Shown piece by piece: positions 1 through 64,000 of a stretch of 64,000 nt of DNA. The notes beneath the pieces were generated by a model that worked only from the letters and a program-made list of their open reading frames with translations, ran no database searches and was not told the DNA's origin. The translations under genes were made by a program, and so were the position numbers. This DNA comes from an uncultured bacterium (GTDB lineage Bacteria > Zixibacteria > MSB-5A5 > UBA10806), in contig CBEUCH010000006.1 in assembly GCA_965541585.1 (NCBI GenBank), positions 64,001 to 128,000 on the forward strand, read 5' to 3'. Every line of letters starts with the position of its first letter. The first letter of the stretch is position 1.

Positions 1-13
1 TAGAAAAAAGCGT

Positions 14-1051
14 ATGCAACACGACTTGACATGTCTTCGTGGTTACGTAGCCGAAAATACATACAAAATTCTTATCGAAGCAACCAAGAAATCTGAAAAC
101 CTTTTAATAAATTCCAGAAAGATAATTGAAATTTTCTTAATAGAGGAAGACTTAAAGAGTGATGCTTTCTGTTTTGTGGCAGTTGGATCTATAGGCAGAT
201 ACGAGGCATTAGACGCCTCAGATTTTGACCTTGTTCCGATAGTGTTAGAACAAGAGTCATATGATAAATATCAAGGCTTAGATAATAAATTAAGGAAAAT
301 TTTATCTTCTGAACTTGAATTAAAAGTGTCTCAGGGTAAAGAATTAACAAAACCTGTTTTACTTGATGATTTATCTTCCCCTGATAATATAGGGGGGGAA
401 GATGATAGTCGAGAGAAATTGACACAGCGAATCCTTATCTTGACAGAATCTGCCCACGCTGGCGGAGGGATAATGTTGAATTCTATCATGAATAATATTC
501 TTCATGCGTATGCGACCCATGAACGGACAAGTGGGCGACATCCTTTAGCATTCTGTAATGACGTGGCAAGGTATTATCGTCAAGTTTGTATTGACTATAA
601 ATTCAAAGTTGATGCTAAAGATCTTGATTGGTGTACTCGAAATATTAAACTCCGGCATTCACGTAAGTTTTGGTATTTTGCCACATTGTTAGCGATTTCG
701 GCAATAACAAGAAATACGCGATCCGATCACGGCGAATTTTCTGACGAGATTCTTGTTATCCTGGCAAAGCCTCCAATAATACGACTCCTTGATGCTGCTA
801 CAAGTTATAGACGGCACGCAGTTGGCCGATCACTTGATCATTACGCAATATATTTGGAATTTATGTCTGAGCCATCGAGGCGGAAAGCATTATCGAAAAT
901 TAAATTTGATAGGCGTTATGACGCTCAAATTAACAATCCATATCCACGTATGCAATCGAACTCTAAATTAATGCACATTGAACTACTACGTTTGCTTGAC
1001 TTTATGGAAAGAGATATTCAAGAACGTGTCTTGGCTTGGTTCTTATTATAA
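14..1051 (+). CDS. DNA polymerase beta-superfamily nucleotidyltransferase domain protein
   Basis: GSIGRYEALDASDFD matches the GS-x-GR...(S)DxD pol-beta NTase motif; helical C-terminal part; visibly AT-rich DNA. Confidence 0.7.
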   Translation: MQHDLTCLRGYVAENTYKILIEATKKSENLLINSRKIIEIFLIEEDLKSDAFCFVAVGSIGRYEALDASDFDLVPIVLEQESYDKYQGLDNKLRKILSSELELKVSQGKELTKPVLLDDLSSPDNIGGEDDSREKLTQRILILTESAHAGGGIMLNSIMNNILHAYATHERTSGRHPLAFCNDVARYYRQVCIDYKFKVDAKDLDWCTRNIKLRHSRKFWYFATLLAISAITRNTRSDHGEFSDEILVILAKPPIIRLLDAATSYRRHAVGRSLDHYAIYLEFMSEPSRRKALSKIKFDRRYDAQINNPYPRMQSNSKLMHIELLRLLDFMERDIQERVLAWFLL

Positions 1052-1254
1052 ACAAAGCAACAAGCTATATCCCAAGAAAATGAGCATAAAATAGGATTGA
1101 AAGGCTCATTATAAACATCAGTGTACATTGTTCTGATAGCTTAAGACCGGATTTAATCATTCGTAAATTATAAATCTGGCGTTATTCAAGAACAAAATAT
1201 ATTCTAAAGGTTCTGTGTTTTGTGAAGTCAACCCAGTTCAAGCAACATTCCGTA

Positions 1255-1329
1255 TGATCCAGCTGGTGAAATCGTCTCGTAGCTCCTCCCTACTTCGGCC
1301 TGTAGAACTGGCCGCCGGGCATGGAGATG
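1255..1329. repeat. Imperfect direct-repeat copy of the 3' end and downstream flank of the transglutaminase gene (other copy 2583-2658)
   Basis: 1290-1329 matches 2619-2658 at 38/40 nt and reads ISMPGGQFYRPK* versus ISMPGGQFCRPK*; weaker similarity continues about 35 nt past the stop. Confidence 0.85.
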
Positions 1330-1392
1330 AGCAAAATCGGCGGCCATGAAACCGTCAAAAACCCATCTCCCGCCTATTTCGACAAAACCCGC

Positions 1393-1419
1393 TAAAGTAC
1401 TTTATCGGTGCGCCGAATC
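1393..1419 (+). promoter_or_regulatory. Putative sigma-28 (FliA-type) promoter for the HDOD gene
   Basis: TAAA-N15-GCCGAATC versus consensus TAAA-N15-GCCGATAA. Confidence 0.45.
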
Positions 1420-1505
1420 AGATAGTGAGATAAAGCCGAGATTATAGAGAAACTGGCGGAAAAGCTGATCTAAGGATTTTATCTTTCCGGGGAGAAAAGA
1501 TAATA

Positions 1506-2402
1506 ATGCAAACTGCCGATGAAATAACCGAAAAGAAACTCAAAATCATTGCGGATAAAATTCATAATCTCCCTACCCCGCCAATAGTGTTCACCCAGAT
1601 TATTAAAGTTATCAATAATCCGAATAGCTCGGCTTATGAAATCGGTGCCATAATTGCCGAAGATCCTGCACTGACCACTAAAGTATTAAAGCTCATAAAT
1701 TCCTCATATTACGGTATGTCGAGCATGATTACCAACGTGAAACAGGCAATATTAATTCTTGGATTGGATGTCATAAAAACCTTGGTTATTTCGACATCGG
1801 TTTTTGGCTCTTTTTCAAAGAATAGCGCCCTCGACAAGGAATACCTGGAAAATTTCTGGCGTCATTCTCTTTTAGTGGCGTTTATGGCGAAAATCGTGGC
1901 CAGGTTCGTAAAAAGAGGTTTTCTCTATGAATCTGAATTTGCATTTTCGGGCGGGCTATTACATGATGTCGGAAAATTAATAGTAATATCCCATCTGCCA
2001 GAAGAGTATTCGAAAATTAAAACAATATCCGAAAAGGAACCATCGTTATCAGAAATCGATATCGAATCCAGTGTTTTGCAGTTTAACCATTCAGATCTTG
2101 GAAGTTATATGGCCGCGAGATGGAATCTGCCCGCGGAAATTTCCTTCGCTATATTATCTCATCACTCTCAGGAGGCAATTTCCGTTGACAGTTTCGCGGC
2201 AGTAATTCATCTGGCCGATCAACTTGCTCACAAAAACGAAATTTCGGATGGCCAGGTTATTGAAAATAATAATCCATTTCATGAGGAAGTTTGGGAAATT
2301 CTCGACTTGGATCAATCTTCCGAGGAGCAGATGCTGGAACATCTAAGAAAAGATTACACCAAAGCCGAAACGTTTATGAAAATGGCCCAGGGAATAACCT
2401 GA
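1506..2402 (+). CDS. HDOD domain-containing signal transduction protein
   Basis: LPTPP...DPALTTKVLKLINS...FWRHS...GLLHDVGK...HSDLG..WNLP..I..HH HDOD signature. Confidence 0.92.
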   Translation: MQTADEITEKKLKIIADKIHNLPTPPIVFTQIIKVINNPNSSAYEIGAIIAEDPALTTKVLKLINSSYYGMSSMITNVKQAILILGLDVIKTLVISTSVFGSFSKNSALDKEYLENFWRHSLLVAFMAKIVARFVKRGFLYESEFAFSGGLLHDVGKLIVISHLPEEYSKIKTISEKEPSLSEIDIESSVLQFNHSDLGSYMAARWNLPAEISFAILSHHSQEAISVDSFAAVIHLADQLAHKNEISDGQVIENNNPFHEEVWEILDLDQSSEEQMLEHLRKDYTKAETFMKMAQGIT

Positions 2403-2618
2403 TCGAGAGTCTCCACCGCTTGAAAACCTCCATATTTTATACGGCCCGTCATGATGCCGCACAACCTATCGTTTTCCAGCGAGTTCCATTGACCATTTTA
2501 AAGCTCGTTGAAATCTCGAATTCAAAGCTCACAAAAGTTTGCTGGGAGTGAGGAGTGGGCAGTTAAGCTGCGTTATTTTCAATAATCCAGTTGCGGAACT
2601 CATCTTGTAGCTCCCCCT

Positions 2619-4256
2619 CTACTTCGGCCGGCAGAACTGGCCGCCGGGCATGGAGATGGTCGTCGCTTCGGCGGCGGTGTCTGCGGGAGTCCATTCGCCG
2701 ATATTCTCGGCAAATATCTTGCATTTGCCCACCGATTCCCATTTCTCCCCGGAGTTGTAACGCCAGCCGATATACTCCGAGCCGGCGCCGGTGGTGGTCA
2801 CCAGCAGGCCGTTGCCTATCTGTCCGAAGCTGGTGGCCTGTTTTTCCGGCGAATCGGAATCGCCGCGTGAGGGGTCCACCGGTATCCAGCCGTACGGCGG
2901 CAGGTAGATCTCGCACCAGCGATGGAAAACGTCGTCCTCTGAAGCGCGGTCGCCGCGGATGGCGATGGAGCCGGTATACCGCGCCGGTATCCCCGCCGCC
3001 CGGCACATGGATATGAATACAAATGTATATTCCGAACAGCTACCGTTGCCGCGCTCGATAATGGCCGGGGCCACGTTCCAGCCGCCCGCCAGCTCGTAGT
3101 AGAGGGTATCCAGTATCCATGTATAGATCCTGCGGGCTTGCCAGTAGAGATTAGTCTCATCGCCGATGGCTTCTTTCAAGGCGTTTTGAATCACCGGGCT
3201 TTTGATATCGAATTTGGTATCGTCGCCGAGGAATTTTTTTAAGATCTCTTTGGGGATATCCTTCAAGCTGCCCACCTTTTCAGGACGAACGAAATAACGT
3301 GTCTGATACAGATCGGCAGTCGCCATATAGGCAGCGCTGACCTTTTCCCCCATCGGTATATCCTCGAAATGGAAAGCGGCAAACGGCTGACCCCAGCTAT
3401 CCGTTACATATTCCGGGGAGACATCGGAGAAATAAACCGGCTCGCTGATCAATGTTTGATGATCGGAATTTTCGGGGATTGCCAGGTAGATATCGAGGCT
3501 CTTCAGGATGCCGGGGCCGTAGTTTCTGACCTCGTGAGTGAAGCTCATGTTCTGACGTTGTCTCTTGTCCTGAGAGAAGAAGCTATCATCTTCGGTTACC
3601 ACCTGGTAAAGCGAATCGGTCTGATAATCGACGTTGTAGAGCTGGCCGTCGCCGAACGCCAGGCCCCAGGCGTAGGGAGCCGGGGAATCGAGTACCATGA
3701 TGACCTCGCCGGTCTGCGGATAGATCATATAGATGCTGTTTCTACTCCTGTCGGCTGACCAGAGATATTTGCCGTCGAATGCCAGCCCCGTGGTGTTCCC
3801 TGACGGCGCCTTGAACGTCTTTATAATGGTCCCATCCTCGGACGAGATTTTCTGAATAGTCGTCTTATCCGAGAGCCAGAGAAATTCGCCATCCCAGCAA
3901 AGCCCCTTGGGAGCCTCAACCGGCGATGCGATTGTCTTGATGTTGACTCCGGATTCGATATCGAACTGGATAATACTGTTCTCCTCGCCATCGACAACCC
4001 ATAGGTAGGAACCATCCCAAGCCAGGCCATACGGCCGGTACGACGGTGCCTCCAGGATGGCGGTCACTTCGCCGCTATAGGGATTTATGGCATACAGGGA
4101 ATCCGTCTTGAAATCGGCAATCCAGACATTCATACCGTCATAAGCCAGCCCGGAAGGGCAGGGGGATGGCGTCCCGTACGAAAAAGCCACGTCGCCAGGG
4201 GTGGCGCTGGATACGCCCACCGTTATTAACAAAATCGCGATAACTCTTGAAAACAT
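2619..4256 (-). CDS. Secreted transglutaminase-like protein with N-terminal beta-propeller repeats
   Basis: Signal peptide; repeated GLA(W/F/Y)DG.YLW motifs; catalytic triad context GSCSEY / FHRWCE / VDPS. Confidence 0.88.
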   Translation of the reverse strand: MFSRVIAILLITVGVSSATPGDVAFSYGTPSPCPSGLAYDGMNVWIADFKTDSLYAINPYSGEVTAILEAPSYRPYGLAWDGSYLWVVDGEENSIIQFDIESGVNIKTIASPVEAPKGLCWDGEFLWLSDKTTIQKISSEDGTIIKTFKAPSGNTTGLAFDGKYLWSADRSRNSIYMIYPQTGEVIMVLDSPAPYAWGLAFGDGQLYNVDYQTDSLYQVVTEDDSFFSQDKRQRQNMSFTHEVRNYGPGILKSLDIYLAIPENSDHQTLISEPVYFSDVSPEYVTDSWGQPFAAFHFEDIPMGEKVSAAYMATADLYQTRYFVRPEKVGSLKDIPKEILKKFLGDDTKFDIKSPVIQNALKEAIGDETNLYWQARRIYTWILDTLYYELAGGWNVAPAIIERGNGSCSEYTFVFISMCRAAGIPARYTGSIAIRGDRASEDDVFHRWCEIYLPPYGWIPVDPSRGDSDSPEKQATSFGQIGNGLLVTTTGAGSEYIGWRYNSGEKWESVGKCKIFAENIGEWTPADTAAEATTISMPGGQFCRPK

Positions 4257-4458
4257 CTCTGCCTCCGATTAAGGGTTTCCAATCCACCTGTTTGCGTAAT
4301 GAATATATGGTTTTTTTTGTCGTTTTTCAATCACAGGGAGCGCATTCAACTGCCGATAATTAAATTTGAGGGGGGAATAATTCAAAAGTCATGGCTTTTT
4401 GTCAGGGAAACCGATATAATGACCAATATGTGAATTGAGAATATAAGGAGCGAAAGTT

Positions 4459-5829
4459 ATGCAATATTTAGAAAATATTCTTCATGCGATCGGCAGCACA
4501 CCGCTTATAAGGCTCAGTAAGCTGGCTCCGCCGGATGGCCCCAAAATTCTTGTGAAACCGGAGTTCTTAAATCCCGCCGGGTCTATAAAGGATAGGATGG
4601 CCATCTATATTATAGAAAAGGCTGAAAAAGAGGGCTTATTGAAACCAGGCGGGACCATAGTCGAGAATACTTCGGGGAATACCGGCGCAGCCGTGGCTAT
4701 GGTGGCCGCAATCAAAGGTTACAGGGCAGTTTTCACCATGCCGGATAAGATGTCCAGCGAAAAAGTCGATCTTTTGAAAGCATTTGGTGCCCGTGTAGTT
4801 GTTACACCCACGGAGGTTCCAGCGGATTCGCCCCTAAGTTATTACGAAACTGCAAAGAGAATCGCCCGGGAAACCCCTAATTCGTTCTATTTGAATCAAT
4901 ATCACAACCTGGATAATATCGAAGCCCATTATTGTACCACAGGCCCGGAATTATTCGAGCAGACTGATGGCAAGATTGACTATCTGGTGGCGGGAATCGG
5001 CACCGGCGGGACTCTCTCGGGTGCCGGCAAGTTTCTTAAGGAAAAGATACCCGGCATAAAGATTATTGCAGTTGATCCGGTCGGCTCGGTCTTTTACGAT
5101 TATTTTAAGACGGGCAAGCTGCCGGAGCCGCATGTATATAAGGTCGAGGGGATCGGAGAGGACATGCTGACCGAGGCCATGGATTTCTCCGTGGTTGACG
5201 ATATGCTCCAGGTCAGCGATCAGGATTGTTTTTTAACCACCCGCGATCTTGTCAGAAAGGAAGGGATGTTCGCCGGTGGATCATCCGGCGGCGCGGTCTG
5301 GGCGGCACTGGAGGTGGCGAAGCAGGCCAAGCCGGATAACGTCATAATCGTAATTCTGCCGGATTCAGGCAGCCGGTATCTCTCGAAGATCTTCAATGAC
5401 GGCTGGATGGAGGATAACGGGTATATGATCGATGAGTCATTGCCGGGCAAGGTTTCGGATCTTTTGAATTTCGGTCGGTTGAAACCGGTGATCGTATCGG
5501 CTGATAGCCCCGTCCGTGAGGCTGTCTCTCTAATGAAAAAACATGACATCTCGCAGTTGCCCGTCACCGATAACAACAGCATTGTCGGTATGGTTTACGA
5601 GATCGACGTATTGCGATCGCTGGCAGCCAGATCGGGCGGGCTCGACGATCCGGTCAGGGAAGTAGCAGAACGGGATTTTTCACTTATCTCCGCGGACGAA
5701 CCGGTCTCACACCTTGCCAGGGTTTTCTCAGATACCGGCAGCGCTGTTTTAGTGATGAAAGATGACGAGCTTCTCGCAGTATTGACTCGCATCGATCTGA
5801 TATCATATCTGGCGAGGAGCAAGGGTTGA
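4459..5829 (+). CDS. cbs: Cystathionine beta-synthase with C-terminal CBS pair
   Basis: NPAGSIKDR (PLP lysine), TSGNTG, GIGTGGT, YKVEGIG, C-terminal CBS domains. Confidence 0.92.
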   Translation: MQYLENILHAIGSTPLIRLSKLAPPDGPKILVKPEFLNPAGSIKDRMAIYIIEKAEKEGLLKPGGTIVENTSGNTGAAVAMVAAIKGYRAVFTMPDKMSSEKVDLLKAFGARVVVTPTEVPADSPLSYYETAKRIARETPNSFYLNQYHNLDNIEAHYCTTGPELFEQTDGKIDYLVAGIGTGGTLSGAGKFLKEKIPGIKIIAVDPVGSVFYDYFKTGKLPEPHVYKVEGIGEDMLTEAMDFSVVDDMLQVSDQDCFLTTRDLVRKEGMFAGGSSGGAVWAALEVAKQAKPDNVIIVILPDSGSRYLSKIFNDGWMEDNGYMIDESLPGKVSDLLNFGRLKPVIVSADSPVREAVSLMKKHDISQLPVTDNNSIVGMVYEIDVLRSLAARSGGLDDPVREVAERDFSLISADEPVSHLARVFSDTGSAVLVMKDDELLAVLTRIDLISYLARSKG

Positions 5830-6986
5830 AAAAAGATAAAGATCTTCGATTCGGAACACGCGCCGTACATGGAGGGCAGAAACCAGATCCTACCACCGGC
5901 GCAGTAATGACCCCCATCTACCAGACGTCCACGTATGCCCAATCGGCACCGGGCGTTCATAAGGGATATGAATACTCACGCACGGCCAACCCCACCCGGG
6001 AGGCGATGGAAAGATCGATGGCCTCTCTGGAAAAAGGCGAGCATGGTATCGCCTTCTCATCCGGCATGGCGGCAACATCATCGATCGTGAAGCTTCTGAA
6101 GGCGGGAGATCACCTGGTCTGCTCCGATGACGTTTACGGGGGTACATTCAGGCTGTTTGATAAGATCTATAAGAATTTCGATTTAGGATTCGGCTTCGTC
6201 GATACCTCTGATACAAAAAACATCAAACAGGCGATAACGGATAAGACCAGGATAATCTGGATCGAGACCCCCACCAATCCCACCTTGAAGATTACTGATA
6301 TCGCAGCCGCCGCCGAGATCGCCAGGGCAAATGATATAAAGCTGGTAGTGGATAACACATTCATGTCGCCGTATTTCCAGAACCCGCTCAATCTGGGGGC
6401 CGATATGGTACTCCATTCAACCACCAAATATATCGCCGGCCATTCGGATCTTGTGGGTGGAGCGGTGGTGTTGAACGATTCAGACCTGGCCGAGAAACTG
6501 CGCTTTATTCAGAATGCCGCCGGCGCCGTCCCCGGGCCGATGGACTGTTTTTTAACATTGCGGGGTATAAAAACGCTTCACCTGCGGATGGAACGTCACG
6601 AATATAATGCTAAAAAGATTTTTGAATATCTAAAGACTCAGGCAGCTTTGAAGAAGTTGTATTATCCCGGTGATCCGAATCATCCGGGGCATGAGACACA
6701 GAAAAGGCAGGCCGGCGGATTCGGGGCGATTATCTCGTTCGATATCGGCGGTCTCGATGAGGCCAGGAAATTTATGTCAGCGCTGGAAACCTTCACACTT
6801 GCGGAATCGCTCGGAGGGGTCGAATCGTTGATAGAGCATCCGGCGATCATGACCCACGCATCCGTTCCCCCCGAAAACCGCGCCAGGTTGGGTATCACCG
6901 ATGGTTTCATACGGCTGTCGGTCGGCATCGAGGATGCTGAGGATCTGATAGAGGATTTACAGAGCGGGTTCGATTCTATTAGATAA
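5826..6986 (+). CDS. Cystathionine gamma-lyase/synthase (Cys/Met metabolism PLP enzyme)
   Basis: YSRTANPTR, ETPTNP, DNTF, HSTTKYIAGHSD, AESLGGVESL; overlaps the cbs stop codon. Confidence 0.93.
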   Translation: MKKDKDLRFGTRAVHGGQKPDPTTGAVMTPIYQTSTYAQSAPGVHKGYEYSRTANPTREAMERSMASLEKGEHGIAFSSGMAATSSIVKLLKAGDHLVCSDDVYGGTFRLFDKIYKNFDLGFGFVDTSDTKNIKQAITDKTRIIWIETPTNPTLKITDIAAAAEIARANDIKLVVDNTFMSPYFQNPLNLGADMVLHSTTKYIAGHSDLVGGAVVLNDSDLAEKLRFIQNAAGAVPGPMDCFLTLRGIKTLHLRMERHEYNAKKIFEYLKTQAALKKLYYPGDPNHPGHETQKRQAGGFGAIISFDIGGLDEARKFMSALETFTLAESLGGVESLIEHPAIMTHASVPPENRARLGITDGFIRLSVGIEDAEDLIEDLQSGFDSIR

Positions 6987-7005
6987 TAGAATCCCCGGTT
7001 ATAAC

Positions 7006-9297
7006 TTATCTGTATTTCACCTTACAAAGCACAGCGTCATAGGTATTGAATACGATCTTCTTCGGCTTGAAGGGGATCAGAGGCAGATCGATATCGGTTT
7101 CCGGCTGGTCAATCCAGATTTTTAGATGAATATAACGATCATCCTCAAATAGTACGGTAATCGGAACCATCATCTGGAAATTTTCAGGTACTTTCTCCTG
7201 CTTTACGTGGCACACAACCTGATATTTACCGTCGTCGGTCTTTTCGGAGTCATAAGTGAACCTGTATTCGGGGATGGCGGTACCGTAAATCCACTGATCG
7301 AAAAACCAACTCATATCGGCGCCAATATATTCTGAAAGAAACTTTTGAAGCCCACTGGTCGTGATGACCTTCCCGCGGAAGGTATCCACGATACCCTTTA
7401 GAAATGCAGCGAAAGCATCATCCGAGCCGGTCTTGTAATCATGAAGTAGATAGCGGATCATGTGGAAGACGTAACCGCCTTTTTTATAAACGAGATTGGA
7501 ATAATCGGATGATTTTGACGAGGACAGCCGCGAGCCTATTATTATGGGGCCGGCCTTGCTCCCCACCGATTTGACACCCGCCCCTGAAATGATAGATTGT
7601 CTCCAATACTTGAGCATATTTTTGACTGCTTTTTTATCCTTTACGGAAAGTTCATAGAACCACAGACCGGAATAATTAGCGAGGCCTTCTGTGATCCAGA
7701 CATCGCGGTAAGATTCCTTATCCACCAGGTGACCCCACCATTGATGGGCAACTTCATGTGCCCTGAACATTTCTGAATAACCTTGAATGTCATCCGACTG
7801 GAACGTACTCCATGTCAGATGTATAAGGCCGGGTGAACCTTGACCTTCTCCTGTAAACGGTATCTCCGTCGCCTTTAAAGTGTCGAAGGGACAGGGCCCG
7901 AAAATGCTGGTAAAAAAAGCGAGGCTGTTGGTCACGTCCGCGGACACCTGTCCGATCATATCGGCGGCCGAGAGTTCTCCGAAATACGCCATATACAATG
8001 CCAGCGCTTGGTGATCTATCTGTTCTGACATGAAGACTTTCACTGGAGGAAGATTCTCGACAATTATCTCCTTGGATTCGAAAACACCAAGATTGAATGA
8101 TACATACTCCACCGGCAGATCGATTTTCCAATGCGATATGGATCGATCATCCTCCTGCCTTGATTCCATGTTTTTCCCGCAGGAAACGAGCTGGTAGGTT
8201 TTGGGAAAGCTATATTCTAAATCAAAAGTGGCGCAATCCCGGATGCTGTTCGACGGGAACCAGCTCGTTTTGCCGTATATATAAAACAACCCGTAAACAC
8301 TGAAGAGACTTTTACATTCATATGCTATATCAATAAAATCGGCTTTTCCCAGTTCGAGGGTGTTATTCAACAGGACCCCGAAACCGTGCTCATGCTTCCT
8401 ATGGATTACTGTAAGTGTGTCGCCGTTCGAATCGACTGCCGAAATGTCCTTGTTCTCGTAATACCAATCGAAATACAGAAAAGAGCAACCCCATCGAAGG
8501 GGCGTATACTCGATGCGGCAATCCACCATCATCTTACCGTTACTCGCAATCTTTGAATTAATTATATAATTTGTTATGTCTATTGGGTTAATACCGCGCT
8601 GCGACGGTAGTCCGTTATCACTGCAGTATCCGGCAAAGACATTAGCGGTTTCTCTACCGGCTGATCTGATAAGTTTATAAATACGATACTGATCGGGGTG
8701 TGTAGGATCGTCACAAAATACCAGATGCCCCGTGTCTTTGGTTTTAAAATCAGAATAAAAGTAGAATCCTGGTGAATCGCTTGAAAGATCAGCCAGTATC
8801 TTATTGGGCATGTGAATCCCGAGATGATCGAAGGCATCCTCGACCGCGTCAGCTAATATGTTCCATGCCTTTTTGGTAGCTTTCTCCCTTACGAAGTCAG
8901 AAGTATCGGGGAAATCATCCAGTTCAATCGTAAATAAGAGAGCTATCTTCTCGAATTCCTCATCGAGGCTCTCTTTTTTGGTAAATTTGACAAGCTGGCC
9001 GAGCTCTACTTCATCAGGAGGCGTATAAAGGAAGCGGCCTTTACCCTTATAGACCATAGCCGACGGGCGCGTTGCGCCGAAATCAAATATGGTCAGTTCG
9101 CCCGGCCCAAGATGAAATTCGACCTGAGGGCGAATGATGACCAGGCTGTCGATAGTCCCCGTTAGAACAGTCTGATCGTTTCGATCCTTCATATTGGAGA
9201 CGAATCGGTCAATGTCGAATGCGGAGGCAAACGAGCTAAATAAGAATATCCCCAGAAGGATTTCCCAGTAAATGCAAATTGCCCGATATTTTTTCAT
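7006..9297 (-). CDS. Secreted M1-family (gluzincin) aminopeptidase
   Basis: HEVAHQWWG...WITEGLANY zinc motif; YKKG tyrosine motif; signal peptide. Confidence 0.88.
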   Translation of the reverse strand: MKKYRAICIYWEILLGIFLFSSFASAFDIDRFVSNMKDRNDQTVLTGTIDSLVIIRPQVEFHLGPGELTIFDFGATRPSAMVYKGKGRFLYTPPDEVELGQLVKFTKKESLDEEFEKIALLFTIELDDFPDTSDFVREKATKKAWNILADAVEDAFDHLGIHMPNKILADLSSDSPGFYFYSDFKTKDTGHLVFCDDPTHPDQYRIYKLIRSAGRETANVFAGYCSDNGLPSQRGINPIDITNYIINSKIASNGKMMVDCRIEYTPLRWGCSFLYFDWYYENKDISAVDSNGDTLTVIHRKHEHGFGVLLNNTLELGKADFIDIAYECKSLFSVYGLFYIYGKTSWFPSNSIRDCATFDLEYSFPKTYQLVSCGKNMESRQEDDRSISHWKIDLPVEYVSFNLGVFESKEIIVENLPPVKVFMSEQIDHQALALYMAYFGELSAADMIGQVSADVTNSLAFFTSIFGPCPFDTLKATEIPFTGEGQGSPGLIHLTWSTFQSDDIQGYSEMFRAHEVAHQWWGHLVDKESYRDVWITEGLANYSGLWFYELSVKDKKAVKNMLKYWRQSIISGAGVKSVGSKAGPIIIGSRLSSSKSSDYSNLVYKKGGYVFHMIRYLLHDYKTGSDDAFAAFLKGIVDTFRGKVITTSGLQKFLSEYIGADMSWFFDQWIYGTAIPEYRFTYDSEKTDDGKYQVVCHVKQEKVPENFQMMVPITVLFEDDRYIHLKIWIDQPETDIDLPLIPFKPKKIVFNTYDAVLCKVKYR

Positions 9298-9445
9298 ACT
9301 CGTCACTCCGATCCTACGATTAGAGGGGAATAGTCACCTCTTGCCAATCAAAGCTGCCGATTCGATGATGTGTTGCTAAAAACGAAAGTACTACCTATAT
9401 ATGATCAAGTCAAGGAAAATAGGTTATCTTAATATCTGTTCGATT

Positions 9446-10423
9446 TCATCTGATAGAAGCTAATATTCTCTTGATAGTCTGATAGAGTGGTTTCGGCCTG
9501 TAGCCGAGCTCCTGTCGGGCTTTTTCATTCGTGTAGAAGAATTTATACCGCGCTAATTTCGCCAACCCCCTGTGAAATTTGGGACGTTTCCTGCGGATGC
9601 GGGCAACAAGTTCCATGATAAACGCAACTGGATATAATAAACCGATTGGAACCTTTATAAAGGGCTTTCTGATTCCAAGAATTTTCAGTGCCAGGTCGAA
9701 GGCCTTCTGCGGATTTACGTTTTCTCCGGTTAATAGATACCTTTCGCCGGGTCTGCCTTTCTCGATACAGGAAGTTATCCCCGAAACGACATCGTCGGTA
9801 TCGACTAAGTTCAGGCCAAAATCGAAATAGCATGGAATCGATCTCGGGATCTTTTTCAATTCCTTTTCGCTGAGTTTCCGATCCGGTGGCGATATCATTA
9901 TGGATGGGTTAAGCACTATGGTTTCGAGATGGGGTCCATTTGCCTCCAGCACGGAGTTTTCCGCCTCTTTTTTGGTACCGATATAAGGGATATTGAAGCC
10001 GGATAGATTGAACTCAGCGGTTTCATCAAGCGGCCGTCCCGTTTCGGATGCCCCGACTGTGACGATCGATGAGATGTAGATCAATCTAGTAACATTGTTC
10101 TTCAGGCATGCGGATATGACCGCCTGTGTCCCCTCGACATTTATCCGGTGCATTGTTTCGTCAGGCCCCGGGCGAAGGCTAACCATGGCAGCGCAATGTA
10201 TGACAATGTTGCAGCCTTTAGCAGCCTGATCCAGCCAACCGGGATCGATCAGATCTCCAATTATCGGTGTTGCATCGGGGGGGCAATTTCTGTCTGCCTT
10301 TTCCCCGGATCTATAATGCGCTCTGACATCGTATCCCGCTTCTAATAAGCGAGGAACGAGGCGTCGCCCGAGCTGGCCGCTGGCTCCGGTGACCAAAATC
10401 GTCTTCGGCTCTGAATCCGGCAT
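9446..10423 (-). CDS. NAD-dependent epimerase/dehydratase (extended SDR, dihydroflavonol reductase-like)
   Basis: TGASGQLG Rossmann motif; YIGTK (YxxxK); GRPGERYLL. Confidence 0.88.
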   Translation of the reverse strand: MPDSEPKTILVTGASGQLGRRLVPRLLEAGYDVRAHYRSGEKADRNCPPDATPIIGDLIDPGWLDQAAKGCNIVIHCAAMVSLRPGPDETMHRINVEGTQAVISACLKNNVTRLIYISSIVTVGASETGRPLDETAEFNLSGFNIPYIGTKKEAENSVLEANGPHLETIVLNPSIMISPPDRKLSEKELKKIPRSIPCYFDFGLNLVDTDDVVSGITSCIEKGRPGERYLLTGENVNPQKAFDLALKILGIRKPFIKVPIGLLYPVAFIMELVARIRRKRPKFHRGLAKLARYKFFYTNEKARQELGYRPKPLYQTIKRILASIR

Positions 10424-10492
10424 GGACGCAAAATTAGACTTAAAATATCATATGTCAAGAAGCATGATTGCAACTCGGGTCAATGAGATGAT

Positions 10493-10524
10493 AAAAAACC
10501 CCCGCCGGCTTTGTAGCCGACGGG
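10493..10524 (-). terminator. Intrinsic terminator downstream of the putative 6S RNA
   Basis: Minus strand CCCGTCGGCT-ACAA-AGCCGGCGGG followed by GG and T6. Confidence 0.8.
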
Positions 10525-10534
10525 ATTAAAATTC

Positions 10535-10714
10535 GACCGGCCGAAGGGAATTCGAAAAACACACATTTTCTGCTACGATAAAGGATTTTACAGCCACCGG
10601 CCATATTTCGCATCCGCTCACCCCGGAACTCGGGGGTCATGGCGTTAGCTCAACGACCGGGTGCCTCCTTCATTGGTAAGGTGTTAGCTTTTCAAATTAA
10701 CCTTCAACCGGCAC
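10535..10714 (-). ncRNA. ssrS: Probable 6S RNA
   Basis: About 180-nt rod: closing stem GCCGGTTGAAGG/CCTTCGGCCGGT, inner stem AATTTGAAAAG..ACAC/GTGTGTTTTTCGAATT, central bubble, then CCGGTCGT/ATGGCCGG and apical CCCCG/CGGGG; upstream TTGCGT-N16-TAATTT; own terminator. Confidence 0.7.
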
Positions 10715-10765
10715 ATAATTAAATTACTATAAAAACACAAAAACGCAAGGCCTTTTGGATTACAA

Positions 10766-11078
10766 TCAGCGAGCCCAGATCGGGATTTCGATGGAGGCTC
10801 CCCATATCGGTAATACGAAGAAATATACGATCAGAGTAATAATTATCACTCCCAACATATTTAATATGATCCCACCTCTAATCATCTTGGATATAGGCAC
10901 ATAGCCCGAGCCAAAAACGATGGCGTTGGGAGGCGTCGCCACAGGCAGCATGAAGGCGACCGCCGCCACGCCTGCCGCTTTGGGGGCAGACCGAAAGGAT
11001 TGGCCAGGAAGAGGATGAACAGGAGAACCCCGATAATAAGGCCGATCGCCTTACTGGTTGGGAGACGGCTGTCGGTTA
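10766..11078 (-). pseudogene. Internally deleted DASS/SLC13 Na+:sulfate/dicarboxylate symporter remnant
   Basis: N-terminal-like helix (IGLIIGVLLFILFLANPFGLPP) joined out of frame to the DASS C-terminal signature AFMLPVATPPNAIVFGSG; only about 100 codons of a normally 450-500 aa protein. Confidence 0.8.
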
Positions 11079-11169
11079 AATTGGGACGCACGTTAATCTT
11101 GTAGCGGATAAGAGATTGACCGTCGATGTGCATGTTTGTCGAAATAGTTGCCGACGCTAAAAAAAGATC

Positions 11170-11197
11170 TTGACATCTGCTGAAATCATGCTAAATT
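11170..11197 (+). promoter_or_regulatory. Sigma-70 promoter for the AsnRS-like gene leader
   Basis: TTGACA-N16-TAAATT with extended -10 TGn. Confidence 0.6.
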
Positions 11198-11231
11198 TGC
11201 GGAAATTTTGTGTGTCGTTTTTCAGAGAAAC

Positions 11232-11453
11232 GCGGGCAGGGGAGATTTGAGCCAAATAAAGATGGGATTGAGAATCAAACTACGAATTCCAAAAGCCGAT
11301 TACAAAGGCAGTGGAAGTTCTTCCCCGGCGCAGGTGTCGGGATTTTTTTTGCCCGCAAGGTTTGGTACGATGGATTCTCCGAACACCCGGCTGGCCTTTC
11401 ATGGGCATAGCCCTGCGTTCCCGACCTTGATGTCGGGATTTTTTTTGCCTGCA
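11232..11453 (+). promoter_or_regulatory. Structured 5' leader with two tandem terminator-like hairpins (attenuator-like)
   Basis: CCCGGCGC-AG-GTGTCGGG-A-T8 and TCCCGAC-CTTGAT-GTCGGGA-T8, each followed by GCCYGCAA. Confidence 0.55.
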
Positions 11454-11490
11454 ATGAAAAAGCGATTATTAATATCAAGAAGGAGGAAGT

Positions 11491-12525
11491 ATGAGACACC
11501 TGGACGTTCTCCAGGGGAGGATGAAAGATCTGACTCTCATCCGGGCCACCGTGTTGGCAGCCATGAGACGGTGGTTTGAAGAAAACGAATATATCGAGGT
11601 GGTCCCGCCGACATTGACCGGCCCCACCGGTTCCTGCGAGTGGTTTCCCAACGCCATCAGTGTCGAGATGGCTGATGAGCTTGGCAATCCCCGTCGGATA
11701 TTCTTAAGGCAGACCGCACAACTCCACCTGGAACCGCTGACGCTGGTTCATAACAGAGTCTATACTATCGGAAAATCGTTTCGCTACGAAAAACAGGTAA
11801 CCTCCAGGCATCTCTGGGAATTCACGCTAGTGGAGTTCGAGGGCCGGGATTTCGGCCTGGACGGCCTTATGGATCAACTGGAATCGCTTTTTAAGGCCTC
11901 TTTTCAGGCTGTGCTGAGTAAAAACGGCAATGGTTATCGGGAAAATCTGGCCGGTTATGTCGACATGCCGTTTTCGAGGTTGACATATCAGCAGGGCATC
12001 GACGTATTGCGGGATCACGGCGTTACCATTCGTTATGGCGAGGATTTCACAAGCCACGATGAGCAGATACTCGTCACTCTGACCGGAGGGGCGCCGCTGT
12101 TTCTCACAAGCTATCCTTCTGATCCTCGTCCCAAACAAGGTGGAGTAATAAAATTCTTCTCAATGGCGCGAAAGAAGAACGGCAATGGCGGTTCCGATTG
12201 TCAAACGGCCGAAGAGGAAGTGACCGATTGCTGCGATCTTCTGCTGCCCGGGGTCGGTGAAACCGTCGGCGGCGCCGTGCGGGTAGGTAACCCCGTCACC
12301 ATAAAAAAGCAGTTCAAAGAATCGCTGATGTATGAGCATATAAAACAGACAGGCCTGGAGCCGGAAGCCGAATTCGAATGGTATTTTGATACTATCCTGG
12401 ACGATGATACCCGGTCGTCGGGATGCGGCATTGGATTCGAGCGGTTGATACAGTTCATCGTGCAGGCACAGTCGATAAAAGAATGCGTTGAGTTTCCCCG
12501 CAGCCCCGATTTTATAATGCCGTAG
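11491..12525 (+). CDS. AsnRS/AspRS catalytic-core paralog lacking the anticodon domain (archaeal-type asparagine synthetase-like)
   Basis: Class II aaRS motifs FLRQTAQLHLE, FRYEK..SRHLWEF, GETVGG, GCGIGFERL; no N-terminal OB fold; AGGAGG RBS. Confidence 0.85.
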   Translation: MRHLDVLQGRMKDLTLIRATVLAAMRRWFEENEYIEVVPPTLTGPTGSCEWFPNAISVEMADELGNPRRIFLRQTAQLHLEPLTLVHNRVYTIGKSFRYEKQVTSRHLWEFTLVEFEGRDFGLDGLMDQLESLFKASFQAVLSKNGNGYRENLAGYVDMPFSRLTYQQGIDVLRDHGVTIRYGEDFTSHDEQILVTLTGGAPLFLTSYPSDPRPKQGGVIKFFSMARKKNGNGGSDCQTAEEEVTDCCDLLLPGVGETVGGAVRVGNPVTIKKQFKESLMYEHIKQTGLEPEAEFEWYFDTILDDDTRSSGCGIGFERLIQFIVQAQSIKECVEFPRSPDFIMP

Positions 12526-12560
12526 GTTTATCGCAGGAGAGTTAGTCCATTAGTAACCAC

Positions 12561-12593
12561 AAGGGCGTTGGCAGGGTTGTCAACGCCCTTTTT
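12561..12593 (+). terminator. Intrinsic terminator
   Basis: AAGGGCGTTGGCA-GGGT-TGTCAACGCCCTT plus T-run, between convergent genes. Confidence 0.85.
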
Positions 12594-12673
12594 ATTGATT
12601 CAATTTCCGTCGAGAGGCTTAAGCTACTGCCGCGAGCAATTATCTTCAGGAGGATTAGTCTCTGTATCGGCGT

Positions 12674-13993
12674 TTACAATGCTTCTGAGGTTTCCTCGCA
12701 CTTGATGCCCAGCGTTTCGAGTTCATCGAGCATGGGATTGTAGAGTTCGGGGATAACCGGAACCCATACGCCGGGCTTCGTGAACTTGCCCTCCAGAATC
12801 AAGCGTGCGCCCACCGCGGCGGGGAGACTGACAGTACGCGACATCGAACTGTCTCCATTAGGAATACCGTAGTCAATCAAGGTAGAGGTTATTGCCTCTT
12901 TCTTACCGGTGGGATATTCGGCGACGAAGTGGTGGCACAGAATGATCATATCCCGTTCCCCGGGTTCATAAGGCATCTTCTCCTCCATGCGAGCGGCGAG
13001 GACGTCTATGTTGCCGCCCTTTTCCACCGGCAGGGGATCGCCGGAAAATAGACCCAGCCATTCGAAATTATTCAGGATGAAAGAATCGGATGGAATGTTC
13101 AACTTTTCAGAAAAAGCTGCTCTAAGGTCTCCGGAGCGTTCTTTACCCGCAAGCCCCCAGCTTAGATCTGTAAAGGTCTTGCCGGTCCAGTCCTTTTCGG
13201 TTGTATCAAGGTAGCCCAGATCGGCAATGGCTTTCAGAGTGTCGCACCAGCCCTTGTAACGCAATGTTCCACGGAACATGGTGGGGATGCCCTGTAGTCC
13301 ATAGGTATCAATATAGCCCAGTGAGTCGCGATTGGGATAAGCCTCCAACTCGCCAATAGTAGGGATATCGATGTGCCAGAAATGGGAGAAAAGATTTTCT
13401 CCCGGAATGGAAATCTCCTCCCCGTCTTTACGGTATCTACCGTCGTTCTTCCCGGCCAGGAGAACACCTTTTGGGCTCCATGAAAATTTATAGCCATAAG
13501 GGTTGGTGTTGGCCTCGGGGGCGGGCAGTCCACCGCAGTAAGACATAAAACTTGTGACCTTGCCGCCGTCTCCCTCGACCTGGTGAATGATTCTCATAGC
13601 GGACATGTGGTCGATACCGGGATCGACGCCACTTTCGTTCAGGATCACGACACCGGCCTTTTTGGCGGGTTCGTCGAGAGCCTTCATAGCCGGGCTGACG
13701 TAAGAAGTTGTAGCCATATTCTTGCCAAGCTCGATACACAGTTCTGCCACCACCGCATGATAAGCGGCCGGCAGGAGGCTGACCGTCAGATCGGCTTCCC
13801 CGATCATTTTCCTTAATTCATCTTTCTTATCGACGGTCCATTGTATGGCCTCGCCGTCGGGGTGGCCGCCGATCAGTTTCTCTGCTTTACTGACGGTGCG
13901 GCTGGCTACGCGCACCCGGAAATTATGCTTCAAAAGATATTGAACCAGGGGCCTGGCTACCAGACCCGCTCCCAGAACCAAAACCGATTTCAT
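12674..13993 (-). CDS. Saccharopine dehydrogenase (glutamate-forming, LYS9/SDH type)
   Basis: GAGLVA, ESGVDPGIDHMSAM, SYCGGLPAPE, YKFSWSP, YPNRDS, RGTLRY. Confidence 0.93.
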   Translation of the reverse strand: MKSVLVLGAGLVARPLVQYLLKHNFRVRVASRTVSKAEKLIGGHPDGEAIQWTVDKKDELRKMIGEADLTVSLLPAAYHAVVAELCIELGKNMATTSYVSPAMKALDEPAKKAGVVILNESGVDPGIDHMSAMRIIHQVEGDGGKVTSFMSYCGGLPAPEANTNPYGYKFSWSPKGVLLAGKNDGRYRKDGEEISIPGENLFSHFWHIDIPTIGELEAYPNRDSLGYIDTYGLQGIPTMFRGTLRYKGWCDTLKAIADLGYLDTTEKDWTGKTFTDLSWGLAGKERSGDLRAAFSEKLNIPSDSFILNNFEWLGLFSGDPLPVEKGGNIDVLAARMEEKMPYEPGERDMIILCHHFVAEYPTGKKEAITSTLIDYGIPNGDSSMSRTVSLPAAVGARLILEGKFTKPGVWVPVIPELYNPMLDELETLGIKCEETSEAL

Positions 13994-14026
13994 CTTATCT
14001 CCTCATAATTGTTACACAAACGATCT

Positions 14027-15328
14027 CTATAAATATCTACGTAAATGCTCATATCCCGGCGTTAGTTCTCCCTTATGCAGAATAGCAGCCCGGCGGAATT
14101 CGTCCGGGAGATCCAGATTCTCGAAGGGGACATCGAATACCGTCGACGCCAATCGGGGGATGAAAGGAGTCAGCGTCCGGCCGAAAAACTCGGAGGCTTC
14201 TTTCGGCAATTCGCATGGCAGGTTATCCACCGCCATCAACACCGGCCCGATTCCCTCCACGCCATCGGTGACGGCGGAATCGAGAGGGTTGTAAACATAC
14301 ACAGGGTTACCGGGATCGGTGACCTTAACCGTACACTGGATTGAACCCTCGATATCGCAACTGATATCGCCGATGATTCTCAGCGATGGAGCATCAGAAT
14401 CGGAATACGCTCGCTTGAGATAGTCAAGTGTTACCAGCCGGGGGTAACGCGGGTCCCAGTATATACAGTTCACCAGGATGGTCAGGTAGGGAAGATAGCT
14501 TTCGAAGCGGGAACGGTAATTCTGAGGATTGGTGTAGTAATCCTGTAAATCGAAAGTTCCGGCGGGATCGACCGGTTCGACCATGTCCCCCTCTTTGAAG
14601 ACCACTTTGAATAACCTGTCCTTCACTTCTTTTTTTGCTGAGGCCATCTTATCGATTTCCGAGGGCGTGATCTCTTCATACGGCAAAAGATCGAAGATTT
14701 CCTGGGCGCCCTGTGAAACATTGCCATATCCAGCGAACCCGCATATCAGTGGCGATAGAGTAGATGGCAGATATTCTCTTTTAATCCTGTCTGCGACATC
14801 TGCGATACGGGATATGGCATCCTCGAGGCTCTCATATTCGTGCGCCATTTTGATCTCGCTGAAAGCGGTGGGGATACCTTCCCAGGCCAGCCTCTTACCG
14901 AGGGCCCGGAATGTATCGATCATCCCCGCCAGTCCGGCGTGCCTTCCGAAAAATATCAAACGTCGGCCCTTATCATCGGTGATCAACTCATAATCGATGA
15001 GCTGGCACTTGAGGTCCATCATCTTTTTCAGCATCGGTATATTTTGCTCCTGGCCTTTGATGGTGTGGGAGAAGAAAACATAGGTCTTACCGGGTTCAAA
15101 AAAGCCGATGGGGATTTCCTTGACGGCGAGGATAACGGGACACGAAGACAGATCCTCGCTGATGACGGCGCCGGCATCCCGGTATTTATCATCGGGGAAG
15201 ATCCTGATGGATGAGGGTTGCAGCCAGATCTCGATTCTTTTTTTTACGAGTGCCGAGACATCTCCAGGCGTGAGCGGAGTCCTTCTCTCCCACTCGTTCT
15301 TATCTTCCCGTCTGATCCCGATCCGCAT
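14027..15328 (-). CDS. Lysine-ketoglutarate reductase (LKR/saccharopine dehydrogenase, AlaDH/PNT fold)
   Basis: RREDKNEWERRTPLTP, FFSHTIKGQ, GYGNVSQGA, DISCDIEGS, VDNLPCELP. Confidence 0.9.
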   Translation of the reverse strand: MRIGIRREDKNEWERRTPLTPGDVSALVKKRIEIWLQPSSIRIFPDDKYRDAGAVISEDLSSCPVILAVKEIPIGFFEPGKTYVFFSHTIKGQEQNIPMLKKMMDLKCQLIDYELITDDKGRRLIFFGRHAGLAGMIDTFRALGKRLAWEGIPTAFSEIKMAHEYESLEDAISRIADVADRIKREYLPSTLSPLICGFAGYGNVSQGAQEIFDLLPYEEITPSEIDKMASAKKEVKDRLFKVVFKEGDMVEPVDPAGTFDLQDYYTNPQNYRSRFESYLPYLTILVNCIYWDPRYPRLVTLDYLKRAYSDSDAPSLRIIGDISCDIEGSIQCTVKVTDPGNPVYVYNPLDSAVTDGVEGIGPVLMAVDNLPCELPKEASEFFGRTLTPFIPRLASTVFDVPFENLDLPDEFRRAAILHKGELTPGYEHLRRYL

Positions 15329-15629
15329 TCGTCCCCGTCGCTTCCCCGATTTCGCCGCAGTTGCTAATCCCTATATAACCTTAGCCATCGGGGCGGAAAG
15401 TAAAAGACTCTCGCCCGTTTAGCAAGATAATTAATAGCAAAGGAATTCTTTCCAATAATTGTGTCGGTAAACTTTTAATTCATAAGATAATTATACTTTG
15501 CTGCCATTGATGAAACTCGATGGACGATAATGGAATATAAATCTTATTATCAACTTGACAGTCTGTCGTGAACTACCTTATCATCTCTCGAGGCTTTTTA
15601 GAACTTTAATCGCAGCCTGGAGTTTTTTT

Positions 15630-17096
15630 ATGCGGACAAGATCTCTCAGTACGGTGTGTCTGATCTTCTTCTGGCTTTGTCTGGCATTATCTCCCCCCAC
15701 TTTTTCTGCCGATTTTGGCTGCTATTCCGTAGTGGTCGGCAAGGATGCCTCCGGTGATGGTTATGTGATTATGGCGCATAACGAAGACGACGGTCCGCCG
15801 TGTATCGTTAATCATCACAAAGTCCCCCGGAAAGAGCATTCTCCGGATGAAAAATTCACGCTCCTAAAGGGCGGGCAAATCGATGAAGTTAAAGAGACCT
15901 ATTCTTATATCTGGTCGGAAATGCCGGGTTTCCGTTTTTCCGATAGTTATATCAACGAATTCGGAGTCAGTGTTGCATCTAACGCCTGTCCCTCGCGGGA
16001 AGATGAACCTGAATTGATCGACGGGGGAATTAGCTATAATCTCAGAAAACTGGTTGTTCAAAGATGCAGGACCGCCCGGGAGGGCGTCTTGTTGGCAGGG
16101 AAATTAGTCGAACAATTTGGATATGATGCCTCAGGGCGTACGTTGATAATCAGCGATCCCGATGAAGGCTGGCTGCTTGCCGCCGTTAACGGCAAACGCT
16201 GGGTAGCGCAACGGGTCCCGGATAACCATGTCGCCGTGATTGCCAATACTTATAGCATAAATAAAATAGATTTATCAGATAAGGTGAATTTCCTGAGCTC
16301 ACCGGATATCATCGAGTACGCTATCTCCCGCAGATGGTATGATCCTGAAAAAGACGGCCCCTTTGATTTCGCAGCCGTTTATGCCGATCCCGGAGCGGCC
16401 GCTCATCCCACCAATACCGGTCGCCATTGGGCCGGGTTGAGACTTCTGGCCACCGATCAGTATGGTTTCGAAGATCATTTACCTTTCTCGTTTACGCCGG
16501 AATCTAAAGTAGATGTTGCGACGATAATGACCGTACTGCGCGACCATTATGAGGGAACGGATATTTATGAGCCTGAAACACAAAATGAATGCTCTCATAA
16601 TCGCAGTTTTCGGCCGATCTGTCGTCCCGATACCCGAACATCGTTTATCGTTCAGCTGCGAAAGAACCTGCCGCTTGATATAGGCATAAATTACTGGATG
16701 TGTCTGGGATCGCCATGCGTTTCTGCGTATATACCTTTCTATTTTGGCATGGATTCCTTCCCCGACGGCTACGCCGGTTTCGAAGATCCCGACGAGGAAT
16801 ACTATAATCATAAGATTAATACACCTTTTGCTGCCAATATCGATGAGGCCTTCTGGACTTTCAGCAATTTCCTCCAGAAAATTGACGGTGAATCTCACGA
16901 CTTGCTTCCGGGACTGAGAGCAAGAATGAAATTAATTGAAAGTAAGGCCTTAGAGGAACAGCGGGAATTTGAAAAAGAAGTCATCGCCCTATATATCGGA
17001 GACATCAAAAGCGCCAGGGAGATGTTAGTTTTGCATTCCAATGATATATACCGATCGACAATAGAGACCATGGAAGAGGTTTTCGGCGCCAGGTAG
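15630..17096 (+). CDS. C69-family dipeptidase (Ntn hydrolase), secreted
   Basis: Signal peptide then C-Y-S-VVVGKDAS.DG....AHNED; INEFGV; WVAQRVPD; start moved to ATG 15630. Confidence 0.88.
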   Translation: MRTRSLSTVCLIFFWLCLALSPPTFSADFGCYSVVVGKDASGDGYVIMAHNEDDGPPCIVNHHKVPRKEHSPDEKFTLLKGGQIDEVKETYSYIWSEMPGFRFSDSYINEFGVSVASNACPSREDEPELIDGGISYNLRKLVVQRCRTAREGVLLAGKLVEQFGYDASGRTLIISDPDEGWLLAAVNGKRWVAQRVPDNHVAVIANTYSINKIDLSDKVNFLSSPDIIEYAISRRWYDPEKDGPFDFAAVYADPGAAAHPTNTGRHWAGLRLLATDQYGFEDHLPFSFTPESKVDVATIMTVLRDHYEGTDIYEPETQNECSHNRSFRPICRPDTRTSFIVQLRKNLPLDIGINYWMCLGSPCVSAYIPFYFGMDSFPDGYAGFEDPDEEYYNHKINTPFAANIDEAFWTFSNFLQKIDGESHDLLPGLRARMKLIESKALEEQREFEKEVIALYIGDIKSAREMLVLHSNDIYRSTIETMEEVFGAR

Positions 17097-17521
17097 ATAG
17101 CAACATTATCGTCAGAGATGCAGCCCTACGCTGACTTTGTCTTTTCCAGGTATTCGGAATCGACGTAAGATTCTATATATCTGCAATTCGTGCAAACATA
17201 AGTTCTGCAATTGCCTCCTGAAAAGGGATATCTTTGCCCGTCTGCTTACCGTATTTCGCAATTAATGCAAACTCTTCATCAATATAAATCTGTGACCAGG
17301 CGAAATATTCAACTCCTTAGCAGACGTTACATCGGTTAATAAACAACTTGATAGGCTTGCCGAGCCCTGTCATAGGTCTGCAGTCCGTTGAGGTTATCTC
17401 TACAGATTTGACGATCTCGGGTGGCCGGGAATCAAACCATGGGTAATAAAAACGGCTATGGATGCCGATAGTCTTATTAGGGACGTAAACGAATTATATC
17501 AGCATTTCCAGGGGGAGATTC

Positions 17522-18406
17522 TTGAGTACGCAGTGTCGGCTGGAAGAGAAAACAATCGAAAGCCATCGGGGGATCGACCAGGAGCGCTTAAAAAGTGAGA
17601 TCGAGGCTTTCGATGATATAGACGCTTATGTGGAGCTGATGGCACGTCCTTATACCCGTCGGCTCAAGGCCGAGGTTGACGGGTATCTCTCATCAGTAAA
17701 ACTCAAGGGCGCCACGATACTTGAACTCGGCTGCGGCATAAGCGAACATGCCCACTATTTCAATAAAGATAATACCATGATACTGACCGATATAAACTGG
17801 GCTCTCCTTGAGAAGAATAATCCTCCGTCTAAGCTTATGCTTTGCGATGCGCAGGATCTCAGACCTTTCGATGATAATTCGATAGATTTCATCATGTACA
17901 TAGGCATCCTGCACCACCTTCAGGATCAGAGCAAGGCATTGAGAGAAGCCAGGCGCGTATTAAAACCAGGCGGCAGGATTTTCATCTGCGAACCTCATAG
18001 TAAGAGCATAAACTTCTTCTATTACCGTCTCCGACTGCTGACAATTAAATTATTCGGCGTAGAGGCATTAAGAAGATTGATCGGATGTGTTTCTCCCGAC
18101 GAAAAGCAGCTCGATGTCAGAGCGGTCGAAAGCATATTCGGTAACGGACACAGTCTGAGAAAGTGGACCATTCTGTCATTCCGGTTGCCGCCTTTGAGGC
18201 TTTTCAGACGATTAAATATCGACGTCGTTCTGTCTGATATATTCGACAAGCTGCCCCTGTTCCGCTCCATCGGTACTACTATACTGTACGAGATCAAATG
18301 CCTTGAAAAGGCGAAGATAGAGAAGAGAGACGTTAAGATAATCTCAGAGCCTTCTCAACTAGCTGAAGTAAAAAGGATAAGGCAAAAAGCCCTAGTGAAG
18401 GCATAA
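17522..18406 (+). CDS. Class I SAM-dependent methyltransferase
   Basis: ILELGCG, DAQDL.PF, LHH, RVLKPGG. Confidence 0.85.
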   Translation: MSTQCRLEEKTIESHRGIDQERLKSEIEAFDDIDAYVELMARPYTRRLKAEVDGYLSSVKLKGATILELGCGISEHAHYFNKDNTMILTDINWALLEKNNPPSKLMLCDAQDLRPFDDNSIDFIMYIGILHHLQDQSKALREARRVLKPGGRIFICEPHSKSINFFYYRLRLLTIKLFGVEALRRLIGCVSPDEKQLDVRAVESIFGNGHSLRKWTILSFRLPPLRLFRRLNIDVVLSDIFDKLPLFRSIGTTILYEIKCLEKAKIEKRDVKIISEPSQLAEVKRIRQKALVKA

Positions 18407-18583
18407 ACGCGAAGTTACAGGACGATCCTGAGACCGATATCCGGATCATTCGCGATTTCCTGGCTGGATCAGAGAATAGATAAAACAAAACGGGGCCGGT
18501 ATCACTCTCCCCACATTCTTAAGTTACGGTTTCTTGTTAAAACCGGAAGGTTCAAAGTTGAAGAAAACCATAGGTCTTGACAT

Positions 18584-19306
18584 TCAACATTTGGCCAATA
18601 CGTAAATCACCCAGGGAGCTATCCGGGTTTCATTCACCCAATCAAACGGCTCATCAGGTTTGGCCAGAGGTTTATAAACTTCTGCTATTATCAGACCCGT
18701 CTGATTGTAAATCTCACAATAAGCATCGTCTGACCATAGTATATCTTCAACCGGCCTTTGATCCTCGACATCGGTCATCACGATTCTTACCTTATCCCCG
18801 CTTTTGGCTCTGCGGTTTTCAGGAAATGCCTTGGTTGAAAACGATGCCCATTCGTGTATGTATATATCCGGGGATGATACAAGATTTATTATTTTCCCTT
18901 CAGGCCTTAAGAGTCTTTCGAGTTCCCTGAGATTTTCTATCTTTTTGTCTTTTGACGGAATATTATCAAATGTGAAAGCCGACAATACTAGATCAACAGT
19001 TTCGTTATCAAATCGACTTAAATCACCGTCATTGACTTTATGATACTTTCCGGTGCGATCTTTCAAACGTGCCTGTTTTAGCATATCCTCGGATATATCA
19101 ACACCGGTAGTGTTAAATCCCAGTTTCTTTAAGAATCTGGTAGAACGGCCGGTACCGCAACCGAAATCGAATGCATTTATCCCGTGTATATGTTCGGATA
19201 TGATTTCCGGCAGATCCCGATAAGCCAGGTAATACGTTCCCGGGAACTCTAATCTGGCATACGCTTCAGCGCGGCGCAGATCATCGTAAACATTCTCAAA
19301 TTCCAT
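18584..19306 (-). CDS. Class I SAM-dependent methyltransferase
   Basis: DFGCGTGRS, GVDIS..ML, LLRPEG. Confidence 0.9.
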   Translation of the reverse strand: MEFENVYDDLRRAEAYARLEFPGTYYLAYRDLPEIISEHIHGINAFDFGCGTGRSTRFLKKLGFNTTGVDISEDMLKQARLKDRTGKYHKVNDGDLSRFDNETVDLVLSAFTFDNIPSKDKKIENLRELERLLRPEGKIINLVSSPDIYIHEWASFSTKAFPENRRAKSGDKVRIVMTDVEDQRPVEDILWSDDAYCEIYNQTGLIIAEVYKPLAKPDEPFDWVNETRIAPWVIYVLAKC

Positions 19307-19308
19307 GA

Positions 19309-19695
19309 TTAATCGAGCCGATCAAAGCTTTCCTTCGTTATCTCCGCTTTCACTTTGCCGGTGTGCGAAATACTCTCAGGCTCGAACAACATGAGCCTGA
19401 CATGGCCATGAGGGACGACGCGATGCTCTATGCCGCGGCGGACAATGCAAAATTCGCTGGCATGCAAAACAACGGCTTTGTCTCTTTCCATTACTTCGAG
19501 TGTTCCATCTATCACCAAAAACATCTCATCCTCGTTATCATGTGTGTGCCACGGAACCTTATCCCCCTCGCACCTTACGAGCATGATATGCTGACCATTT
19601 AACTCCCCGACTATCTTTGGAGAAAAGGTATCATTGAACTTCTCGAAAGATTTTGCGATATTAACTACACTGGTCATATCTATCTCTCCATGCAT
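19309..19695 (-). CDS. Cupin domain protein
   Basis: WHTHDNEDEMF.V..G and VRRGIEHR cupin motifs. Confidence 0.9.
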   Translation of the reverse strand: MHGEIDMTSVVNIAKSFEKFNDTFSPKIVGELNGQHIMLVRCEGDKVPWHTHDNEDEMFLVIDGTLEVMERDKAVVLHASEFCIVRRGIEHRVVPHGHVRLMLFEPESISHTGKVKAEITKESFDRLD

Positions 19696-19877
19696 AACTT
19701 AAGACCATTCAACACCATCATATAGCAATGTAGCCCTTCACATAATCGATGTCAACAGGAGCAGATCGGGGCCTATATCACTGGCAGCGGACTTTCTTAA
19801 GCCCTGGAATTGCGATGAGGGTACATTATAAGATGATTAATGGAACTCGTTGCAAGATTATCAATGACCCATAGGTT

Positions 19878-20402
19878 TTAGCTTTTCAGAAAATAGGTTC
19901 GTATTAAATTACCTTCACCTTTGGTGGTCCAAACAGAATATCCTTTCGACTTCATTATATCGATTCCCGGGGCTGGCAGGAATGTAGTTATCAGCTCAAT
20001 GATTTCTCCTTTTTTAACGTTTTTCGCCTCCTTAAGAATAGCTGCTAATGTCATCTTGTTTTCGTCATCCAGTTTATCCTCATTGATCGAAACCGATATC
20101 TTATCTGCATAGAACCAGTCGGGTTTTACCTGAAAGTATTCTTCATCTTCGTAAGACTCACCTATGTCCGTCTGGCCTACAGCTTTTCGGAGCGTATTGA
20201 TTAATTCAAGGAGCGGCACCTTACCGACAGAAGAGATATGTTTTATCGTAGCGACTTTTGCAACGGATCTTCTTAAGAGTGGGTTTTTCAGTATTTTGAA
20301 TGGTGGCGCTATGGCAATCAGTACAGCTTCGAGTTCCGGATATGCTTCAAGCAATTTGTGGACCGTTACAGATGGAGTGATATTAAGAATATCCTTTGCC
20401 AT
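19878..20402 (-). CDS. DUF1858 domain protein
   Basis: ITP..TV..LLE.YPELE.VLI...PPF..L.NP.LR; C-terminal F.PAP.ID.M..KG. Confidence 0.8.
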   Translation of the reverse strand: MAKDILNITPSVTVHKLLEAYPELEAVLIAIAPPFKILKNPLLRRSVAKVATIKHISSVGKVPLLELINTLRKAVGQTDIGESYEDEEYFQVKPDWFYADKISVSINEDKLDDENKMTLAAILKEAKNVKKGEIIELITTFLPAPGIDIMKSKGYSVWTTKGEGNLIRTYFLKS

Positions 20403-20465
20403 TGGTACCTCCTCAGGATCAAGTGTAAACTGGCGCTCGTCTGGTGGGCTTACGAGGATGCCGCT

Positions 20466-21935
20466 CTATTCAATATCTGCCGGATACATGTAATTCTCAC
20501 CAAACTTTATTCGCACGACTTGATTTTTATCATCCAGTTCAAAAACAACCAGTTCCCCGTTTCCGTTTTCTCCAGTCATCCGGAATGTATTATCACTCTC
20601 CGGGGTCAGGTCGACAATATTATCCTCAGGATGATCCTCGGGCGGAGAATAGTGATCGTATGCAACCAGTTTATTGTTCAGGAGCATTATCTCAGTTACG
20701 TAAAAGAAGAGGGAATCCGTGTAGCTGCCGGTATATTTAAGCCACGCTTTGTCTGGCTCAGGCTCTTCTATCTCTGGCGTCACTGCATCGAGAATTACAG
20801 GCGTTACCTGTTTTAAAATTTCCTTAGCAAAAAAAGCCGATCTGGCATCATCAGCATTTATAAGAACGACAACTCCGATTTTATCCGTTGGAACGAAATA
20901 AATTCTGGTTCTATTTCCCGCCACCCATCCGCCATGACCGACCAGGGTTTTACCATTCCACCGTGAAATTCCAAATCCCAGGCCCCATCCCCATGTCCAG
21001 TCTTCGGCCAGCCATTGAATCCTTTGCATTTCACGAAGCGTGCTGCCCTTCAGAACAGTATTTGTATCAGTACTATCAACTCGAAACTGAAAAGAGATAT
21101 ACTTCGCCAGATCCGATACTGTTGACGCCATATTCGCGGCCGGTGCAATCCCTTTGGAATCGGTAAACGGCATTATCTTACGAGATCCATCGGAAAACAG
21201 GCGTGTGTATGGAGTTGCAAGCCTCTTTTCGTTGTCTGTGATGAAAATACTGGTACTTTTCATTTCCAGCGGTTTTAATATGTTTTCCTCAATAAACTGT
21301 TCATATGGTTGACCGGACACTGCCGCTACGATTTCACCCGTTAAAGACAGGGCGAGATTGGAGTATTTGAATTTGTGTTCGGGTGGGTAGATTGTCTCCT
21401 GTCCGGGAAGTGCATCGATCATTTCCTCTCGTGTCGGGAACACATTATCGGTCCAGTACGGAAATGCCGCCTCACGGGGAAGTCCGGAGGTATGCGTTAG
21501 TAAATGCCAGATAGTTATATCGGGAGCGCCGGGGAAGCGGTTTTGTATTTCAAACCAGTCAAGATGTTTACTTATGGGGTCGTTCAGTTCAAGTTTGAAT
21601 TGGTCGCGCAATTGCATAATTGCAGTGGCGGTGAATGTTTTGGTAATCGATGCTATACGGTAAATGGTTTCGGGCGTTGCCGGTGTCTTGTTTTCAATGT
21701 CACTGTAGCCAAAACTTTTAGCATAGACCAGATCCTGATCGTATACGATTCCTATAGACATGCCGGGAATCTTATGATACTCCATATGCTCATTGAGCCA
21801 GGATTCGATCATCTTCAGTGTCGACGTCAACTCGGGATTATCCTTCAGGGAGTTATCCTGCGATTGCACAGGAATCACCAGGAACAACAAACAGGATATC
21901 AGACCGATACAGGTCGTAAAGCTCCGATAATTCAT
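20466..21935 (-). CDS. Serine hydrolase, beta-lactamase/AmpC-like family, secreted
   Basis: SITK (SxxK), LLTHTSG, YSN, HGG motifs; signal peptide. Confidence 0.9.
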   Translation of the reverse strand: MNYRSFTTCIGLISCLLFLVIPVQSQDNSLKDNPELTSTLKMIESWLNEHMEYHKIPGMSIGIVYDQDLVYAKSFGYSDIENKTPATPETIYRIASITKTFTATAIMQLRDQFKLELNDPISKHLDWFEIQNRFPGAPDITIWHLLTHTSGLPREAAFPYWTDNVFPTREEMIDALPGQETIYPPEHKFKYSNLALSLTGEIVAAVSGQPYEQFIEENILKPLEMKSTSIFITDNEKRLATPYTRLFSDGSRKIMPFTDSKGIAPAANMASTVSDLAKYISFQFRVDSTDTNTVLKGSTLREMQRIQWLAEDWTWGWGLGFGISRWNGKTLVGHGGWVAGNRTRIYFVPTDKIGVVVLINADDARSAFFAKEILKQVTPVILDAVTPEIEEPEPDKAWLKYTGSYTDSLFFYVTEIMLLNNKLVAYDHYSPPEDHPEDNIVDLTPESDNTFRMTGENGNGELVVFELDDKNQVVRIKFGENYMYPADIE

Positions 21936-22289
21936 GTTCTCGTCCTCCTTAGAAACTGATTTGCTCTTTCAGGTTAACGATAAGGACAGTCCGGTCAAAT
22001 CCGTTTGCAGCCATAGGCAGATTAGCTCATTGGTTTCTCAGCGCCATAATATCCTGTCAACTGGCTGCAAGATAGGTTTTTCAAAGCATGAAAGCAAACT
22101 TAAAAATTCGGCGATAGCTGCCCTAGACTAACAAGTATCCTGAGTTTGAGGTGTCGAAATCGACATCCTATCAGAGGAGAAGAGCTTTTGCAGAGGCGGG
22201 TGAAGCGGGTTTAATCGTCAAGAAGCACCTCGTTGTATGTTATAATAATGGGAGAAATGTCTCGAGAGGTACGGCATATCACACAAGCA

Positions 22290-24473
22290 TTACTCATTAC
22301 GCTCTACTTCATAGGAGATGATACCATTCAGGTTTCTTACCTGGAAATCAGTTATTTTCCCATTACCGTTTATTAAGACTTTTCTGAAGTAGGGAGGTTT
22401 ATTATCTATTTTCCCTGCCAATCCGCATGCGGCTGTCTGTACGATGACTGGCATATGTCTTTTCCACCATTCCTCCGGATTATTTCGATCCAACAACTCA
22501 CTGTAAACATCGGAGTATATCCTTACATTGTCGCGCTTCATGGCTATCCTGAACTCGGCGTTTCTATGGGTATGACCCGAAAAAACAAGATCAACTTTCT
22601 TAACGTTACCGGCGGCCGAGCTCGTAGACGGCCCGTTCTCTTTAAGCCCCATGCATAGATAAAAAAACTGGCTCAGGTAATGATTAATGCTGCCGTAAGT
22701 AAGATTACATTTGCTTTTTGGTATCCATTTTGGCTCTTTGCTATTTCTCTCCCACAGGCTGCTCAATTTAAAATCACTGCCTTCTGCGGGATTGATCGGG
22801 GGAGCATGCAGAAAAACCATCAGGGAACCCTCGTCATTTCCCTTATCTCGAATGGATGCCAGAGTTTTTTCGAACCAGACAATCTGGCTCCAGTTATAAT
22901 AATTCTGCTCAGAATCAAAAGCTCTTGAATCAGGGCTCCCTCCAAGAATGTTATCCTCCACACTCATCTTTTTAATGTCATTGACTGTTTTGCCATCCAT
23001 AAACAGACCTGTAAAAACGTCGGAACCAGTATCCATAACGATGAACGAATGATCCCCAAACCGAAAGGCAAAGTCGAGGTACGGATTTATGTGTTTCAAG
23101 TAGTAGTGCAGAGCCTTGGCTTCTGCATGAAGCGGATTATCAATGATAAAGTCTACCTGTTCGCGAACGAACCGCTCCAGGTATTTCTTCGCGCCCCATA
23201 CTAATACTCCCAATAATACTCCCAAAAAGGCAAGAATTCCGTATTCAATATAGGTTAAGTTATTCAAATAGCCTGCTACATCTGCGCCCTTCACACCTGC
23301 GCCGCTCAGACCCGCACCGCCTATTACCGGAATAATCCACTTTGAAATCTTACCGGAGAGGAACTTTGCAAGTTTCACCTTCCCGCTATCAGCAAAAGCG
23401 TCAAGGTTTAACTTCTTAAATGCCTTTCCGGTTATCTTTCTGGAGAGCTTAGCTCTTTCATCCTCCGGATACTCCGCGGAGTCAAAAGATTTGTAATTAT
23501 AGTTTTTAAGCTCCTCCTTCCTCAGGCCGAAACTCTTATTTTGACGCCCCGTTGTGGGGCTATAAGGATGCAAGCGCCAATCATGGTTCCCTGTAGACGT
23601 ATATACAGCTACCTTGAATCCGGGATTGCCATTCAGCGTTTCTTTGCCAGCTCCGGTACAGATGTTAATGAAAGTCTTCCAGTTATTTTCGTCCGGATTC
23701 GATTCATCCTCCCAGCCATGGAAAGCAAAATCAACGAGATCGCCTGTAATTACGACGAAATCGAGTTTGCCGATCTCGTACAATTCGTTGGCCTTGCGAA
23801 TAGACTCTCTGAAATTTGTATTGAAGTTTACGTAGGATTCTATAATCAGGCTACGGCTTCTCGTATTCCTTGTTTTCAGCACCTCTCCGAGTATCTCGTC
23901 GTTTCTGGTTGCCACATGAGGATCAGTAAGGTGGATAAAATTACATACTCCTCTAATACTATTTACAAACTGTACACTGTGATAGTTAACCTTTTCGCAT
24001 TTACCCTTCTCATCCTTCAGAATTAAGTCGTAAAGTCGGGGAAGATGCTTCCCGTCCCCTTCTTTGAGTAAGCATTTGTAATCGTCCCCATCGATCTTGA
24101 CTGATACATCTAACTTCCAGTAACGGGTGTTTTCTCCAAGGACATTATAGTGGAGCTCACTGATGATGAGATCTCTCGTGTCCTCTAAATCAGAAAAGCC
24201 GTGAAGCACATTCCAGGCCGTAATCTCTTCAGGGTCATGAACCGGATCAAGGGGGATACGTTTGTTCTTAACGCCGTCGCGGTAGGAAGAGCGCAAGAAC
24301 AATATGTTTCTAAAGGGATCTTTTAAAGGCGAAGAGAATTCCCCATACTGCCCGGCGATTATCAAGGAAATTGTTTTTCCTGCTTTCAGGTTTTCAACCG
24401 AGACAATATGGGGACAGCCAAGGTTGGGGCTGATGACTAAAGGAAAATCCTTTGGCTTTAAATTCGTTTCCAT
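22290..24473 (-). CDS. Metallophosphoesterase (calcineurin-like) with internal transmembrane insertion
   Basis: DPH, GDLVD, GNHD, HAPP, SGHTH motifs; hydrophobic segments between GNHD and the later motifs. Confidence 0.82.
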   Translation of the reverse strand: METNLKPKDFPLVISPNLGCPHIVSVENLKAGKTISLIIAGQYGEFSSPLKDPFRNILFLRSSYRDGVKNKRIPLDPVHDPEEITAWNVLHGFSDLEDTRDLIISELHYNVLGENTRYWKLDVSVKIDGDDYKCLLKEGDGKHLPRLYDLILKDEKGKCEKVNYHSVQFVNSIRGVCNFIHLTDPHVATRNDEILGEVLKTRNTRSRSLIIESYVNFNTNFRESIRKANELYEIGKLDFVVITGDLVDFAFHGWEDESNPDENNWKTFINICTGAGKETLNGNPGFKVAVYTSTGNHDWRLHPYSPTTGRQNKSFGLRKEELKNYNYKSFDSAEYPEDERAKLSRKITGKAFKKLNLDAFADSGKVKLAKFLSGKISKWIIPVIGGAGLSGAGVKGADVAGYLNNLTYIEYGILAFLGVLLGVLVWGAKKYLERFVREQVDFIIDNPLHAEAKALHYYLKHINPYLDFAFRFGDHSFIVMDTGSDVFTGLFMDGKTVNDIKKMSVEDNILGGSPDSRAFDSEQNYYNWSQIVWFEKTLASIRDKGNDEGSLMVFLHAPPINPAEGSDFKLSSLWERNSKEPKWIPKSKCNLTYGSINHYLSQFFYLCMGLKENGPSTSSAAGNVKKVDLVFSGHTHRNAEFRIAMKRDNVRIYSDVYSELLDRNNPEEWWKRHMPVIVQTAACGLAGKIDNKPPYFRKVLINGNGKITDFQVRNLNGIISYEVERNE

Positions 24474-24502
24474 CTCACTATTTTCTCCAGCAGGTCAGGT
24501 AA

Positions 24503-24934
24503 TTACCAGATCCAATTTAGATTCATTCTCCTGAGATATCGGGCCGTGATGTAAGCAATTATGCAATTCATAAATACAAAAAATATCAACAAGTAATGAA
24601 AGTGATAAAAGGGTCTTCCCAGGAGAAAGGAAACCTCACATAAATCTATTATGGCGGCCGACAAGCGGAAGATGATCGATAGCTGAATAGCCACCAGGTA
24701 TTTTTCAGGATTCTTAAAACCGAGAAATTGGAAGTAAGCCGCAAAAAGCCAGTACATACCCACGCCTCTTATAAAAAGGGGTTCTGGACGAGGAATAAAA
24801 TTGACGACCTGCTGGAAATGACCTGCGAAAACAACGGCATAAACTCCTATCCCCAAATCCCATAAAGCCAACAGAAGCAAGATTAGACGGAGCCGTTTTC
24901 GAGCAATATCCTTTTCTTCCATTTTACCCTCCAT
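24503..24934 (-). CDS. Hypothetical four-helix membrane protein
   Basis: Four hydrophobic segments; tight spacing to neighbours. Confidence 0.7.
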   Translation of the reverse strand: MEGKMEEKDIARKRLRLILLLLALWDLGIGVYAVVFAGHFQQVVNFIPRPEPLFIRGVGMYWLFAAYFQFLGFKNPEKYLVAIQLSIIFRLSAAIIDLCEVSFLLGRPFYHFHYLLIFFVFMNCIIAYITARYLRRMNLNWIW

Positions 24935-24949
24935 ATTTCGAATTCCATC

Positions 24950-26488
24950 TTATAGATAATCATACTTGAAAACAAGGCGTTTGAGCGGCGCCAGGATCTT
25001 CCTCAGGATGTATATGGGCAGAGCCTTTTTCTTGAAAGAGAAATACTTGTCCATAGCCGTAAGGCCCGAGAACCACCAGTCGCTGAATGCGTACGCTTCC
25101 TCTATGATATCCAGAGACTTGATGATAAGCTCGCTGACGTTTTGCCACGGCTCATATACCGATTTGTCTCCGACCCACGTAATCTCGGGCTTTCCAAATG
25201 CTTCCACAGCAAGAGGGAGAAAACGTCCCACTTTGGGATCGTCGGGGTCGAGACCCATCTTTTTGGCCCCCACCCAATCCACCGCCATCAGGTTTTCGCC
25301 CCCGATCATAGTCTTTGTATGAACAGGCGTGGGGTCGACTATTACGCCGAACTGTCCATCGGCGCTGTAGATGCCGTCAATAAGGCCGAAATGTACTGGA
25401 AAATGTTTCAAGCTCTCTATGGTGGGCCAATCGTATTCCCTCTTCGAGTGATATTCCTTCAATTTATTCTGCATGGGAAGAGTACCGTAGATGTTTTTTA
25501 AAGTAAGCGTGTAGTGGCAGAATACATGCGTTTTGTTTTTTGCGAAGGATAATCTGAAATCAGCATCCCTCCAGGTAGGCCCTACAAAGTGTTTTCCAAA
25601 CCTGCCACCATAGTCGTAGGGGACCATCTCCTCGGTAAGATCGATAATCCTATAATTCTTGTCAGTAGAATATCCAAGATATTCGGCTACCTTAACAACC
25701 TCTCTGTTGTTATAGTAATTTCCCAGTGTACTCTGGGCCTCAACAATTGTAATATTGGGATATCCCCTCTCCGCAATCTTATCGATAAGGGCTTCCACAA
25801 GCTTCGGATCGGTATAAGTGGAGATATCCTTTTTATGGTGGCTATACATAAAATTGGGTTTGATTACGACCGAAAAGCTCTCTTTGGTTTTCCTTGTCTT
25901 TGTAAACCGTTTCTCCAGAATCTCAAAAAAACCCGTCTCTCCCAACACTCTATTCAGAAGGTCGAACTTATCCTCGCCTTTTAACGCCACCACAGAAGTG
26001 GGCCCCGTATTCTTGGGAGCAACAGGTTTCTTCCTGAGATACGATGTATGGGCTATAAAAAATGCTTTGTTTGCCCTTAGATAAAAGAAGAGAGTTAACC
26101 AGAAGATGGAACCGTCAACTATGAGTATAATCAGATAGGCAAGGTATTTAACCGAGAAAACGAAAAAACAGAGTGCCGATATGGCGGACGCAGACTTCGA
26201 AATTAGCAGCGGTATAATGTATCCCTTGTTTTTTCTTACGTTGTGCTGGGCGATAAGAGATAAAACTGCAATAGTCATCATCATGGAAAACGTCATAGAT
26301 AGCCAGAACTTCTCTGTTGAGGGAGGAATATCGTCAAGACCGAGCGTTAAGGCGTGAGATAGCTTATTAGTTAAATCAAGAATAAGCTCAGGCATAACGG
26401 CAAAGGCAATCCCCACCAAAAAATAAGTTATCGCACTTATAAACATAAATACTTTCAATTGTTTTTCTTCCCGTGTCATGTTTGTCAT
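24950..26488 (-). CDS. DUF362 domain protein with N-terminal membrane domain
   Basis: VVIKPN, TDP.LVEAL, K.KTH, TLKN.YG, D.VGAK.MG DUF362 motifs; four TM helices at the N-terminus. Confidence 0.85.
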   Translation of the reverse strand: MTNMTREEKQLKVFMFISAITYFLVGIAFAVMPELILDLTNKLSHALTLGLDDIPPSTEKFWLSMTFSMMMTIAVLSLIAQHNVRKNKGYIIPLLISKSASAISALCFFVFSVKYLAYLIILIVDGSIFWLTLFFYLRANKAFFIAHTSYLRKKPVAPKNTGPTSVVALKGEDKFDLLNRVLGETGFFEILEKRFTKTRKTKESFSVVIKPNFMYSHHKKDISTYTDPKLVEALIDKIAERGYPNITIVEAQSTLGNYYNNREVVKVAEYLGYSTDKNYRIIDLTEEMVPYDYGGRFGKHFVGPTWRDADFRLSFAKNKTHVFCHYTLTLKNIYGTLPMQNKLKEYHSKREYDWPTIESLKHFPVHFGLIDGIYSADGQFGVIVDPTPVHTKTMIGGENLMAVDWVGAKKMGLDPDDPKVGRFLPLAVEAFGKPEITWVGDKSVYEPWQNVSELIIKSLDIIEEAYAFSDWWFSGLTAMDKYFSFKKKALPIYILRKILAPLKRLVFKYDYL

Positions 26489-26506
26489 GATTCGCCCTCC
26501 CGAATA

Positions 26507-27247
26507 TTAAAAGGTATCCTTATCTAATGGTTCATTGGCAAGATAAGCCGACAATGAATATATGCCGAGTATCTCCAGCGGCCAGCATCCGAAGAGGAGA
26601 AAGATGGGCGGATAATTCGGATTAAAGGTGAATGTCCACACGCCACTGGCGGCGGAGCCCATATATTCACTGGGATTGCCGACAATCCATGATGTAATTA
26701 CAATACCGATAAAAACGGAAAAGCCCATTTTGACTGACGCGTAAATGCATGTAACAAAAAGTGCAGCATAAAACAGATAGAACAAAGGCCCCGCTCCATC
26801 CCGGTACTTCCCGAGTAATAATAGAATTAACAGGAATAAAATTGCCAGAATAATCTGATTTAACCACCTCGGCGGCGACGGCTTCAATTTCTTTATCTGT
26901 CTTATCACTATCCTGGTAGAAAGGGTATAAGCTGTTAATCCGCCGAGGACCCATGCCCAGACGCCAAAATTGTATCGACCGTCAATCCCATGATACGACC
27001 ACAGCCCGGACCTTATACCTATAGTCTCCTTGACATATTCAATTACGAAGATTGTGAAAATGAGCGAAAGCAGACGCTTAGTCGAGATATGCAGGGCAAG
27101 CCATACCGTTATTGAAAAACCTGCGAGAAGCGAAAGCAAGAAGGGAATTGAGATTAGAGGAATATATCCCTCATGAAATGCCGTGAATGCAGTAATAACG
27201 ACGAGCCATGCGACAATAACGAGGTTTTGCTGTTTTTCCTTATCCAT
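26507..27247 (-). CDS. Hypothetical polytopic membrane protein
   Basis: About eight hydrophobic segments; internal repeat E..G...G.W.(Y/F). Confidence 0.7.
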   Translation of the reverse strand: MDKEKQQNLVIVAWLVVITAFTAFHEGYIPLISIPFLLSLLAGFSITVWLALHISTKRLLSLIFTIFVIEYVKETIGIRSGLWSYHGIDGRYNFGVWAWVLGGLTAYTLSTRIVIRQIKKLKPSPPRWLNQIILAILFLLILLLLGKYRDGAGPLFYLFYAALFVTCIYASVKMGFSVFIGIVITSWIVGNPSEYMGSAASGVWTFTFNPNYPPIFLLFGCWPLEILGIYSLSAYLANEPLDKDTF

Positions 27248-27464
27248 TTGTTTAGCCCTGATCCTTACTGTAAAAAGTATTTATGAGAAAATTATGGCGC
27301 CTTCCTGCGGTTCTTAATTTTCGAAACTTCTATTATCTCCATAAATTCACGTGCTCCTTGAATGCTTCCCGCTATTTTCTCAAGCTCTTTATTCATCTGG
27401 ATTATTTACGAAATTATAGATGGATTATAAAACAATCCCTTTCGGCCAGCCTAACAAAGGCCGG

Positions 27465-27539
27465 TATTTCTAAAACATTCCCGGGGGGATGGGAAAACTT
27501 ATTCTTTAACAAGAGCCTATCGTCCAGTTTTGTCAAGGA
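27465..27539. repeat. 75-bp direct repeat, copy 1 (copy 2 at 30789-30863)
   Basis: 69/75 nt identical by manual alignment; first 36 nt identical. Confidence 0.9.
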
Positions 27540-27772
27540 TTTTTCTATTCGAATCTTAACCCAAATCCCTCATCCGTCCAAATTCATCTGACGTCAAACA
27601 CTCAGACCCCCTCCGAACGATGTAGCACAGTTCGCTTTATAACAGCGCAAGTTTGCGGAGGTGCTCTCCCAAATACTCAGTCATCTTGTGACCCTTTGTT
27701 TTTGTCGCTCGATTGTTGTTGAAATACATCTATAATTCGGGTAGCTTGATTCTAACTGAGGGACATCCATTC

Positions 27773-29965
27773 TTATGATCCTCCAAAGCTGTCATTAGCC
27801 TCGGAACCACCTGCAATTCCAGCTGTATTCTGATGCCAGATTTGGTCGCTAGTTGAGTTCAATCCCGAAGGCGTGCCGTAAATGACATTGACCGCTCCGG
27901 CTCCGGCAATCGCTCCTATACTCTCGTTTCTTACACCGATGGCCAGGTCAGCGCGTCCGTTACCGTTAAAGTCTCCAGAAGTCAGAGACGAGCTAAATTG
28001 ATCATCAGCCTCGGCACCACCGTTAATTCCAGCTGTATTCTGATGCCAGATTTGATCGCTGGTTGCAGTCAATCCTGAGGACGAGCCGTAGATAACGTTG
28101 ACCGCTCCGGCTCCGAGAATAGAGCCGATACTCTCAATCGGTTCGCCGATTGCCAGGTCGGTGCGCCTATCGCCATTGAAGTCACCTGCGGCCAGAGCAG
28201 ATCCGAAGCTGTCGTTGGCCTCGGCTCCACCTTTGATTCCCGCGGTGTTTTGATGCCAGATTTGATCGCCGGTTGCAGTTAATCCCGAGGAGGAGCCGCA
28301 GAGAATGTTCACTGCTCCAGCTCCGGCAATCGTCCCGATACTCTCATTCCTTACACCAATAGCCAGGTCGGCGCGTCCATCGCCATTGAAGTCACCTGCT
28401 GCCAGAGCGGATCCGAAGCTGTCATTGGTTTCGGAGCCACCTTTGATTCCCGCGGTGTTTTGATGCCATATTTGATCGCCGGTTGCAGTCAATCCCGAGG
28501 AGGAGCCGCAGAGAATGTTCACTGCTCCAGCTCCGGCAATCGTCCCGATACTCTCATTCCTTACACCAATAGCCAGGTCGGCGCGTCCATCGCCGTTGAA
28601 GTCACCTGCAGCCAGAGCGGATCCGAAGTTGTCATTGGTTTCGGAGCCACCTTTGATTCCCGAGGTGTTTTGATGCCATATTTGATCGCCGGTTGCAGTC
28701 AATCCCGAGGACGAACCGTAGATGATGTTCACTGCTCCAGCTCCGGCAATAGTTCCTATGCTTTCATTCATTACCGCAATAGCCAGATCGTCACGCCCAT
28801 CGCCATTGAAGTCACCTGCGGCCAGAGCGGATCCGAAGTTGTCATTGGTTTCGGAGCCACCTTTGATTCCCGCGGTGTTTTGATGCCAGATTTGATCGCC
28901 GGTTGCAGTCAATCCCGAGGACGAACCGTAGATGATGTTCACTGCTCCAGCTCCGGCAATAGTTCCTATGCTTTCATTCATTACCGCAATAGCCAGATCG
29001 TCACGCCCATCGCCATTGAAGTCACCTGCGGCCAGAGCGGATCCGAAGTTGTCATTGGTTTCGGAGCCACCTTTGATTCCCGCGGTGTTTTGATGCCAGA
29101 TTTGATCGCCGGTTGAAGTCAATCCCGAGGACGAACCGTAAATGACATTCACTGCTCCTGCTCCAAGAATAGCTCCGATACTTTCATTTCCCACACCAAT
29201 AGCCAGATCGTCACGCCCGTCGCCGTTAAAGTCACCCGTTACTTTACCAGTGAAATTAGAATACAGATAACAAGTGGCATTCCTATCATCCACTTCGAGA
29301 GTTCTGAATGCGATGCTGCCCGCCGCACTTGCTGAAGTCATTGTTGGAAGAGGGGCAGAAGTTAACTCAGTATGGTGAAAACCGATCATGTGCCCGATTT
29401 CATGTGTCGCCGTTTGCTGAATATCACGGACGACTCCGGCGTTTCCTACCGTCCATACGAAGTCGCGGCCATTAAAAGCAACATCCACATCGAGCAATGT
29501 CTGGTTATTTCGTATAGTTATAATTGTTACCGCCAGGACTCCAGCATTTAATATCGGCGCCAGGCCTCCAAATTCAGGCGCGCCGGCTTCTGCCCAGTAT
29601 GTAACGTTGTTTAGATCGGCAGCGTTTCTGGTGGCGGCAGTACCTCCTCCGTAGACAAAAATCAAGTTTGCGCACGATACATTTTGCCAAGCGTTGTATG
29701 CTGCTGTAACCGCATTTTGAGTTTGGTTAAACGTCAACGCATCACCAGCACCGTTGTTATTTACCTGATAACCAACCGTCCGCTCTATCCAACGAACTGT
29801 CACGCCTGAGCCCGGGGGTACAGCTGCTCCGGCCGTATATGTTCCTACTCCCCCGGTTTGTTGAATCAGCCGGTATGCGTAGGCGTTATTACCAACCAAA
29901 AGCAACAAGAACCCGAGAACAAAAGGTGCACAGATCTTTACAATGATTGTGATTCGAATTTTCAT
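27773..29965 (-). CDS. Secreted matrixin-like (metzincin) metalloprotease with seven FG-GAP repeats
   Basis: Signal peptide; HEIGHMIGFHH plus PTM Met-turn; seven GDFNG(D/N)..DLAI...GAGAV repeats. Confidence 0.9.
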   Translation of the reverse strand: MKIRITIIVKICAPFVLGFLLLLVGNNAYAYRLIQQTGGVGTYTAGAAVPPGSGVTVRWIERTVGYQVNNNGAGDALTFNQTQNAVTAAYNAWQNVSCANLIFVYGGGTAATRNAADLNNVTYWAEAGAPEFGGLAPILNAGVLAVTIITIRNNQTLLDVDVAFNGRDFVWTVGNAGVVRDIQQTATHEIGHMIGFHHTELTSAPLPTMTSASAAGSIAFRTLEVDDRNATCYLYSNFTGKVTGDFNGDGRDDLAIGVGNESIGAILGAGAVNVIYGSSSGLTSTGDQIWHQNTAGIKGGSETNDNFGSALAAGDFNGDGRDDLAIAVMNESIGTIAGAGAVNIIYGSSSGLTATGDQIWHQNTAGIKGGSETNDNFGSALAAGDFNGDGRDDLAIAVMNESIGTIAGAGAVNIIYGSSSGLTATGDQIWHQNTSGIKGGSETNDNFGSALAAGDFNGDGRADLAIGVRNESIGTIAGAGAVNILCGSSSGLTATGDQIWHQNTAGIKGGSETNDSFGSALAAGDFNGDGRADLAIGVRNESIGTIAGAGAVNILCGSSSGLTATGDQIWHQNTAGIKGGAEANDSFGSALAAGDFNGDRRTDLAIGEPIESIGSILGAGAVNVIYGSSSGLTATSDQIWHQNTAGINGGAEADDQFSSSLTSGDFNGNGRADLAIGVRNESIGAIAGAGAVNVIYGTPSGLNSTSDQIWHQNTAGIAGGSEANDSFGGS
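27776..29236. repeat. Intragenic tandem array of seven 210-bp FG-GAP units
   Basis: GDFNG codons recur every 210 nt; 28681-28890 and 28891-29100 are identical. Confidence 0.95.
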
Positions 29966-30585
29966 TTTCCCTCCTCCCTTAACTGCTTCTTTTGTATTTC
30001 CCTAACTCTGTCGAAGAATTCGTCTAAGGGTAAACCTTCCTTCCCGCCGGGTGGCAAATCTTCGAGATTCACCTCTGGCTTGAGAAAGAACTTCAAGGCA
30101 TGACTTATAGCTATCATTTTGTTTGTAGTGGAATCCAGCCTGACGTCGAATTTGCCTTGAGACAAAGCGACTATATTGAAGGGTTCTTCATCAGCTTGAA
30201 TAGTCACTTCATGTTGTGAAGCATCCACTCTCTGAAGCATAAGTACCGTCTCTTCATCGATGCTGATCTCTGGTGTACCGATGACAATCATTGATTTGTC
30301 GCCTACAGCCCCACCAGGTAGATAAATGGATATCTCCTCCTTCGTAAAACTGCCCTTCAGAGTGTCCTGCACCTGGAATACGGCCTTAGTATAAATTGCT
30401 GTCCCTTCCCTATTCCAGAAGCTCTCGATCTTAACAAACTTCCCCTTTACTACATGCGAGCTCGAACTAGTTAGCTCTTCAAGCGATAGTCGCACAAATT
30501 CAGTGGCTGTTGCTGTGGTTAGGAATCCCATAAGAAAGATAATCAGCAACATGGTTCGTTGTAGTGTTACATTTTGCTTTTTCAT
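29962..30585 (-). CDS. Secreted hypothetical protein (matrixin-associated, propeptide/chaperone-like)
   Basis: Signal peptide from ATG 30585 (GAGG RBS); LEEL...S.HVVKG...IYT...LKG...LPGG; ATGA overlap with the protease gene. Confidence 0.7.
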   Translation of the reverse strand: MKKQNVTLQRTMLLIIFLMGFLTTATATEFVRLSLEELTSSSSHVVKGKFVKIESFWNREGTAIYTKAVFQVQDTLKGSFTKEEISIYLPGGAVGDKSMIVIGTPEISIDEETVLMLQRVDASQHEVTIQADEEPFNIVALSQGKFDVRLDSTTNKMIAISHALKFFLKPEVNLEDLPPGGKEGLPLDEFFDRVREIQKKQLREEGK

Positions 30586-30788
30586 AATTCTCTCCTCTCT
30601 TTTTCTATTAAGAGAAAACAAAGGCCTAATATCCTCAAAACAATAAATTTGGTACCTTGAATTCTTTAATGGTTGGACCGGACTGCTCCCCATCTTTGGG
30701 CCGGTTTGAATGAAGATTTGCGATGAGATCGTTATGAATCTTTTAAAGTTCACCTGTACCTCCTCATAGCAAACCCAATGATGGGCGA

Positions 30789-30863
30789 TATTTCTAAAAC
30801 ATTCCCGGGGGGATGGGAAAACTTGTTTTTCAAAAAGAGCCTATTGTCCAGTATTGTCAAGGA
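30789..30863. repeat. 75-bp direct repeat, copy 2
   Basis: Matches 27465-27539. Confidence 0.9.
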
Positions 30864-31070
30864 CTTTTTTGCGGAATTTCAGTTACTGTCGCTTTAACCG
30901 CATACTCATCCCCCATTGGTCAGCCTCAAAAAGGTCAGACATGATGAATGGAGGGTTTGCGGAAACAAATAGGTCTCTGCGGAAAATTATCAATCAGGCC
31001 CTGATTGGTACGGAGGGTATTGATGGTGAACACAACAAAAAAATCCGACTTTCGTCAGGCTTGAAATCAA

Positions 31071-31113
31071 TGGCGGGGCCGAATCCCGCTTTTAGGGGGA
31101 GAACTTTCGACCT
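31071..31113 (-). pseudogene. Degenerate tRNA-Asp 3' fragment with palindrome insertion and CCA end
   Basis: Minus strand GAGGTCGAAAGTTC-[TCCCCCTAAAAGCGGGA]-TTCGGCCCCGCCA versus intact GAGGTCGAGAGTTC-GAGTCTC-TTCGGCCCCG. Confidence 0.75.
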
Positions 31114-31130
31114 CAAAAGCCTAAAAAAAG

Positions 31131-31205
31131 CGGGGCCGAAGAGACTCGAACTCTCGACCTCCTGCGTGACAGGCAGGCGTTCTAACCAAACTGAACTACG
31201 ACCCC
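31131..31205 (-). tRNA. tRNA-Asp(GTC)
   Basis: Cloverleaf: acceptor GGGGTCG/CGGCCCC, anticodon arm CCTGC-CTGTCAC-GCAGG, T-loop TTCGAGT; CCA not encoded. Confidence 0.97.
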
Positions 31206-31215
31206 GTAAATTATT

Positions 31216-31479
31216 CTATTTTAAACGATCAACTTTTCTATCTATTAATCCCTTTATCCTATCTTTATTCTTCCATTTTTTTAACTTTTTTTCTCGGACC
31301 GTTGCTTCGGATCGACTCCCGAACTCTTCAACATATACTATTTCCCACGGTCTACAATATCTCGTCGATTTTGAACGTCCCTCATTATGCCGTCTGATTC
31401 GATCCTCAAGATCAGCCGTTGTACCGACGTAAAACCGTTCATTAATCTTACTCTTTAGAATATAAAGGTAACAAGCCAA
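31216..31479 (-). CDS. GIY-YIG nuclease family protein, copy 1 (87 aa, TTG start)
   Basis: YLYILKS....FYVGTT.DL..R..RHN.G.SKST...RPW..VY.E......A..RE..LK. Confidence 0.92.
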   Translation of the reverse strand: MACYLYILKSKINERFYVGTTADLEDRIRRHNEGRSKSTRYCRPWEIVYVEEFGSRSEATVREKKLKKWKNKDRIKGLIDRKVDRLK

Positions 31480-31574
31480 TTTACCTTTGTTATCCTCCTC
31501 AATAACTCGCGACCTTCCCGACCTTTTAGGTCGGGACGTTCTAACCAAACTGAACTACGACCCCGTAAATTATT

Positions 31575-31838
31575 CTATTTTAAACGATCAACTTTTCTAT
31601 CTATTAATCCCTTTATCCTATCTTTATTCTTCCATTTTTTTAACTTTTTTTCTCGGACCGTTGCTTCGGATCGACTCCCGAACTCTTCAACATATACTAT
31701 TTCCCACGGTCTACAATATCTCGTCGATTTTGAACGTCCCTCATTATGCCGTCTGATTCGATCCTCAAGATCAGCCGTTGTACCGACGTAAAACCGTTCA
31801 TTAATCTTACTCTTTAGAATATAAAGGTAACAAGCCAA
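31575..31838 (-). CDS. GIY-YIG nuclease family protein, copy 2
   Basis: Identical to copy 1. Confidence 0.92.
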   Translation of the reverse strand: MACYLYILKSKINERFYVGTTADLEDRIRRHNEGRSKSTRYCRPWEIVYVEEFGSRSEATVREKKLKKWKNKDRIKGLIDRKVDRLK

Positions 31839-31950
31839 TTTACCTTTGTTATCCTCCTCAATAACTCGCGACCTTCCCGACCTTTTAGGTCGGGACGTTC
31901 TAACCAAACTGAACTACGACCCCGTAAAAAAATCTATTCTGTTTTCAATC

Positions 31951-32025
31951 TGGGCAGTGCTGGATTCGAACCAGCGACCTTCTGCGTGTAAAGCAGACGT
32001 TCTAACCAAGCTGAACTAACTGCCC
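31951..32025 (-). tRNA. tRNA-Val(TAC)
   Basis: Acceptor GGGCAGT/ACTGCCC, anticodon arm TCTGC-TTTACAC-GCAGA, T-arm GCTGG-TTCGAAT-CCAGC. Confidence 0.97.
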
Positions 32026-32031
32026 GGCTTA

Positions 32032-32292
32032 TCAACCCTTTTTATCGGCGGCTACAGCGCCGCCTGAAGGCGATTCCTTTTCCTTTTTCCGCCCGGGCAG
32101 GAGTATCCCCAGGGGAATAGCGACGCAGTACCCCAGAACCAGCAGGATGGGAGCGATGGTGATATCGCCGACTCCCAGGAAGATGAAACCGACAATAATA
32201 AGAAACAAGCCGACCCCCAGGACGATATAGTTCGTCCTGCCAAAATCGATTCCCACTCTGGCGGAGCTTCTAGTTTTCGCCGATTGTGCCAT
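32032..32292 (-). CDS. DUF3098-like small membrane protein
   Basis: FGRTNY...G...II.GF...ITIAPILLVLGY pattern, two TM helices. Confidence 0.75.
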   Translation of the reverse strand: MAQSAKTRSSARVGIDFGRTNYIVLGVGLFLIIVGFIFLGVGDITIAPILLVLGYCVAIPLGILLPGRKKEKESPSGGAVAADKKG

Positions 32293-32438
32293 CTATCCCT
32301 TATACTCCCGGGTGATAAAACCGAACCACTCTCGGCCGGTTTCCTGTTATTATCCCCGGCCTGGAAACAAATTAAATTAAATCAAAATCCTTCAAAGTCA
32401 AGAACAATCTACGGAAGCGAATATTCGTCCGTCTAACC

Positions 32439-33827
32439 CTAATATGCGTTTGGGCTTCTGAGAATGCCCCTGATAGTTAAGAGAATTATCTTTATATCGA
32501 ATACCAATGACCAATTCTCGACATAATAGAGGTCATATTTTGTCCTCTCGGTAACCGATGTATCCCCGCGGAAGCCATTGACCTGGGCCCAGCCGGTCAC
32601 TCCGGATTTAACCTTGTGCCTTTGAAAATACCGGGGGATATCGTCTTTGAACTTCTCGACGTATCCCGGCTGCTCGGGCCTCGGCCCTACCAACGACATC
32701 TGCCCGACGAATACGTTGAAAAGTTGCGGTAACTCATCGAGGCTGAACTTGCGTATGAATCTCCCCACCCGTGTGCGGCGGGGATCGTCCTTGACGGTCC
32801 ACCCTGTGTCGTTGGCATTGTTCTGGTTGTGAGCCATGGAGCGGAATTTCAGCATGTTGAATTCCAGCCCGTTGCGGCCGACCCGCCGTTGTTTGAAGAG
32901 AATCGGCCCTCTGGAATCGAGTTTTACCGCTATTCCGATAGCAGCCATCAGCGGAGAAAAAAGAACGATCGCCAGGCCCGAAAAGGCGAAATCAAACAAC
33001 CGCTTTACCAGACGCGCATAACCCTCGATAGGCGTTCGTCCCCAGCGCACAACCGGAATCCCCTCTATCTGGCCCGCCTCAGAGTTAAACGTCATGATGC
33101 CCATGACATCGGGCGAGGTCATATATTCGGTTTTCAGATTATCGCTTTTCATCACGAACTCTGCAATGAAATCGCGATTATCGGAAGGAAGGTTAAATAC
33201 GATTAAATCGATCGGCTGCGATCTTACGATCTCCTCTAACTCGTCGATCCTCCCCAGACAGGGAAACTGTATTTCCTGGTCGCAGACGAACCCGATGGGC
33301 TTAATACCCCAGGCCGGTTGAGCTCTAAGTTTTTCAAATAACAAGAATCCATTTCTATCGTTGCCGACGAATACCGCCCTTTTTGTGCCGAGACCACGTC
33401 GAAGCAAGGCAAGCTCGAAACGATAAACGATTTCTCTCTGCAGGTATATAATTACCATCCCCAGGATCCAGCCGAAACCCATAACCAGCCGAGAAAAGCT
33501 CTCGCCACGATAGAAAAAGGTGGTGGCGATTAATATTATGGCTCCCGAACTTACGCCCCGCATTGTCTCCCAGAAGCGATCGAAAGACGACGGGGGACGG
33601 CTTCGGTAATGTCCCATCAGACCGAAGATAAAAATCCAGACAATACTTACGAAAATGATCGCCTGTAGGTAGAGGCCAAGCTCCGGTGTACCTTTGGTAA
33701 TCGGAAAGACTCTGGTGGCCGCGGAATAAAACCTGATCTGGTAAGCAAGGTAAAAACTCACAAGGATACCCAGCATATCTCCGAGTATGAAGATTACCGG
33801 CAAGATATATCGAATCTTGGTACTCAA
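32439..33827 (-). CDS. wcaJ: Undecaprenyl-phosphate glucose phosphotransferase (WcaJ-like priming glycosyltransferase)
   Basis: KRLFD, KFRSM, DPRRTRVG, SLDELPQL, MSLVGPRPE, GVTGWAQVNG, DLYYVENWS. Confidence 0.92.
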   Translation of the reverse strand: MSTKIRYILPVIFILGDMLGILVSFYLAYQIRFYSAATRVFPITKGTPELGLYLQAIIFVSIVWIFIFGLMGHYRSRPPSSFDRFWETMRGVSSGAIILIATTFFYRGESFSRLVMGFGWILGMVIIYLQREIVYRFELALLRRGLGTKRAVFVGNDRNGFLLFEKLRAQPAWGIKPIGFVCDQEIQFPCLGRIDELEEIVRSQPIDLIVFNLPSDNRDFIAEFVMKSDNLKTEYMTSPDVMGIMTFNSEAGQIEGIPVVRWGRTPIEGYARLVKRLFDFAFSGLAIVLFSPLMAAIGIAVKLDSRGPILFKQRRVGRNGLEFNMLKFRSMAHNQNNANDTGWTVKDDPRRTRVGRFIRKFSLDELPQLFNVFVGQMSLVGPRPEQPGYVEKFKDDIPRYFQRHKVKSGVTGWAQVNGFRGDTSVTERTKYDLYYVENWSLVFDIKIILLTIRGILRSPNAY

Positions 33828-34993
33828 TTTACAAGGCGCTCCTCAAGCTTGACTTTTCCCTGCTTCCTGAAAAGACTTACGGCCTCATTCAACAATTCAT
33901 TCATCTGACAAAAAAAATTCTCTTTTGAGAATCTGGTAGCGTGTTTGCGAATCTCCTCGGAATCGAAGCTTAGATTTGAGAAAACTCTCAGTGCCTTCGT
34001 GACATCCTCGGCTGATTGGTTCCTGAAGAAAAGACCGGACTTAAATCCGTCGAACCGGTCAATTTCATCGACGAACGGCCCGATGACCGTATCTTTGATG
34101 CCTCCCTCGGCGTAGGCTATGACGGGCTTGCCGCAAGATTGAGCCTCCACTGGTATTATCCCGAAATCCTCGACGCCGGGAAAAATCAGCGCTCTGCAGC
34201 CGCGGTAGTAATCTCTTAATGTTTCCCTGTCGATCCACCCGGTGAACTCAACGTTCTTCGATGCCATGTTAGCCAGCCGAATCAATTCAGGACCGTCGCC
34301 TGTTACGATGAGTTTTTCCTCAAGCCCTTTGAAAGCTTCAATAACTATATCTCCTTTCTTATAAGGGACCATAGCCCCTGCAAGGAGAAAATAACCTCGC
34401 CGACCGGAAGGACCGGGAGTATAAAAATCCGTATCCACGGGCGGAAATATCACCTTCGACGGCCGTTGGTAATATTCCTTTATTCTCTTACGAACAAAAT
34501 TGGAATCCGCGATAAAAAGATCAACTCTGTGGGAACTATTTCTATCCCATGTGCGTAATCGCTTCGCCATATAAGAAATAAATCGATATTTGATAGGATT
34601 TATCCTGTCTTTCCTGAAATAATCATCAAACCTGTCCCAGACGTAGCGCATTGGAGAAAAACAGTAACAGATATGAAGCGTGTTCTCGCCGGTAACGGCT
34701 CCTTTGGCTACACAATGCGAACTCGAAATAACAAGATCCGTATCTTCGAAGTTAAACCTCTCGATTGCTTTTGGGAAAAAGGGAAGATAGTGCCGGTAGT
34801 GTTTTTTTCTCATGGGCAGGTTTTGAATGAATGATGTTCTAATTTCATGTTTTCTGATATCAGCCGCGATCGTCTCCGGATCATAAAAGAGTGTATAGAT
34901 TTTCGAGCGCGGGAAAATTGAGGCGATTGCCTGCAGAACCTTTTCTCCACCACGCATACCGTTGAGCCAATCATGAACCAGGGCTACTTTCAT
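33824..34993 (-). CDS. GT4 glycosyltransferase
   Basis: HDWL...RGGE, EDFGIIPVEAQSCG. Confidence 0.92.
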   Translation of the reverse strand: MKVALVHDWLNGMRGGEKVLQAIASIFPRSKIYTLFYDPETIAADIRKHEIRTSFIQNLPMRKKHYRHYLPFFPKAIERFNFEDTDLVISSSHCVAKGAVTGENTLHICYCFSPMRYVWDRFDDYFRKDRINPIKYRFISYMAKRLRTWDRNSSHRVDLFIADSNFVRKRIKEYYQRPSKVIFPPVDTDFYTPGPSGRRGYFLLAGAMVPYKKGDIVIEAFKGLEEKLIVTGDGPELIRLANMASKNVEFTGWIDRETLRDYYRGCRALIFPGVEDFGIIPVEAQSCGKPVIAYAEGGIKDTVIGPFVDEIDRFDGFKSGLFFRNQSAEDVTKALRVFSNLSFDSEEIRKHATRFSKENFFCQMNELLNEAVSLFRKQGKVKLEERLVN

Positions 34994-36078
34994 CTGCACG
35001 ATACCTCTTCGAAAATCTCAAAGACAGCGCGACCGACTCTATCCCAGTTGAAGATTCGAGCCCTCTCAAATCCGGACTTTTTTAACCTATCACGAGTTTG
35101 TTCATTTTGCCAGCATTCTTCAACTTTTGCCAGCATATCGGGAATATCTTCCGGGAAAAACATGAGGGCTGAATCACCCACGACTTCAGGCAAAGAGGCT
35201 CTATTGGAGCAGGCCACGGGAAGCCCGGAGGCCATGGCCTCCAGAGGAGGCAATCCGAATCCTTCGTAAAATGATGGGAATACAAACACCCGGGCGCTGT
35301 TATAAAGCAAGGCCAGCTCAAGATGGGTGTCAACTTCAACAATACTTAACATATTCTTATGATTAACAACAGGCATGATCTTGTTACGAAAGATCTTTAC
35401 ATCCCCGGAGGCAATGACAACGGGATATTTGAGCCTGTTAACAATCTCCGCCAATGCTAACGGGTTTTTATGCCGCTTTAAGGCCCCGGCGTAAAGAACG
35501 AACTCATCGGGCAGCGATCTTTCTCTTTTGAATTGCGAAACCCGGTCATGAGGATATGGTTTGAACAAGTCCGTATCAACCCCCGGGTTGATTTTCTGAA
35601 CCTTATCCGACCAGTCCGGGAAAAGCGCTTGAATATCTCGTTTCGAGTGATCGGAAACGGTGAGGACTGCCGAACATTTCTTCCCCGTGTGGTTGACGAT
35701 AGAGCGGGCGTATAGTCTTCCGGCAAATCCGAACCTGACCGGCAGGCGAAGATGTATGAGATCATGGATCGTAGCCACCGACGGGCAATGAAGGTTGAAT
35801 GGCAGGGTATAATGTGGGGTGAAGAACAGGTCGGCGTGAATTTGAGCAACAGGTTTTCTAAAGGAGAACAGTTCAGACAGGGAGTATCCGGGATAATCAT
35901 GATAGATTATCCGGGCGAAATCAGATGGAAAATTCAGAAGTTTTTCGTCACCGGGGCGGCAGAAGAGGACAAATTTCGCATCCACACTTAGCCTGTGCCA
36001 GCTTAGAAGAAGATTGCGCAGATAGGTTCCGATTCCACCATCTCTTATCTTGCGGCAATCAATTGCGACTTTTAGCAT
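34990..36078 (-). CDS. GT4 glycosyltransferase (mannosyltransferase-like)
   Basis: TIHDL, EGFGLPPLEAMASG. Confidence 0.92.
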   Translation of the reverse strand: MLKVAIDCRKIRDGGIGTYLRNLLLSWHRLSVDAKFVLFCRPGDEKLLNFPSDFARIIYHDYPGYSLSELFSFRKPVAQIHADLFFTPHYTLPFNLHCPSVATIHDLIHLRLPVRFGFAGRLYARSIVNHTGKKCSAVLTVSDHSKRDIQALFPDWSDKVQKINPGVDTDLFKPYPHDRVSQFKRERSLPDEFVLYAGALKRHKNPLALAEIVNRLKYPVVIASGDVKIFRNKIMPVVNHKNMLSIVEVDTHLELALLYNSARVFVFPSFYEGFGLPPLEAMASGLPVACSNRASLPEVVGDSALMFFPEDIPDMLAKVEECWQNEQTRDRLKKSGFERARIFNWDRVGRAVFEIFEEVSCR

Positions 36079-36081
36079 CGC

Positions 36082-37290
36082 TTAACGCTTTTTCCCGGCG
36101 TGATCCCCGCCGCAAATCTGTTTATAAACCTGCATAAATTCATCCGTGATCTTAGCGGCGCCGAATTCTTCAGCCGCCGCCAGGCAACCGTCAAACATCC
36201 GGCCCGACAGATCCCGGTCATTTACAAATTGCATTATCCTGCTCTCGAGGTCGCCGTCAATAGATGGATCGAATATCAAGCCCGTCTTATTATCATCGAT
36301 CATTTCCCGGGCCCCTCCCCTGCAGGTGGCGATTACCGGCAGGCCGTGCGAATAGGATTCTATCAGCACCCTCGGAAAAGCATCGTCGCACAGGGATGGA
36401 ATAATGACAACGTCGAGATCGTCATATATCTCATCGGGGTTTTTCAATCCCATAAATTCGATATTTTCACCCTTGTATCCGTCGACGAGATATTTCTCAT
36501 ACGAGGGCGTTATGCCCTGGCCGAAGATTTTTAGCCTGGCGTCGCCTGATCCCATCTTCGTAAATCTCTTAAGAAGATATTCTATACCTTTAATGGGGGC
36601 AAGCATTCCGACTAATCCGAAAGCGATACGGCTCCTTTCGCGAGTCGATCTGCCGGGTCTGGAATTCGAAAACGATGCGCTATAGATATGAGTCTTTATT
36701 TTTGAAGTTTTAAAATATCCGAAGTTCAGGTGTTTATCCAGTATGAACCTGCTGACGCCAACGGCCGCATCGACATAAGCGGACATTCTTTTTCTCGGTA
36801 TGGAATAAAATCTGCATCTCAAACATTGGCGTATGCATCTCCTATCCCGTCGGTACATGACAGAATTTGGACAGAGCAGGTAGTGATCCCTGATAGTGTG
36901 AACGATAGGCAACTCGAATTTCGCCGCCACCTTCCAGGCAAACACCGAAAAGCCGGCGAGATTGTTGGTGTGAAAAATGTCGGGCTTTTCCAATTCGATA
37001 ATCCTGGAGAGACGCCTGGCAACAAGCGGATTATACGAATCCAGAAGATGCCAGAACGGTTTCTTTATTGTTGGCTGGCTTTTCGCGGTGCGTGTCCAGT
37101 ACAGGTTTGAAATTTTAAGATAGTGAACATTGATTCCATCCAACCGGTCGACAGAGTCACGATCGGCCGTAGAAACGATTACCGGCTCCATTCCTTTGTC
37201 TCTTAAACCGGCCGCCAGGATCTCAACGGATCTTTCGGCTCCACCTATAGCGTGCGGGCGATACAATGAATTGAGGATTAAAACCTTCAT
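36082..37290 (-). CDS. GT4 glycosyltransferase
   Basis: GGAERS, KG motif, DAFPRVLIES..G.PVI. Confidence 0.9.
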   Translation of the reverse strand: MKVLILNSLYRPHAIGGAERSVEILAAGLRDKGMEPVIVSTADRDSVDRLDGINVHYLKISNLYWTRTAKSQPTIKKPFWHLLDSYNPLVARRLSRIIELEKPDIFHTNNLAGFSVFAWKVAAKFELPIVHTIRDHYLLCPNSVMYRRDRRCIRQCLRCRFYSIPRKRMSAYVDAAVGVSRFILDKHLNFGYFKTSKIKTHIYSASFSNSRPGRSTRERSRIAFGLVGMLAPIKGIEYLLKRFTKMGSGDARLKIFGQGITPSYEKYLVDGYKGENIEFMGLKNPDEIYDDLDVVIIPSLCDDAFPRVLIESYSHGLPVIATCRGGAREMIDDNKTGLIFDPSIDGDLESRIMQFVNDRDLSGRMFDGCLAAAEEFGAAKITDEFMQVYKQICGGDHAGKKR

Positions 37291-37974
37291 CTATCGTTTT
37301 CTCGAGGTTACCTTAACCATTTTAACATTCAACCTGCCCCAGTCCTGATCGAAAGAATCGACTATATTAATAAACTCCACGTCAAATGAAGTTCTGTCAA
37401 GAGCGTCGATTACATAGTTGCATCCAAATCGATCGGTAAGATTCGGGCAATCCACATAGTAATCGTCGAAAATGACAATGGTATTTTCCGAAAGCAAATT
37501 TCGGACATTTTCCCAATCGGAAGATATCGTCTCGATGGAATGTCCACCGTCCACGAATACCAGACCTATAGGCGAATAATCATCCTTTGTCGAGATAAAA
37601 TCAGGCAGGGTTTCCTCGGAGAAACCCCTGTATAAGAACACCCTGGCGCCGGTTTGTTCAATCTTATGACGGACGGCGCTCATCGTATCCGGCCTCTTGG
37701 AAAGCTGACTTTTAAATATCTCGTCATTCATCTCCTCGAACAGGTCAAAGCCAAAATATGTTATATCTCTCGGTTGATTATAAACGCCGGCAGTTCTTAT
37801 CATCTCCACCGCCCGCCGGCCTGTATAGACACCTATTTCCAATATGGTCTTGATCCTGTTTTTATATACGATATCGAGCAATGTCCGATATCGTCTGGTC
37901 GAGGATAAGGGATAAATCACCTTCGCCCGGGCAATATAATTCATATAATTCATAAATTTGTTTGATTGCATCAA
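37291..37974 (-). CDS. Class I SAM-dependent methyltransferase (Methyltransf_24-like) in the polysaccharide locus
   Basis: LEIGVYTG, GFDLF, FVDGGH, IFDDY. Confidence 0.85.
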   Translation of the reverse strand: MMQSNKFMNYMNYIARAKVIYPLSSTRRYRTLLDIVYKNRIKTILEIGVYTGRRAVEMIRTAGVYNQPRDITYFGFDLFEEMNDEIFKSQLSKRPDTMSAVRHKIEQTGARVFLYRGFSEETLPDFISTKDDYSPIGLVFVDGGHSIETISSDWENVRNLLSENTIVIFDDYYVDCPNLTDRFGCNYVIDALDRTSFDVEFINIVDSFDQDWGRLNVKMVKVTSRKR

Positions 37975-38013
37975 TCGCTCCGCCTGACAGGCTACCTCAT
38001 CTCGTAATTCGAT

Positions 38014-39159
38014 CTAATCGATCGGGCCGTACGTCAATCTTGCGCATCTATCCCAGCTAAAACCGAGTGCGTGATTGCGGGCTTCGCTTCCCAGCGCAGC
38101 CTTATAATCCCGGTCCGTCAGGATTTTTGTTAACGCGGCCGCCAGGGCGTCGGCGTCTTCCGGCTTAATCAAAACTCCGGTTTTTTCATGAATGACAACC
38201 TCCGCTACTCCTCCGATCCGGCTGGCTATGCATGGCAATCCCGCCGCCGCGGCTTCCAGATAGGCAAGGCCATATCCCTCCACCTTTTCCGGATAGGACT
38301 CGCCGGGCATGCAAAATACAGTCGAGCCGGCATAAAGAGACGGCAGATCCTCGTGTTTAACCCTGCCGATAAATCTCAGATCGATAGCTGAAGTCTCCCC
38401 CAGCCGTTTCAACCCACCGGCATATGCCCCATCTCCAGCGGCCCCGGTGATAATATAGGTAGTTTTTGATTTAAGTTCAGGTTTCAATTTCGATATGGCT
38501 TTGATTACGGTCAAGTGACCCTTTCGCTCGTCAAGCCGCGAGACAGTCAGGACGACATGATTGTCCGCAGGAATCGAATAGAGTCGGCGGATGTCAAATT
38601 CGCGTTGTGACCCGGAAAACCTCTCGAAATCTACGCCGGGAGGCGTTACGGTAACGTCTTCAACTCTTATTTCTCTGTATTTGTCAAGCAGAAGGTTTTT
38701 CGTAAATTCGCTGATAGCGAATATGCTGCTCGGGATTTTGAACATATTATCGACACCAAGAAACCTCATCTGCTTTGAATTGTGAGCCAGGAGTATTTCC
38801 GTGCCGTACACGGTCGCCACAAACCGGATTTCTTTAAACCTGTTGAGAAATGCCAGGGCCATAATATGAGGCCAGTCCACGGCATGGATTAGATCATACA
38901 TCGACAGATCTGCCCTACGGTATGTCCTCCATACAAGCCCGGGCAGCCTTCTATAAGAGTAGTCGCCCGCACCGAATCGAATGACCTTGAAAGGATATCT
39001 TCTTTTATCGTCTTCTGAGTGATCGCGGGGTGAACCGGGAGCCAGGACAGTGATCCGGTGACCAATTTTAGACGCGGCTGCAGCGAGATTGGCAGCATAG
39101 GTTGCGATCCCCCCAGTAACAGGCGGAAATTCATACGTTAGTATCAGGATCTTCTTCAT
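38014..39159 (-). CDS. GT4 glycosyltransferase
   Basis: EFPP..GG, RL..RKG, EGYGLAYLEA. Confidence 0.92.
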   Translation of the reverse strand: MKKILILTYEFPPVTGGIATYAANLAAAASKIGHRITVLAPGSPRDHSEDDKRRYPFKVIRFGAGDYSYRRLPGLVWRTYRRADLSMYDLIHAVDWPHIMALAFLNRFKEIRFVATVYGTEILLAHNSKQMRFLGVDNMFKIPSSIFAISEFTKNLLLDKYREIRVEDVTVTPPGVDFERFSGSQREFDIRRLYSIPADNHVVLTVSRLDERKGHLTVIKAISKLKPELKSKTTYIITGAAGDGAYAGGLKRLGETSAIDLRFIGRVKHEDLPSLYAGSTVFCMPGESYPEKVEGYGLAYLEAAAAGLPCIASRIGGVAEVVIHEKTGVLIKPEDADALAAALTKILTDRDYKAALGSEARNHALGFSWDRCARLTYGPID

Positions 39160-39165
39160 GATTTC

Positions 39166-40722
39166 TCAAGAGGTTTTTCTTTTTGCGAATGGGAGTTTCC
39201 TCAGAACGTCCTTAAAGAGCTTTTTGTCGTACTCGTCAAGCAGCAGCATATATATCAGCATACCTATAACCACCAAAAAGGCGATAAAGGAAAAAATCCT
39301 CAGGTATAGACTTGTTATGAGCGATAGGAGAAATGAGGACGCAATTGAACCTGAAATCCAGATATATATATGAAAGAAATTCAATTTTGGCTTCCCAACG
39401 GCGGCCGTTTTCCTGTAAATGGCGGCCAGGATGGCTAATTCTATGACCAAGCGTCCTAACCACAATCCGGCTGTGCCGATGATGCCAAACGTTTTTGTGA
39501 GCAGGATTAAAAGACCGAGATAGATCGGTAATTCCAGAAGAAATAATTTGGCGGTCAGGTCGGCGCGCCCCAGCGCCTGGATGGCGTTAAAGGGAGCCCG
39601 CGCTACAGATGAGAATAGAACTCCTGCGGCAAGGAGTTGTAACACGATGGCGCTTTCCGTGGCGAATTCCGCCCCGAGCCAGATATTCAGCAGAGGTCGG
39701 GCGAAAACGATTATACAGGCAACAAGCGGAATCACAGAAATCAAAATATAGTTTACCGTCCGTCTGTGCAGGTTGTCGAGTCTATCTTTTTCACCGGAGG
39801 AGAAAGCGCTGAAAGCCGGGAATATTACCCCCATTATACCTACAGGAATTATAAAAAGCTTATTGACCATATCGAAGGGAGTGGCGTAATAGGCTACCGC
39901 GGATAGAGTCAAAATCCCCCCGATGAAAAACCTGTCTGTGTTTCCCAGAAGCGGGGCGATGACGTTGCTTACCGTAAGCCAGCCGCCGTATCCTAAAAGC
40001 TTTCGGAAATATCCTTTTTCCATTTTCGCTTCACTGCCTGTACCGCGGAGACCCTTAAAACAATAGTGGATATAAAATATCAATGTTAACATGCGGCTTG
40101 CAGCGAGCAAGCCGACTATCGGAAAAAGACTGCGGGAGAACGACAGAACGATAAGGGGCACAAGGAAGGCGGCCGCGCTGGATGGAATCCTGATGGCGTT
40201 TATAACGCCGAACCGCTGCTGGGATTCCAGTACGCCCCTGGCGCCGCTGATAAGTAAAGCCACCGGAACGAAGGCGGCCAGCAGGTAGAACGAACGCTGC
40301 GTTTCACTCAATAAATAGTCCGGGATGTTTAAAAGATCGTTTACGAGCCAGGGAGTTATGGACGCGAGAATTATACCTGCGATTATTCCGAAACCGGAAA
40401 GGAGGATCAGTGATGCTTTTACCAACCCCCTGAGTTTTTGCTGATAACCGCGCGCGTAAAACTCGGATACGAATTTCGTCGTGGCCCGACCGATTCCCAT
40501 ATCGAATAAACTGAAATAGCCGATAACCGTCCACGCGATGGCCAGCACACCAAAGCGCTCGATCCCCATGCCTTTTATCAGGTACGGGATAGCTATAAAC
40601 GCCACGAGCAAGGGAGATATGTGCCCGATCAGGTTATAAACAGTATTGCGCGCTAACAGCTTCCCGGTATAATGAACAGTTTCAGGCTCCGGCCCGGCGG
40701 ACATCTTAGCGTCGTCCGGCAT
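39166..40722 (-). CDS. wzx: Polysaccharide flippase (Wzx/MOP superfamily)
   Basis: RNTVYNLIG...G.E.FG, DMGIGRATTK, DRFFIG, about 14 TM helices; start moved to ATG 40722. Confidence 0.9.
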   Translation of the reverse strand: MPDDAKMSAGPEPETVHYTGKLLARNTVYNLIGHISPLLVAFIAIPYLIKGMGIERFGVLAIAWTVIGYFSLFDMGIGRATTKFVSEFYARGYQQKLRGLVKASLILLSGFGIIAGIILASITPWLVNDLLNIPDYLLSETQRSFYLLAAFVPVALLISGARGVLESQQRFGVINAIRIPSSAAAFLVPLIVLSFSRSLFPIVGLLAASRMLTLIFYIHYCFKGLRGTGSEAKMEKGYFRKLLGYGGWLTVSNVIAPLLGNTDRFFIGGILTLSAVAYYATPFDMVNKLFIIPVGIMGVIFPAFSAFSSGEKDRLDNLHRRTVNYILISVIPLVACIIVFARPLLNIWLGAEFATESAIVLQLLAAGVLFSSVARAPFNAIQALGRADLTAKLFLLELPIYLGLLILLTKTFGIIGTAGLWLGRLVIELAILAAIYRKTAAVGKPKLNFFHIYIWISGSIASSFLLSLITSLYLRIFSFIAFLVVIGMLIYMLLLDEYDKKLFKDVLRKLPFAKRKTS

Positions 40723-40795
40723 ATGGTTCTCGCGATGAGATAAAATTATCGCGGATATGAGAGTTTTCAGATGAAGGCATCTATCTGATATACCG

Positions 40796-41380
40796 TTACT
40801 GGCCTGAAAAAAGAATTCTCTCGACAAGCGAAATTATGATATGTCCAATCGCGATGTGCACTTCCTGTATGCGCTGGGTGTCGGACGAGGGGATAACCAA
40901 TGGATGGCCTGTCATGGCAGCCAATTTGCCACCGCCGTTACCGAGCATCCCGACTGTTCCGATATCAATTTCCTTGGCGGTTTCTACCGCCTTGATGACG
41001 TTCGGCGAATTCCCCGAGGTCGAGATGGCAAACAGGATATCGCCTTTTTTCCCCAGTGCTTCGATCTGGCGGGCAAACACGTTATCGTAGCCGAAATCAT
41101 TGGAGCAGGCGGTGAGAATTGAGGAATCGGTGGTCAATGCCGTGGCGGGCAGCGCCCTGCGATTGCTCCGGCCGGTCAGCCTGACCACCAGCTCTGCGGC
41201 GAGGTGCTGGCTGTCGGCTGCCGAACCGCCGTTGCCGCAGAACATCGCCTTACCACCATGCTCTATCGCCGATGACAAAGCTTCTGCAACGTTCAAAATC
41301 TTTTCAGGCAGAAGCTCTGCTACCTGCAGTTTCAAATCGGCGGAGTCTTTTAATGCTTTCCTGATGATTTCAATTGACAT
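40796..41380 (-). CDS. gmhA: D-sedoheptulose 7-phosphate isomerase
   Basis: CGNGGSAADSQH, NDFG, STSGNS, IQEVH. Confidence 0.96.
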   Translation of the reverse strand: MSIEIIRKALKDSADLKLQVAELLPEKILNVAEALSSAIEHGGKAMFCGNGGSAADSQHLAAELVVRLTGRSNRRALPATALTTDSSILTACSNDFGYDNVFARQIEALGKKGDILFAISTSGNSPNVIKAVETAKEIDIGTVGMLGNGGGKLAAMTGHPLVIPSSDTQRIQEVHIAIGHIIISLVERILFSGQ

Positions 41381-41400
41381 AAAAACCTGACCTGTAAATT

Positions 41401-42156
41401 TTAACGCTTCACCCCGTCGAAATGGACAGCCTCGGCGAACGACCTGGCCAGCGCGCCTTTGCGATCCTTTTCGAGAACGTTGCCGATGACGATAAACGAC
41501 GCCCCGGCGGAGACTATTCGCCGGGCATAGGAGGGATCGGTGATACCGCCTCCGACTATCAAAGGGAGATTAATGTAATCCTTGATCTTTTTAACCGTAT
41601 CCGGCGGCACCGGTAAAGCCGCACCGGAACCCGCCTCGAGATATACGAACTTCATCCCCATATATTCTGCCGCTAAGGCATGAGCCTTGGCGATATCCGG
41701 TTTGTTGCGAGGTATCGGCATGGTGTTGGAAAGGTAACAGACCGATGTCAGATTCCCGGATTCGATTAGAATATATGCGGTCGGGATAGCCTCGAGCTTA
41801 AGCGATTTAATAAGCGGCGCCGCCTTTACATGCTCCCCGATCAGCAAATTCGGATTCCGTCCGGAAATAAGCGATGTAAAGAGCACGGCGTCTGCCGATC
41901 CGGAGAGCATTCCGGAGCCGTTGGGGAATATTATAAGCGGTATCCTCACTGCTTTTCGAACCGCGCGCACCGATTTCTCGAAAGATGACGATACTATCAG
42001 GGATGAACCTATCAGAAAAGCGTCAGCCCCGGCGGATTCCATGGTCTTCGCAGATTTAGCCAGTGCCGATGGGGTCATTCTGTCGGGATCTAGCAATACC
42101 AAAAGACCAGCCCCTTTTCTCTTTTTAATTGAAAGAAGTTTCTGGTAGGTATTCAT
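41401..42156 (-). CDS. Geranylgeranylglyceryl phosphate synthase (GGGPS/PcrB family, group II-like)
   Basis: LLDPD, SLISGRNP, YLEAGSGA, VGGGI, IGN glycerol-1-phosphate-binding motifs. Confidence 0.92.
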   Translation of the reverse strand: MNTYQKLLSIKKRKGAGLLVLLDPDRMTPSALAKSAKTMESAGADAFLIGSSLIVSSSFEKSVRAVRKAVRIPLIIFPNGSGMLSGSADAVLFTSLISGRNPNLLIGEHVKAAPLIKSLKLEAIPTAYILIESGNLTSVCYLSNTMPIPRNKPDIAKAHALAAEYMGMKFVYLEAGSGAALPVPPDTVKKIKDYINLPLIVGGGITDPSYARRIVSAGASFIVIGNVLEKDRKGALARSFAEAVHFDGVKR

Positions 42157-42159
42157 ATA

Positions 42160-44799
42160 TCAGCCGAACTTTTTCGCAAGACCCTTTATGATTGCATCTA
42201 TCGTTTGCACCTGTAAAGATCCCCGAATGGTCGGTTTGCCTCCTCCGCGAACTCCCGAAACCGATTTCATCTCCGTTAATACTTCCTGTCCTAAACCGTC
42301 CCCGGGAGAGGTAATGGCAAAAGCCCCGTTTTTCTTTGATATGGTCACTATTGTTGATTCAGGGTGAATCTCTCTAAAACTATCGACATAAACCATTAAG
42401 AAACGGGGATTATCCACGTCGACGACATATATCACGACTTTTCCATCAGCGATTATGGTATCGGGTTTTATATCAATTGCTTTTTTAGAAAGGCTGAGGC
42501 TGTCCGCCTTCTCTTTTTCACGTTGGAATTTCCTGATGGAATTCGAAAACTCGTTATATTTATCCAGAAGATCGTAATTCTTAAGCAATCTTTTATCGAC
42601 CTTCGATAACAGGTCGTTGAATCTGGCGGCCTCTTCCGACGACAGCTCTTCCGCGCCTCTATTTATCAGGTTTTCGATATCGGATATAATAAGGTTCTGT
42701 TCAGCGAAATAGTCCTCCGCGCCTCTGCCCGAAATTGCCTCGATCCGTCGCATGCCGGCGGCTATGCCGGTTTCCTGCGTGATGAAGAAATCCCCGATAT
42801 CAGCAGTGTTGTTGACATGAGTGCCGCCGCAAAGCTCTTTGGAGAAATCACCGGTTTCGATAACCCTGACCTCGTCGCCGTATTTTTCGCCAAAGAGGGC
42901 CATGGCGCCCTTCTCTTTGGCTTTTTCGAACGGCATTACTTCCCATTTAACAGGCAGGTCTTCTTTTATCTTTTCCTTTACCACGTTCTCGACTTTATCC
43001 ACTTCCTTGGGAGTCATGGGCTTGGAATGAGTGAAATCGAAGCGGAGCCGGTCGGGAGCCACCAGCGAGCCTGACTGATGGACATGGTCTCCCAATATCA
43101 TCCGCAAGGCTTTATGTAACAGATGGGTGGCGGTGTGGTTGCGCTTGATGTCGGCGCGGCGGGCGTGATCGACCTCGGCAGTCACTTTATGACCTTTTAA
43201 GGTCTTTGTTGTAACACCGGCATCTATGCCTTTATCTCTAATTTCCCCTATCATATGAATAATAGAAGGGCCTAATTTTCGGGTGCCTTCAATATTAATT
43301 TCAAAATCATCCGAATATATTTTTCCAGAATCGCCAACCTGGCCCCCTGCTTCAGCGTAAAAGGGCGTTTTTTCCAAAACTAAATACCTTTGATCACCGG
43401 CGTAATCGTCCCAAGTTATTCCGGATATCGTGGTTTCTGTCGAATATCCCGTAAATTCTGAACTCGGCAATGCGGCATCAAATGCTATACCAATGTCTAT
43501 AAACGCTTTGCTTTGTTTTGATCTATACTTTTGTTTAGCCAATTGCTCCTCAAATCCTCCCATATCAGCATGCAATCCCCGCTCTCTTGCCATAACCTCA
43601 GTCAAATCGACAGGGAAGCCGTATGTATCATAGAGCCGGAAAACGTCGGAGCCGGGGATAACCTTAGAGCCGGTGGATTCGATTGTTTTGACGATATCCT
43701 CGAATATCTCCAGGCCGGTATCCAGCGTTCGTCCGAACTGCTCCTCCTCGGATTTTACGACCAATTCTATATGCTCCCGTTTAGCGTTCAACTCCGGATA
43801 ATGATCGCCCATAATCTCCGTCAGCGGGCGGACAAGATTATATATGAAAGGCTCATGCATGTCCAGGAGTCGTCCATGTCGTGAAGCGCGTCGCAGAATA
43901 CGGCGTAAGACATAGCCCCGGCCTTCGTTTGAGATGATACCGCCGTCGGCTATGGCGAAACTGAGGGCCCTGACGTGATCGGCTATGACTTTATGAGATA
44001 TCCCCCGCTGATCATCAGAATACTCAACACCGGATAATTCTGAAACTCTATCTATCAAAGGAGTAAACAAATCAGTCCCGTAGCAGGATTCGGCGTTCTG
44101 CAGGATCATGGCCAGCCGCTCCAGCCCTGCGCCGGTATCGACCGACGGTTTCGGGAGCGGGGTGAGATTCCCCGATTCGTCCCGGTCGAACTGCATGAAG
44201 ACCAGATTCCAGATTTCCATGTAACGGTCACCGTCCCCGTTGAGCTCCCCCGGATATTTATCGCCGCGATTGTAATGAATCTCGGAGCAGGGTCCGCAGG
44301 GACCGGTTTCGCCCATGGACCAGTAATTATCTTTCTCGCCGAAACGAAGTACCCGGTCGCCGAGCTCGGGGGCGATCTTTCTCCAGAGTCTCTCGGCCTC
44401 GTCGTCATCGGTGAAAACGGTGGCATAAAGATTCGAAGGCTTAAGCCCCAGGATCCTGGTGACATACTCCCAGGCGTAGGCTATAGCCTCCTCTTTGAAA
44501 TAATCTCCGAAGGAGAAGTTTCCGAGCATCTCGAAAAAGGTATGATGCCTGGCGGTGACGCCGACGTTCTCGAGATCGTTATGCTTGCCGCCCGCCCTGA
44601 TGCATTTCTGAGACGATGCCGCGGTCCTGTAGTCTCGTTTCTCCAGTCCAACGAACACTTTCTTGAACTGGTTCATACCGGCGTTGGTGAAAAGCAGCGT
44701 GGGATCATCGTGTGGAATAAGGGGGGACGACGGCACGATTTTATGACCGTGATCGGCGAAATACTCAAGGAAAGATGACCTTATTTCGTGCGATCTCAT
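42160..44799 (-). CDS. alaS: Alanine--tRNA ligase
   Basis: LLFTNAGMNQFK, HHTFFEMLGNFSFGDYFK, HTATH, ELCGGTHV; start moved to ATG 44799. Confidence 0.98.
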   Translation of the reverse strand: MRSHEIRSSFLEYFADHGHKIVPSSPLIPHDDPTLLFTNAGMNQFKKVFVGLEKRDYRTAASSQKCIRAGGKHNDLENVGVTARHHTFFEMLGNFSFGDYFKEEAIAYAWEYVTRILGLKPSNLYATVFTDDDEAERLWRKIAPELGDRVLRFGEKDNYWSMGETGPCGPCSEIHYNRGDKYPGELNGDGDRYMEIWNLVFMQFDRDESGNLTPLPKPSVDTGAGLERLAMILQNAESCYGTDLFTPLIDRVSELSGVEYSDDQRGISHKVIADHVRALSFAIADGGIISNEGRGYVLRRILRRASRHGRLLDMHEPFIYNLVRPLTEIMGDHYPELNAKREHIELVVKSEEEQFGRTLDTGLEIFEDIVKTIESTGSKVIPGSDVFRLYDTYGFPVDLTEVMARERGLHADMGGFEEQLAKQKYRSKQSKAFIDIGIAFDAALPSSEFTGYSTETTISGITWDDYAGDQRYLVLEKTPFYAEAGGQVGDSGKIYSDDFEINIEGTRKLGPSIIHMIGEIRDKGIDAGVTTKTLKGHKVTAEVDHARRADIKRNHTATHLLHKALRMILGDHVHQSGSLVAPDRLRFDFTHSKPMTPKEVDKVENVVKEKIKEDLPVKWEVMPFEKAKEKGAMALFGEKYGDEVRVIETGDFSKELCGGTHVNNTADIGDFFITQETGIAAGMRRIEAISGRGAEDYFAEQNLIISDIENLINRGAEELSSEEAARFNDLLSKVDKRLLKNYDLLDKYNEFSNSIRKFQREKEKADSLSLSKKAIDIKPDTIIADGKVVIYVVDVDNPRFLMVYVDSFREIHPESTIVTISKKNGAFAITSPGDGLGQEVLTEMKSVSGVRGGGKPTIRGSLQVQTIDAIIKGLAKKFG

Positions 44800-45016
44800 G
44801 TGGCTGTAATTAATCCATTTAGGTCTCAAAATCAAGGGATAATGGATGAGCCGCCGGATATCGCATCGGGATCCGTCAGGCATCGGGCAGATCAGTATCC
44901 TGTCTGAGAAAAGTGAATAGAAAAATATCTTGGAAAATTCACCGTATTTATATACTATGGTGCGCAGCATGGAGTCTGCAGGATTCCCTCAAGTAGCATC
45001 TTTCAAGGAAAACTAA

Positions 45017-46225
45017 ATGCGGTCGGTAAGCCCCGGGAAAGTCAAGGATATAGCCGAGAGCTACCGCAGCTATGCCACAAATTTTCTATCCAGCCTGGTA
45101 AAGATACCGTCACTCTCTGGAAAGGAAGAAGGTGCAGCGCGTCTCCTTGAAAGCGAATTCCGTCGTTGTGGGGCGGACGAGATCCTGATCGACGGTCTGG
45201 GGAACGTCCTGGCGCGGTTGGGAAGCAGGGGACCGGTGATTGCATTCGACGGCCACCTCGATACGGTCGATGTCGGTCAGAGAAGTCGCTGGAATAGTGA
45301 TCCCTTTTCGGGAGAGGTAAAAGGGGGCAGGGTATTCGGGCGTGGCTCCGCCGATCAGAAAGGCGGTGTATCCGCCATGGTTACCGCCCTGAGGATCTTA
45401 AAGGAGCTTTCAGACGATCTGCCGTTCACGTTGTTTTTCATCGGGTCGATACAGGAGGAAAACTGCGACGGTCTCTGCTGGCAATACATGATCAACGAGA
45501 ATCAGATCGTTCCCGATATCGTCATCCTGACCGAGCCCACCGATGGCAAGATCAATCGCGGCCAGAGGGGCAGGATGGAGATGGAGATAACGGTGGAGGG
45601 GATCTCCTGTCATGGTTCGGCTCCCGAACGGGGAGAAAACGCCATCTATAAAATCCTTCCCGTATTATCGGCTTTGCAGAAACTGAACGATAAGCTTCCC
45701 GCAGATCCATTTCTGGGAAAGGGATCTTTGACCGCAACCCGCATCCGCTCCGGGGCGCCGTCGCTGAATGCCGTGCCCGATATGGCATCGGTCTATATCG
45801 ACAGGCGTTTGACCGCCGGCGAGTTATGGGATACCGCCCTATCCCAGGTTGAATCGCTCTTAGAGGTCCAGACAGCCTCCGCCCGGGTTCAGATCCCCAC
45901 CTTTGAGGCCCCGAGCTGGCGAGGCACCACCTACCCGACCCTGAAGACCTACCCCGCCTGGGCGCTCGATGAAAAGCATCATCTTATCGAATACGCCGGG
46001 CGATGTTACAACGGCCTGTTTGAGGCCGGGCCGGAAATCGGTAAATGGTCGTTTTCCACCAACGGTGTTGCGACCAAGGGGATGTTTGATATCCCCACCT
46101 TCGGCTTCGGCCCCGGTGAGGAGAAAATGGCACATGCCGCCAATGAATCAATCGCCATAGATGATGTTATAAGGGCCGCGGCCTTCTATGCCTATTTCCC
46201 GTGGATCGTAACGGGCAAGTTATAG
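45017..46225 (+). CDS. ygeY: YgeY-family M20 metallohydrolase
   Basis: DGHLDTV, GRGSADQKGG, QEENCDG, GQRGRME, HGSAPERG, FSTNG, AH. Confidence 0.88.
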   Translation: MRSVSPGKVKDIAESYRSYATNFLSSLVKIPSLSGKEEGAARLLESEFRRCGADEILIDGLGNVLARLGSRGPVIAFDGHLDTVDVGQRSRWNSDPFSGEVKGGRVFGRGSADQKGGVSAMVTALRILKELSDDLPFTLFFIGSIQEENCDGLCWQYMINENQIVPDIVILTEPTDGKINRGQRGRMEMEITVEGISCHGSAPERGENAIYKILPVLSALQKLNDKLPADPFLGKGSLTATRIRSGAPSLNAVPDMASVYIDRRLTAGELWDTALSQVESLLEVQTASARVQIPTFEAPSWRGTTYPTLKTYPAWALDEKHHLIEYAGRCYNGLFEAGPEIGKWSFSTNGVATKGMFDIPTFGFGPGEEKMAHAANESIAIDDVIRAAAFYAYFPWIVTGKL

Positions 46226-46278
46226 CATCTCTGTACAGCGGGAGATAAATCGAGATCCATTGTAATCCTGATAAACAA

Positions 46279-47529
46279 CTATTTCAATTTATGAAATCTA
46301 TCGAACGCAATATTATTAGCCTTTAAAAACGCTTTCTGCCTTTTCCTCCACTCGCCTGATTTTTCGAACTGGTCTATCTGCTCATAGATCTTAGTCCGCA
46401 GGGCGACGGCCTGATCCTTGACCCTTGGCGCCGATGACAGCAGGACGAATATCGCGATGGCCAGATCGTCGGCCGCCTGACGGGTATAGTCGGGATCCCA
46501 CCAGGGATTGCAGGAGGCCATGGACCAGTTTATGGCAGCGGACGCCGAATCCATCATCTCCCTGGCCCTGATGATCTGTGGATCGCCCTTGGTAGCGGCG
46601 TTTTTTTGCTCCGAGATTGCCATTTTATAGAGTTTCCATAACGACTGATGGATCGGGTTTCTATCGTTCTCCCAGACCGGAAACGGTCTTCTCTTCCTAT
46701 AATCTTCTTTCTCGGTAGCCGATGAACCATCCACTGCCCTGATAGAATCCTTGCGCTTCACGAAACGCCTCAATTGCGAAATCGTAACAGCTCTCAGCCT
46801 TTTATCCCGGTAGAGGGCGCGCAGAAGGCCGTGCCTTCCAGGATTATCGTATCCGATATTACGAGCATCTACGGCGGTGATAATATATCTGTCATTGGAG
46901 GCCTGTTTCATTGTAGATTGGAGGAATTCCGATGCAGATCGGGGAATGTTTTTGGCCCGCAAGGAGCCGCCGAGCTGGTTCGAGATCTCCCTGCGACAGA
47001 CCATAAGTAAAATCCCGCCTGCCGATTTTTCCATATAAAGCGAGTTATAGCCGTCCTGCGATTTGACCCTGATTGAATTCTCGTCGACGGCCACCCATTT
47101 AAGTGCGAACCGAGCCCCGGCCTTCGAAACTTTCTGCGAGTAGGCGAGGAAGGGGGAATACAGTCCCTGCGGACTGTAGCAAATCCCGAAATAGCGCTTG
47201 CAAATCTTGTTATGGGCCTCTATCTGGCGGTCCACGTCATCGTCACCATGAAGGGGGATCAGCGGCTGATATTTCGGTGTCATCGTGAAATCTACCTGCC
47301 CCCGCTCGCCTAATTTTGCAATCTTCTTAATTACATCTCCGAATCCGGTTCTGATCATCAGCTCCACCGTGCTTCCGGGAAGATTGAGCGTAAATCCGGA
47401 ATCGGGGTTCTGTTCGAAAATCTTAAGAAGAGGCAGGTAACTCTGTTTAATAATCGTTTCCAGCGCCGACCGATCGCAGTTCGGGGGCCGGTACATATCA
47501 ATGAGGTTTGCCCACAATAAAGCAGCCAT
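46279..47529 (-). CDS. GH57-like protein, apparently catalytically degenerate
   Basis: N-terminal WAN...YRP...SYLP.L; YQPLIPL; WVAVDE; W.ASC.PWW; expected PE nucleophile reads PF. Confidence 0.65.
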   Translation of the reverse strand: MAALLWANLIDMYRPPNCDRSALETIIKQSYLPLLKIFEQNPDSGFTLNLPGSTVELMIRTGFGDVIKKIAKLGERGQVDFTMTPKYQPLIPLHGDDDVDRQIEAHNKICKRYFGICYSPQGLYSPFLAYSQKVSKAGARFALKWVAVDENSIRVKSQDGYNSLYMEKSAGGILLMVCRREISNQLGGSLRAKNIPRSASEFLQSTMKQASNDRYIITAVDARNIGYDNPGRHGLLRALYRDKRLRAVTISQLRRFVKRKDSIRAVDGSSATEKEDYRKRRPFPVWENDRNPIHQSLWKLYKMAISEQKNAATKGDPQIIRAREMMDSASAAINWSMASCNPWWDPDYTRQAADDLAIAIFVLLSSAPRVKDQAVALRTKIYEQIDQFEKSGEWRKRQKAFLKANNIAFDRFHKLK

Positions 47530-47656
47530 CGAAACTCCCTGAGTAAAAAGTGTCAGAACATTTTATTCAAGCGGTACCGGTTTGTCAAGATATGGTCTTG
47601 TTCACGCCTGATGATTAACTCTAAATGAAATCAGCTTTATGCCCAGGATCTTCCCC

Positions 47657-48418
47657 TTACTTTCGTCGCCCGTATATCAGATCGTATTTGAATTCCTCCG
47701 TAATTATGCCATCCGGGAAGAATCTGGTTATCTCTTTTCCTACCTTCTCCAGGAACTCCTCGAGCATATCCTCGTCCATAGCATCACCGATAAACGATTT
47801 GGATCTTTGCCACCTTATGTAAGTCTCCAGATTAAAGGTTCTCGATGCGTAGAACCTCTTTTGCCCTATGTCGGTGAAACGGCCGTCTGCATAGAGCATT
47901 CCCACGTAGTCGGCATCCATGAATCTGGGATTGTAGTTGGGATTGTATTTATGAGTCAACTGCTCGATGAAAGCCTGATGCGGCTCCGTCAGGGTTTTTC
48001 GACGGTACCAGATCAAAGCTATACCGCCCCCGGGTCTCAGAATTCGGTTGATCTCAGCCAGGGATTCCTGACGTTTCATCCAGTGGAAACCCTGGGCGAC
48101 CGTGACCAGATCGCAGCATTTCGATTTGAGCGGTAACATCTCGCCGCAGCTGCAAAGAGGCTTGAAACAAAATTCTTCAAAATATCTCATTCCTGCCATA
48201 AGCAGTGGCAAAGACCGATCCAGCCCGATAACGCACCCGGTATTTCGTTCGCAAGAAAGAAGCTGAGTGAAGATCCCCGATCCGCAAGCGATATCGGCTA
48301 TACAGGACGTTGAGCCAACGTCGAACCGTTCAAACAAGAAGGATTTGATATCGTCAGGATAGCCGGGGCGTGATGAAGCATATTCATCTGCGAATTTCTC
48401 GAAAGGCTGTTTGCTCAT
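47657..48418 (-). CDS. Class I SAM-dependent methyltransferase
   Basis: Y...RPGYP, DIACGSG, AQGFHWM, RILRPGG. Confidence 0.9.
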   Translation of the reverse strand: MSKQPFEKFADEYASSRPGYPDDIKSFLFERFDVGSTSCIADIACGSGIFTQLLSCERNTGCVIGLDRSLPLLMAGMRYFEEFCFKPLCSCGEMLPLKSKCCDLVTVAQGFHWMKRQESLAEINRILRPGGGIALIWYRRKTLTEPHQAFIEQLTHKYNPNYNPRFMDADYVGMLYADGRFTDIGQKRFYASRTFNLETYIRWQRSKSFIGDAMDEDMLEEFLEKVGKEITRFFPDGIITEEFKYDLIYGRRK

Positions 48419-48727
48419 CTATAAATGGCGGCCAACAGTTAACGCTGCAGTAAGAACCTATCTGTAAAGCTCGCTGTTTTCGAACGGACAGATCTCATGC
48501 AATCTTGCATCAATATAAGTCTGAATGTGAATTTGTAAAGGCCTTTTGTTCGAAGATGATGCAGGAGAAAGGCTTAGGTCTTTCCCCCGGTATGCAGCAA
48601 ACCAGCTGGCTCAATCAACATAGATGGCAGGCAAGCTGCAACAGGTTCCGGATAATGTGTGATTATTTAACAGATTAGATTATTTAAACATACAGGCGGA
48701 TCGAAAAACGCAATTTCCTCCCACCGT

Positions 48728-49981
48728 CTATCCGCTCATGCTCTCCAGAAACTTAGCATTGGTTTTGGTCTTCAGGAGCCGTTCCAGCAAAAACTCCATG
48801 GCCTCCACCGGATTCATCTCGCTTAAGAACTTCCGCATGATCCAGATCCTCTTCAGTTCATCAGGAGTGAGGAGCAGTTCCTCTTTGCGGGTCCCGGAAC
48901 GGTTGATATCCATGGCGGGGAAGATGCGCCTGTCCTGTAGCCTCCGGTCAAGCACGATTTCCATGTTGCCGGTTCCTTTAAACTCCTCGAAGATAACGTC
49001 ATCCATGCGAGAACCGGTCTCGATTAAAGCAGTGGCGATGATAGTCAGCGATCCCCCCTCCTCGATATTTCTTGCGGCACCGAAGAACCGCTTCGGCTTC
49101 TGCAAAGCATTGGAATCAACGCCGCCGGAGAGAATCTTGCCGGAGTGCGGTACCACCGCGTTATAGGCGCGCGCCAGACGGGTTATGGAATCAAGCAGGA
49201 TGACAACATGATTCTTATGCTCCACCAATCTTCTGGCCTTATCTATGATCATTTCGGCAACCGCGACATGCCTGTCGGCAGCTTCGTCGAAGGTGGATGA
49301 GATGACCTCGGCGTTGACGGACCTCTTCATGTCGGTGACCTCTTCCGGCCGCTCATCGATCAACAGCACGATCAATTTCATATCGGGGTGGTTTGTGGTG
49401 ATAGCGTTTGCCACTTTCTGCAGGAGAATCGTCTTACCGGCTTTAGGCGGAGACGTAATAAGAGCCCTTTGCCCGCGCCCCAGAGGCGTCAGAAGATCCA
49501 TAATCCTGGTGCTGACGTCCTTCGGGTCATGCTCGAGTCTGATCTTCTCCTCCGGGTAGAGGGGCGTCAGGTTATCGAAAAGGATCTTGTGTTTTGCGAT
49601 CTCAGGATTTTCGAGATTGACCGCCTCGATTTTCAGAAGTGCGAAATATCGCTCGCTCTCCTTGGGAGGCCGAACCTGCCCCGATACCGTATCGCCGTTT
49701 TTCAGGTCGAATCGTTTGATCTGCGAAGGACTCACATATATATCGTCCGGGCCCGGCAGATAGTTGTAGTCGGAGCTGCGCAGAAATCCATATCCCTCGG
49801 AGAGAACCTCCAGAACACCTTCGGCGAAAATCAGGCCATCCTGTTCGGTTTTGCCCTCCAGGATCTTAAAGATCAACTCTGATTTGCGTAGCCCGGAGAT
49901 GCTGGGGATTTCCAGATCTTCCGCCAGTTCCGTAAGTTCGGCAATAGTCTTCGACTTTAAATCAACTATATCCATATCCAT
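48728..49981 (-). CDS. rho: Transcription termination factor Rho
   Basis: [48 protein letters not shown]. Confidence 0.99.
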
Positions 49982-50099
49982 CGCTTTTTCACCTCGCTTC
50001 GTATGTCATTCGATACAGTTTTCAACCCTTCTGAATCTCTCTTATGGCCTGATAAATTATGCTTCTCTTACTATTTCGGCCTCGTTTAAGATTTATTTA

Positions 50100-50441
50100 C
50101 TATCCGACCCTATCGACCGGGGCATCCCCCCATAACTTTTCGAGCGCGTACCGCCCGCGAACAACAGGCTGAAAAATATGAACTACCACGCTGATATAGT
50201 CTAAGAGAACCCATTGAAGGGCCTGGACTCCCTCTTTGTGCCAGACCGCGACATCTCTTTTTTTCATTTTTTCCACTATGTTATCCGCGATAGCCTTAAC
50301 ATGCACATCGACTGACCCGGAACATATTACAAAATAGTCGGCGACATCAGAGCATTTTCTTAAATCAAGTATCTGAATATCGATACCATTTTTATCCAGT
50401 GCGTATTTGCTGGCCGCCCGGGCTATGCTCTTGGGGGTCAA
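50100..50441 (-). CDS. rsfS: Ribosome silencing factor RsfS (Iojap)
   Basis: DYFVICSG, H.EG, WVLLDY..VVVHIF, Y.LEKLWGD; TTG 50441 with GGAGG upstream. Confidence 0.93.
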   Translation of the reverse strand: MTPKSIARAASKYALDKNGIDIQILDLRKCSDVADYFVICSGSVDVHVKAIADNIVEKMKKRDVAVWHKEGVQALQWVLLDYISVVVHIFQPVVRGRYALEKLWGDAPVDRVG

Positions 50442-50442
50442 A

Positions 50443-50976
50443 TTAGAGCGATTCCTCCTTTGCTCTATTAAGTTTCTCAACGTAGCCGGCGTAGTCGCTA
50501 CCGGCGATAACCGTAACGTCTATATCCAGTATATTATCCTCGAACCTCAACAATATTATATCATCCTCTTCTATTCCCAGTCTTTTCGCTATCCTCATGG
50601 CCTTTTCCGATATTACACCCTTGGTCATCCGGTGACCCCGCCTATCCACGACTACGGTTTTATCAAAGGCTTCGAGCTTAGCGTCCGTCCTCTCGATAAC
50701 ATCATACATCAACGAGCCCTCTCCCGGCAGTAAGGCATTGGCCAGAGATTCCGCGGCGCTCCTCTCACCGCAGCCATTCAAGATCTGTAGCGTAACGGTG
50801 CTCAGCGGGTCCTCTGATCGATACTCTCTTTTCGGGTTGATGAGTATCGACCCGACAAAAGTCAGTATCGCCAGCGAGAGTACCACTACCGCCCAGCCGG
50901 AAAATCCGAGGCCGGACAGCGTAACCAAAGAAAAGGTATTTTGGGCCTTAACCTTAGAATTTCTATGTTTTTTCAT
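50443..50976 (-). CDS. LytR C-terminal domain membrane protein
   Basis: One TM helix, then QILNGCG and DVTVIAGSD. Confidence 0.8.
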   Translation of the reverse strand: MKKHRNSKVKAQNTFSLVTLSGLGFSGWAVVVLSLAILTFVGSILINPKREYRSEDPLSTVTLQILNGCGERSAAESLANALLPGEGSLMYDVIERTDAKLEAFDKTVVVDRRGHRMTKGVISEKAMRIAKRLGIEEDDIILLRFEDNILDIDVTVIAGSDYAGYVEKLNRAKEESL

Positions 50977-51027
50977 GCGGTTTGACTTGCGGGAGTAGAG
51001 GAAGCGCCCTTGGGGCAAATCCTTTTC

Positions 51028-51480
51028 TTATCGGTAATCCTCCTGATAGTATGGATTGTAATATGGGTTCAAACCGCCGTAGGCACCCACGGGAACGTGC
51101 CTGTAGTCAAGCCTGAAATTAAAATTCTTACTGGGTCGCCAGTCGATCGCAAAACCCGGGACAAAAACGCCTGAATTCAAACCCGAGGACGTGCCCGAGA
51201 ACAGGTTAGTGGGGCTGTGAAGATACCCGAAATCCACCCGGATTTTCAACGGATTTGAAAAGACATATTCTATCGAATTGAGATAGTAGCCTATGCTGCC
51301 GTCTGTGCCACCACCGAAACGATAGCCGAAACTGTAGCTCTGTTTCATGGTTAGCCGCGATGGGTCAAAGATCGAAAGTCCATCTCTTTTGAGATATGAT
51401 TGTCCCTTCAGGTCAGGCACGCCCTGGGCGAATGCCATCACCGGGATCAACACCAAAATGATTACGGTTAATTTCTTCAT
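51028..51480 (-). CDS. Hypothetical secreted/outer-membrane protein
   Basis: Signal peptide; amphipathic beta-strand pattern. Confidence 0.65.
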   Translation of the reverse strand: MKKLTVIILVLIPVMAFAQGVPDLKGQSYLKRDGLSIFDPSRLTMKQSYSFGYRFGGGTDGSIGYYLNSIEYVFSNPLKIRVDFGYLHSPTNLFSGTSSGLNSGVFVPGFAIDWRPSKNFNFRLDYRHVPVGAYGGLNPYYNPYYQEDYR

Positions 51481-51549
51481 CTTCTTGTTTTCAAATTATA
51501 GCCCGTAGGCCTTATTCTGTCAATCTAAATTATTATACCGGAAAACTCC

Positions 51550-52299
51550 TTACCGGGTTCCATTTTTGAGTATTTTTTCCGCCGCCAGAAGCTCATCGGC
51601 CGAGTTGATCCCGAATCCTTCCGCCGGATCGGAGGCCACCAGAGCGCCGACTTTTTGGCCATTGTTAACCAGGATGGCTATCGAATCTGTCAGATAGTAT
51701 TCTCCCTGATCATTGTTGTTATCGAGTCGGCTTAGGATAGATTTAAGTTCCTTCCAGTCGAAGCAATAGGTGGCAGTATTGATTTCTTTAATTTTCTTGG
51801 TATTATCATCGGCATCTCTGTATTCGACTATAGCCTTCAGAAGACCATCGTTATCCCGCAGGATTCGCCCATAATGAGAGGGATCTGCTGGCATTGCTGT
51901 CAGGACCGTGGCGGCAGCGTTAAGTCTATGCCGCTCGTCGATTAAGCCTCTTATGGTCTCCGGCTTTACCAGTGGCATATCGCCGCATAGAACCACCAGG
52001 TCGCCTTCGAAACCTGCCAGAAGCGGTTCGGCAGTCATGATAGCATGGCCGGTGCCCAACTGCTCGGTCTGCCTGACGAATTCCACGCTCCTGTCTTTGA
52101 GAGTTTCCTCCATCTTATCAGCCAGATGCCCTATGACGAGGATCTGCCGCTCGATACCCGCATTACGGGCAGAATCGATGACATAATCGATAACATACCT
52201 GCCGTTGAGCTTGTGAAGCACCTTTGGAAGATCGGATTTCATCCGTTTTCCCTTGCCGGCGGCGAGGATCAATGCGATCTTTTCAGACGGCTTGTTCAA
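51550..52299 (-). CDS. glmU: GlmU-like uridyltransferase domain only (no acetyltransferase domain)
   Basis: LAAGKGKRMKSDLPKVLH, QLGTGHA, GDMP, EYYLTD; ends at 249 aa. Confidence 0.9.
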   Translation of the reverse strand: MNKPSEKIALILAAGKGKRMKSDLPKVLHKLNGRYVIDYVIDSARNAGIERQILVIGHLADKMEETLKDRSVEFVRQTEQLGTGHAIMTAEPLLAGFEGDLVVLCGDMPLVKPETIRGLIDERHRLNAAATVLTAMPADPSHYGRILRDNDGLLKAIVEYRDADDNTKKIKEINTATYCFDWKELKSILSRLDNNNDQGEYYLTDSIAILVNNGQKVGALVASDPAEGFGINSADELLAAEKILKNGTR

Positions 52300-52356
52300 G
52301 AAATGATTTCTCCTATGAATTGTATCGTCAGCTATCGGAAGGCGATCAACTGAATA

Positions 52357-52704
52357 TCAAACCGGCCTGTTATTAGAGTCCACCATGACTATTTTCGGCT
52401 CGAATTCGGCGGCCTCCTCAGGCGACATCTGCGAATAACCCAGGATTATGATGAGATCCCCCGCCTGACCCAACCGGGCGGCAGGGCCGTTGAGCATAAC
52501 CTCGCCGGTGCCGGCTTTGCCCTCGATGACATAGGTCTCGAAACGGGCGCCGTTATTTAGGTTGACCACCTGGACCTTCTCGTAAGTGGTTATACCAGAA
52601 GCAGCTAAGAGATTCTTATCGATTGAGATGGAGCCCTCGTAGTTGAGATCGGCGCCGGTCACCGTGGCCCGATGGATCTTGGATTTTAAAACCGTTATCT
52701 GCAT
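52357..52704 (-). CDS. panD: Aspartate 1-decarboxylase
   Basis: [29 protein letters not shown]. Confidence 0.98.
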
Positions 52705-52826
52705 CGTTCTTTCAACGATCTAAATTAATCGGATGTTTCAGCAATGGCAAGTGAAAAGGGGAAGATCGGTTGCTGCAAATGCGACTATTACGGAAAAACC
52801 TGCGATGTAATGAACAGCAATGGTCG

Positions 52827-53168
52827 CTAATCAGTGTGGGGAGGATTTTCTTCTATCCCCTCCAGAAGCTCCCCGGCCTCCTCCTCGTCGTCCTTGGAGA
52901 CCTGGATCTGCATGATCCCGATAGAAAACATCGCTTTCGGCAGTTCACCCTTAACATTGAACCGGATTTTTGCGTCTTGGAGAATCGATTTGGCCAGCGC
53001 CATAGCGGCAGCGTTTACGGTAGACAAGACTGTGACCAGGTTCGATTGTTCAGACTCATGCTCAGGTGGGCTGGCAAGGGGTGGCAACTCCTCCACCAGA
53101 GGAACCTTGCAATCGGCGCACTCGGTGAATCCCTCTCTGTATTCTACTCTGCATTCGGGACAAAACAT
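52827..53168 (-). CDS. Zinc-ribbon plus DUF2007 (PII-like) domain protein
   Basis: MFCPEC..EYREG...CADC.V.LV; A.LAKSIL...I...V.GE...I.V...D.EEA. Confidence 0.8.
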   Translation of the reverse strand: MFCPECRVEYREGFTECADCKVPLVEELPPLASPPEHESEQSNLVTVLSTVNAAAMALAKSILQDAKIRFNVKGELPKAMFSIGIMQIQVSKDDEEEAGELLEGIEENPPHTD

Positions 53169-53409
53169 AATTCGCTCCGCCACGTTCAAATCATCGCGGC
53201 TCCATGCCGCATCATGAATAGATGAAGTATAGTAGAGGTGGTAGCGGATCGCAATATCGATTTGAGACTGGTGGTAGCTTTTCCGGTGGATAGGTTTGAG
53301 CCGTGGGCGGTCATTCTGCAGATCCGTATGGACAACAAGTTGTGACACGCGGACTGGGGATGTCGGATCTGACGATCCGAAATCATATATTTAGAGAATA
53401 CTCTCGGCG

Positions 53410-54426
53410 CTACCTGAGGTCAAAATAAACCAGGGGGCGGACCATCAGTGCGTCCCAGTAGGCGTCCCCATCGGAATCGACATCGATAACGATATACTCC
53501 AGTTTGCGGTTGGCACCCCGGGGTGTAATAATTTCCCTTTTGATGAGGCCGTTCTCATCATGATCGAGCGGGTGCCAGTCCATGAGCACTGTGATATCGG
53601 ATACCGTGTAACCCAGAAGTCTTAGCTGGACTGTACCTCTGGTGTAATCGTCCGAGAATTTTGGCAGACCGTATCCGAGGACAATTGAGTCGATCTCGGC
53701 ATTGGCCGGCAGGCCGAGGGGGACCGTAATAGATATATTGCGCCGATCGCCGACAACCTTTTCCGGCCCGTGAATATATATCCAGATCTTGCCGTCATAT
53801 TCCAGTTTCCTGGCGGCAGTCTCCCAGTATTTATGGTATGGCCCCGCGAAATACCCCTCGAATAATCGTCCGCCCCGGAATTTCAGCTTGGTGTCCTTCT
53901 CCTCCTTCAGGGACCAGACCAATCCGTCGGACGATTCAACCTCGTACTTCCTGATGAACTCCGAAGTCCCCAGATGAAGAACCCTGACCCCGGTTATCAG
54001 GGCGGGATCGGTTAAGGGCGGCTTTGGCTTCGGCTTTGGTTTGGGCTTCGGCTTGGGTTTAGGCTTCGGTTTCTTCTTTGGCTTTGGGGGTGGCGGAGGC
54101 GGTGGTGGTTTCGTTTTGAAAACGACCAGATCGACCGATACGGTGGCTCCCGGTTCCACTTCGCCGATTATCTTGACGGTGGAATCGCTGTCGAATTTCG
54201 CCATCAACGAATAATCCCCCGGAGGTATATCCTCGAACATGAAAAATCCAAGAGTGTCGGTCAATGTCGATGTCTGCTGGGGTATTGTGAAAACGGCTGC
54301 GCCGGCCAGCGGCTGGCCCTCGGCGTTACTCACCTGTCCTTTTATGGTAGCCGGTTTCTTGGCACAACCACTCCAGATCAACGCTGATATGGCGGCTAAT
54401 ATAATTAAGAATCTTAAGATCTTCAT
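53410..54426 (-). CDS. Lipoprotein with carboxypeptidase-regulatory-like domain and Pro/Lys-rich linker
   Basis: Lipobox WSGC; G.V...G.PL.GA.V...TD..G.F.F...PG.Y; poly-P/(KP)n stretch. Confidence 0.75.
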   Translation of the reverse strand: MKILRFLIILAAISALIWSGCAKKPATIKGQVSNAEGQPLAGAAVFTIPQQTSTLTDTLGFFMFEDIPPGDYSLMAKFDSDSTVKIIGEVEPGATVSVDLVVFKTKPPPPPPPPKPKKKPKPKPKPKPKPKPKPKPPLTDPALITGVRVLHLGTSEFIRKYEVESSDGLVWSLKEEKDTKLKFRGGRLFEGYFAGPYHKYWETAARKLEYDGKIWIYIHGPEKVVGDRRNISITVPLGLPANAEIDSIVLGYGLPKFSDDYTRGTVQLRLLGYTVSDITVLMDWHPLDHDENGLIKREIITPRGANRKLEYIVIDVDSDGDAYWDALMVRPLVYFDLR

Positions 54427-54987
54427 CTCCCTCCCTCCGATCTTAAGCCAGAAGCAAGATCACCGAATCCTTCGGTCTGTCCTTAAGAGGTCTTTATTCT
54501 CAATATCCTACTATAGCTTAATCGACAGCTATCCTCAAGTTATTTAATGAAAAAGGATGGGGCAGCTTCGTATTTGCCTGAGAAAACCACAGTGGTCAGA
54601 CCTGCCTGACAGCGACCATACATTAGTTCCACGCATGATTAGATCGATTCCTGAAGAAATCGATTGTCTTACAATTCATCGTCTGCGGCAGGAACCGGTG
54701 ATCTTGTACAGGCAACGGAAAATATATATTTCCATTCGGGATAGAATATTATATCTTAGCCGCATGTTTTATTGCCGGAATCCACGCCGGTGTTGTTTTT
54801 TTGCCGGATCCTCCAGCAGCTTAGATCAAAGTTGTTTTATTAATTTATAAATGGGTTATGATTTTTTGGCTCGCAGGACATTCTTCCACCTTGACAGAAC
54901 CGATCGGCCTGCGGCAAGTTCCAGTTGTGAAAAATAAACTCATATCTGAGCAATAAAGGAATGTCCAATTTAAGAAAAGGAGATTCT

Positions 54988-56208
54988 ATGGCAGGAAGAC
55001 TTACGGCATTGCTCTTGCTTTTGGTTTTCGCTTTCGGGGCGGTTAGAGCTCAGGAGGCGATGCCGGACACTACCGGACCTCCGCTTCCGGCTCCACCGAC
55101 AAACGTCCGCGTGTCAGACAAACCTGATGACACCGGCCACGGTGTGATAGTCGGATGGGATCTTTCCGCTGACGACGGCGCCGGAGCTGATAATGTGACA
55201 GCCTACGAGGTCTATCGCGCCGATGCTCCTGATGGTGAATATATGCTGATGGGGGTCGGTATTAAGGGCAGCGGGGAGTATGAAGATGACGACGATGCGG
55301 AGTTCAAAAACGGCGATCCCAATCCGGGATACATTGCGACGGGGAAAACGTACTACTACAAGATACGAGCCATGGCGACGGGAGGTTTCTTTTCAGAATT
55401 CTCCGAGCCCGCATCAGGGCATGCCGAAGAGAACTGGTTCCATACAGGGAAGGTCCCGATCCTCGTTGGCGTAATTATCTTCTGGGGAGTAGTCGTTTAT
55501 TTCATCTTCAAAGCACGGGGTGGTAAGGAGTTTTATGTTCGTCCCCTCGCCGGGATAAACGCCGTGGATGACGCTATAGGGCGCGCTACCGAGATGGGTC
55601 GCCCGATAATGTTTGTTCTCGGCACCGGTACTGCCGGCGATCTGGCGACCATTGCCGGCTTTACGATCCTCTCCAGAGTGGCAAAGATGACCGCTGAATA
55701 CCAGACACAGGTCTTAGTACCTGTCAATGATCCGGTCATGATGGCTGTCGCACAGGAGACGGTACGCACCGCCTACCTCGAGGCTGGCCGTCCCGATACC
55801 TATAACGCAGATAATATCACCTACGAAACCGCCATGCAATTCCCGTATGTGGCGGCGGTCTGCGGCATCATGCTGAGAGAGAGGCCGGCAACCAATTTCT
55901 ACATGGGGGTTTTTCATGCCGAGTCCCTGATCTTAGCCGAGACCGGAAATATCGCCGGATCGATACAGATATCTGGTACCGATCAGATCTCCCAGCTACC
56001 GTTCTTGATCGCCGCCACCGATTACACGTTGATAGGCGAGGAGCTTTACGCCGCCAGTGCCTATCTATCAAAGGAACCGATCCTGGTCGGAACTCTGAAA
56101 GCGCAGGACTGGGCCAAGGCGGCATTGATGGCGATCTTGTTTCTGGGGGCGCTTCTGATTACCTTCGCAATTCCTTTTATAAAAGACATGGTAACCGTTA
56201 ACCTTTAG
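54988..56208 (+). CDS. FN3 plus DUF6754-type membrane protein
   Basis: Signal peptide; FN3-like W...Y.VYR...YYYKIRA; RPLAGI.A...AIGRATEMGRP...LIGEELYAASAYL. Confidence 0.8.
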   Translation: MAGRLTALLLLLVFAFGAVRAQEAMPDTTGPPLPAPPTNVRVSDKPDDTGHGVIVGWDLSADDGAGADNVTAYEVYRADAPDGEYMLMGVGIKGSGEYEDDDDAEFKNGDPNPGYIATGKTYYYKIRAMATGGFFSEFSEPASGHAEENWFHTGKVPILVGVIIFWGVVVYFIFKARGGKEFYVRPLAGINAVDDAIGRATEMGRPIMFVLGTGTAGDLATIAGFTILSRVAKMTAEYQTQVLVPVNDPVMMAVAQETVRTAYLEAGRPDTYNADNITYETAMQFPYVAAVCGIMLRERPATNFYMGVFHAESLILAETGNIAGSIQISGTDQISQLPFLIAATDYTLIGEELYAASAYLSKEPILVGTLKAQDWAKAALMAILFLGALLITFAIPFIKDMVTVNL

Positions 56209-56223
56209 GTGTAAAGATAGAAG

Positions 56224-56841
56224 ATGAAAAAACAGATTCCAATATATTTTGTCCTGGTCTCCGGTATCGTGATGATAATCCAGTTCTTCGTACCATCTGA
56301 GGAATCGCAATGGCTTTTCACCTACGCCAACGATTGGGTTATCGTCGTGGGGATCCTGGCTCTGCCTCTGGGTATCTACGGTCTGCTCAGGTCAGAATTC
56401 AAGAAGCTGAAAAATCCCAAGGAAGCTTTTTACGCGGGCGTTCTTCTTTTCGGCTATTTCATCATGGTGGCTACGGGTTGGAAAAGAGAATGGCTTGAAT
56501 ACGGCAGTCTCCATATGGATCTTTTCACCAACATCCTGATACCGATTCAGGCGACGATTTTTTCGCTTTTGGCATTCTACATAGCCAGTGCGGCTTACAG
56601 GGCGTTCCGGGCCCGAACCATGCTGGCGACCATCCTCCTGGTGACTGCATTTATCGTCATGCTGCGGCTGATACCACTTGGTCCATTCTCAGACATCAAC
56701 CAGATCGGGGTTAGCTGGATATTATCGGTACCGAATATGGCGGCCAAGCGCGCAATCGCCATAGGTGTGGGGTTGGGCGCTATCGCCACCTGCATAAAAA
56801 TCATCCTGGGTATCGAACGAACCTACATGGGACACGATTAA
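56224..56841 (+). CDS. Conserved hypothetical membrane protein
   Basis: About six TM helices; SLLAFYIASAAYRAFR; AAKRAIAIGVGLG. Confidence 0.75.
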   Translation: MKKQIPIYFVLVSGIVMIIQFFVPSEESQWLFTYANDWVIVVGILALPLGIYGLLRSEFKKLKNPKEAFYAGVLLFGYFIMVATGWKREWLEYGSLHMDLFTNILIPIQATIFSLLAFYIASAAYRAFRARTMLATILLVTAFIVMLRLIPLGPFSDINQIGVSWILSVPNMAAKRAIAIGVGLGAIATCIKIILGIERTYMGHD

Positions 56842-56853
56842 AGGAGGCCGCCA

Positions 56854-57678
56854 ATGACATTCTGGGATAAACTGATGAACATAGACCGACGATGGATTTA
56901 CCTCTGTATCGCCATCGTTGTTATAATTCCGGCAATTGTTTCCTTCAAAGTGCCCGTCTCCACCACGCCTGAAGTAAAAATGGTGTTTGATTTTATCGAC
57001 GAGATGCAACCGGGAGAGTATTTTTATCTGGGTATTGATTATGATCCGTCGGCCCTGGCGGAACTCGATCCCATGACCTACGCTATTCTGAACCAGGCCT
57101 TTTCCAAAGATCTGAAAGTCATAATCGGATGTCTTTCGCAGTTTGGCGTCGGTATGGCCGAAGCGCGGCTGGCCGAGATGAGCGCGAAATACGATAAACA
57201 TTCGGGGATCGATTACTGTTTTCTGGGTTACCGTCCATATCCGGCCATCGTGATACTGACCATGGGTGTGGATTTCAGAGTGACTTTTCCTCTGGATTAC
57301 TACGGCGTGCCACTTGATTCGCTGCCGGTTATGCAGGGGATAAGAAACCTTATGGACGTTAAGGGCGTGGTCGATATTACCGCCGGCAACGTGGCCGATT
57401 TCTGGATTATCTACGGCAATGGACGATTCGGATTCCCGCTGGCGATCGGCATGACGGGAGTTATGAGCGCCGATTATTACCAGTACCTGCAATCGGGCCA
57501 GATTTTCGGATTGATCCCGGGTATTAAGGGAGCCGCCGAATACGAGACTCTTTCCGGCTTCGAGACTACCGGATTGACCTCCATGCCATACCAGACACTG
57601 ACCCATGCGGTCATTCTCCTTTTCATAATCATCTCAAACATTGGTTACTTCGCCACTCGTGGCAAGAAGGGTAAATAG
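56854..57678 (+). CDS. Conserved hypothetical membrane-anchored protein
   Basis: IDRRWIY, DY.P....EL.P, Y..SGQ..G...G.KGAAEYE; GGAGG RBS. Confidence 0.75.
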   Translation: MTFWDKLMNIDRRWIYLCIAIVVIIPAIVSFKVPVSTTPEVKMVFDFIDEMQPGEYFYLGIDYDPSALAELDPMTYAILNQAFSKDLKVIIGCLSQFGVGMAEARLAEMSAKYDKHSGIDYCFLGYRPYPAIVILTMGVDFRVTFPLDYYGVPLDSLPVMQGIRNLMDVKGVVDITAGNVADFWIIYGNGRFGFPLAIGMTGVMSADYYQYLQSGQIFGLIPGIKGAAEYETLSGFETTGLTSMPYQTLTHAVILLFIIISNIGYFATRGKKGK

Positions 57679-57687
57679 GAGGACGCT

Positions 57688-58299
57688 ATGACGACAGTAG
57701 AGCTTTTATGGAACACTCTGGCGGCGCTATTGACCCTTTTCGTCTTCTCCTTTCTTTATAAGGATAATCCTTTCTACAAGTTCGCCGAGAGATTGGTCGC
57801 AGGAGTCGCCGCGGGATACTGGACGATGTTGCTTTATCATACGAATTTCACAGACAAAGTGGTTCTAACCATGCAGAACGGGCAATGGGCATATATAATT
57901 CCTATACTCCTCGGGGTCGGGATGTGGACCAGGTTTTCCAAGAAATGGTCCTGGATTTCGAGATATTCCATCGCCTTCTACATAGGGATATCGACCGGTG
58001 TTTCAGTAACTGTTTATATGAACACCTGGATTCTGAAGCAGATCGAGGCCACCATGATACCGCTCAATAGCATCACCAACATATTGGTGGTTGTTTTGGT
58101 GCTGTGCTCTTTATTCTACTTTTTCTTCTCTAAGGCTCATACCGGCACCTTCGGCCTCATATCCAAAATTGGCATCTATACGCTGATGATCGGATTCGGC
58201 GCCGGGTTTGGGCTAACGGTGATGGGACGTATTGCGCTGCTTGCACAGAGAGTAATATTCCTACAAGAGTACTTATCAGCGCTATTCGGAGCAGGTTAG
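57688..58299 (+). CDS. Conserved hypothetical membrane protein
   Basis: SFLYKDNPFYKFAE...G; MIGFGAGFG.TVM.R; about six TM helices; GGAGG RBS. Confidence 0.75.
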   Translation: MTTVELLWNTLAALLTLFVFSFLYKDNPFYKFAERLVAGVAAGYWTMLLYHTNFTDKVVLTMQNGQWAYIIPILLGVGMWTRFSKKWSWISRYSIAFYIGISTGVSVTVYMNTWILKQIEATMIPLNSITNILVVVLVLCSLFYFFFSKAHTGTFGLISKIGIYTLMIGFGAGFGLTVMGRIALLAQRVIFLQEYLSALFGAG

Positions 58300-58332
58300 A
58301 ATGCTATAGAAAATCGATTTTCGGTTCTGTCG

Positions 58333-58364
58333 GGCATCTTGGATTCGTTCCGGGATGCCTTTTT
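58333..58364 (+). terminator. Intrinsic terminator ending the four-gene membrane operon
   Basis: GGCATCTTGGA-TTCGT-TCCGGGATGCC followed by T5. Confidence 0.75.
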
Positions 58365-58513
58365 CTTAAGAATCCCATCGATGGCGATCGGGGCAGGTTT
58401 CGGGAAGTTCATCCAACCGCTAATCCTGGCGGATCGAAATGTTAACCATATGGGAAACAGTCCATTAAAATAAAAAATATTATTTGGAACAAGAGTGCCG
58501 AATATTTATATAT

Positions 58514-61300
58514 ATGTCTGGGATGTTCTCAAATCGGTACTTCAGATCGTATCTGCTAGCCCTGCTTGCTTTAATTTTTTCATCGGGTTGCGTCTATTAC
58601 AACACCTTCTTCGTGGCCAGGAAGAAATTCAAAGAGGCTGAAAAGAACCAGGCGCAAAATGCGGAGAACAGAAGGAATCAGCAAATCCCGCCGAGTCAGC
58701 CCCGTGGGGCAGGTAGAAAACAAGGGAAAGACAATGTTGGAGGGCGCGGCGGCAGTTCCCCGGGCTTATTCACAACCAAGGTCTCCCCGCAGGTGAGAAT
58801 CCTATACGAGGACGCTATCAAGAAGGCCAGCAAGGTCCTGAGATTCCACCCGGATTCGAAATGGGTCGATGATGCGCTCTGGCTGATCGGCAAATCTTAT
58901 TACAACATGGGCGATTATCGTCAGGCCGATAGAAAATTCAAAGAGCTGGTAACCAACCACCCGGAATCGAAATTTGCAGAAGATTCCTTTTACCATAAAG
59001 GCCTGTGTCAGATCGAGCTGGGGCACAACGACCTGGCTATGGAGGCGTTCGGTAGAATCGAGGAAGATTCCGAGGAGAGCAAGTATATCGATGATATTTA
59101 CTTTGTCAGGGGAAGAATAGCAAAAGATGGCGAGAGATATATCGAGGCTGTCGATCTTTTCAACCTCTATCTTGAAAAATATGCCGGGGAGGATTCCGCC
59201 GCCAGGGCTAAGTATTATATTGGCGAGTGTACGGAACAGCTTGGTAGTTATTACGAAGCCTATTCCGCCTACTCCGAGGTTAGCAAGTACAAGCCTTCCA
59301 GGGAGTTAAGGTTCGATGCAGCCCTTGCTTCGGCCTCCGCCATTTTGAAGACGGATTCGGTTTCCAGAGGCATGGAGATTCTAAAGAACCTGGCGAAGGA
59401 TGAAAGATATTTTGAACAGTCGGCCCGGATTTGCCTAAAAATCGCCGAGGGTCACTATCTTCAGGGCCGGATAGAGGAAGCTATTGTTGAATATAACCAG
59501 ATTACCGAGAAAAGCCCCAAAACTCTTGAGGCTGCTGAAGCTTATTATCGTCTGGGCTTGATTTACCAGAATGATCTGTTCGACTTAGAAAAAGCCAAAG
59601 ACTCATTTTCCAAAGCTCAAACCGAAAACCCGTCCTCGGAATTCCGCAACCTGGCGCTGGCCAGATCGGCCCAGATCGCCAAGCTCGAATCCTACCAAGC
59701 TCAGCTTCAAAAGGCGGATTCCATCAGGGTAGCAGAGCAGTTGGGGGACCGGCATCTTGAGGACGCCCACGATACTTCAAGCGGCACTCAAATATCAGGG
59801 GAGGACATTACAGGAATCGAGGAATCGAGGGATAGCTCTTTCGTAGGACCGGAGTTGTCCGAGGTGGATCCGGCCACAGAAAAATCAGTTGAGATCTTTA
59901 CCGTCCCGGTTGAAACCATTGGCGAGATTGTGGATGTCATTGATAGCGCAGATACAGTTCCGGCTCTGCCGGAGGATTCTGCTTCGGTCGATATAGGTGA
60001 GTTTTATACAGTGCCGCTCGATACCACCGGTGGGATGCTGACTACTCCTGATAGCGCCGATACTGCTCCGGCTCTGCCAGAGGATTCCGCTTCGGTCGAT
60101 ATAGGCGAGTTTTATACAGTGCCGCTCGATACCACCGGTGGGATGCTGACTACTCCTGATAGCGCCGATACTGCCATGACGGCTATTGGGCCGGATAGTC
60201 TGGGTCTCGAAGGTCCTGGTTTTTCCGAAGCAGAAGCCCGGAGGAGATCCCTGGAAGATTCTGTGAAGGCTGCAGAGGCAGCCAGGCAGGAAAAATATAA
60301 AAGGGATAAAATTGCACAGGATAGAATAAAGCAAGAGATAGTAAAGACTGGTATCGAGACAAGATTTCTCCTGGCCGAACTTTATGCATATGAATTGAAC
60401 CGTCCCGACTCGGCGCTTCGCGAATATCTTCTCATCGCGGATCAGCATCCCGGCTCTGAATACGCCCCCAGAGGTCTACTGGCCTGCGCAACCCTTGAGA
60501 TCGAACAAGGCGATTCAACCGCCGGCGGAGAATATCTTCAGCGTCTAATTGAGGATTATCCGCGATCACCCCAGGCGGTAGCGGGGGCCGGTTTGCTGGG
60601 CTACCAACTGGATCTTTCCCAGAACGCTATGGGGCTTTACTCTAAGGCTGAAAGTCTGGCTTTTGACGGCAGCGATCTCGATTCCGCAGTTACACTGTTT
60701 CGTTATATCTCGGAAAATTTTCCGGATCTCGCACCGAAAGCCTCTTATGCGGTAGCGTGGACGTACGATCGGTATCAGGAGGATGAAGACAGCTCGGCCT
60801 ACTATGCTTACGAATCTGTAAGCAGACAATACCCCCAATCGGTTTATGCGGCCGCTGCCAAGGATAGGATGGGGTTGATGGCAAAACCTGGCAGAAGAAG
60901 AGGTACGCCTCCACAAGAGAAACGGGAGGAGGCAGAGGTCGTCAAAGCCGATCCTGATTCTCTGCGAATGATCGCCCAGGGCCTGCCCCCGGCTCCGGCG
61001 GTTAAAGATCTGGCCGAGTTCGTTTATCCCCAGAGCCTGCTAAACAGGCGTTTAAAGGGAGAGGTGCTGTTTAAAATAAAGATAAATCTCTTCGGAAAGG
61101 TCGAGGAATACGAGATAATCGGCCCCTCCGGTGAGTACGCAATCGATTCAGCGGCCACGGCGTCGCTTCTGGATACCGAATTCGACACCTCCGATCTCGA
61201 TCTCTCCAAGCTTGATAAGTATTATAAATACAGCATCGGATTTGAACGACCCGACATCAATATATTTAATGATCCCTATATTGAAGAACGCAGGCAGTGA
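58514..61300 (+). CDS. TPR-repeat lipoprotein (PorW/SprE-like N-terminus) with C-terminal TonB_C-like domain
   Basis: Lipobox SSGC-VYYNTF; many TPR motifs; YP......KGEV...I...G.V....I...SG...ID.AA. Confidence 0.8.
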   Translation: MSGMFSNRYFRSYLLALLALIFSSGCVYYNTFFVARKKFKEAEKNQAQNAENRRNQQIPPSQPRGAGRKQGKDNVGGRGGSSPGLFTTKVSPQVRILYEDAIKKASKVLRFHPDSKWVDDALWLIGKSYYNMGDYRQADRKFKELVTNHPESKFAEDSFYHKGLCQIELGHNDLAMEAFGRIEEDSEESKYIDDIYFVRGRIAKDGERYIEAVDLFNLYLEKYAGEDSAARAKYYIGECTEQLGSYYEAYSAYSEVSKYKPSRELRFDAALASASAILKTDSVSRGMEILKNLAKDERYFEQSARICLKIAEGHYLQGRIEEAIVEYNQITEKSPKTLEAAEAYYRLGLIYQNDLFDLEKAKDSFSKAQTENPSSEFRNLALARSAQIAKLESYQAQLQKADSIRVAEQLGDRHLEDAHDTSSGTQISGEDITGIEESRDSSFVGPELSEVDPATEKSVEIFTVPVETIGEIVDVIDSADTVPALPEDSASVDIGEFYTVPLDTTGGMLTTPDSADTAPALPEDSASVDIGEFYTVPLDTTGGMLTTPDSADTAMTAIGPDSLGLEGPGFSEAEARRRSLEDSVKAAEAARQEKYKRDKIAQDRIKQEIVKTGIETRFLLAELYAYELNRPDSALREYLLIADQHPGSEYAPRGLLACATLEIEQGDSTAGGEYLQRLIEDYPRSPQAVAGAGLLGYQLDLSQNAMGLYSKAESLAFDGSDLDSAVTLFRYISENFPDLAPKASYAVAWTYDRYQEDEDSSAYYAYESVSRQYPQSVYAAAAKDRMGLMAKPGRRRGTPPQEKREEAEVVKADPDSLRMIAQGLPPAPAVKDLAEFVYPQSLLNRRLKGEVLFKIKINLFGKVEEYEIIGPSGEYAIDSAATASLLDTEFDTSDLDLSKLDKYYKYSIGFERPDINIFNDPYIEERRQ
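59941..60174. repeat. Intragenic 108-bp (36-aa) tandem repeat, about 2.2 copies
   Basis: TGATAGCGC recurs at 59941, 60049 and 60157. Confidence 0.92.
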
Positions 61301-62130
61301 CCTTGAAGAAATTTTCAGATTACTATCCGCTCTCGAAAAAAGAGAAGATCTCACCATCGATACTTAAATTCACATTTGAGGCCGGCGATATTGCAAAATC
61401 CACAAATCCCGGGCAGTTTATACAGGTCAGGACATCCGGAGATTATTTTCCGCTCTGGCCGCGGCCGTTCTCTATCTACGATGCCGATCCTGCGAGCGGA
61501 GAACTCTCGATTATTTTCAAGGTATTCGGATGTGGGACATCGCAACTGGCGGAAATGTGCGAAGGTCAGGAGGCACTCATATTGGGGCCGTTAGGAAACG
61601 GCTTTCATCCATTGGAGCACGAGCCGGGAGTCATTATGGCGGCGGGCGGAATAGGCCTGCCGCCATTATCTTTATTGGCCAGGAGATCTGTCCAGAGCGG
61701 CTACCCTGCAGAGCGGATTACATTCATATCGGGGGCCAGAACCAGGGACGATCTTTTCAATGATGCGGAATCAGGCGAACTCGGTATTGATCTTCACAAC
61801 TGCACTGATGACGGTAGTTTCGGCGACAGGGGCACCGTGGTGGATTTACTCGAAAAGGAGCTTGAAAAGGCTCGGGATCGAATCGTATATGCCTGCGGCC
61901 CCGTGGCCATGCTGGAGAAGATCGACAGGATGCTCGTAGATAAAGGCATGGCGGGCTATCTGTCGCTGGAGGCATTGATGCCGTGCGGTTATGGAATCTG
62001 TAGCGGCTGCGCGGTAAAGGTAACTCCTGCGGAAGACAGGGGTCCGACGGATGATAATCGAGAATTTCACCTGCAGCGGGTCTGTGTCGAGGGTCCTGTT
62101 TTTAAGGCCGGGGAGGTGATCTGGCAATAG
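61297..62130 (+). CDS. pyrK: Dihydroorotate dehydrogenase electron transfer subunit
   Basis: RPFSI, GPLGNGF, GGIGLPP, CGP..M, CGYGICSGC...CVEGPVF. Confidence 0.95.
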   Translation: MTLKKFSDYYPLSKKEKISPSILKFTFEAGDIAKSTNPGQFIQVRTSGDYFPLWPRPFSIYDADPASGELSIIFKVFGCGTSQLAEMCEGQEALILGPLGNGFHPLEHEPGVIMAAGGIGLPPLSLLARRSVQSGYPAERITFISGARTRDDLFNDAESGELGIDLHNCTDDGSFGDRGTVVDLLEKELEKARDRIVYACGPVAMLEKIDRMLVDKGMAGYLSLEALMPCGYGICSGCAVKVTPAEDRGPTDDNREFHLQRVCVEGPVFKAGEVIWQ

Positions 62131-63044
62131 ACGTAAATCTCGCCGTTGATGTCGCGGGTCTTCGTTTGAAAAATCCCATCCTGACCGCCTCGGGCTGTTT
62201 CGCTTACGGCGAGGAGGCCTCAGAGATATTCGATATTTCCTTGCTGGGAGGTATTGTTACAAAATCCCTGACCTACCTGCCGAGGGAGGGACACCCTCCG
62301 CCCAAGGTATGCGAGACCGACGCCGGTATGTTGAACGCCATCGGGCTTTCCAATGTCGGGATAGACAGATTCTTAAGCGAAAAACTTCGGTTCCTGTCGA
62401 AAAAAGATACAGCGTGCATCGTAAGTATCGCCGGATCAACAGTGGACGAATATATACGCCTGGCGGAGATCCTTGCCGGCTGCGATGAGGTTCCTGCGAT
62501 AGAGGTTAATATTTCCTGCCCCAATGTCGACGAGGGGGGGCTGGAATTCGGCGCGTACAGCGAGCCCGCCGGCCGCGTCATAGGCCAGGTCAGGAAGCGG
62601 TTTCCCCGAACCCTGATTGCGAAGCTATCTCCTAACGTGACCGATATAGTCGAGATAGCAAATAGTGTTGTCGACAACGGGGCCGACGCGGTTTCGTTGA
62701 TCAATACAATTGTCGGAACGGCAATAGATATCGATAAGAAAACCTTCAAGCTCTCAAATACATTTGGAGGCTTATCGGGTCCGGCGATCCGTCCGATAGC
62801 GCTGGCCATGGTCTACAGGGTGGCGGGCTCTATCGATGTCCCTGTTATAGGTATCGGGGGTATAACCACAACCTCGGACGCCGTGGAATTCTTTCTCGCC
62901 GGCGCCAAAGCCGTTCAAGTGGGAACCGCCTGTTTCATCGATCCCGGGGCTCCTCTTAATATCATAGAGGGCCTCCGCAATTATCTTATCAGCCAGGGCG
63001 AAGACGATATAAACAATATTATTGGAACCGTTAAACCACTGTGA
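62121..63044 (+). CDS. pyrD: Dihydroorotate dehydrogenase catalytic subunit (family 1B)
   Basis: KNP...ASG, NAIGL.N, NISCPN, KLSPN, INT, GGLSG; N-terminus probably extends upstream of TTG 62166. Confidence 0.96.
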   Translation: MAIDVNLAVDVAGLRLKNPILTASGCFAYGEEASEIFDISLLGGIVTKSLTYLPREGHPPPKVCETDAGMLNAIGLSNVGIDRFLSEKLRFLSKKDTACIVSIAGSTVDEYIRLAEILAGCDEVPAIEVNISCPNVDEGGLEFGAYSEPAGRVIGQVRKRFPRTLIAKLSPNVTDIVEIANSVVDNGADAVSLINTIVGTAIDIDKKTFKLSNTFGGLSGPAIRPIALAMVYRVAGSIDVPVIGIGGITTTSDAVEFFLAGAKAVQVGTACFIDPGAPLNIIEGLRNYLISQGEDDINNIIGTVKPL

Positions 63045-63955
63045 TATTTAGAGAAAAGCTGCTCGAAGCCTCGAGAAAAAATGAAAGCTGGCTGTGCATC
63101 GGTCTCGATCCGGATACGGCAAAGCTCCCCGATATTTCCGGCTCCGGGCCCGAGGCCGTTTTGAAATTCAACCGCGCCGTTATTGAATCTACTACGGATC
63201 TGGTATGTGCCTACAAACCGAATGCGGCATTCTATGAATGCATGGGGGCCGCAGGCCTGGAGATATTGAAAGAAACTATAAAATCAATCCCCGATCATAT
63301 TCCGGTAATCCTTGATTTCAAGAGGGGCGATATCGGTAATACCGCCGCCATGTATGCCAGGTCCGCATTCGAGAATCTTCGTGCGGACGCTGTCACGGTG
63401 AATCCATATCTCGGTAGAGATTCCATCGAGCCGTTCGTCAACTATCGGGAAAAGGGCACCTTTGTGCTTTGCCTGACATCTAATCCATCGTCATCGGATA
63501 TCCAGAGGCAGTTGATGCTCCTGGAAGATCCCCCTGAGGGCGGGCGGATGCCGCCACAATCGAAGGCAAAAAAGTTTGCTGAATTCTTCAAGTCATCAAC
63601 GCAACCGCTGTACTCATATATTGCAGGCCTCGCTGTGGAATGGAACGGCCATGGAAATGTCGGTCTTGTTGTAGGTGCTACCTCCCATAAAGAGTTGAAG
63701 CAAATACGTGAGACAATTGGAGAAAATATGCCCATATTAATACCTGGCGTCGGGGCGCAGGGAGGAGATCTGGAGAGATCTGTCATTTACGGCTCCAATT
63801 CAAACGGTGAGATGGCAATAATAAATGTTGCCAGAGGTATAATATACGCATGGAGAGATGAATCTCTTTTTCAATCAGAGGTTCGTGATGCCGCTGAATC
63901 ATTCAAGCGGCAGATTACCGAAGCGGCCGCAGGGAAAATGGGATCGAAACGCTAA
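63041..63955 (+). CDS. pyrF: Orotidine-5'-phosphate decarboxylase (subfamily 2)
   Basis: GLDP, YKPN, DFKRGDIGNT, TSNP, VVGAT, PGVGAQGG. Confidence 0.96.
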   Translation: MIFREKLLEASRKNESWLCIGLDPDTAKLPDISGSGPEAVLKFNRAVIESTTDLVCAYKPNAAFYECMGAAGLEILKETIKSIPDHIPVILDFKRGDIGNTAAMYARSAFENLRADAVTVNPYLGRDSIEPFVNYREKGTFVLCLTSNPSSSDIQRQLMLLEDPPEGGRMPPQSKAKKFAEFFKSSTQPLYSYIAGLAVEWNGHGNVGLVVGATSHKELKQIRETIGENMPILIPGVGAQGGDLERSVIYGSNSNGEMAIINVARGIIYAWRDESLFQSEVRDAAESFKRQITEAAAGKMGSKR

Positions 63956-64000
63956 TGGTTGAGAAATCCACATTCTCCTGATATTATTTTTCCGTCCATA

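Follow-up and report, generated by a model that had tools for sequence, protein, structure and literature searches.

How two identical copies of a small nuclease gene, each preceded by half of a tRNA gene, came to lie between tRNA-Val and tRNA-Asp in an uncultured bacterium is the question raised by this locus, which lies in the window, the 64,000 nt stretch of contig CBEUCH010000006.1 that was analysed. The reading preferred here, to which a probability of about 0.6 is assigned, is that the locus is a two-copy tandem array of a selfish, integrase-free mini-cassette of 359 bp, which recombines through its tRNA-derived arms and carries a hairpin that is probably the nuclease's single-stranded DNA (ssDNA) site.

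Two tRNA genes were identified in the region by ARAGORN and Rfam, both on the minus strand: tRNA-Val(TAC), the intact first gene of the pair (31951..32025; Rfam tRNA score 73.4 bits), and tRNA-Asp(GTC) (31130-31205; 68.4 bits), the sole tRNA-Asp gene that ARAGORN found in this 98%-complete genome. Tandem Repeats Finder places between them an array with a period of 359 nt (31178-31928; 2.1 copies, 100% matches, 0% indels). All features described below are on the minus strand. tRNA-Val is followed by the native 27 nt Val-Asp spacer (31924-31950; the corresponding spacer of relatives with an empty site is about 22 nt), and the left arm of the first unit (31896..31928) consists of TTTAC and GGGGTCGTAGTTCAGTTTGGTTAGAACG, the latter being positions 1-28 of tRNA-Asp (28/28 when tRNA-Asp is compared with the genome by blastn-short). 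The 17 nt anticodon arm (CCTGC-CTGTCAC-GCAGG, positions 27-43) is replaced by the 21 nt palindrome TCCCGACCTAAAAGGTCGGGA, a hairpin of the form TCCCGACCT-AAA-AGGTCGGGA (31875..31895). The tRNA register then resumes in the right arm, AGGTCGCGAGTT (31863..31874), which represents positions 44-55 in a C50 allele, and tRNA homology stops in the T-loop; the resident tRNA-Asp reads AGGTCGAGAGTT at the same place, hence the difference between GCGAG and GAGAG is real. The motifs GAGGAGG and AAGG lie upstream of a TTG start, from which an ORF of 87 codons plus a stop extends (31575..31838), with its stop and last codons falling within a copy of the Val-Asp spacer (31565-31574 and the ORF end).

The second unit has the same composition: a left arm (31537..31569), a hairpin identical to the first (31516..31536), the right arm AGGTCGCGAGTT (31504..31515) and an ORF 100% identical to that of the first unit (31216..31479). 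A third copy of the 33 bp segment formed by TTTAC and the 5' half of tRNA-Asp continues into the intact tRNA-Asp gene, which has the A50:T64 allele (31130..31210), such that this direct repeat is found on both sides of every unit. A preliminary description of this DNA, made from its letters, had put forward the identical 359 bp tandem units, the exact exchange of the anticodon arm for a palindrome, the resumed tRNA register with its variable loop and partial T-stem running into a ribosome binding site and an 87 aa GIY-YIG gene, and the intact tRNA-Asp and 33 bp segments bracketing the units; all of these were borne out, including both palindrome coordinates. As read from the sequence, a unit is therefore composed of a left arm (spacer and tRNA positions 1-26/28), a hairpin of the type TCCCGAC-loop-GTCGGGA, a right arm (positions 44-55) and a nuclease gene of the Slx1/UPF0213/Ssn type. 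A relic of a second type of cassette is found at 31072..31113, where a pseudo 3' half of tRNA-Asp (AGGTCGAAAGTTC .. TTCGGCCCCGCC) has the imperfect hairpin TCCCCCTAAAAGCGGGA instead of the T-loop and 3' T-stem strand; the same module also flanks a 55%-identical GIY-YIG gene in a genome of the same genus (G002, locus L105). A sigma-70-like sequence at the unit ends (TAGAAA-16-TAGAAT) agrees at 9/12 positions, and with five sites present against 2.2 expected in shuffled sequences it was discarded as evidence.

The 87 aa protein matches the Pfam GIY-YIG family PF01541 (E = 1.7e-19; 70.3 bits against a cut-off of 22.6) over residues 2-71 of 86, and this single domain spans the whole protein, with no second or DNA-binding domain recognised by Pfam or in the AlphaFold model. 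Five residues (Y5, Y16, G18, R26 and H30) are invariant in 29 sequences and E62 is at least 90% conserved. We take Y5, Y16, R26, H30 and E62 to be the equivalents of the catalytic residues of I-TevI. The AlphaFold model (pLDDT 90.4) has the element order E-E-H-H-E-H-H, which gives a three-stranded sheet with flanking helices, and the best matches found by Foldseek are UPF0213 BH0048 (1ZG2), Slx1 (4XLG, 6SEH), EF2693 (1YWL) and I-TevI (1LN0); the fold, as modelled, is of the GIY-YIG type and resembles Slx1 and UPF0213. The pN/pS ratio is 0.18-0.27 in all six orthologue pairs, indicating that the ORF is under purifying selection. The TTG start is kept in orthologues, and in G011 there is an in-frame TAG two codons upstream of it. 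The possibility that the gene belongs to a group I intron was rejected: Rfam gives no match, and the NCBIfam model 'grpIintron_endo' scores 24.5 bits against a cut-off of 56, covering only the 34-residue GIY-YIG motif.

When folded as ssDNA the hairpin has a predicted energy of -14 kcal/mol (z = -3.1), and one of 200 shuffled sequences folds equally well. The core TCCCGAC..GTCGGGA was found in 21 distinct instances, among which the variable pairs 1, 7, 8 and 9 are always complementary, and by our reading of the flanks 17 of the 21 lie between tRNA positions 26 and 44. Stems are of 7-9 bp and the loop is not conserved. The type of hairpin tracks the clade of the nuclease rather than the identity of the tRNA, and in this genome the hairpin occurs solely in the two cassette copies, with no dispersed instances. 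The idea that the hairpin is the nuclease's partner, raised in advance of this analysis, is supported by this pattern of sequence conservation and complementarity; by analogy with better characterised enzymes, it is probably the site that the nuclease recognises in ssDNA. A functional tRNA with a long anticodon stem was also considered, since the TGAAA loop of some Bacteroidota units is similar to a Phe anticodon loop, and was rejected given the variable loops and the range of stem lengths.

The level of variation at the same site in relatives was also studied. Seven members of the family are informative at the Val-Asp spacer, four of them occupied and three (G003, G007 and G010) having a clean empty site of tRNA-Val, about 22 nt and tRNA-Asp; the empty-site alleles that had been suggested as something to look for in relatives thus exist. 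G011 has a single cassette at this site, G008 one cassette and one ORF-less unit, and G002, of the same genus, two ORF-less units of 80 bp. Two metagenome contigs from the genus (L138 and L134) have one unit with an ORF and at least three units of 74 bp, while a third (L143) has a chimeric unit, in which the 5' half of tRNA-Asp and a hairpin are joined to the 3' half of tRNA-Val, followed by a unit with an ORF. L134 and G002 are 95% identical across the locus, but the mini-units of L134 have a different hairpin. In G003 one copy is a pseudogene, interrupted by two in-frame TAG codons. The nucleotide identity of the cassette to those of G008 and G011 is 72-76%, and that of the flanks is 70-75%; because the divergence of the cassette is close to that of its surroundings, vertical descent combined with losses would explain much of the pattern within the family.

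A clue to horizontal movement comes from the allele mismatch. The C50 (GCGAG) of the right arm, which differs from the A50:T64 of the neighbouring tRNA-Asp, is the resident tRNA-Asp allele in DG_27 and in the three relatives with an empty site. Furthermore, the cassette ORF is 76.4% identical in nucleotide sequence to that of DG_27, a distant genome with flanks that do not align and a tRNA-Val that matches at 60/76 positions, against 72-76% for genomes of the same family, where tRNA-Val matches at 69-71 of 75-76 positions; on these figures the ORF is at least as close to its distant counterpart as to those of its family. The suggestion that the cassette originated beside a different tRNA allele consequently stands in part: the difference is real and a foreign allele fits it, but C50 is a single nucleotide, and a patch from the adjacent tRNA-Val (AGGTCGC) could give the same letter.

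These comparisons demonstrate, at the level of aligned loci, a cassette that has no integrase, that is present, absent or rearranged in close relatives, and that always leaves one intact tRNA. They likewise demonstrate recombination between its arms and tRNA genes, seen as a chimera, a swap of hairpins, arrays and a mismatched allele. The unit itself contains only the one ORF, with no tyrosine or serine recombinase, and no recombinase or transposase domain was found by Pfam in the 11 neighbouring ORFs of at least 110 aa (22290-39159); nor was any Rep/HUH-type gene found among these. The preliminary view of a minimal, integrase-free element linked to tRNA genes therefore agrees with both the neighbourhood and the polymorphism of the site, whereas its rolling-circle-like mode of duplication is not supported, there being no gene for such an enzyme among the neighbours scanned.

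A mechanism may be proposed in which the cassette persists and spreads through host homologous recombination at its arms, which, being highly conserved tRNA sequence, would let it enter the corresponding tRNA gene of another genome and sometimes switch to another tRNA species. If it acts as Ssn nucleases do, the protein would bind the hairpin extruded in ssDNA and nick a few bases away, within an arm, and the nick would create recombinogenic ends leading to gene conversion and unequal exchange. The duplication may have arisen by exchange between the 33 bp direct repeats, or from a unit-length circle that entered a second time in the Campbell manner. The nuclease gene would be transcribed with the tRNA-Val/tRNA-Asp operon; expression from a tRNA operon, as had been suggested for this locus, fits the observation that tRNAs lying within 400 nt of these ORFs are without exception on the strand of the ORF. 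A nuclease acting only on hairpins does not by itself explain the invasion of empty sites.

A rival explanation is classical homing. The nuclease would cut a cassette-free tRNA-Asp gene, either in its double-stranded form or, in ssDNA, at the hairpin of the anticodon arm, and repair of the break would copy the cassette in; the hairpin swap would kill the target in the pseudo-copy, and recutting of the restored tRNA would add units to form an array. Clean empty and occupied sites at one conserved target are in keeping with this, and there is a precedent in the GIY-YIG enzyme SegB, encoded in a tRNA cluster of phage T4 according to its abstract (PMC2330249). L033, L045 and L026 resemble the present locus in having identical units stacked directly against an intact tRNA, and the cassette here has donor-like flanking pieces in its C50 arm and divergent spacer copy. 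As far as is known, however, homing GIY-YIG enzymes have a DNA-binding domain, whereas the protein here is a bare catalytic domain of 87 aa. Moreover, an intact and presumably cleavable tRNA always remains beside the cassette, the conserved, co-varying hairpin resembles a recognition site more than a mere disruption, and the nearest characterised small relatives act only on ssDNA hairpins, in the account of the Ssn main text (PMC11893778). Homing is accordingly regarded as doubtful.

The two copies might alternatively be an artefact, an assembler having circled a repeat loop such that there is in fact one cassette or some other number. Both units are 100% identical, the copy number of two is known from the assembly alone, and contigs C5, C6 and C23 of the same assembly terminate within similar cassette arrays. 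Against this, the junction between cassettes (ORF end, spacer copy, 5' half and hairpin) should assemble only if it is present in the reads, which implies at least two tandem units, or a circle. Tandem arrays are also found in relatives with single-contig genomes or long contigs, namely three copies in G110, three at tRNA-Pro in L033 on a contig of 4.1 Mb, and an array on the chromosome record of L045; across the phylum, at least ten of the 87 genomes with a homologue, G110 among them, have ORF copies separated by less than 700 bp. Among public sequencing runs the best share of sampled words was 0.23, and the run contigs of 356 and 358 nt are related variants that cover one unit with 14-15 differences; the joints seen came from other organisms. 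An artefact thus appears unlikely, and a true tandem array remains the preferred description.

The wider distribution bears on whether the nuclease is a mobile or a resident gene. Related loci were sought with three orthologues as seeds. The best 80 loci in genome contigs have a tRNA within 150 nt in 23 cases and within 400 nt in 26, and a tRNA within 500 nt is found at 24 of the 31 best loci compared with 2 of the remaining 49; the 32 tRNAs found all share the strand of their ORF. In a sample of the phylum, a co-oriented tRNA lies within 150 nt at 22 of 29 loci, and homologues (E <= 1e-8) are present in 87 of 151 genomes. Among 25 tRNA-bearing loci that were examined, 12 have partial copies of the local tRNA that stop at positions 27-30, and 16 show one or other boundary of the anticodon arm. 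In several phyla, the hairpin core and related nuclease genes occur together at the genes for tRNA-Asp, Val, Arg, Pro and Lys. Cultured carriers of a related locus include Mesonia algae DSM 15361 (L047, tRNA-Arg) and a Melioribacter sp. (L042, tRNA-Asn). The association of small GIY-YIG genes with tRNA fragments and hairpins that had been predicted is hence found, with the hairpin mostly at positions 26-44. Clades of the ORF tree span phyla yet keep their tRNA species, with Arg and Pro loci nested within a tRNA-Val clade, on a backbone in which 16 of 35 inner branches are unresolved. In viral contigs there were only two weak loci (34-42% identity), both at contig ends, and there is thus no sign of a phage vehicle. 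A search of the literature outside subscription-only papers turned up no account of bacterial GIY-YIG cassettes lying within tRNA genes, and nuclease-hairpin cassettes inside tRNA genes are apparently a widespread, undescribed, integrase-free family.

This prevalence in the phylum, the occupation of the same locus in several of its families, the strong purifying selection and the similar divergence of cassette and flanks within the family might instead indicate a domesticated host gene. Such a gene would encode a cellular ssDNA nuclease, modulating recombination or transformation in the manner of Neisseria SsnA for example, and would be inherited vertically; siting at tRNA genes would serve only for strong, constitutive transcription, and local duplication would have left the pseudo-tRNA pieces as a by-product. 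Such a history seems quite unlikely, as the distribution is patchy even inside one genus, with ORF-less decayed units in G002 and a pseudogenised copy in G003, this genome has eight nuclease copies, mostly at different tRNA or tmRNA genes, the clades cross phyla in the manner described, and the hairpin in this genome is never found away from the cassette. Least of all is an RNA-level device favoured, in which a tRNA-like leader, processed by RNase P or RNase Z or mimicking a tRNA, would mature or regulate the nuclease mRNA: despite the shared strand of ORFs and tRNAs, and the nearly full-length, hairpin-bearing tRNA-like copies in L027 and L143 that ARAGORN calls as tRNAs, this is very improbable, and the 'tRNA-mimicking' character first ascribed to the unit is not supported at the RNA level. 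With neither the 3' T-arm strand nor the 3' acceptor strand, the unit in the window can form no cloverleaf; ARAGORN and Rfam (E up to 1) detect nothing besides the intact genes for Val and Asp; the hairpin loop shows no conservation; and SsnA does not bind RNA according to the Ssn main text (PMC11893778).

A more general form of the preferred reading may be offered tentatively, at less than even odds: that these are integrase-free elements 'surfing' tRNA genes, in which a hairpin-specific ssDNA nuclease nicks beside the element's own hairpin, framed by copies of conserved D-arm and variable-loop/T-arm sequence, and the ends so made drive gene conversion, overwriting the anticodon arm, building arrays and swapping hairpins, with movement between genomes and tRNA species across phyla by host recombination alone. 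Bacteria very commonly encode small single-domain GIY-YIG proteins (UPF0213/YhbQ/Ssn), and the one with an established role, in the account of the Ssn main text, is SsnA of Neisseria (PMC11893778). One large branch of them behaves here as the selfish partner of a hairpin lodged in tRNA genes, with a precise architecture (positions 26-44) and fast turnover. If the nicking model is true, this would be a new way to achieve DNA mobility without a recombinase and an overlooked cause of instability at tRNA genes that are essential and single-copy; it would account for many of the 'broken tRNA' fragments seen in metagenome-assembled genomes and of the contig breaks at their tRNA genes, and would provide a natural catalogue of nuclease/hairpin pairs for ssDNA tools.

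The cassette shares features with several known systems. As with integrase-borne islands and prophages, the insertion is at a tRNA or tmRNA gene and a duplicate tRNA segment restores an intact gene; unlike them, there is no integrase, the unit is only 359 bp, the duplication comprises a 5' half and a short piece of positions 44-55, and units are in tandem. REP/RAYT and IS200/IS605 Y1 (HUH) systems, with which the Ssn main text itself draws a comparison (PMC11893778), are similar in that a dedicated small nuclease acts on small hairpin elements in their ssDNA form. The cassette differs from them in having no HUH enzyme. To our knowledge, GIY-YIG enzymes form no covalent intermediate, and cut-and-paste by the cassette protein alone is therefore unlikely. 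UPF0213/YhbQ proteins (BH0048, PDB 1ZG2; EF2693, PDB 1YWL) and the nuclease domain of Slx1, a structure-specific endonuclease, are the best matches in sequence and fold and have the same catalytic core; the entries for the two bacterial proteins assign them no function, and Slx1 partners Slx4 and carries a RING/PHD domain. SegB of phage T4 is reportedly larger and is said to have a DNA-binding part. Its gene, according to the abstract, also lies among tRNA genes, in a region that is preferentially inherited, and involves no intron; the same abstract describes no hairpin, partial tRNA duplication or tandem arrays, and the setting is a phage rather than a chromosome (PMC2330249).

The closest parallel in overall organisation is with SsnA of Neisseria meningitidis (Chenal et al. 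2025, PMC11893778), as described in its main text: a single-domain GIY-YIG protein of about 90 aa (87 here), encoded beside a short palindromic hairpin that is conserved in sequence and structure and of a type that co-varies with the nuclease clade. That text also describes SsnA as binding its hairpin exclusively in ssDNA form and cleaving a few nucleotides upstream. Unlike the NTS/SRM repeats of Ssn, the cassette hairpin is not dispersed and lies inside partial copies of tRNA genes at the anticodon-arm position, and the word tRNA is absent from the main text of the Ssn paper. The published degenerate SRM motif has no match at the cassette's own locus (L001) and one among the 31 closest loci. 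This genome also has two SRM-flanked paralogues, which are only 29-35% identical to the cassette nuclease, and in the tree the SRM-flanked sequences, these paralogues included, form a separate long-branched clade (100/99 support, length 1.24), albeit on a weak backbone. The cassette nuclease is a relative of the Ssn ssDNA nucleases and no more than a candidate member of Ssn proper (cd10448).

The array at the tRNA-Asp gene (31178-31928) was the only one found by Tandem Repeats Finder, with a period of 359 bp and 2.1 copies, as assembled, that are 100% identical. On the minus strand, tRNA-Val(TAC) (31951-32025) is followed by a 27-nt spacer, two units and an intact tRNA-Asp(GTC) (31130-31205); both genes were identified by ARAGORN and Rfam, neither of which found any other tRNA in the region. 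Each unit starts with TTTAC and tRNA-Asp positions 1-28, continues into the palindrome TCCCGACCT-AAA-AGGTCGGGA and AGGTCGCGAGTT, and then comprises a leader with GAGGAGG and AAGG, an 87-codon ORF with a TTG start, and AATAATTTAC. In each unit the palindrome stands precisely where the 17-nt anticodon arm would be, as claimed in the preliminary description, the coordinates of which proved exact on re-reading the minus strand; its folding energy as ssDNA is -14 kcal/mol (z = -3.1). At the end of each unit, the Val-Asp spacer is repeated in diverged form (..AAAATAGAATAATTTAC versus the native ..AAACAGAATAGATTTTTTTAC), as is also the case in the related genomes G011 and G008. Hence, relative to an empty site, the insert is one block at the 26/27 junction, ordered as hairpin, positions 44-55, ORF, spacer copy and positions 1-26. 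As ARAGORN detects one tRNA-Asp gene in this 98%-complete, 40-contig genome, the array occupies an essential single-copy gene, which stays intact. A sigma-70-like TAGAAA-16-TAGAAT sequence (9/12 matches) lies at each unit end (31213-31240 and 31572-31599, minus strand), its second hexamer falling in the spacer copy 7 nt upstream of the next tRNA 5' end; this weak candidate might be a promoter of the downstream unit or of tRNA-Asp.

The ORF product is an 87-aa bare GIY-YIG domain (Pfam E 1.7e-19). Across 29 relatives there is no variation at Y5, Y16, G18, R26 or H30, and hardly any at E62. AlphaFold predicts the structure confidently (pLDDT 90.4), and the PDB entries most like the model are those of UPF0213 BH0048, the Slx1 nuclease domain, EF2693 and I-TevI. 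Pairwise comparison of the four Zixibacteria orthologues gives pN/pS of 0.18-0.27 every time (six pairs), synonymous sites being close to saturation; such values imply that the gene is maintained. The TTG start is shared by the orthologues, and the in-frame TAG two codons upstream of it in G011 fixes the short ORF.

The same Val-Asp site varies within the family. In three genomes (G007, G010 and G003) it is empty, consisting of Val, approximately 22 nt and Asp; G011 has a single cassette, with the hairpin TCCCGACT-GGA-AGTCGGGA, and G008, with the hairpin TCCCGACC-TTCG-GGTCGGGA, carries an ORF-less unit besides its one cassette. The same-genus G002 contains two ORF-less 80-bp units with a different, degenerate hairpin. 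Searching metagenome contigs with the hairpin-in-context pattern yielded three further same-genus records. In L138 (86% identical to the window), a single ORF unit, encoding a protein 89% identical, precedes ORF-less 74-bp units. In L134, approximately 95% identical to the G002 locus (L010) over 1265 nt, ORF-less units run into an intact tRNA-Asp; both loci share units of 74-80 bp that differ in their hairpins ((T/C)CCCGACCTTCGGTCGGGA versus CCCCCTGCCACATAGTGCCGGGAG), and those of L134 bear the TCCCGACC hairpin at the place of the other one in G002, an in-place hairpin swap between two nearly conspecific genomes. At positions 1178-1283 of L143 (91% identical to the window), ahead of an ORF unit, lies a chimera that joins the tRNA-Asp 5' half, the hairpin, tRNA-Val positions 44-76 and another Val-Asp spacer copy; ARAGORN calls this pseudo-tRNA tRNA-Phe. 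It captures recombination between the right arm of the cassette and another tRNA species. Together, the swap, the chimera and the differing units imply that the arms recombine with tRNA genes, including one for a different tRNA species, and the variation among close relatives that the array has been remodelled between them. In G003, the Val-Asp spacer of which is 'empty', a GIY-YIG frame with two in-frame TAG codons (L116, C41:78426-78659) lies 22 nt past tRNA-Asp and is followed by a pseudo 3' half with a hairpin: together, a decayed cassette on the opposite side of the gene.

A broader association with tRNA genes can be seen in the best 80 of 310 relatives in genome contigs, a sample chosen by similarity and biased to closer relatives. 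A tRNA lies within 150 nt of the ORF in 23 of these 80 and within 400 nt in 26; within 500 nt, one is found at 24 of the 31 best hits versus 2 of the 49 others, and all 32 tRNAs found are co-stranded with the ORF. Of the 25 tRNA-bearing loci, 12 contain incomplete copies of the local tRNA that break off at positions 27-30, and in 16 at least one anticodon-arm boundary is visible. The TCCCGAC..GTCGGGA core occurs in 21 distinct instances, hosted by tRNA-Asp in Zixibacteria, Val, Arg and Pro in Bacteroidota, and Lys in Patescibacteria; 17 lie between tRNA positions 26 and 44 (flanks read by eye), and pairs 1, 7, 8 and 9 are variable yet always complementary. Hairpin and nuclease co-vary, in that other nuclease clades have other hairpins (TCCG..CGGA type or long GC stems), located in the anticodon loop, T-loop or D-loop. 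Canonical SRM, the hairpin repeat of the Ssn nucleases, is mostly found at distant tRNA-free hits (10/49 versus 1/31 best hits). In an ORF tree of approximately 80 alignment columns, with a weak backbone and 16 of 35 branches unresolved, SRM-flanked sequences form a separate clade (100/99 support), the Arg and Pro loci nest within the Bacteroidota tRNA-Val clade, and each of two well-supported clades spans more than one phylum while keeping to one tRNA species (Ser-TGA or Met). Of 151 genomes sampled from the phylum, 87 encode a homologue at E <= 1e-8; a co-oriented tRNA is within 150 nt at 22 of the 29 best loci, and ORF copies lie less than 700 bp apart in at least ten genomes, with three copies in the single-contig G110.

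The genome of the window holds eight GIY-YIG copies in all: besides the two in the array, two are accompanied by SRM-like repeats, one lies where a contig ends, and the others are at tRNA-Gly, tRNA-Asn and the tmRNA gene. The paralogues at C5:213874-214244, C6:210181-210718, C14:53171-53850 and C23:38100-38435, found directly after tRNA-Gly(TCC), tRNA-Asn and the tmRNA gene, each have pseudo-copies bearing other hairpins (TCCGTACGGA, CCGCCGAAGGCGG, TCCGCCGAAGGCGGA); contigs C5, C6 and C23 stop within such arrays, C23 partway through a tandem copy. The intact tRNA-Asp is immediately followed (31072-31113, minus strand) by a pseudo 3' half of this gene, made up of AGGTCGAAAGTTC, the imperfect hairpin TCCCCCTAAAAGCGGGA, standing for the T-loop and 3' T-stem strand, and TTCGGCCCCGCC. 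This module also adjoins a 55%-identical GIY-YIG gene in G002 (L105), and looks like the relic of a second cassette type. Immediately upstream of tRNA-Val, an 86-aa membrane-like ORF (32032-32292, minus strand) is kept with the locus in family relatives and has a weak DUF3098 match (24.5 bits, below the cut-off of 25). The 730-aa protein at 27773-29965 (minus strand), with a Matrixin (M10 peptidase) domain and FG-GAP repeats, contains several units of approximately 70 aa nearly identical to each other, which suggests recent internal duplication.

Vertical descent with loss within the family is compatible with most of these data. The ORF is 72-76% identical to those of G011 and G008, similar to the flanks (70-75%), and tRNA-Val matches at 69-71 of 75-76 positions. 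It is also 76.4% identical at the nucleotide level to the ORF of the distant relative DG_27 (L021), the flanks of which do not align with the window and the tRNA-Val of which matches at just 60 of 76 positions; this pair has the lowest synonymous divergence. Furthermore, the right arm of the cassette has C50, the resident allele of DG_27 and of the three empty-site relatives, where the resident tRNA-Asp has A50:T64. The closeness to the DG_27 ORF and this single nucleotide may be signs of horizontal movement, although a patch from the neighbouring tRNA-Val, which likewise reads AGGTCGC, would explain the nucleotide too.

Of the steps of a proposed mechanism, the sequences show the architecture, the polymorphism, the recombination products and the co-variation of hairpin with nuclease; we infer that the protein binds and nicks, the strand that it chooses, the circles and the path from cell to cell. 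Of the characterised small GIY-YIG enzymes, the Ssn nucleases are the closest; one of them, SsnA, is described in the main text of PMC11893778 as binding its NTS hairpin solely as ssDNA and cleaving a few nt upstream, requiring both stem sequence and structure while ignoring dsDNA and RNA; the authors liken the NTS-ssnA-NTS layout to insertion sequences. By analogy, the cassette nuclease would bind its own hairpin while the tRNA locus is single-stranded, whether highly transcribed or replicating, and nick within the tRNA-derived arm. The resulting ends, perfectly homologous to the adjacent unit and to the intact tRNA, could then generate arrays, precise losses, hairpin swaps, chimeras and entry into the same tRNA gene elsewhere. 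Judging by its anatomy, the layout could arise in three ways: one crossover that joins the resident tRNA to the 5' half of a circle one unit long, a double crossover with a linear donor, or unequal exchange in which the 33-bp repeats pair. The reciprocal event would excise the cassette exactly, in keeping with the clean empty sites. Once framed by tRNA arms, the hairpin could be moved precisely by gene conversion; the first exact arm replacement lies outside the model. The model needs no recombinase, and no domain of that kind turned up in the 11 neighbouring ORFs scanned.

No description of bacterial cassettes of this kind was found in a full-text literature search, and the word tRNA is absent from the main text of the Ssn paper (PMC11893778), whose supplementary tables of homologues and flanking motifs might include tRNA-adjacent cases. 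By analogy, the cassette would work like an Ssn/hairpin pair, but its locus has no match to the SRM motif. Its location resembles that of SegB-type free-standing homing genes, although it is without a DNA-binding domain. Finally, while the cassette has no integrase, the tRNA is restored just as it is by tRNA-integrating islands.
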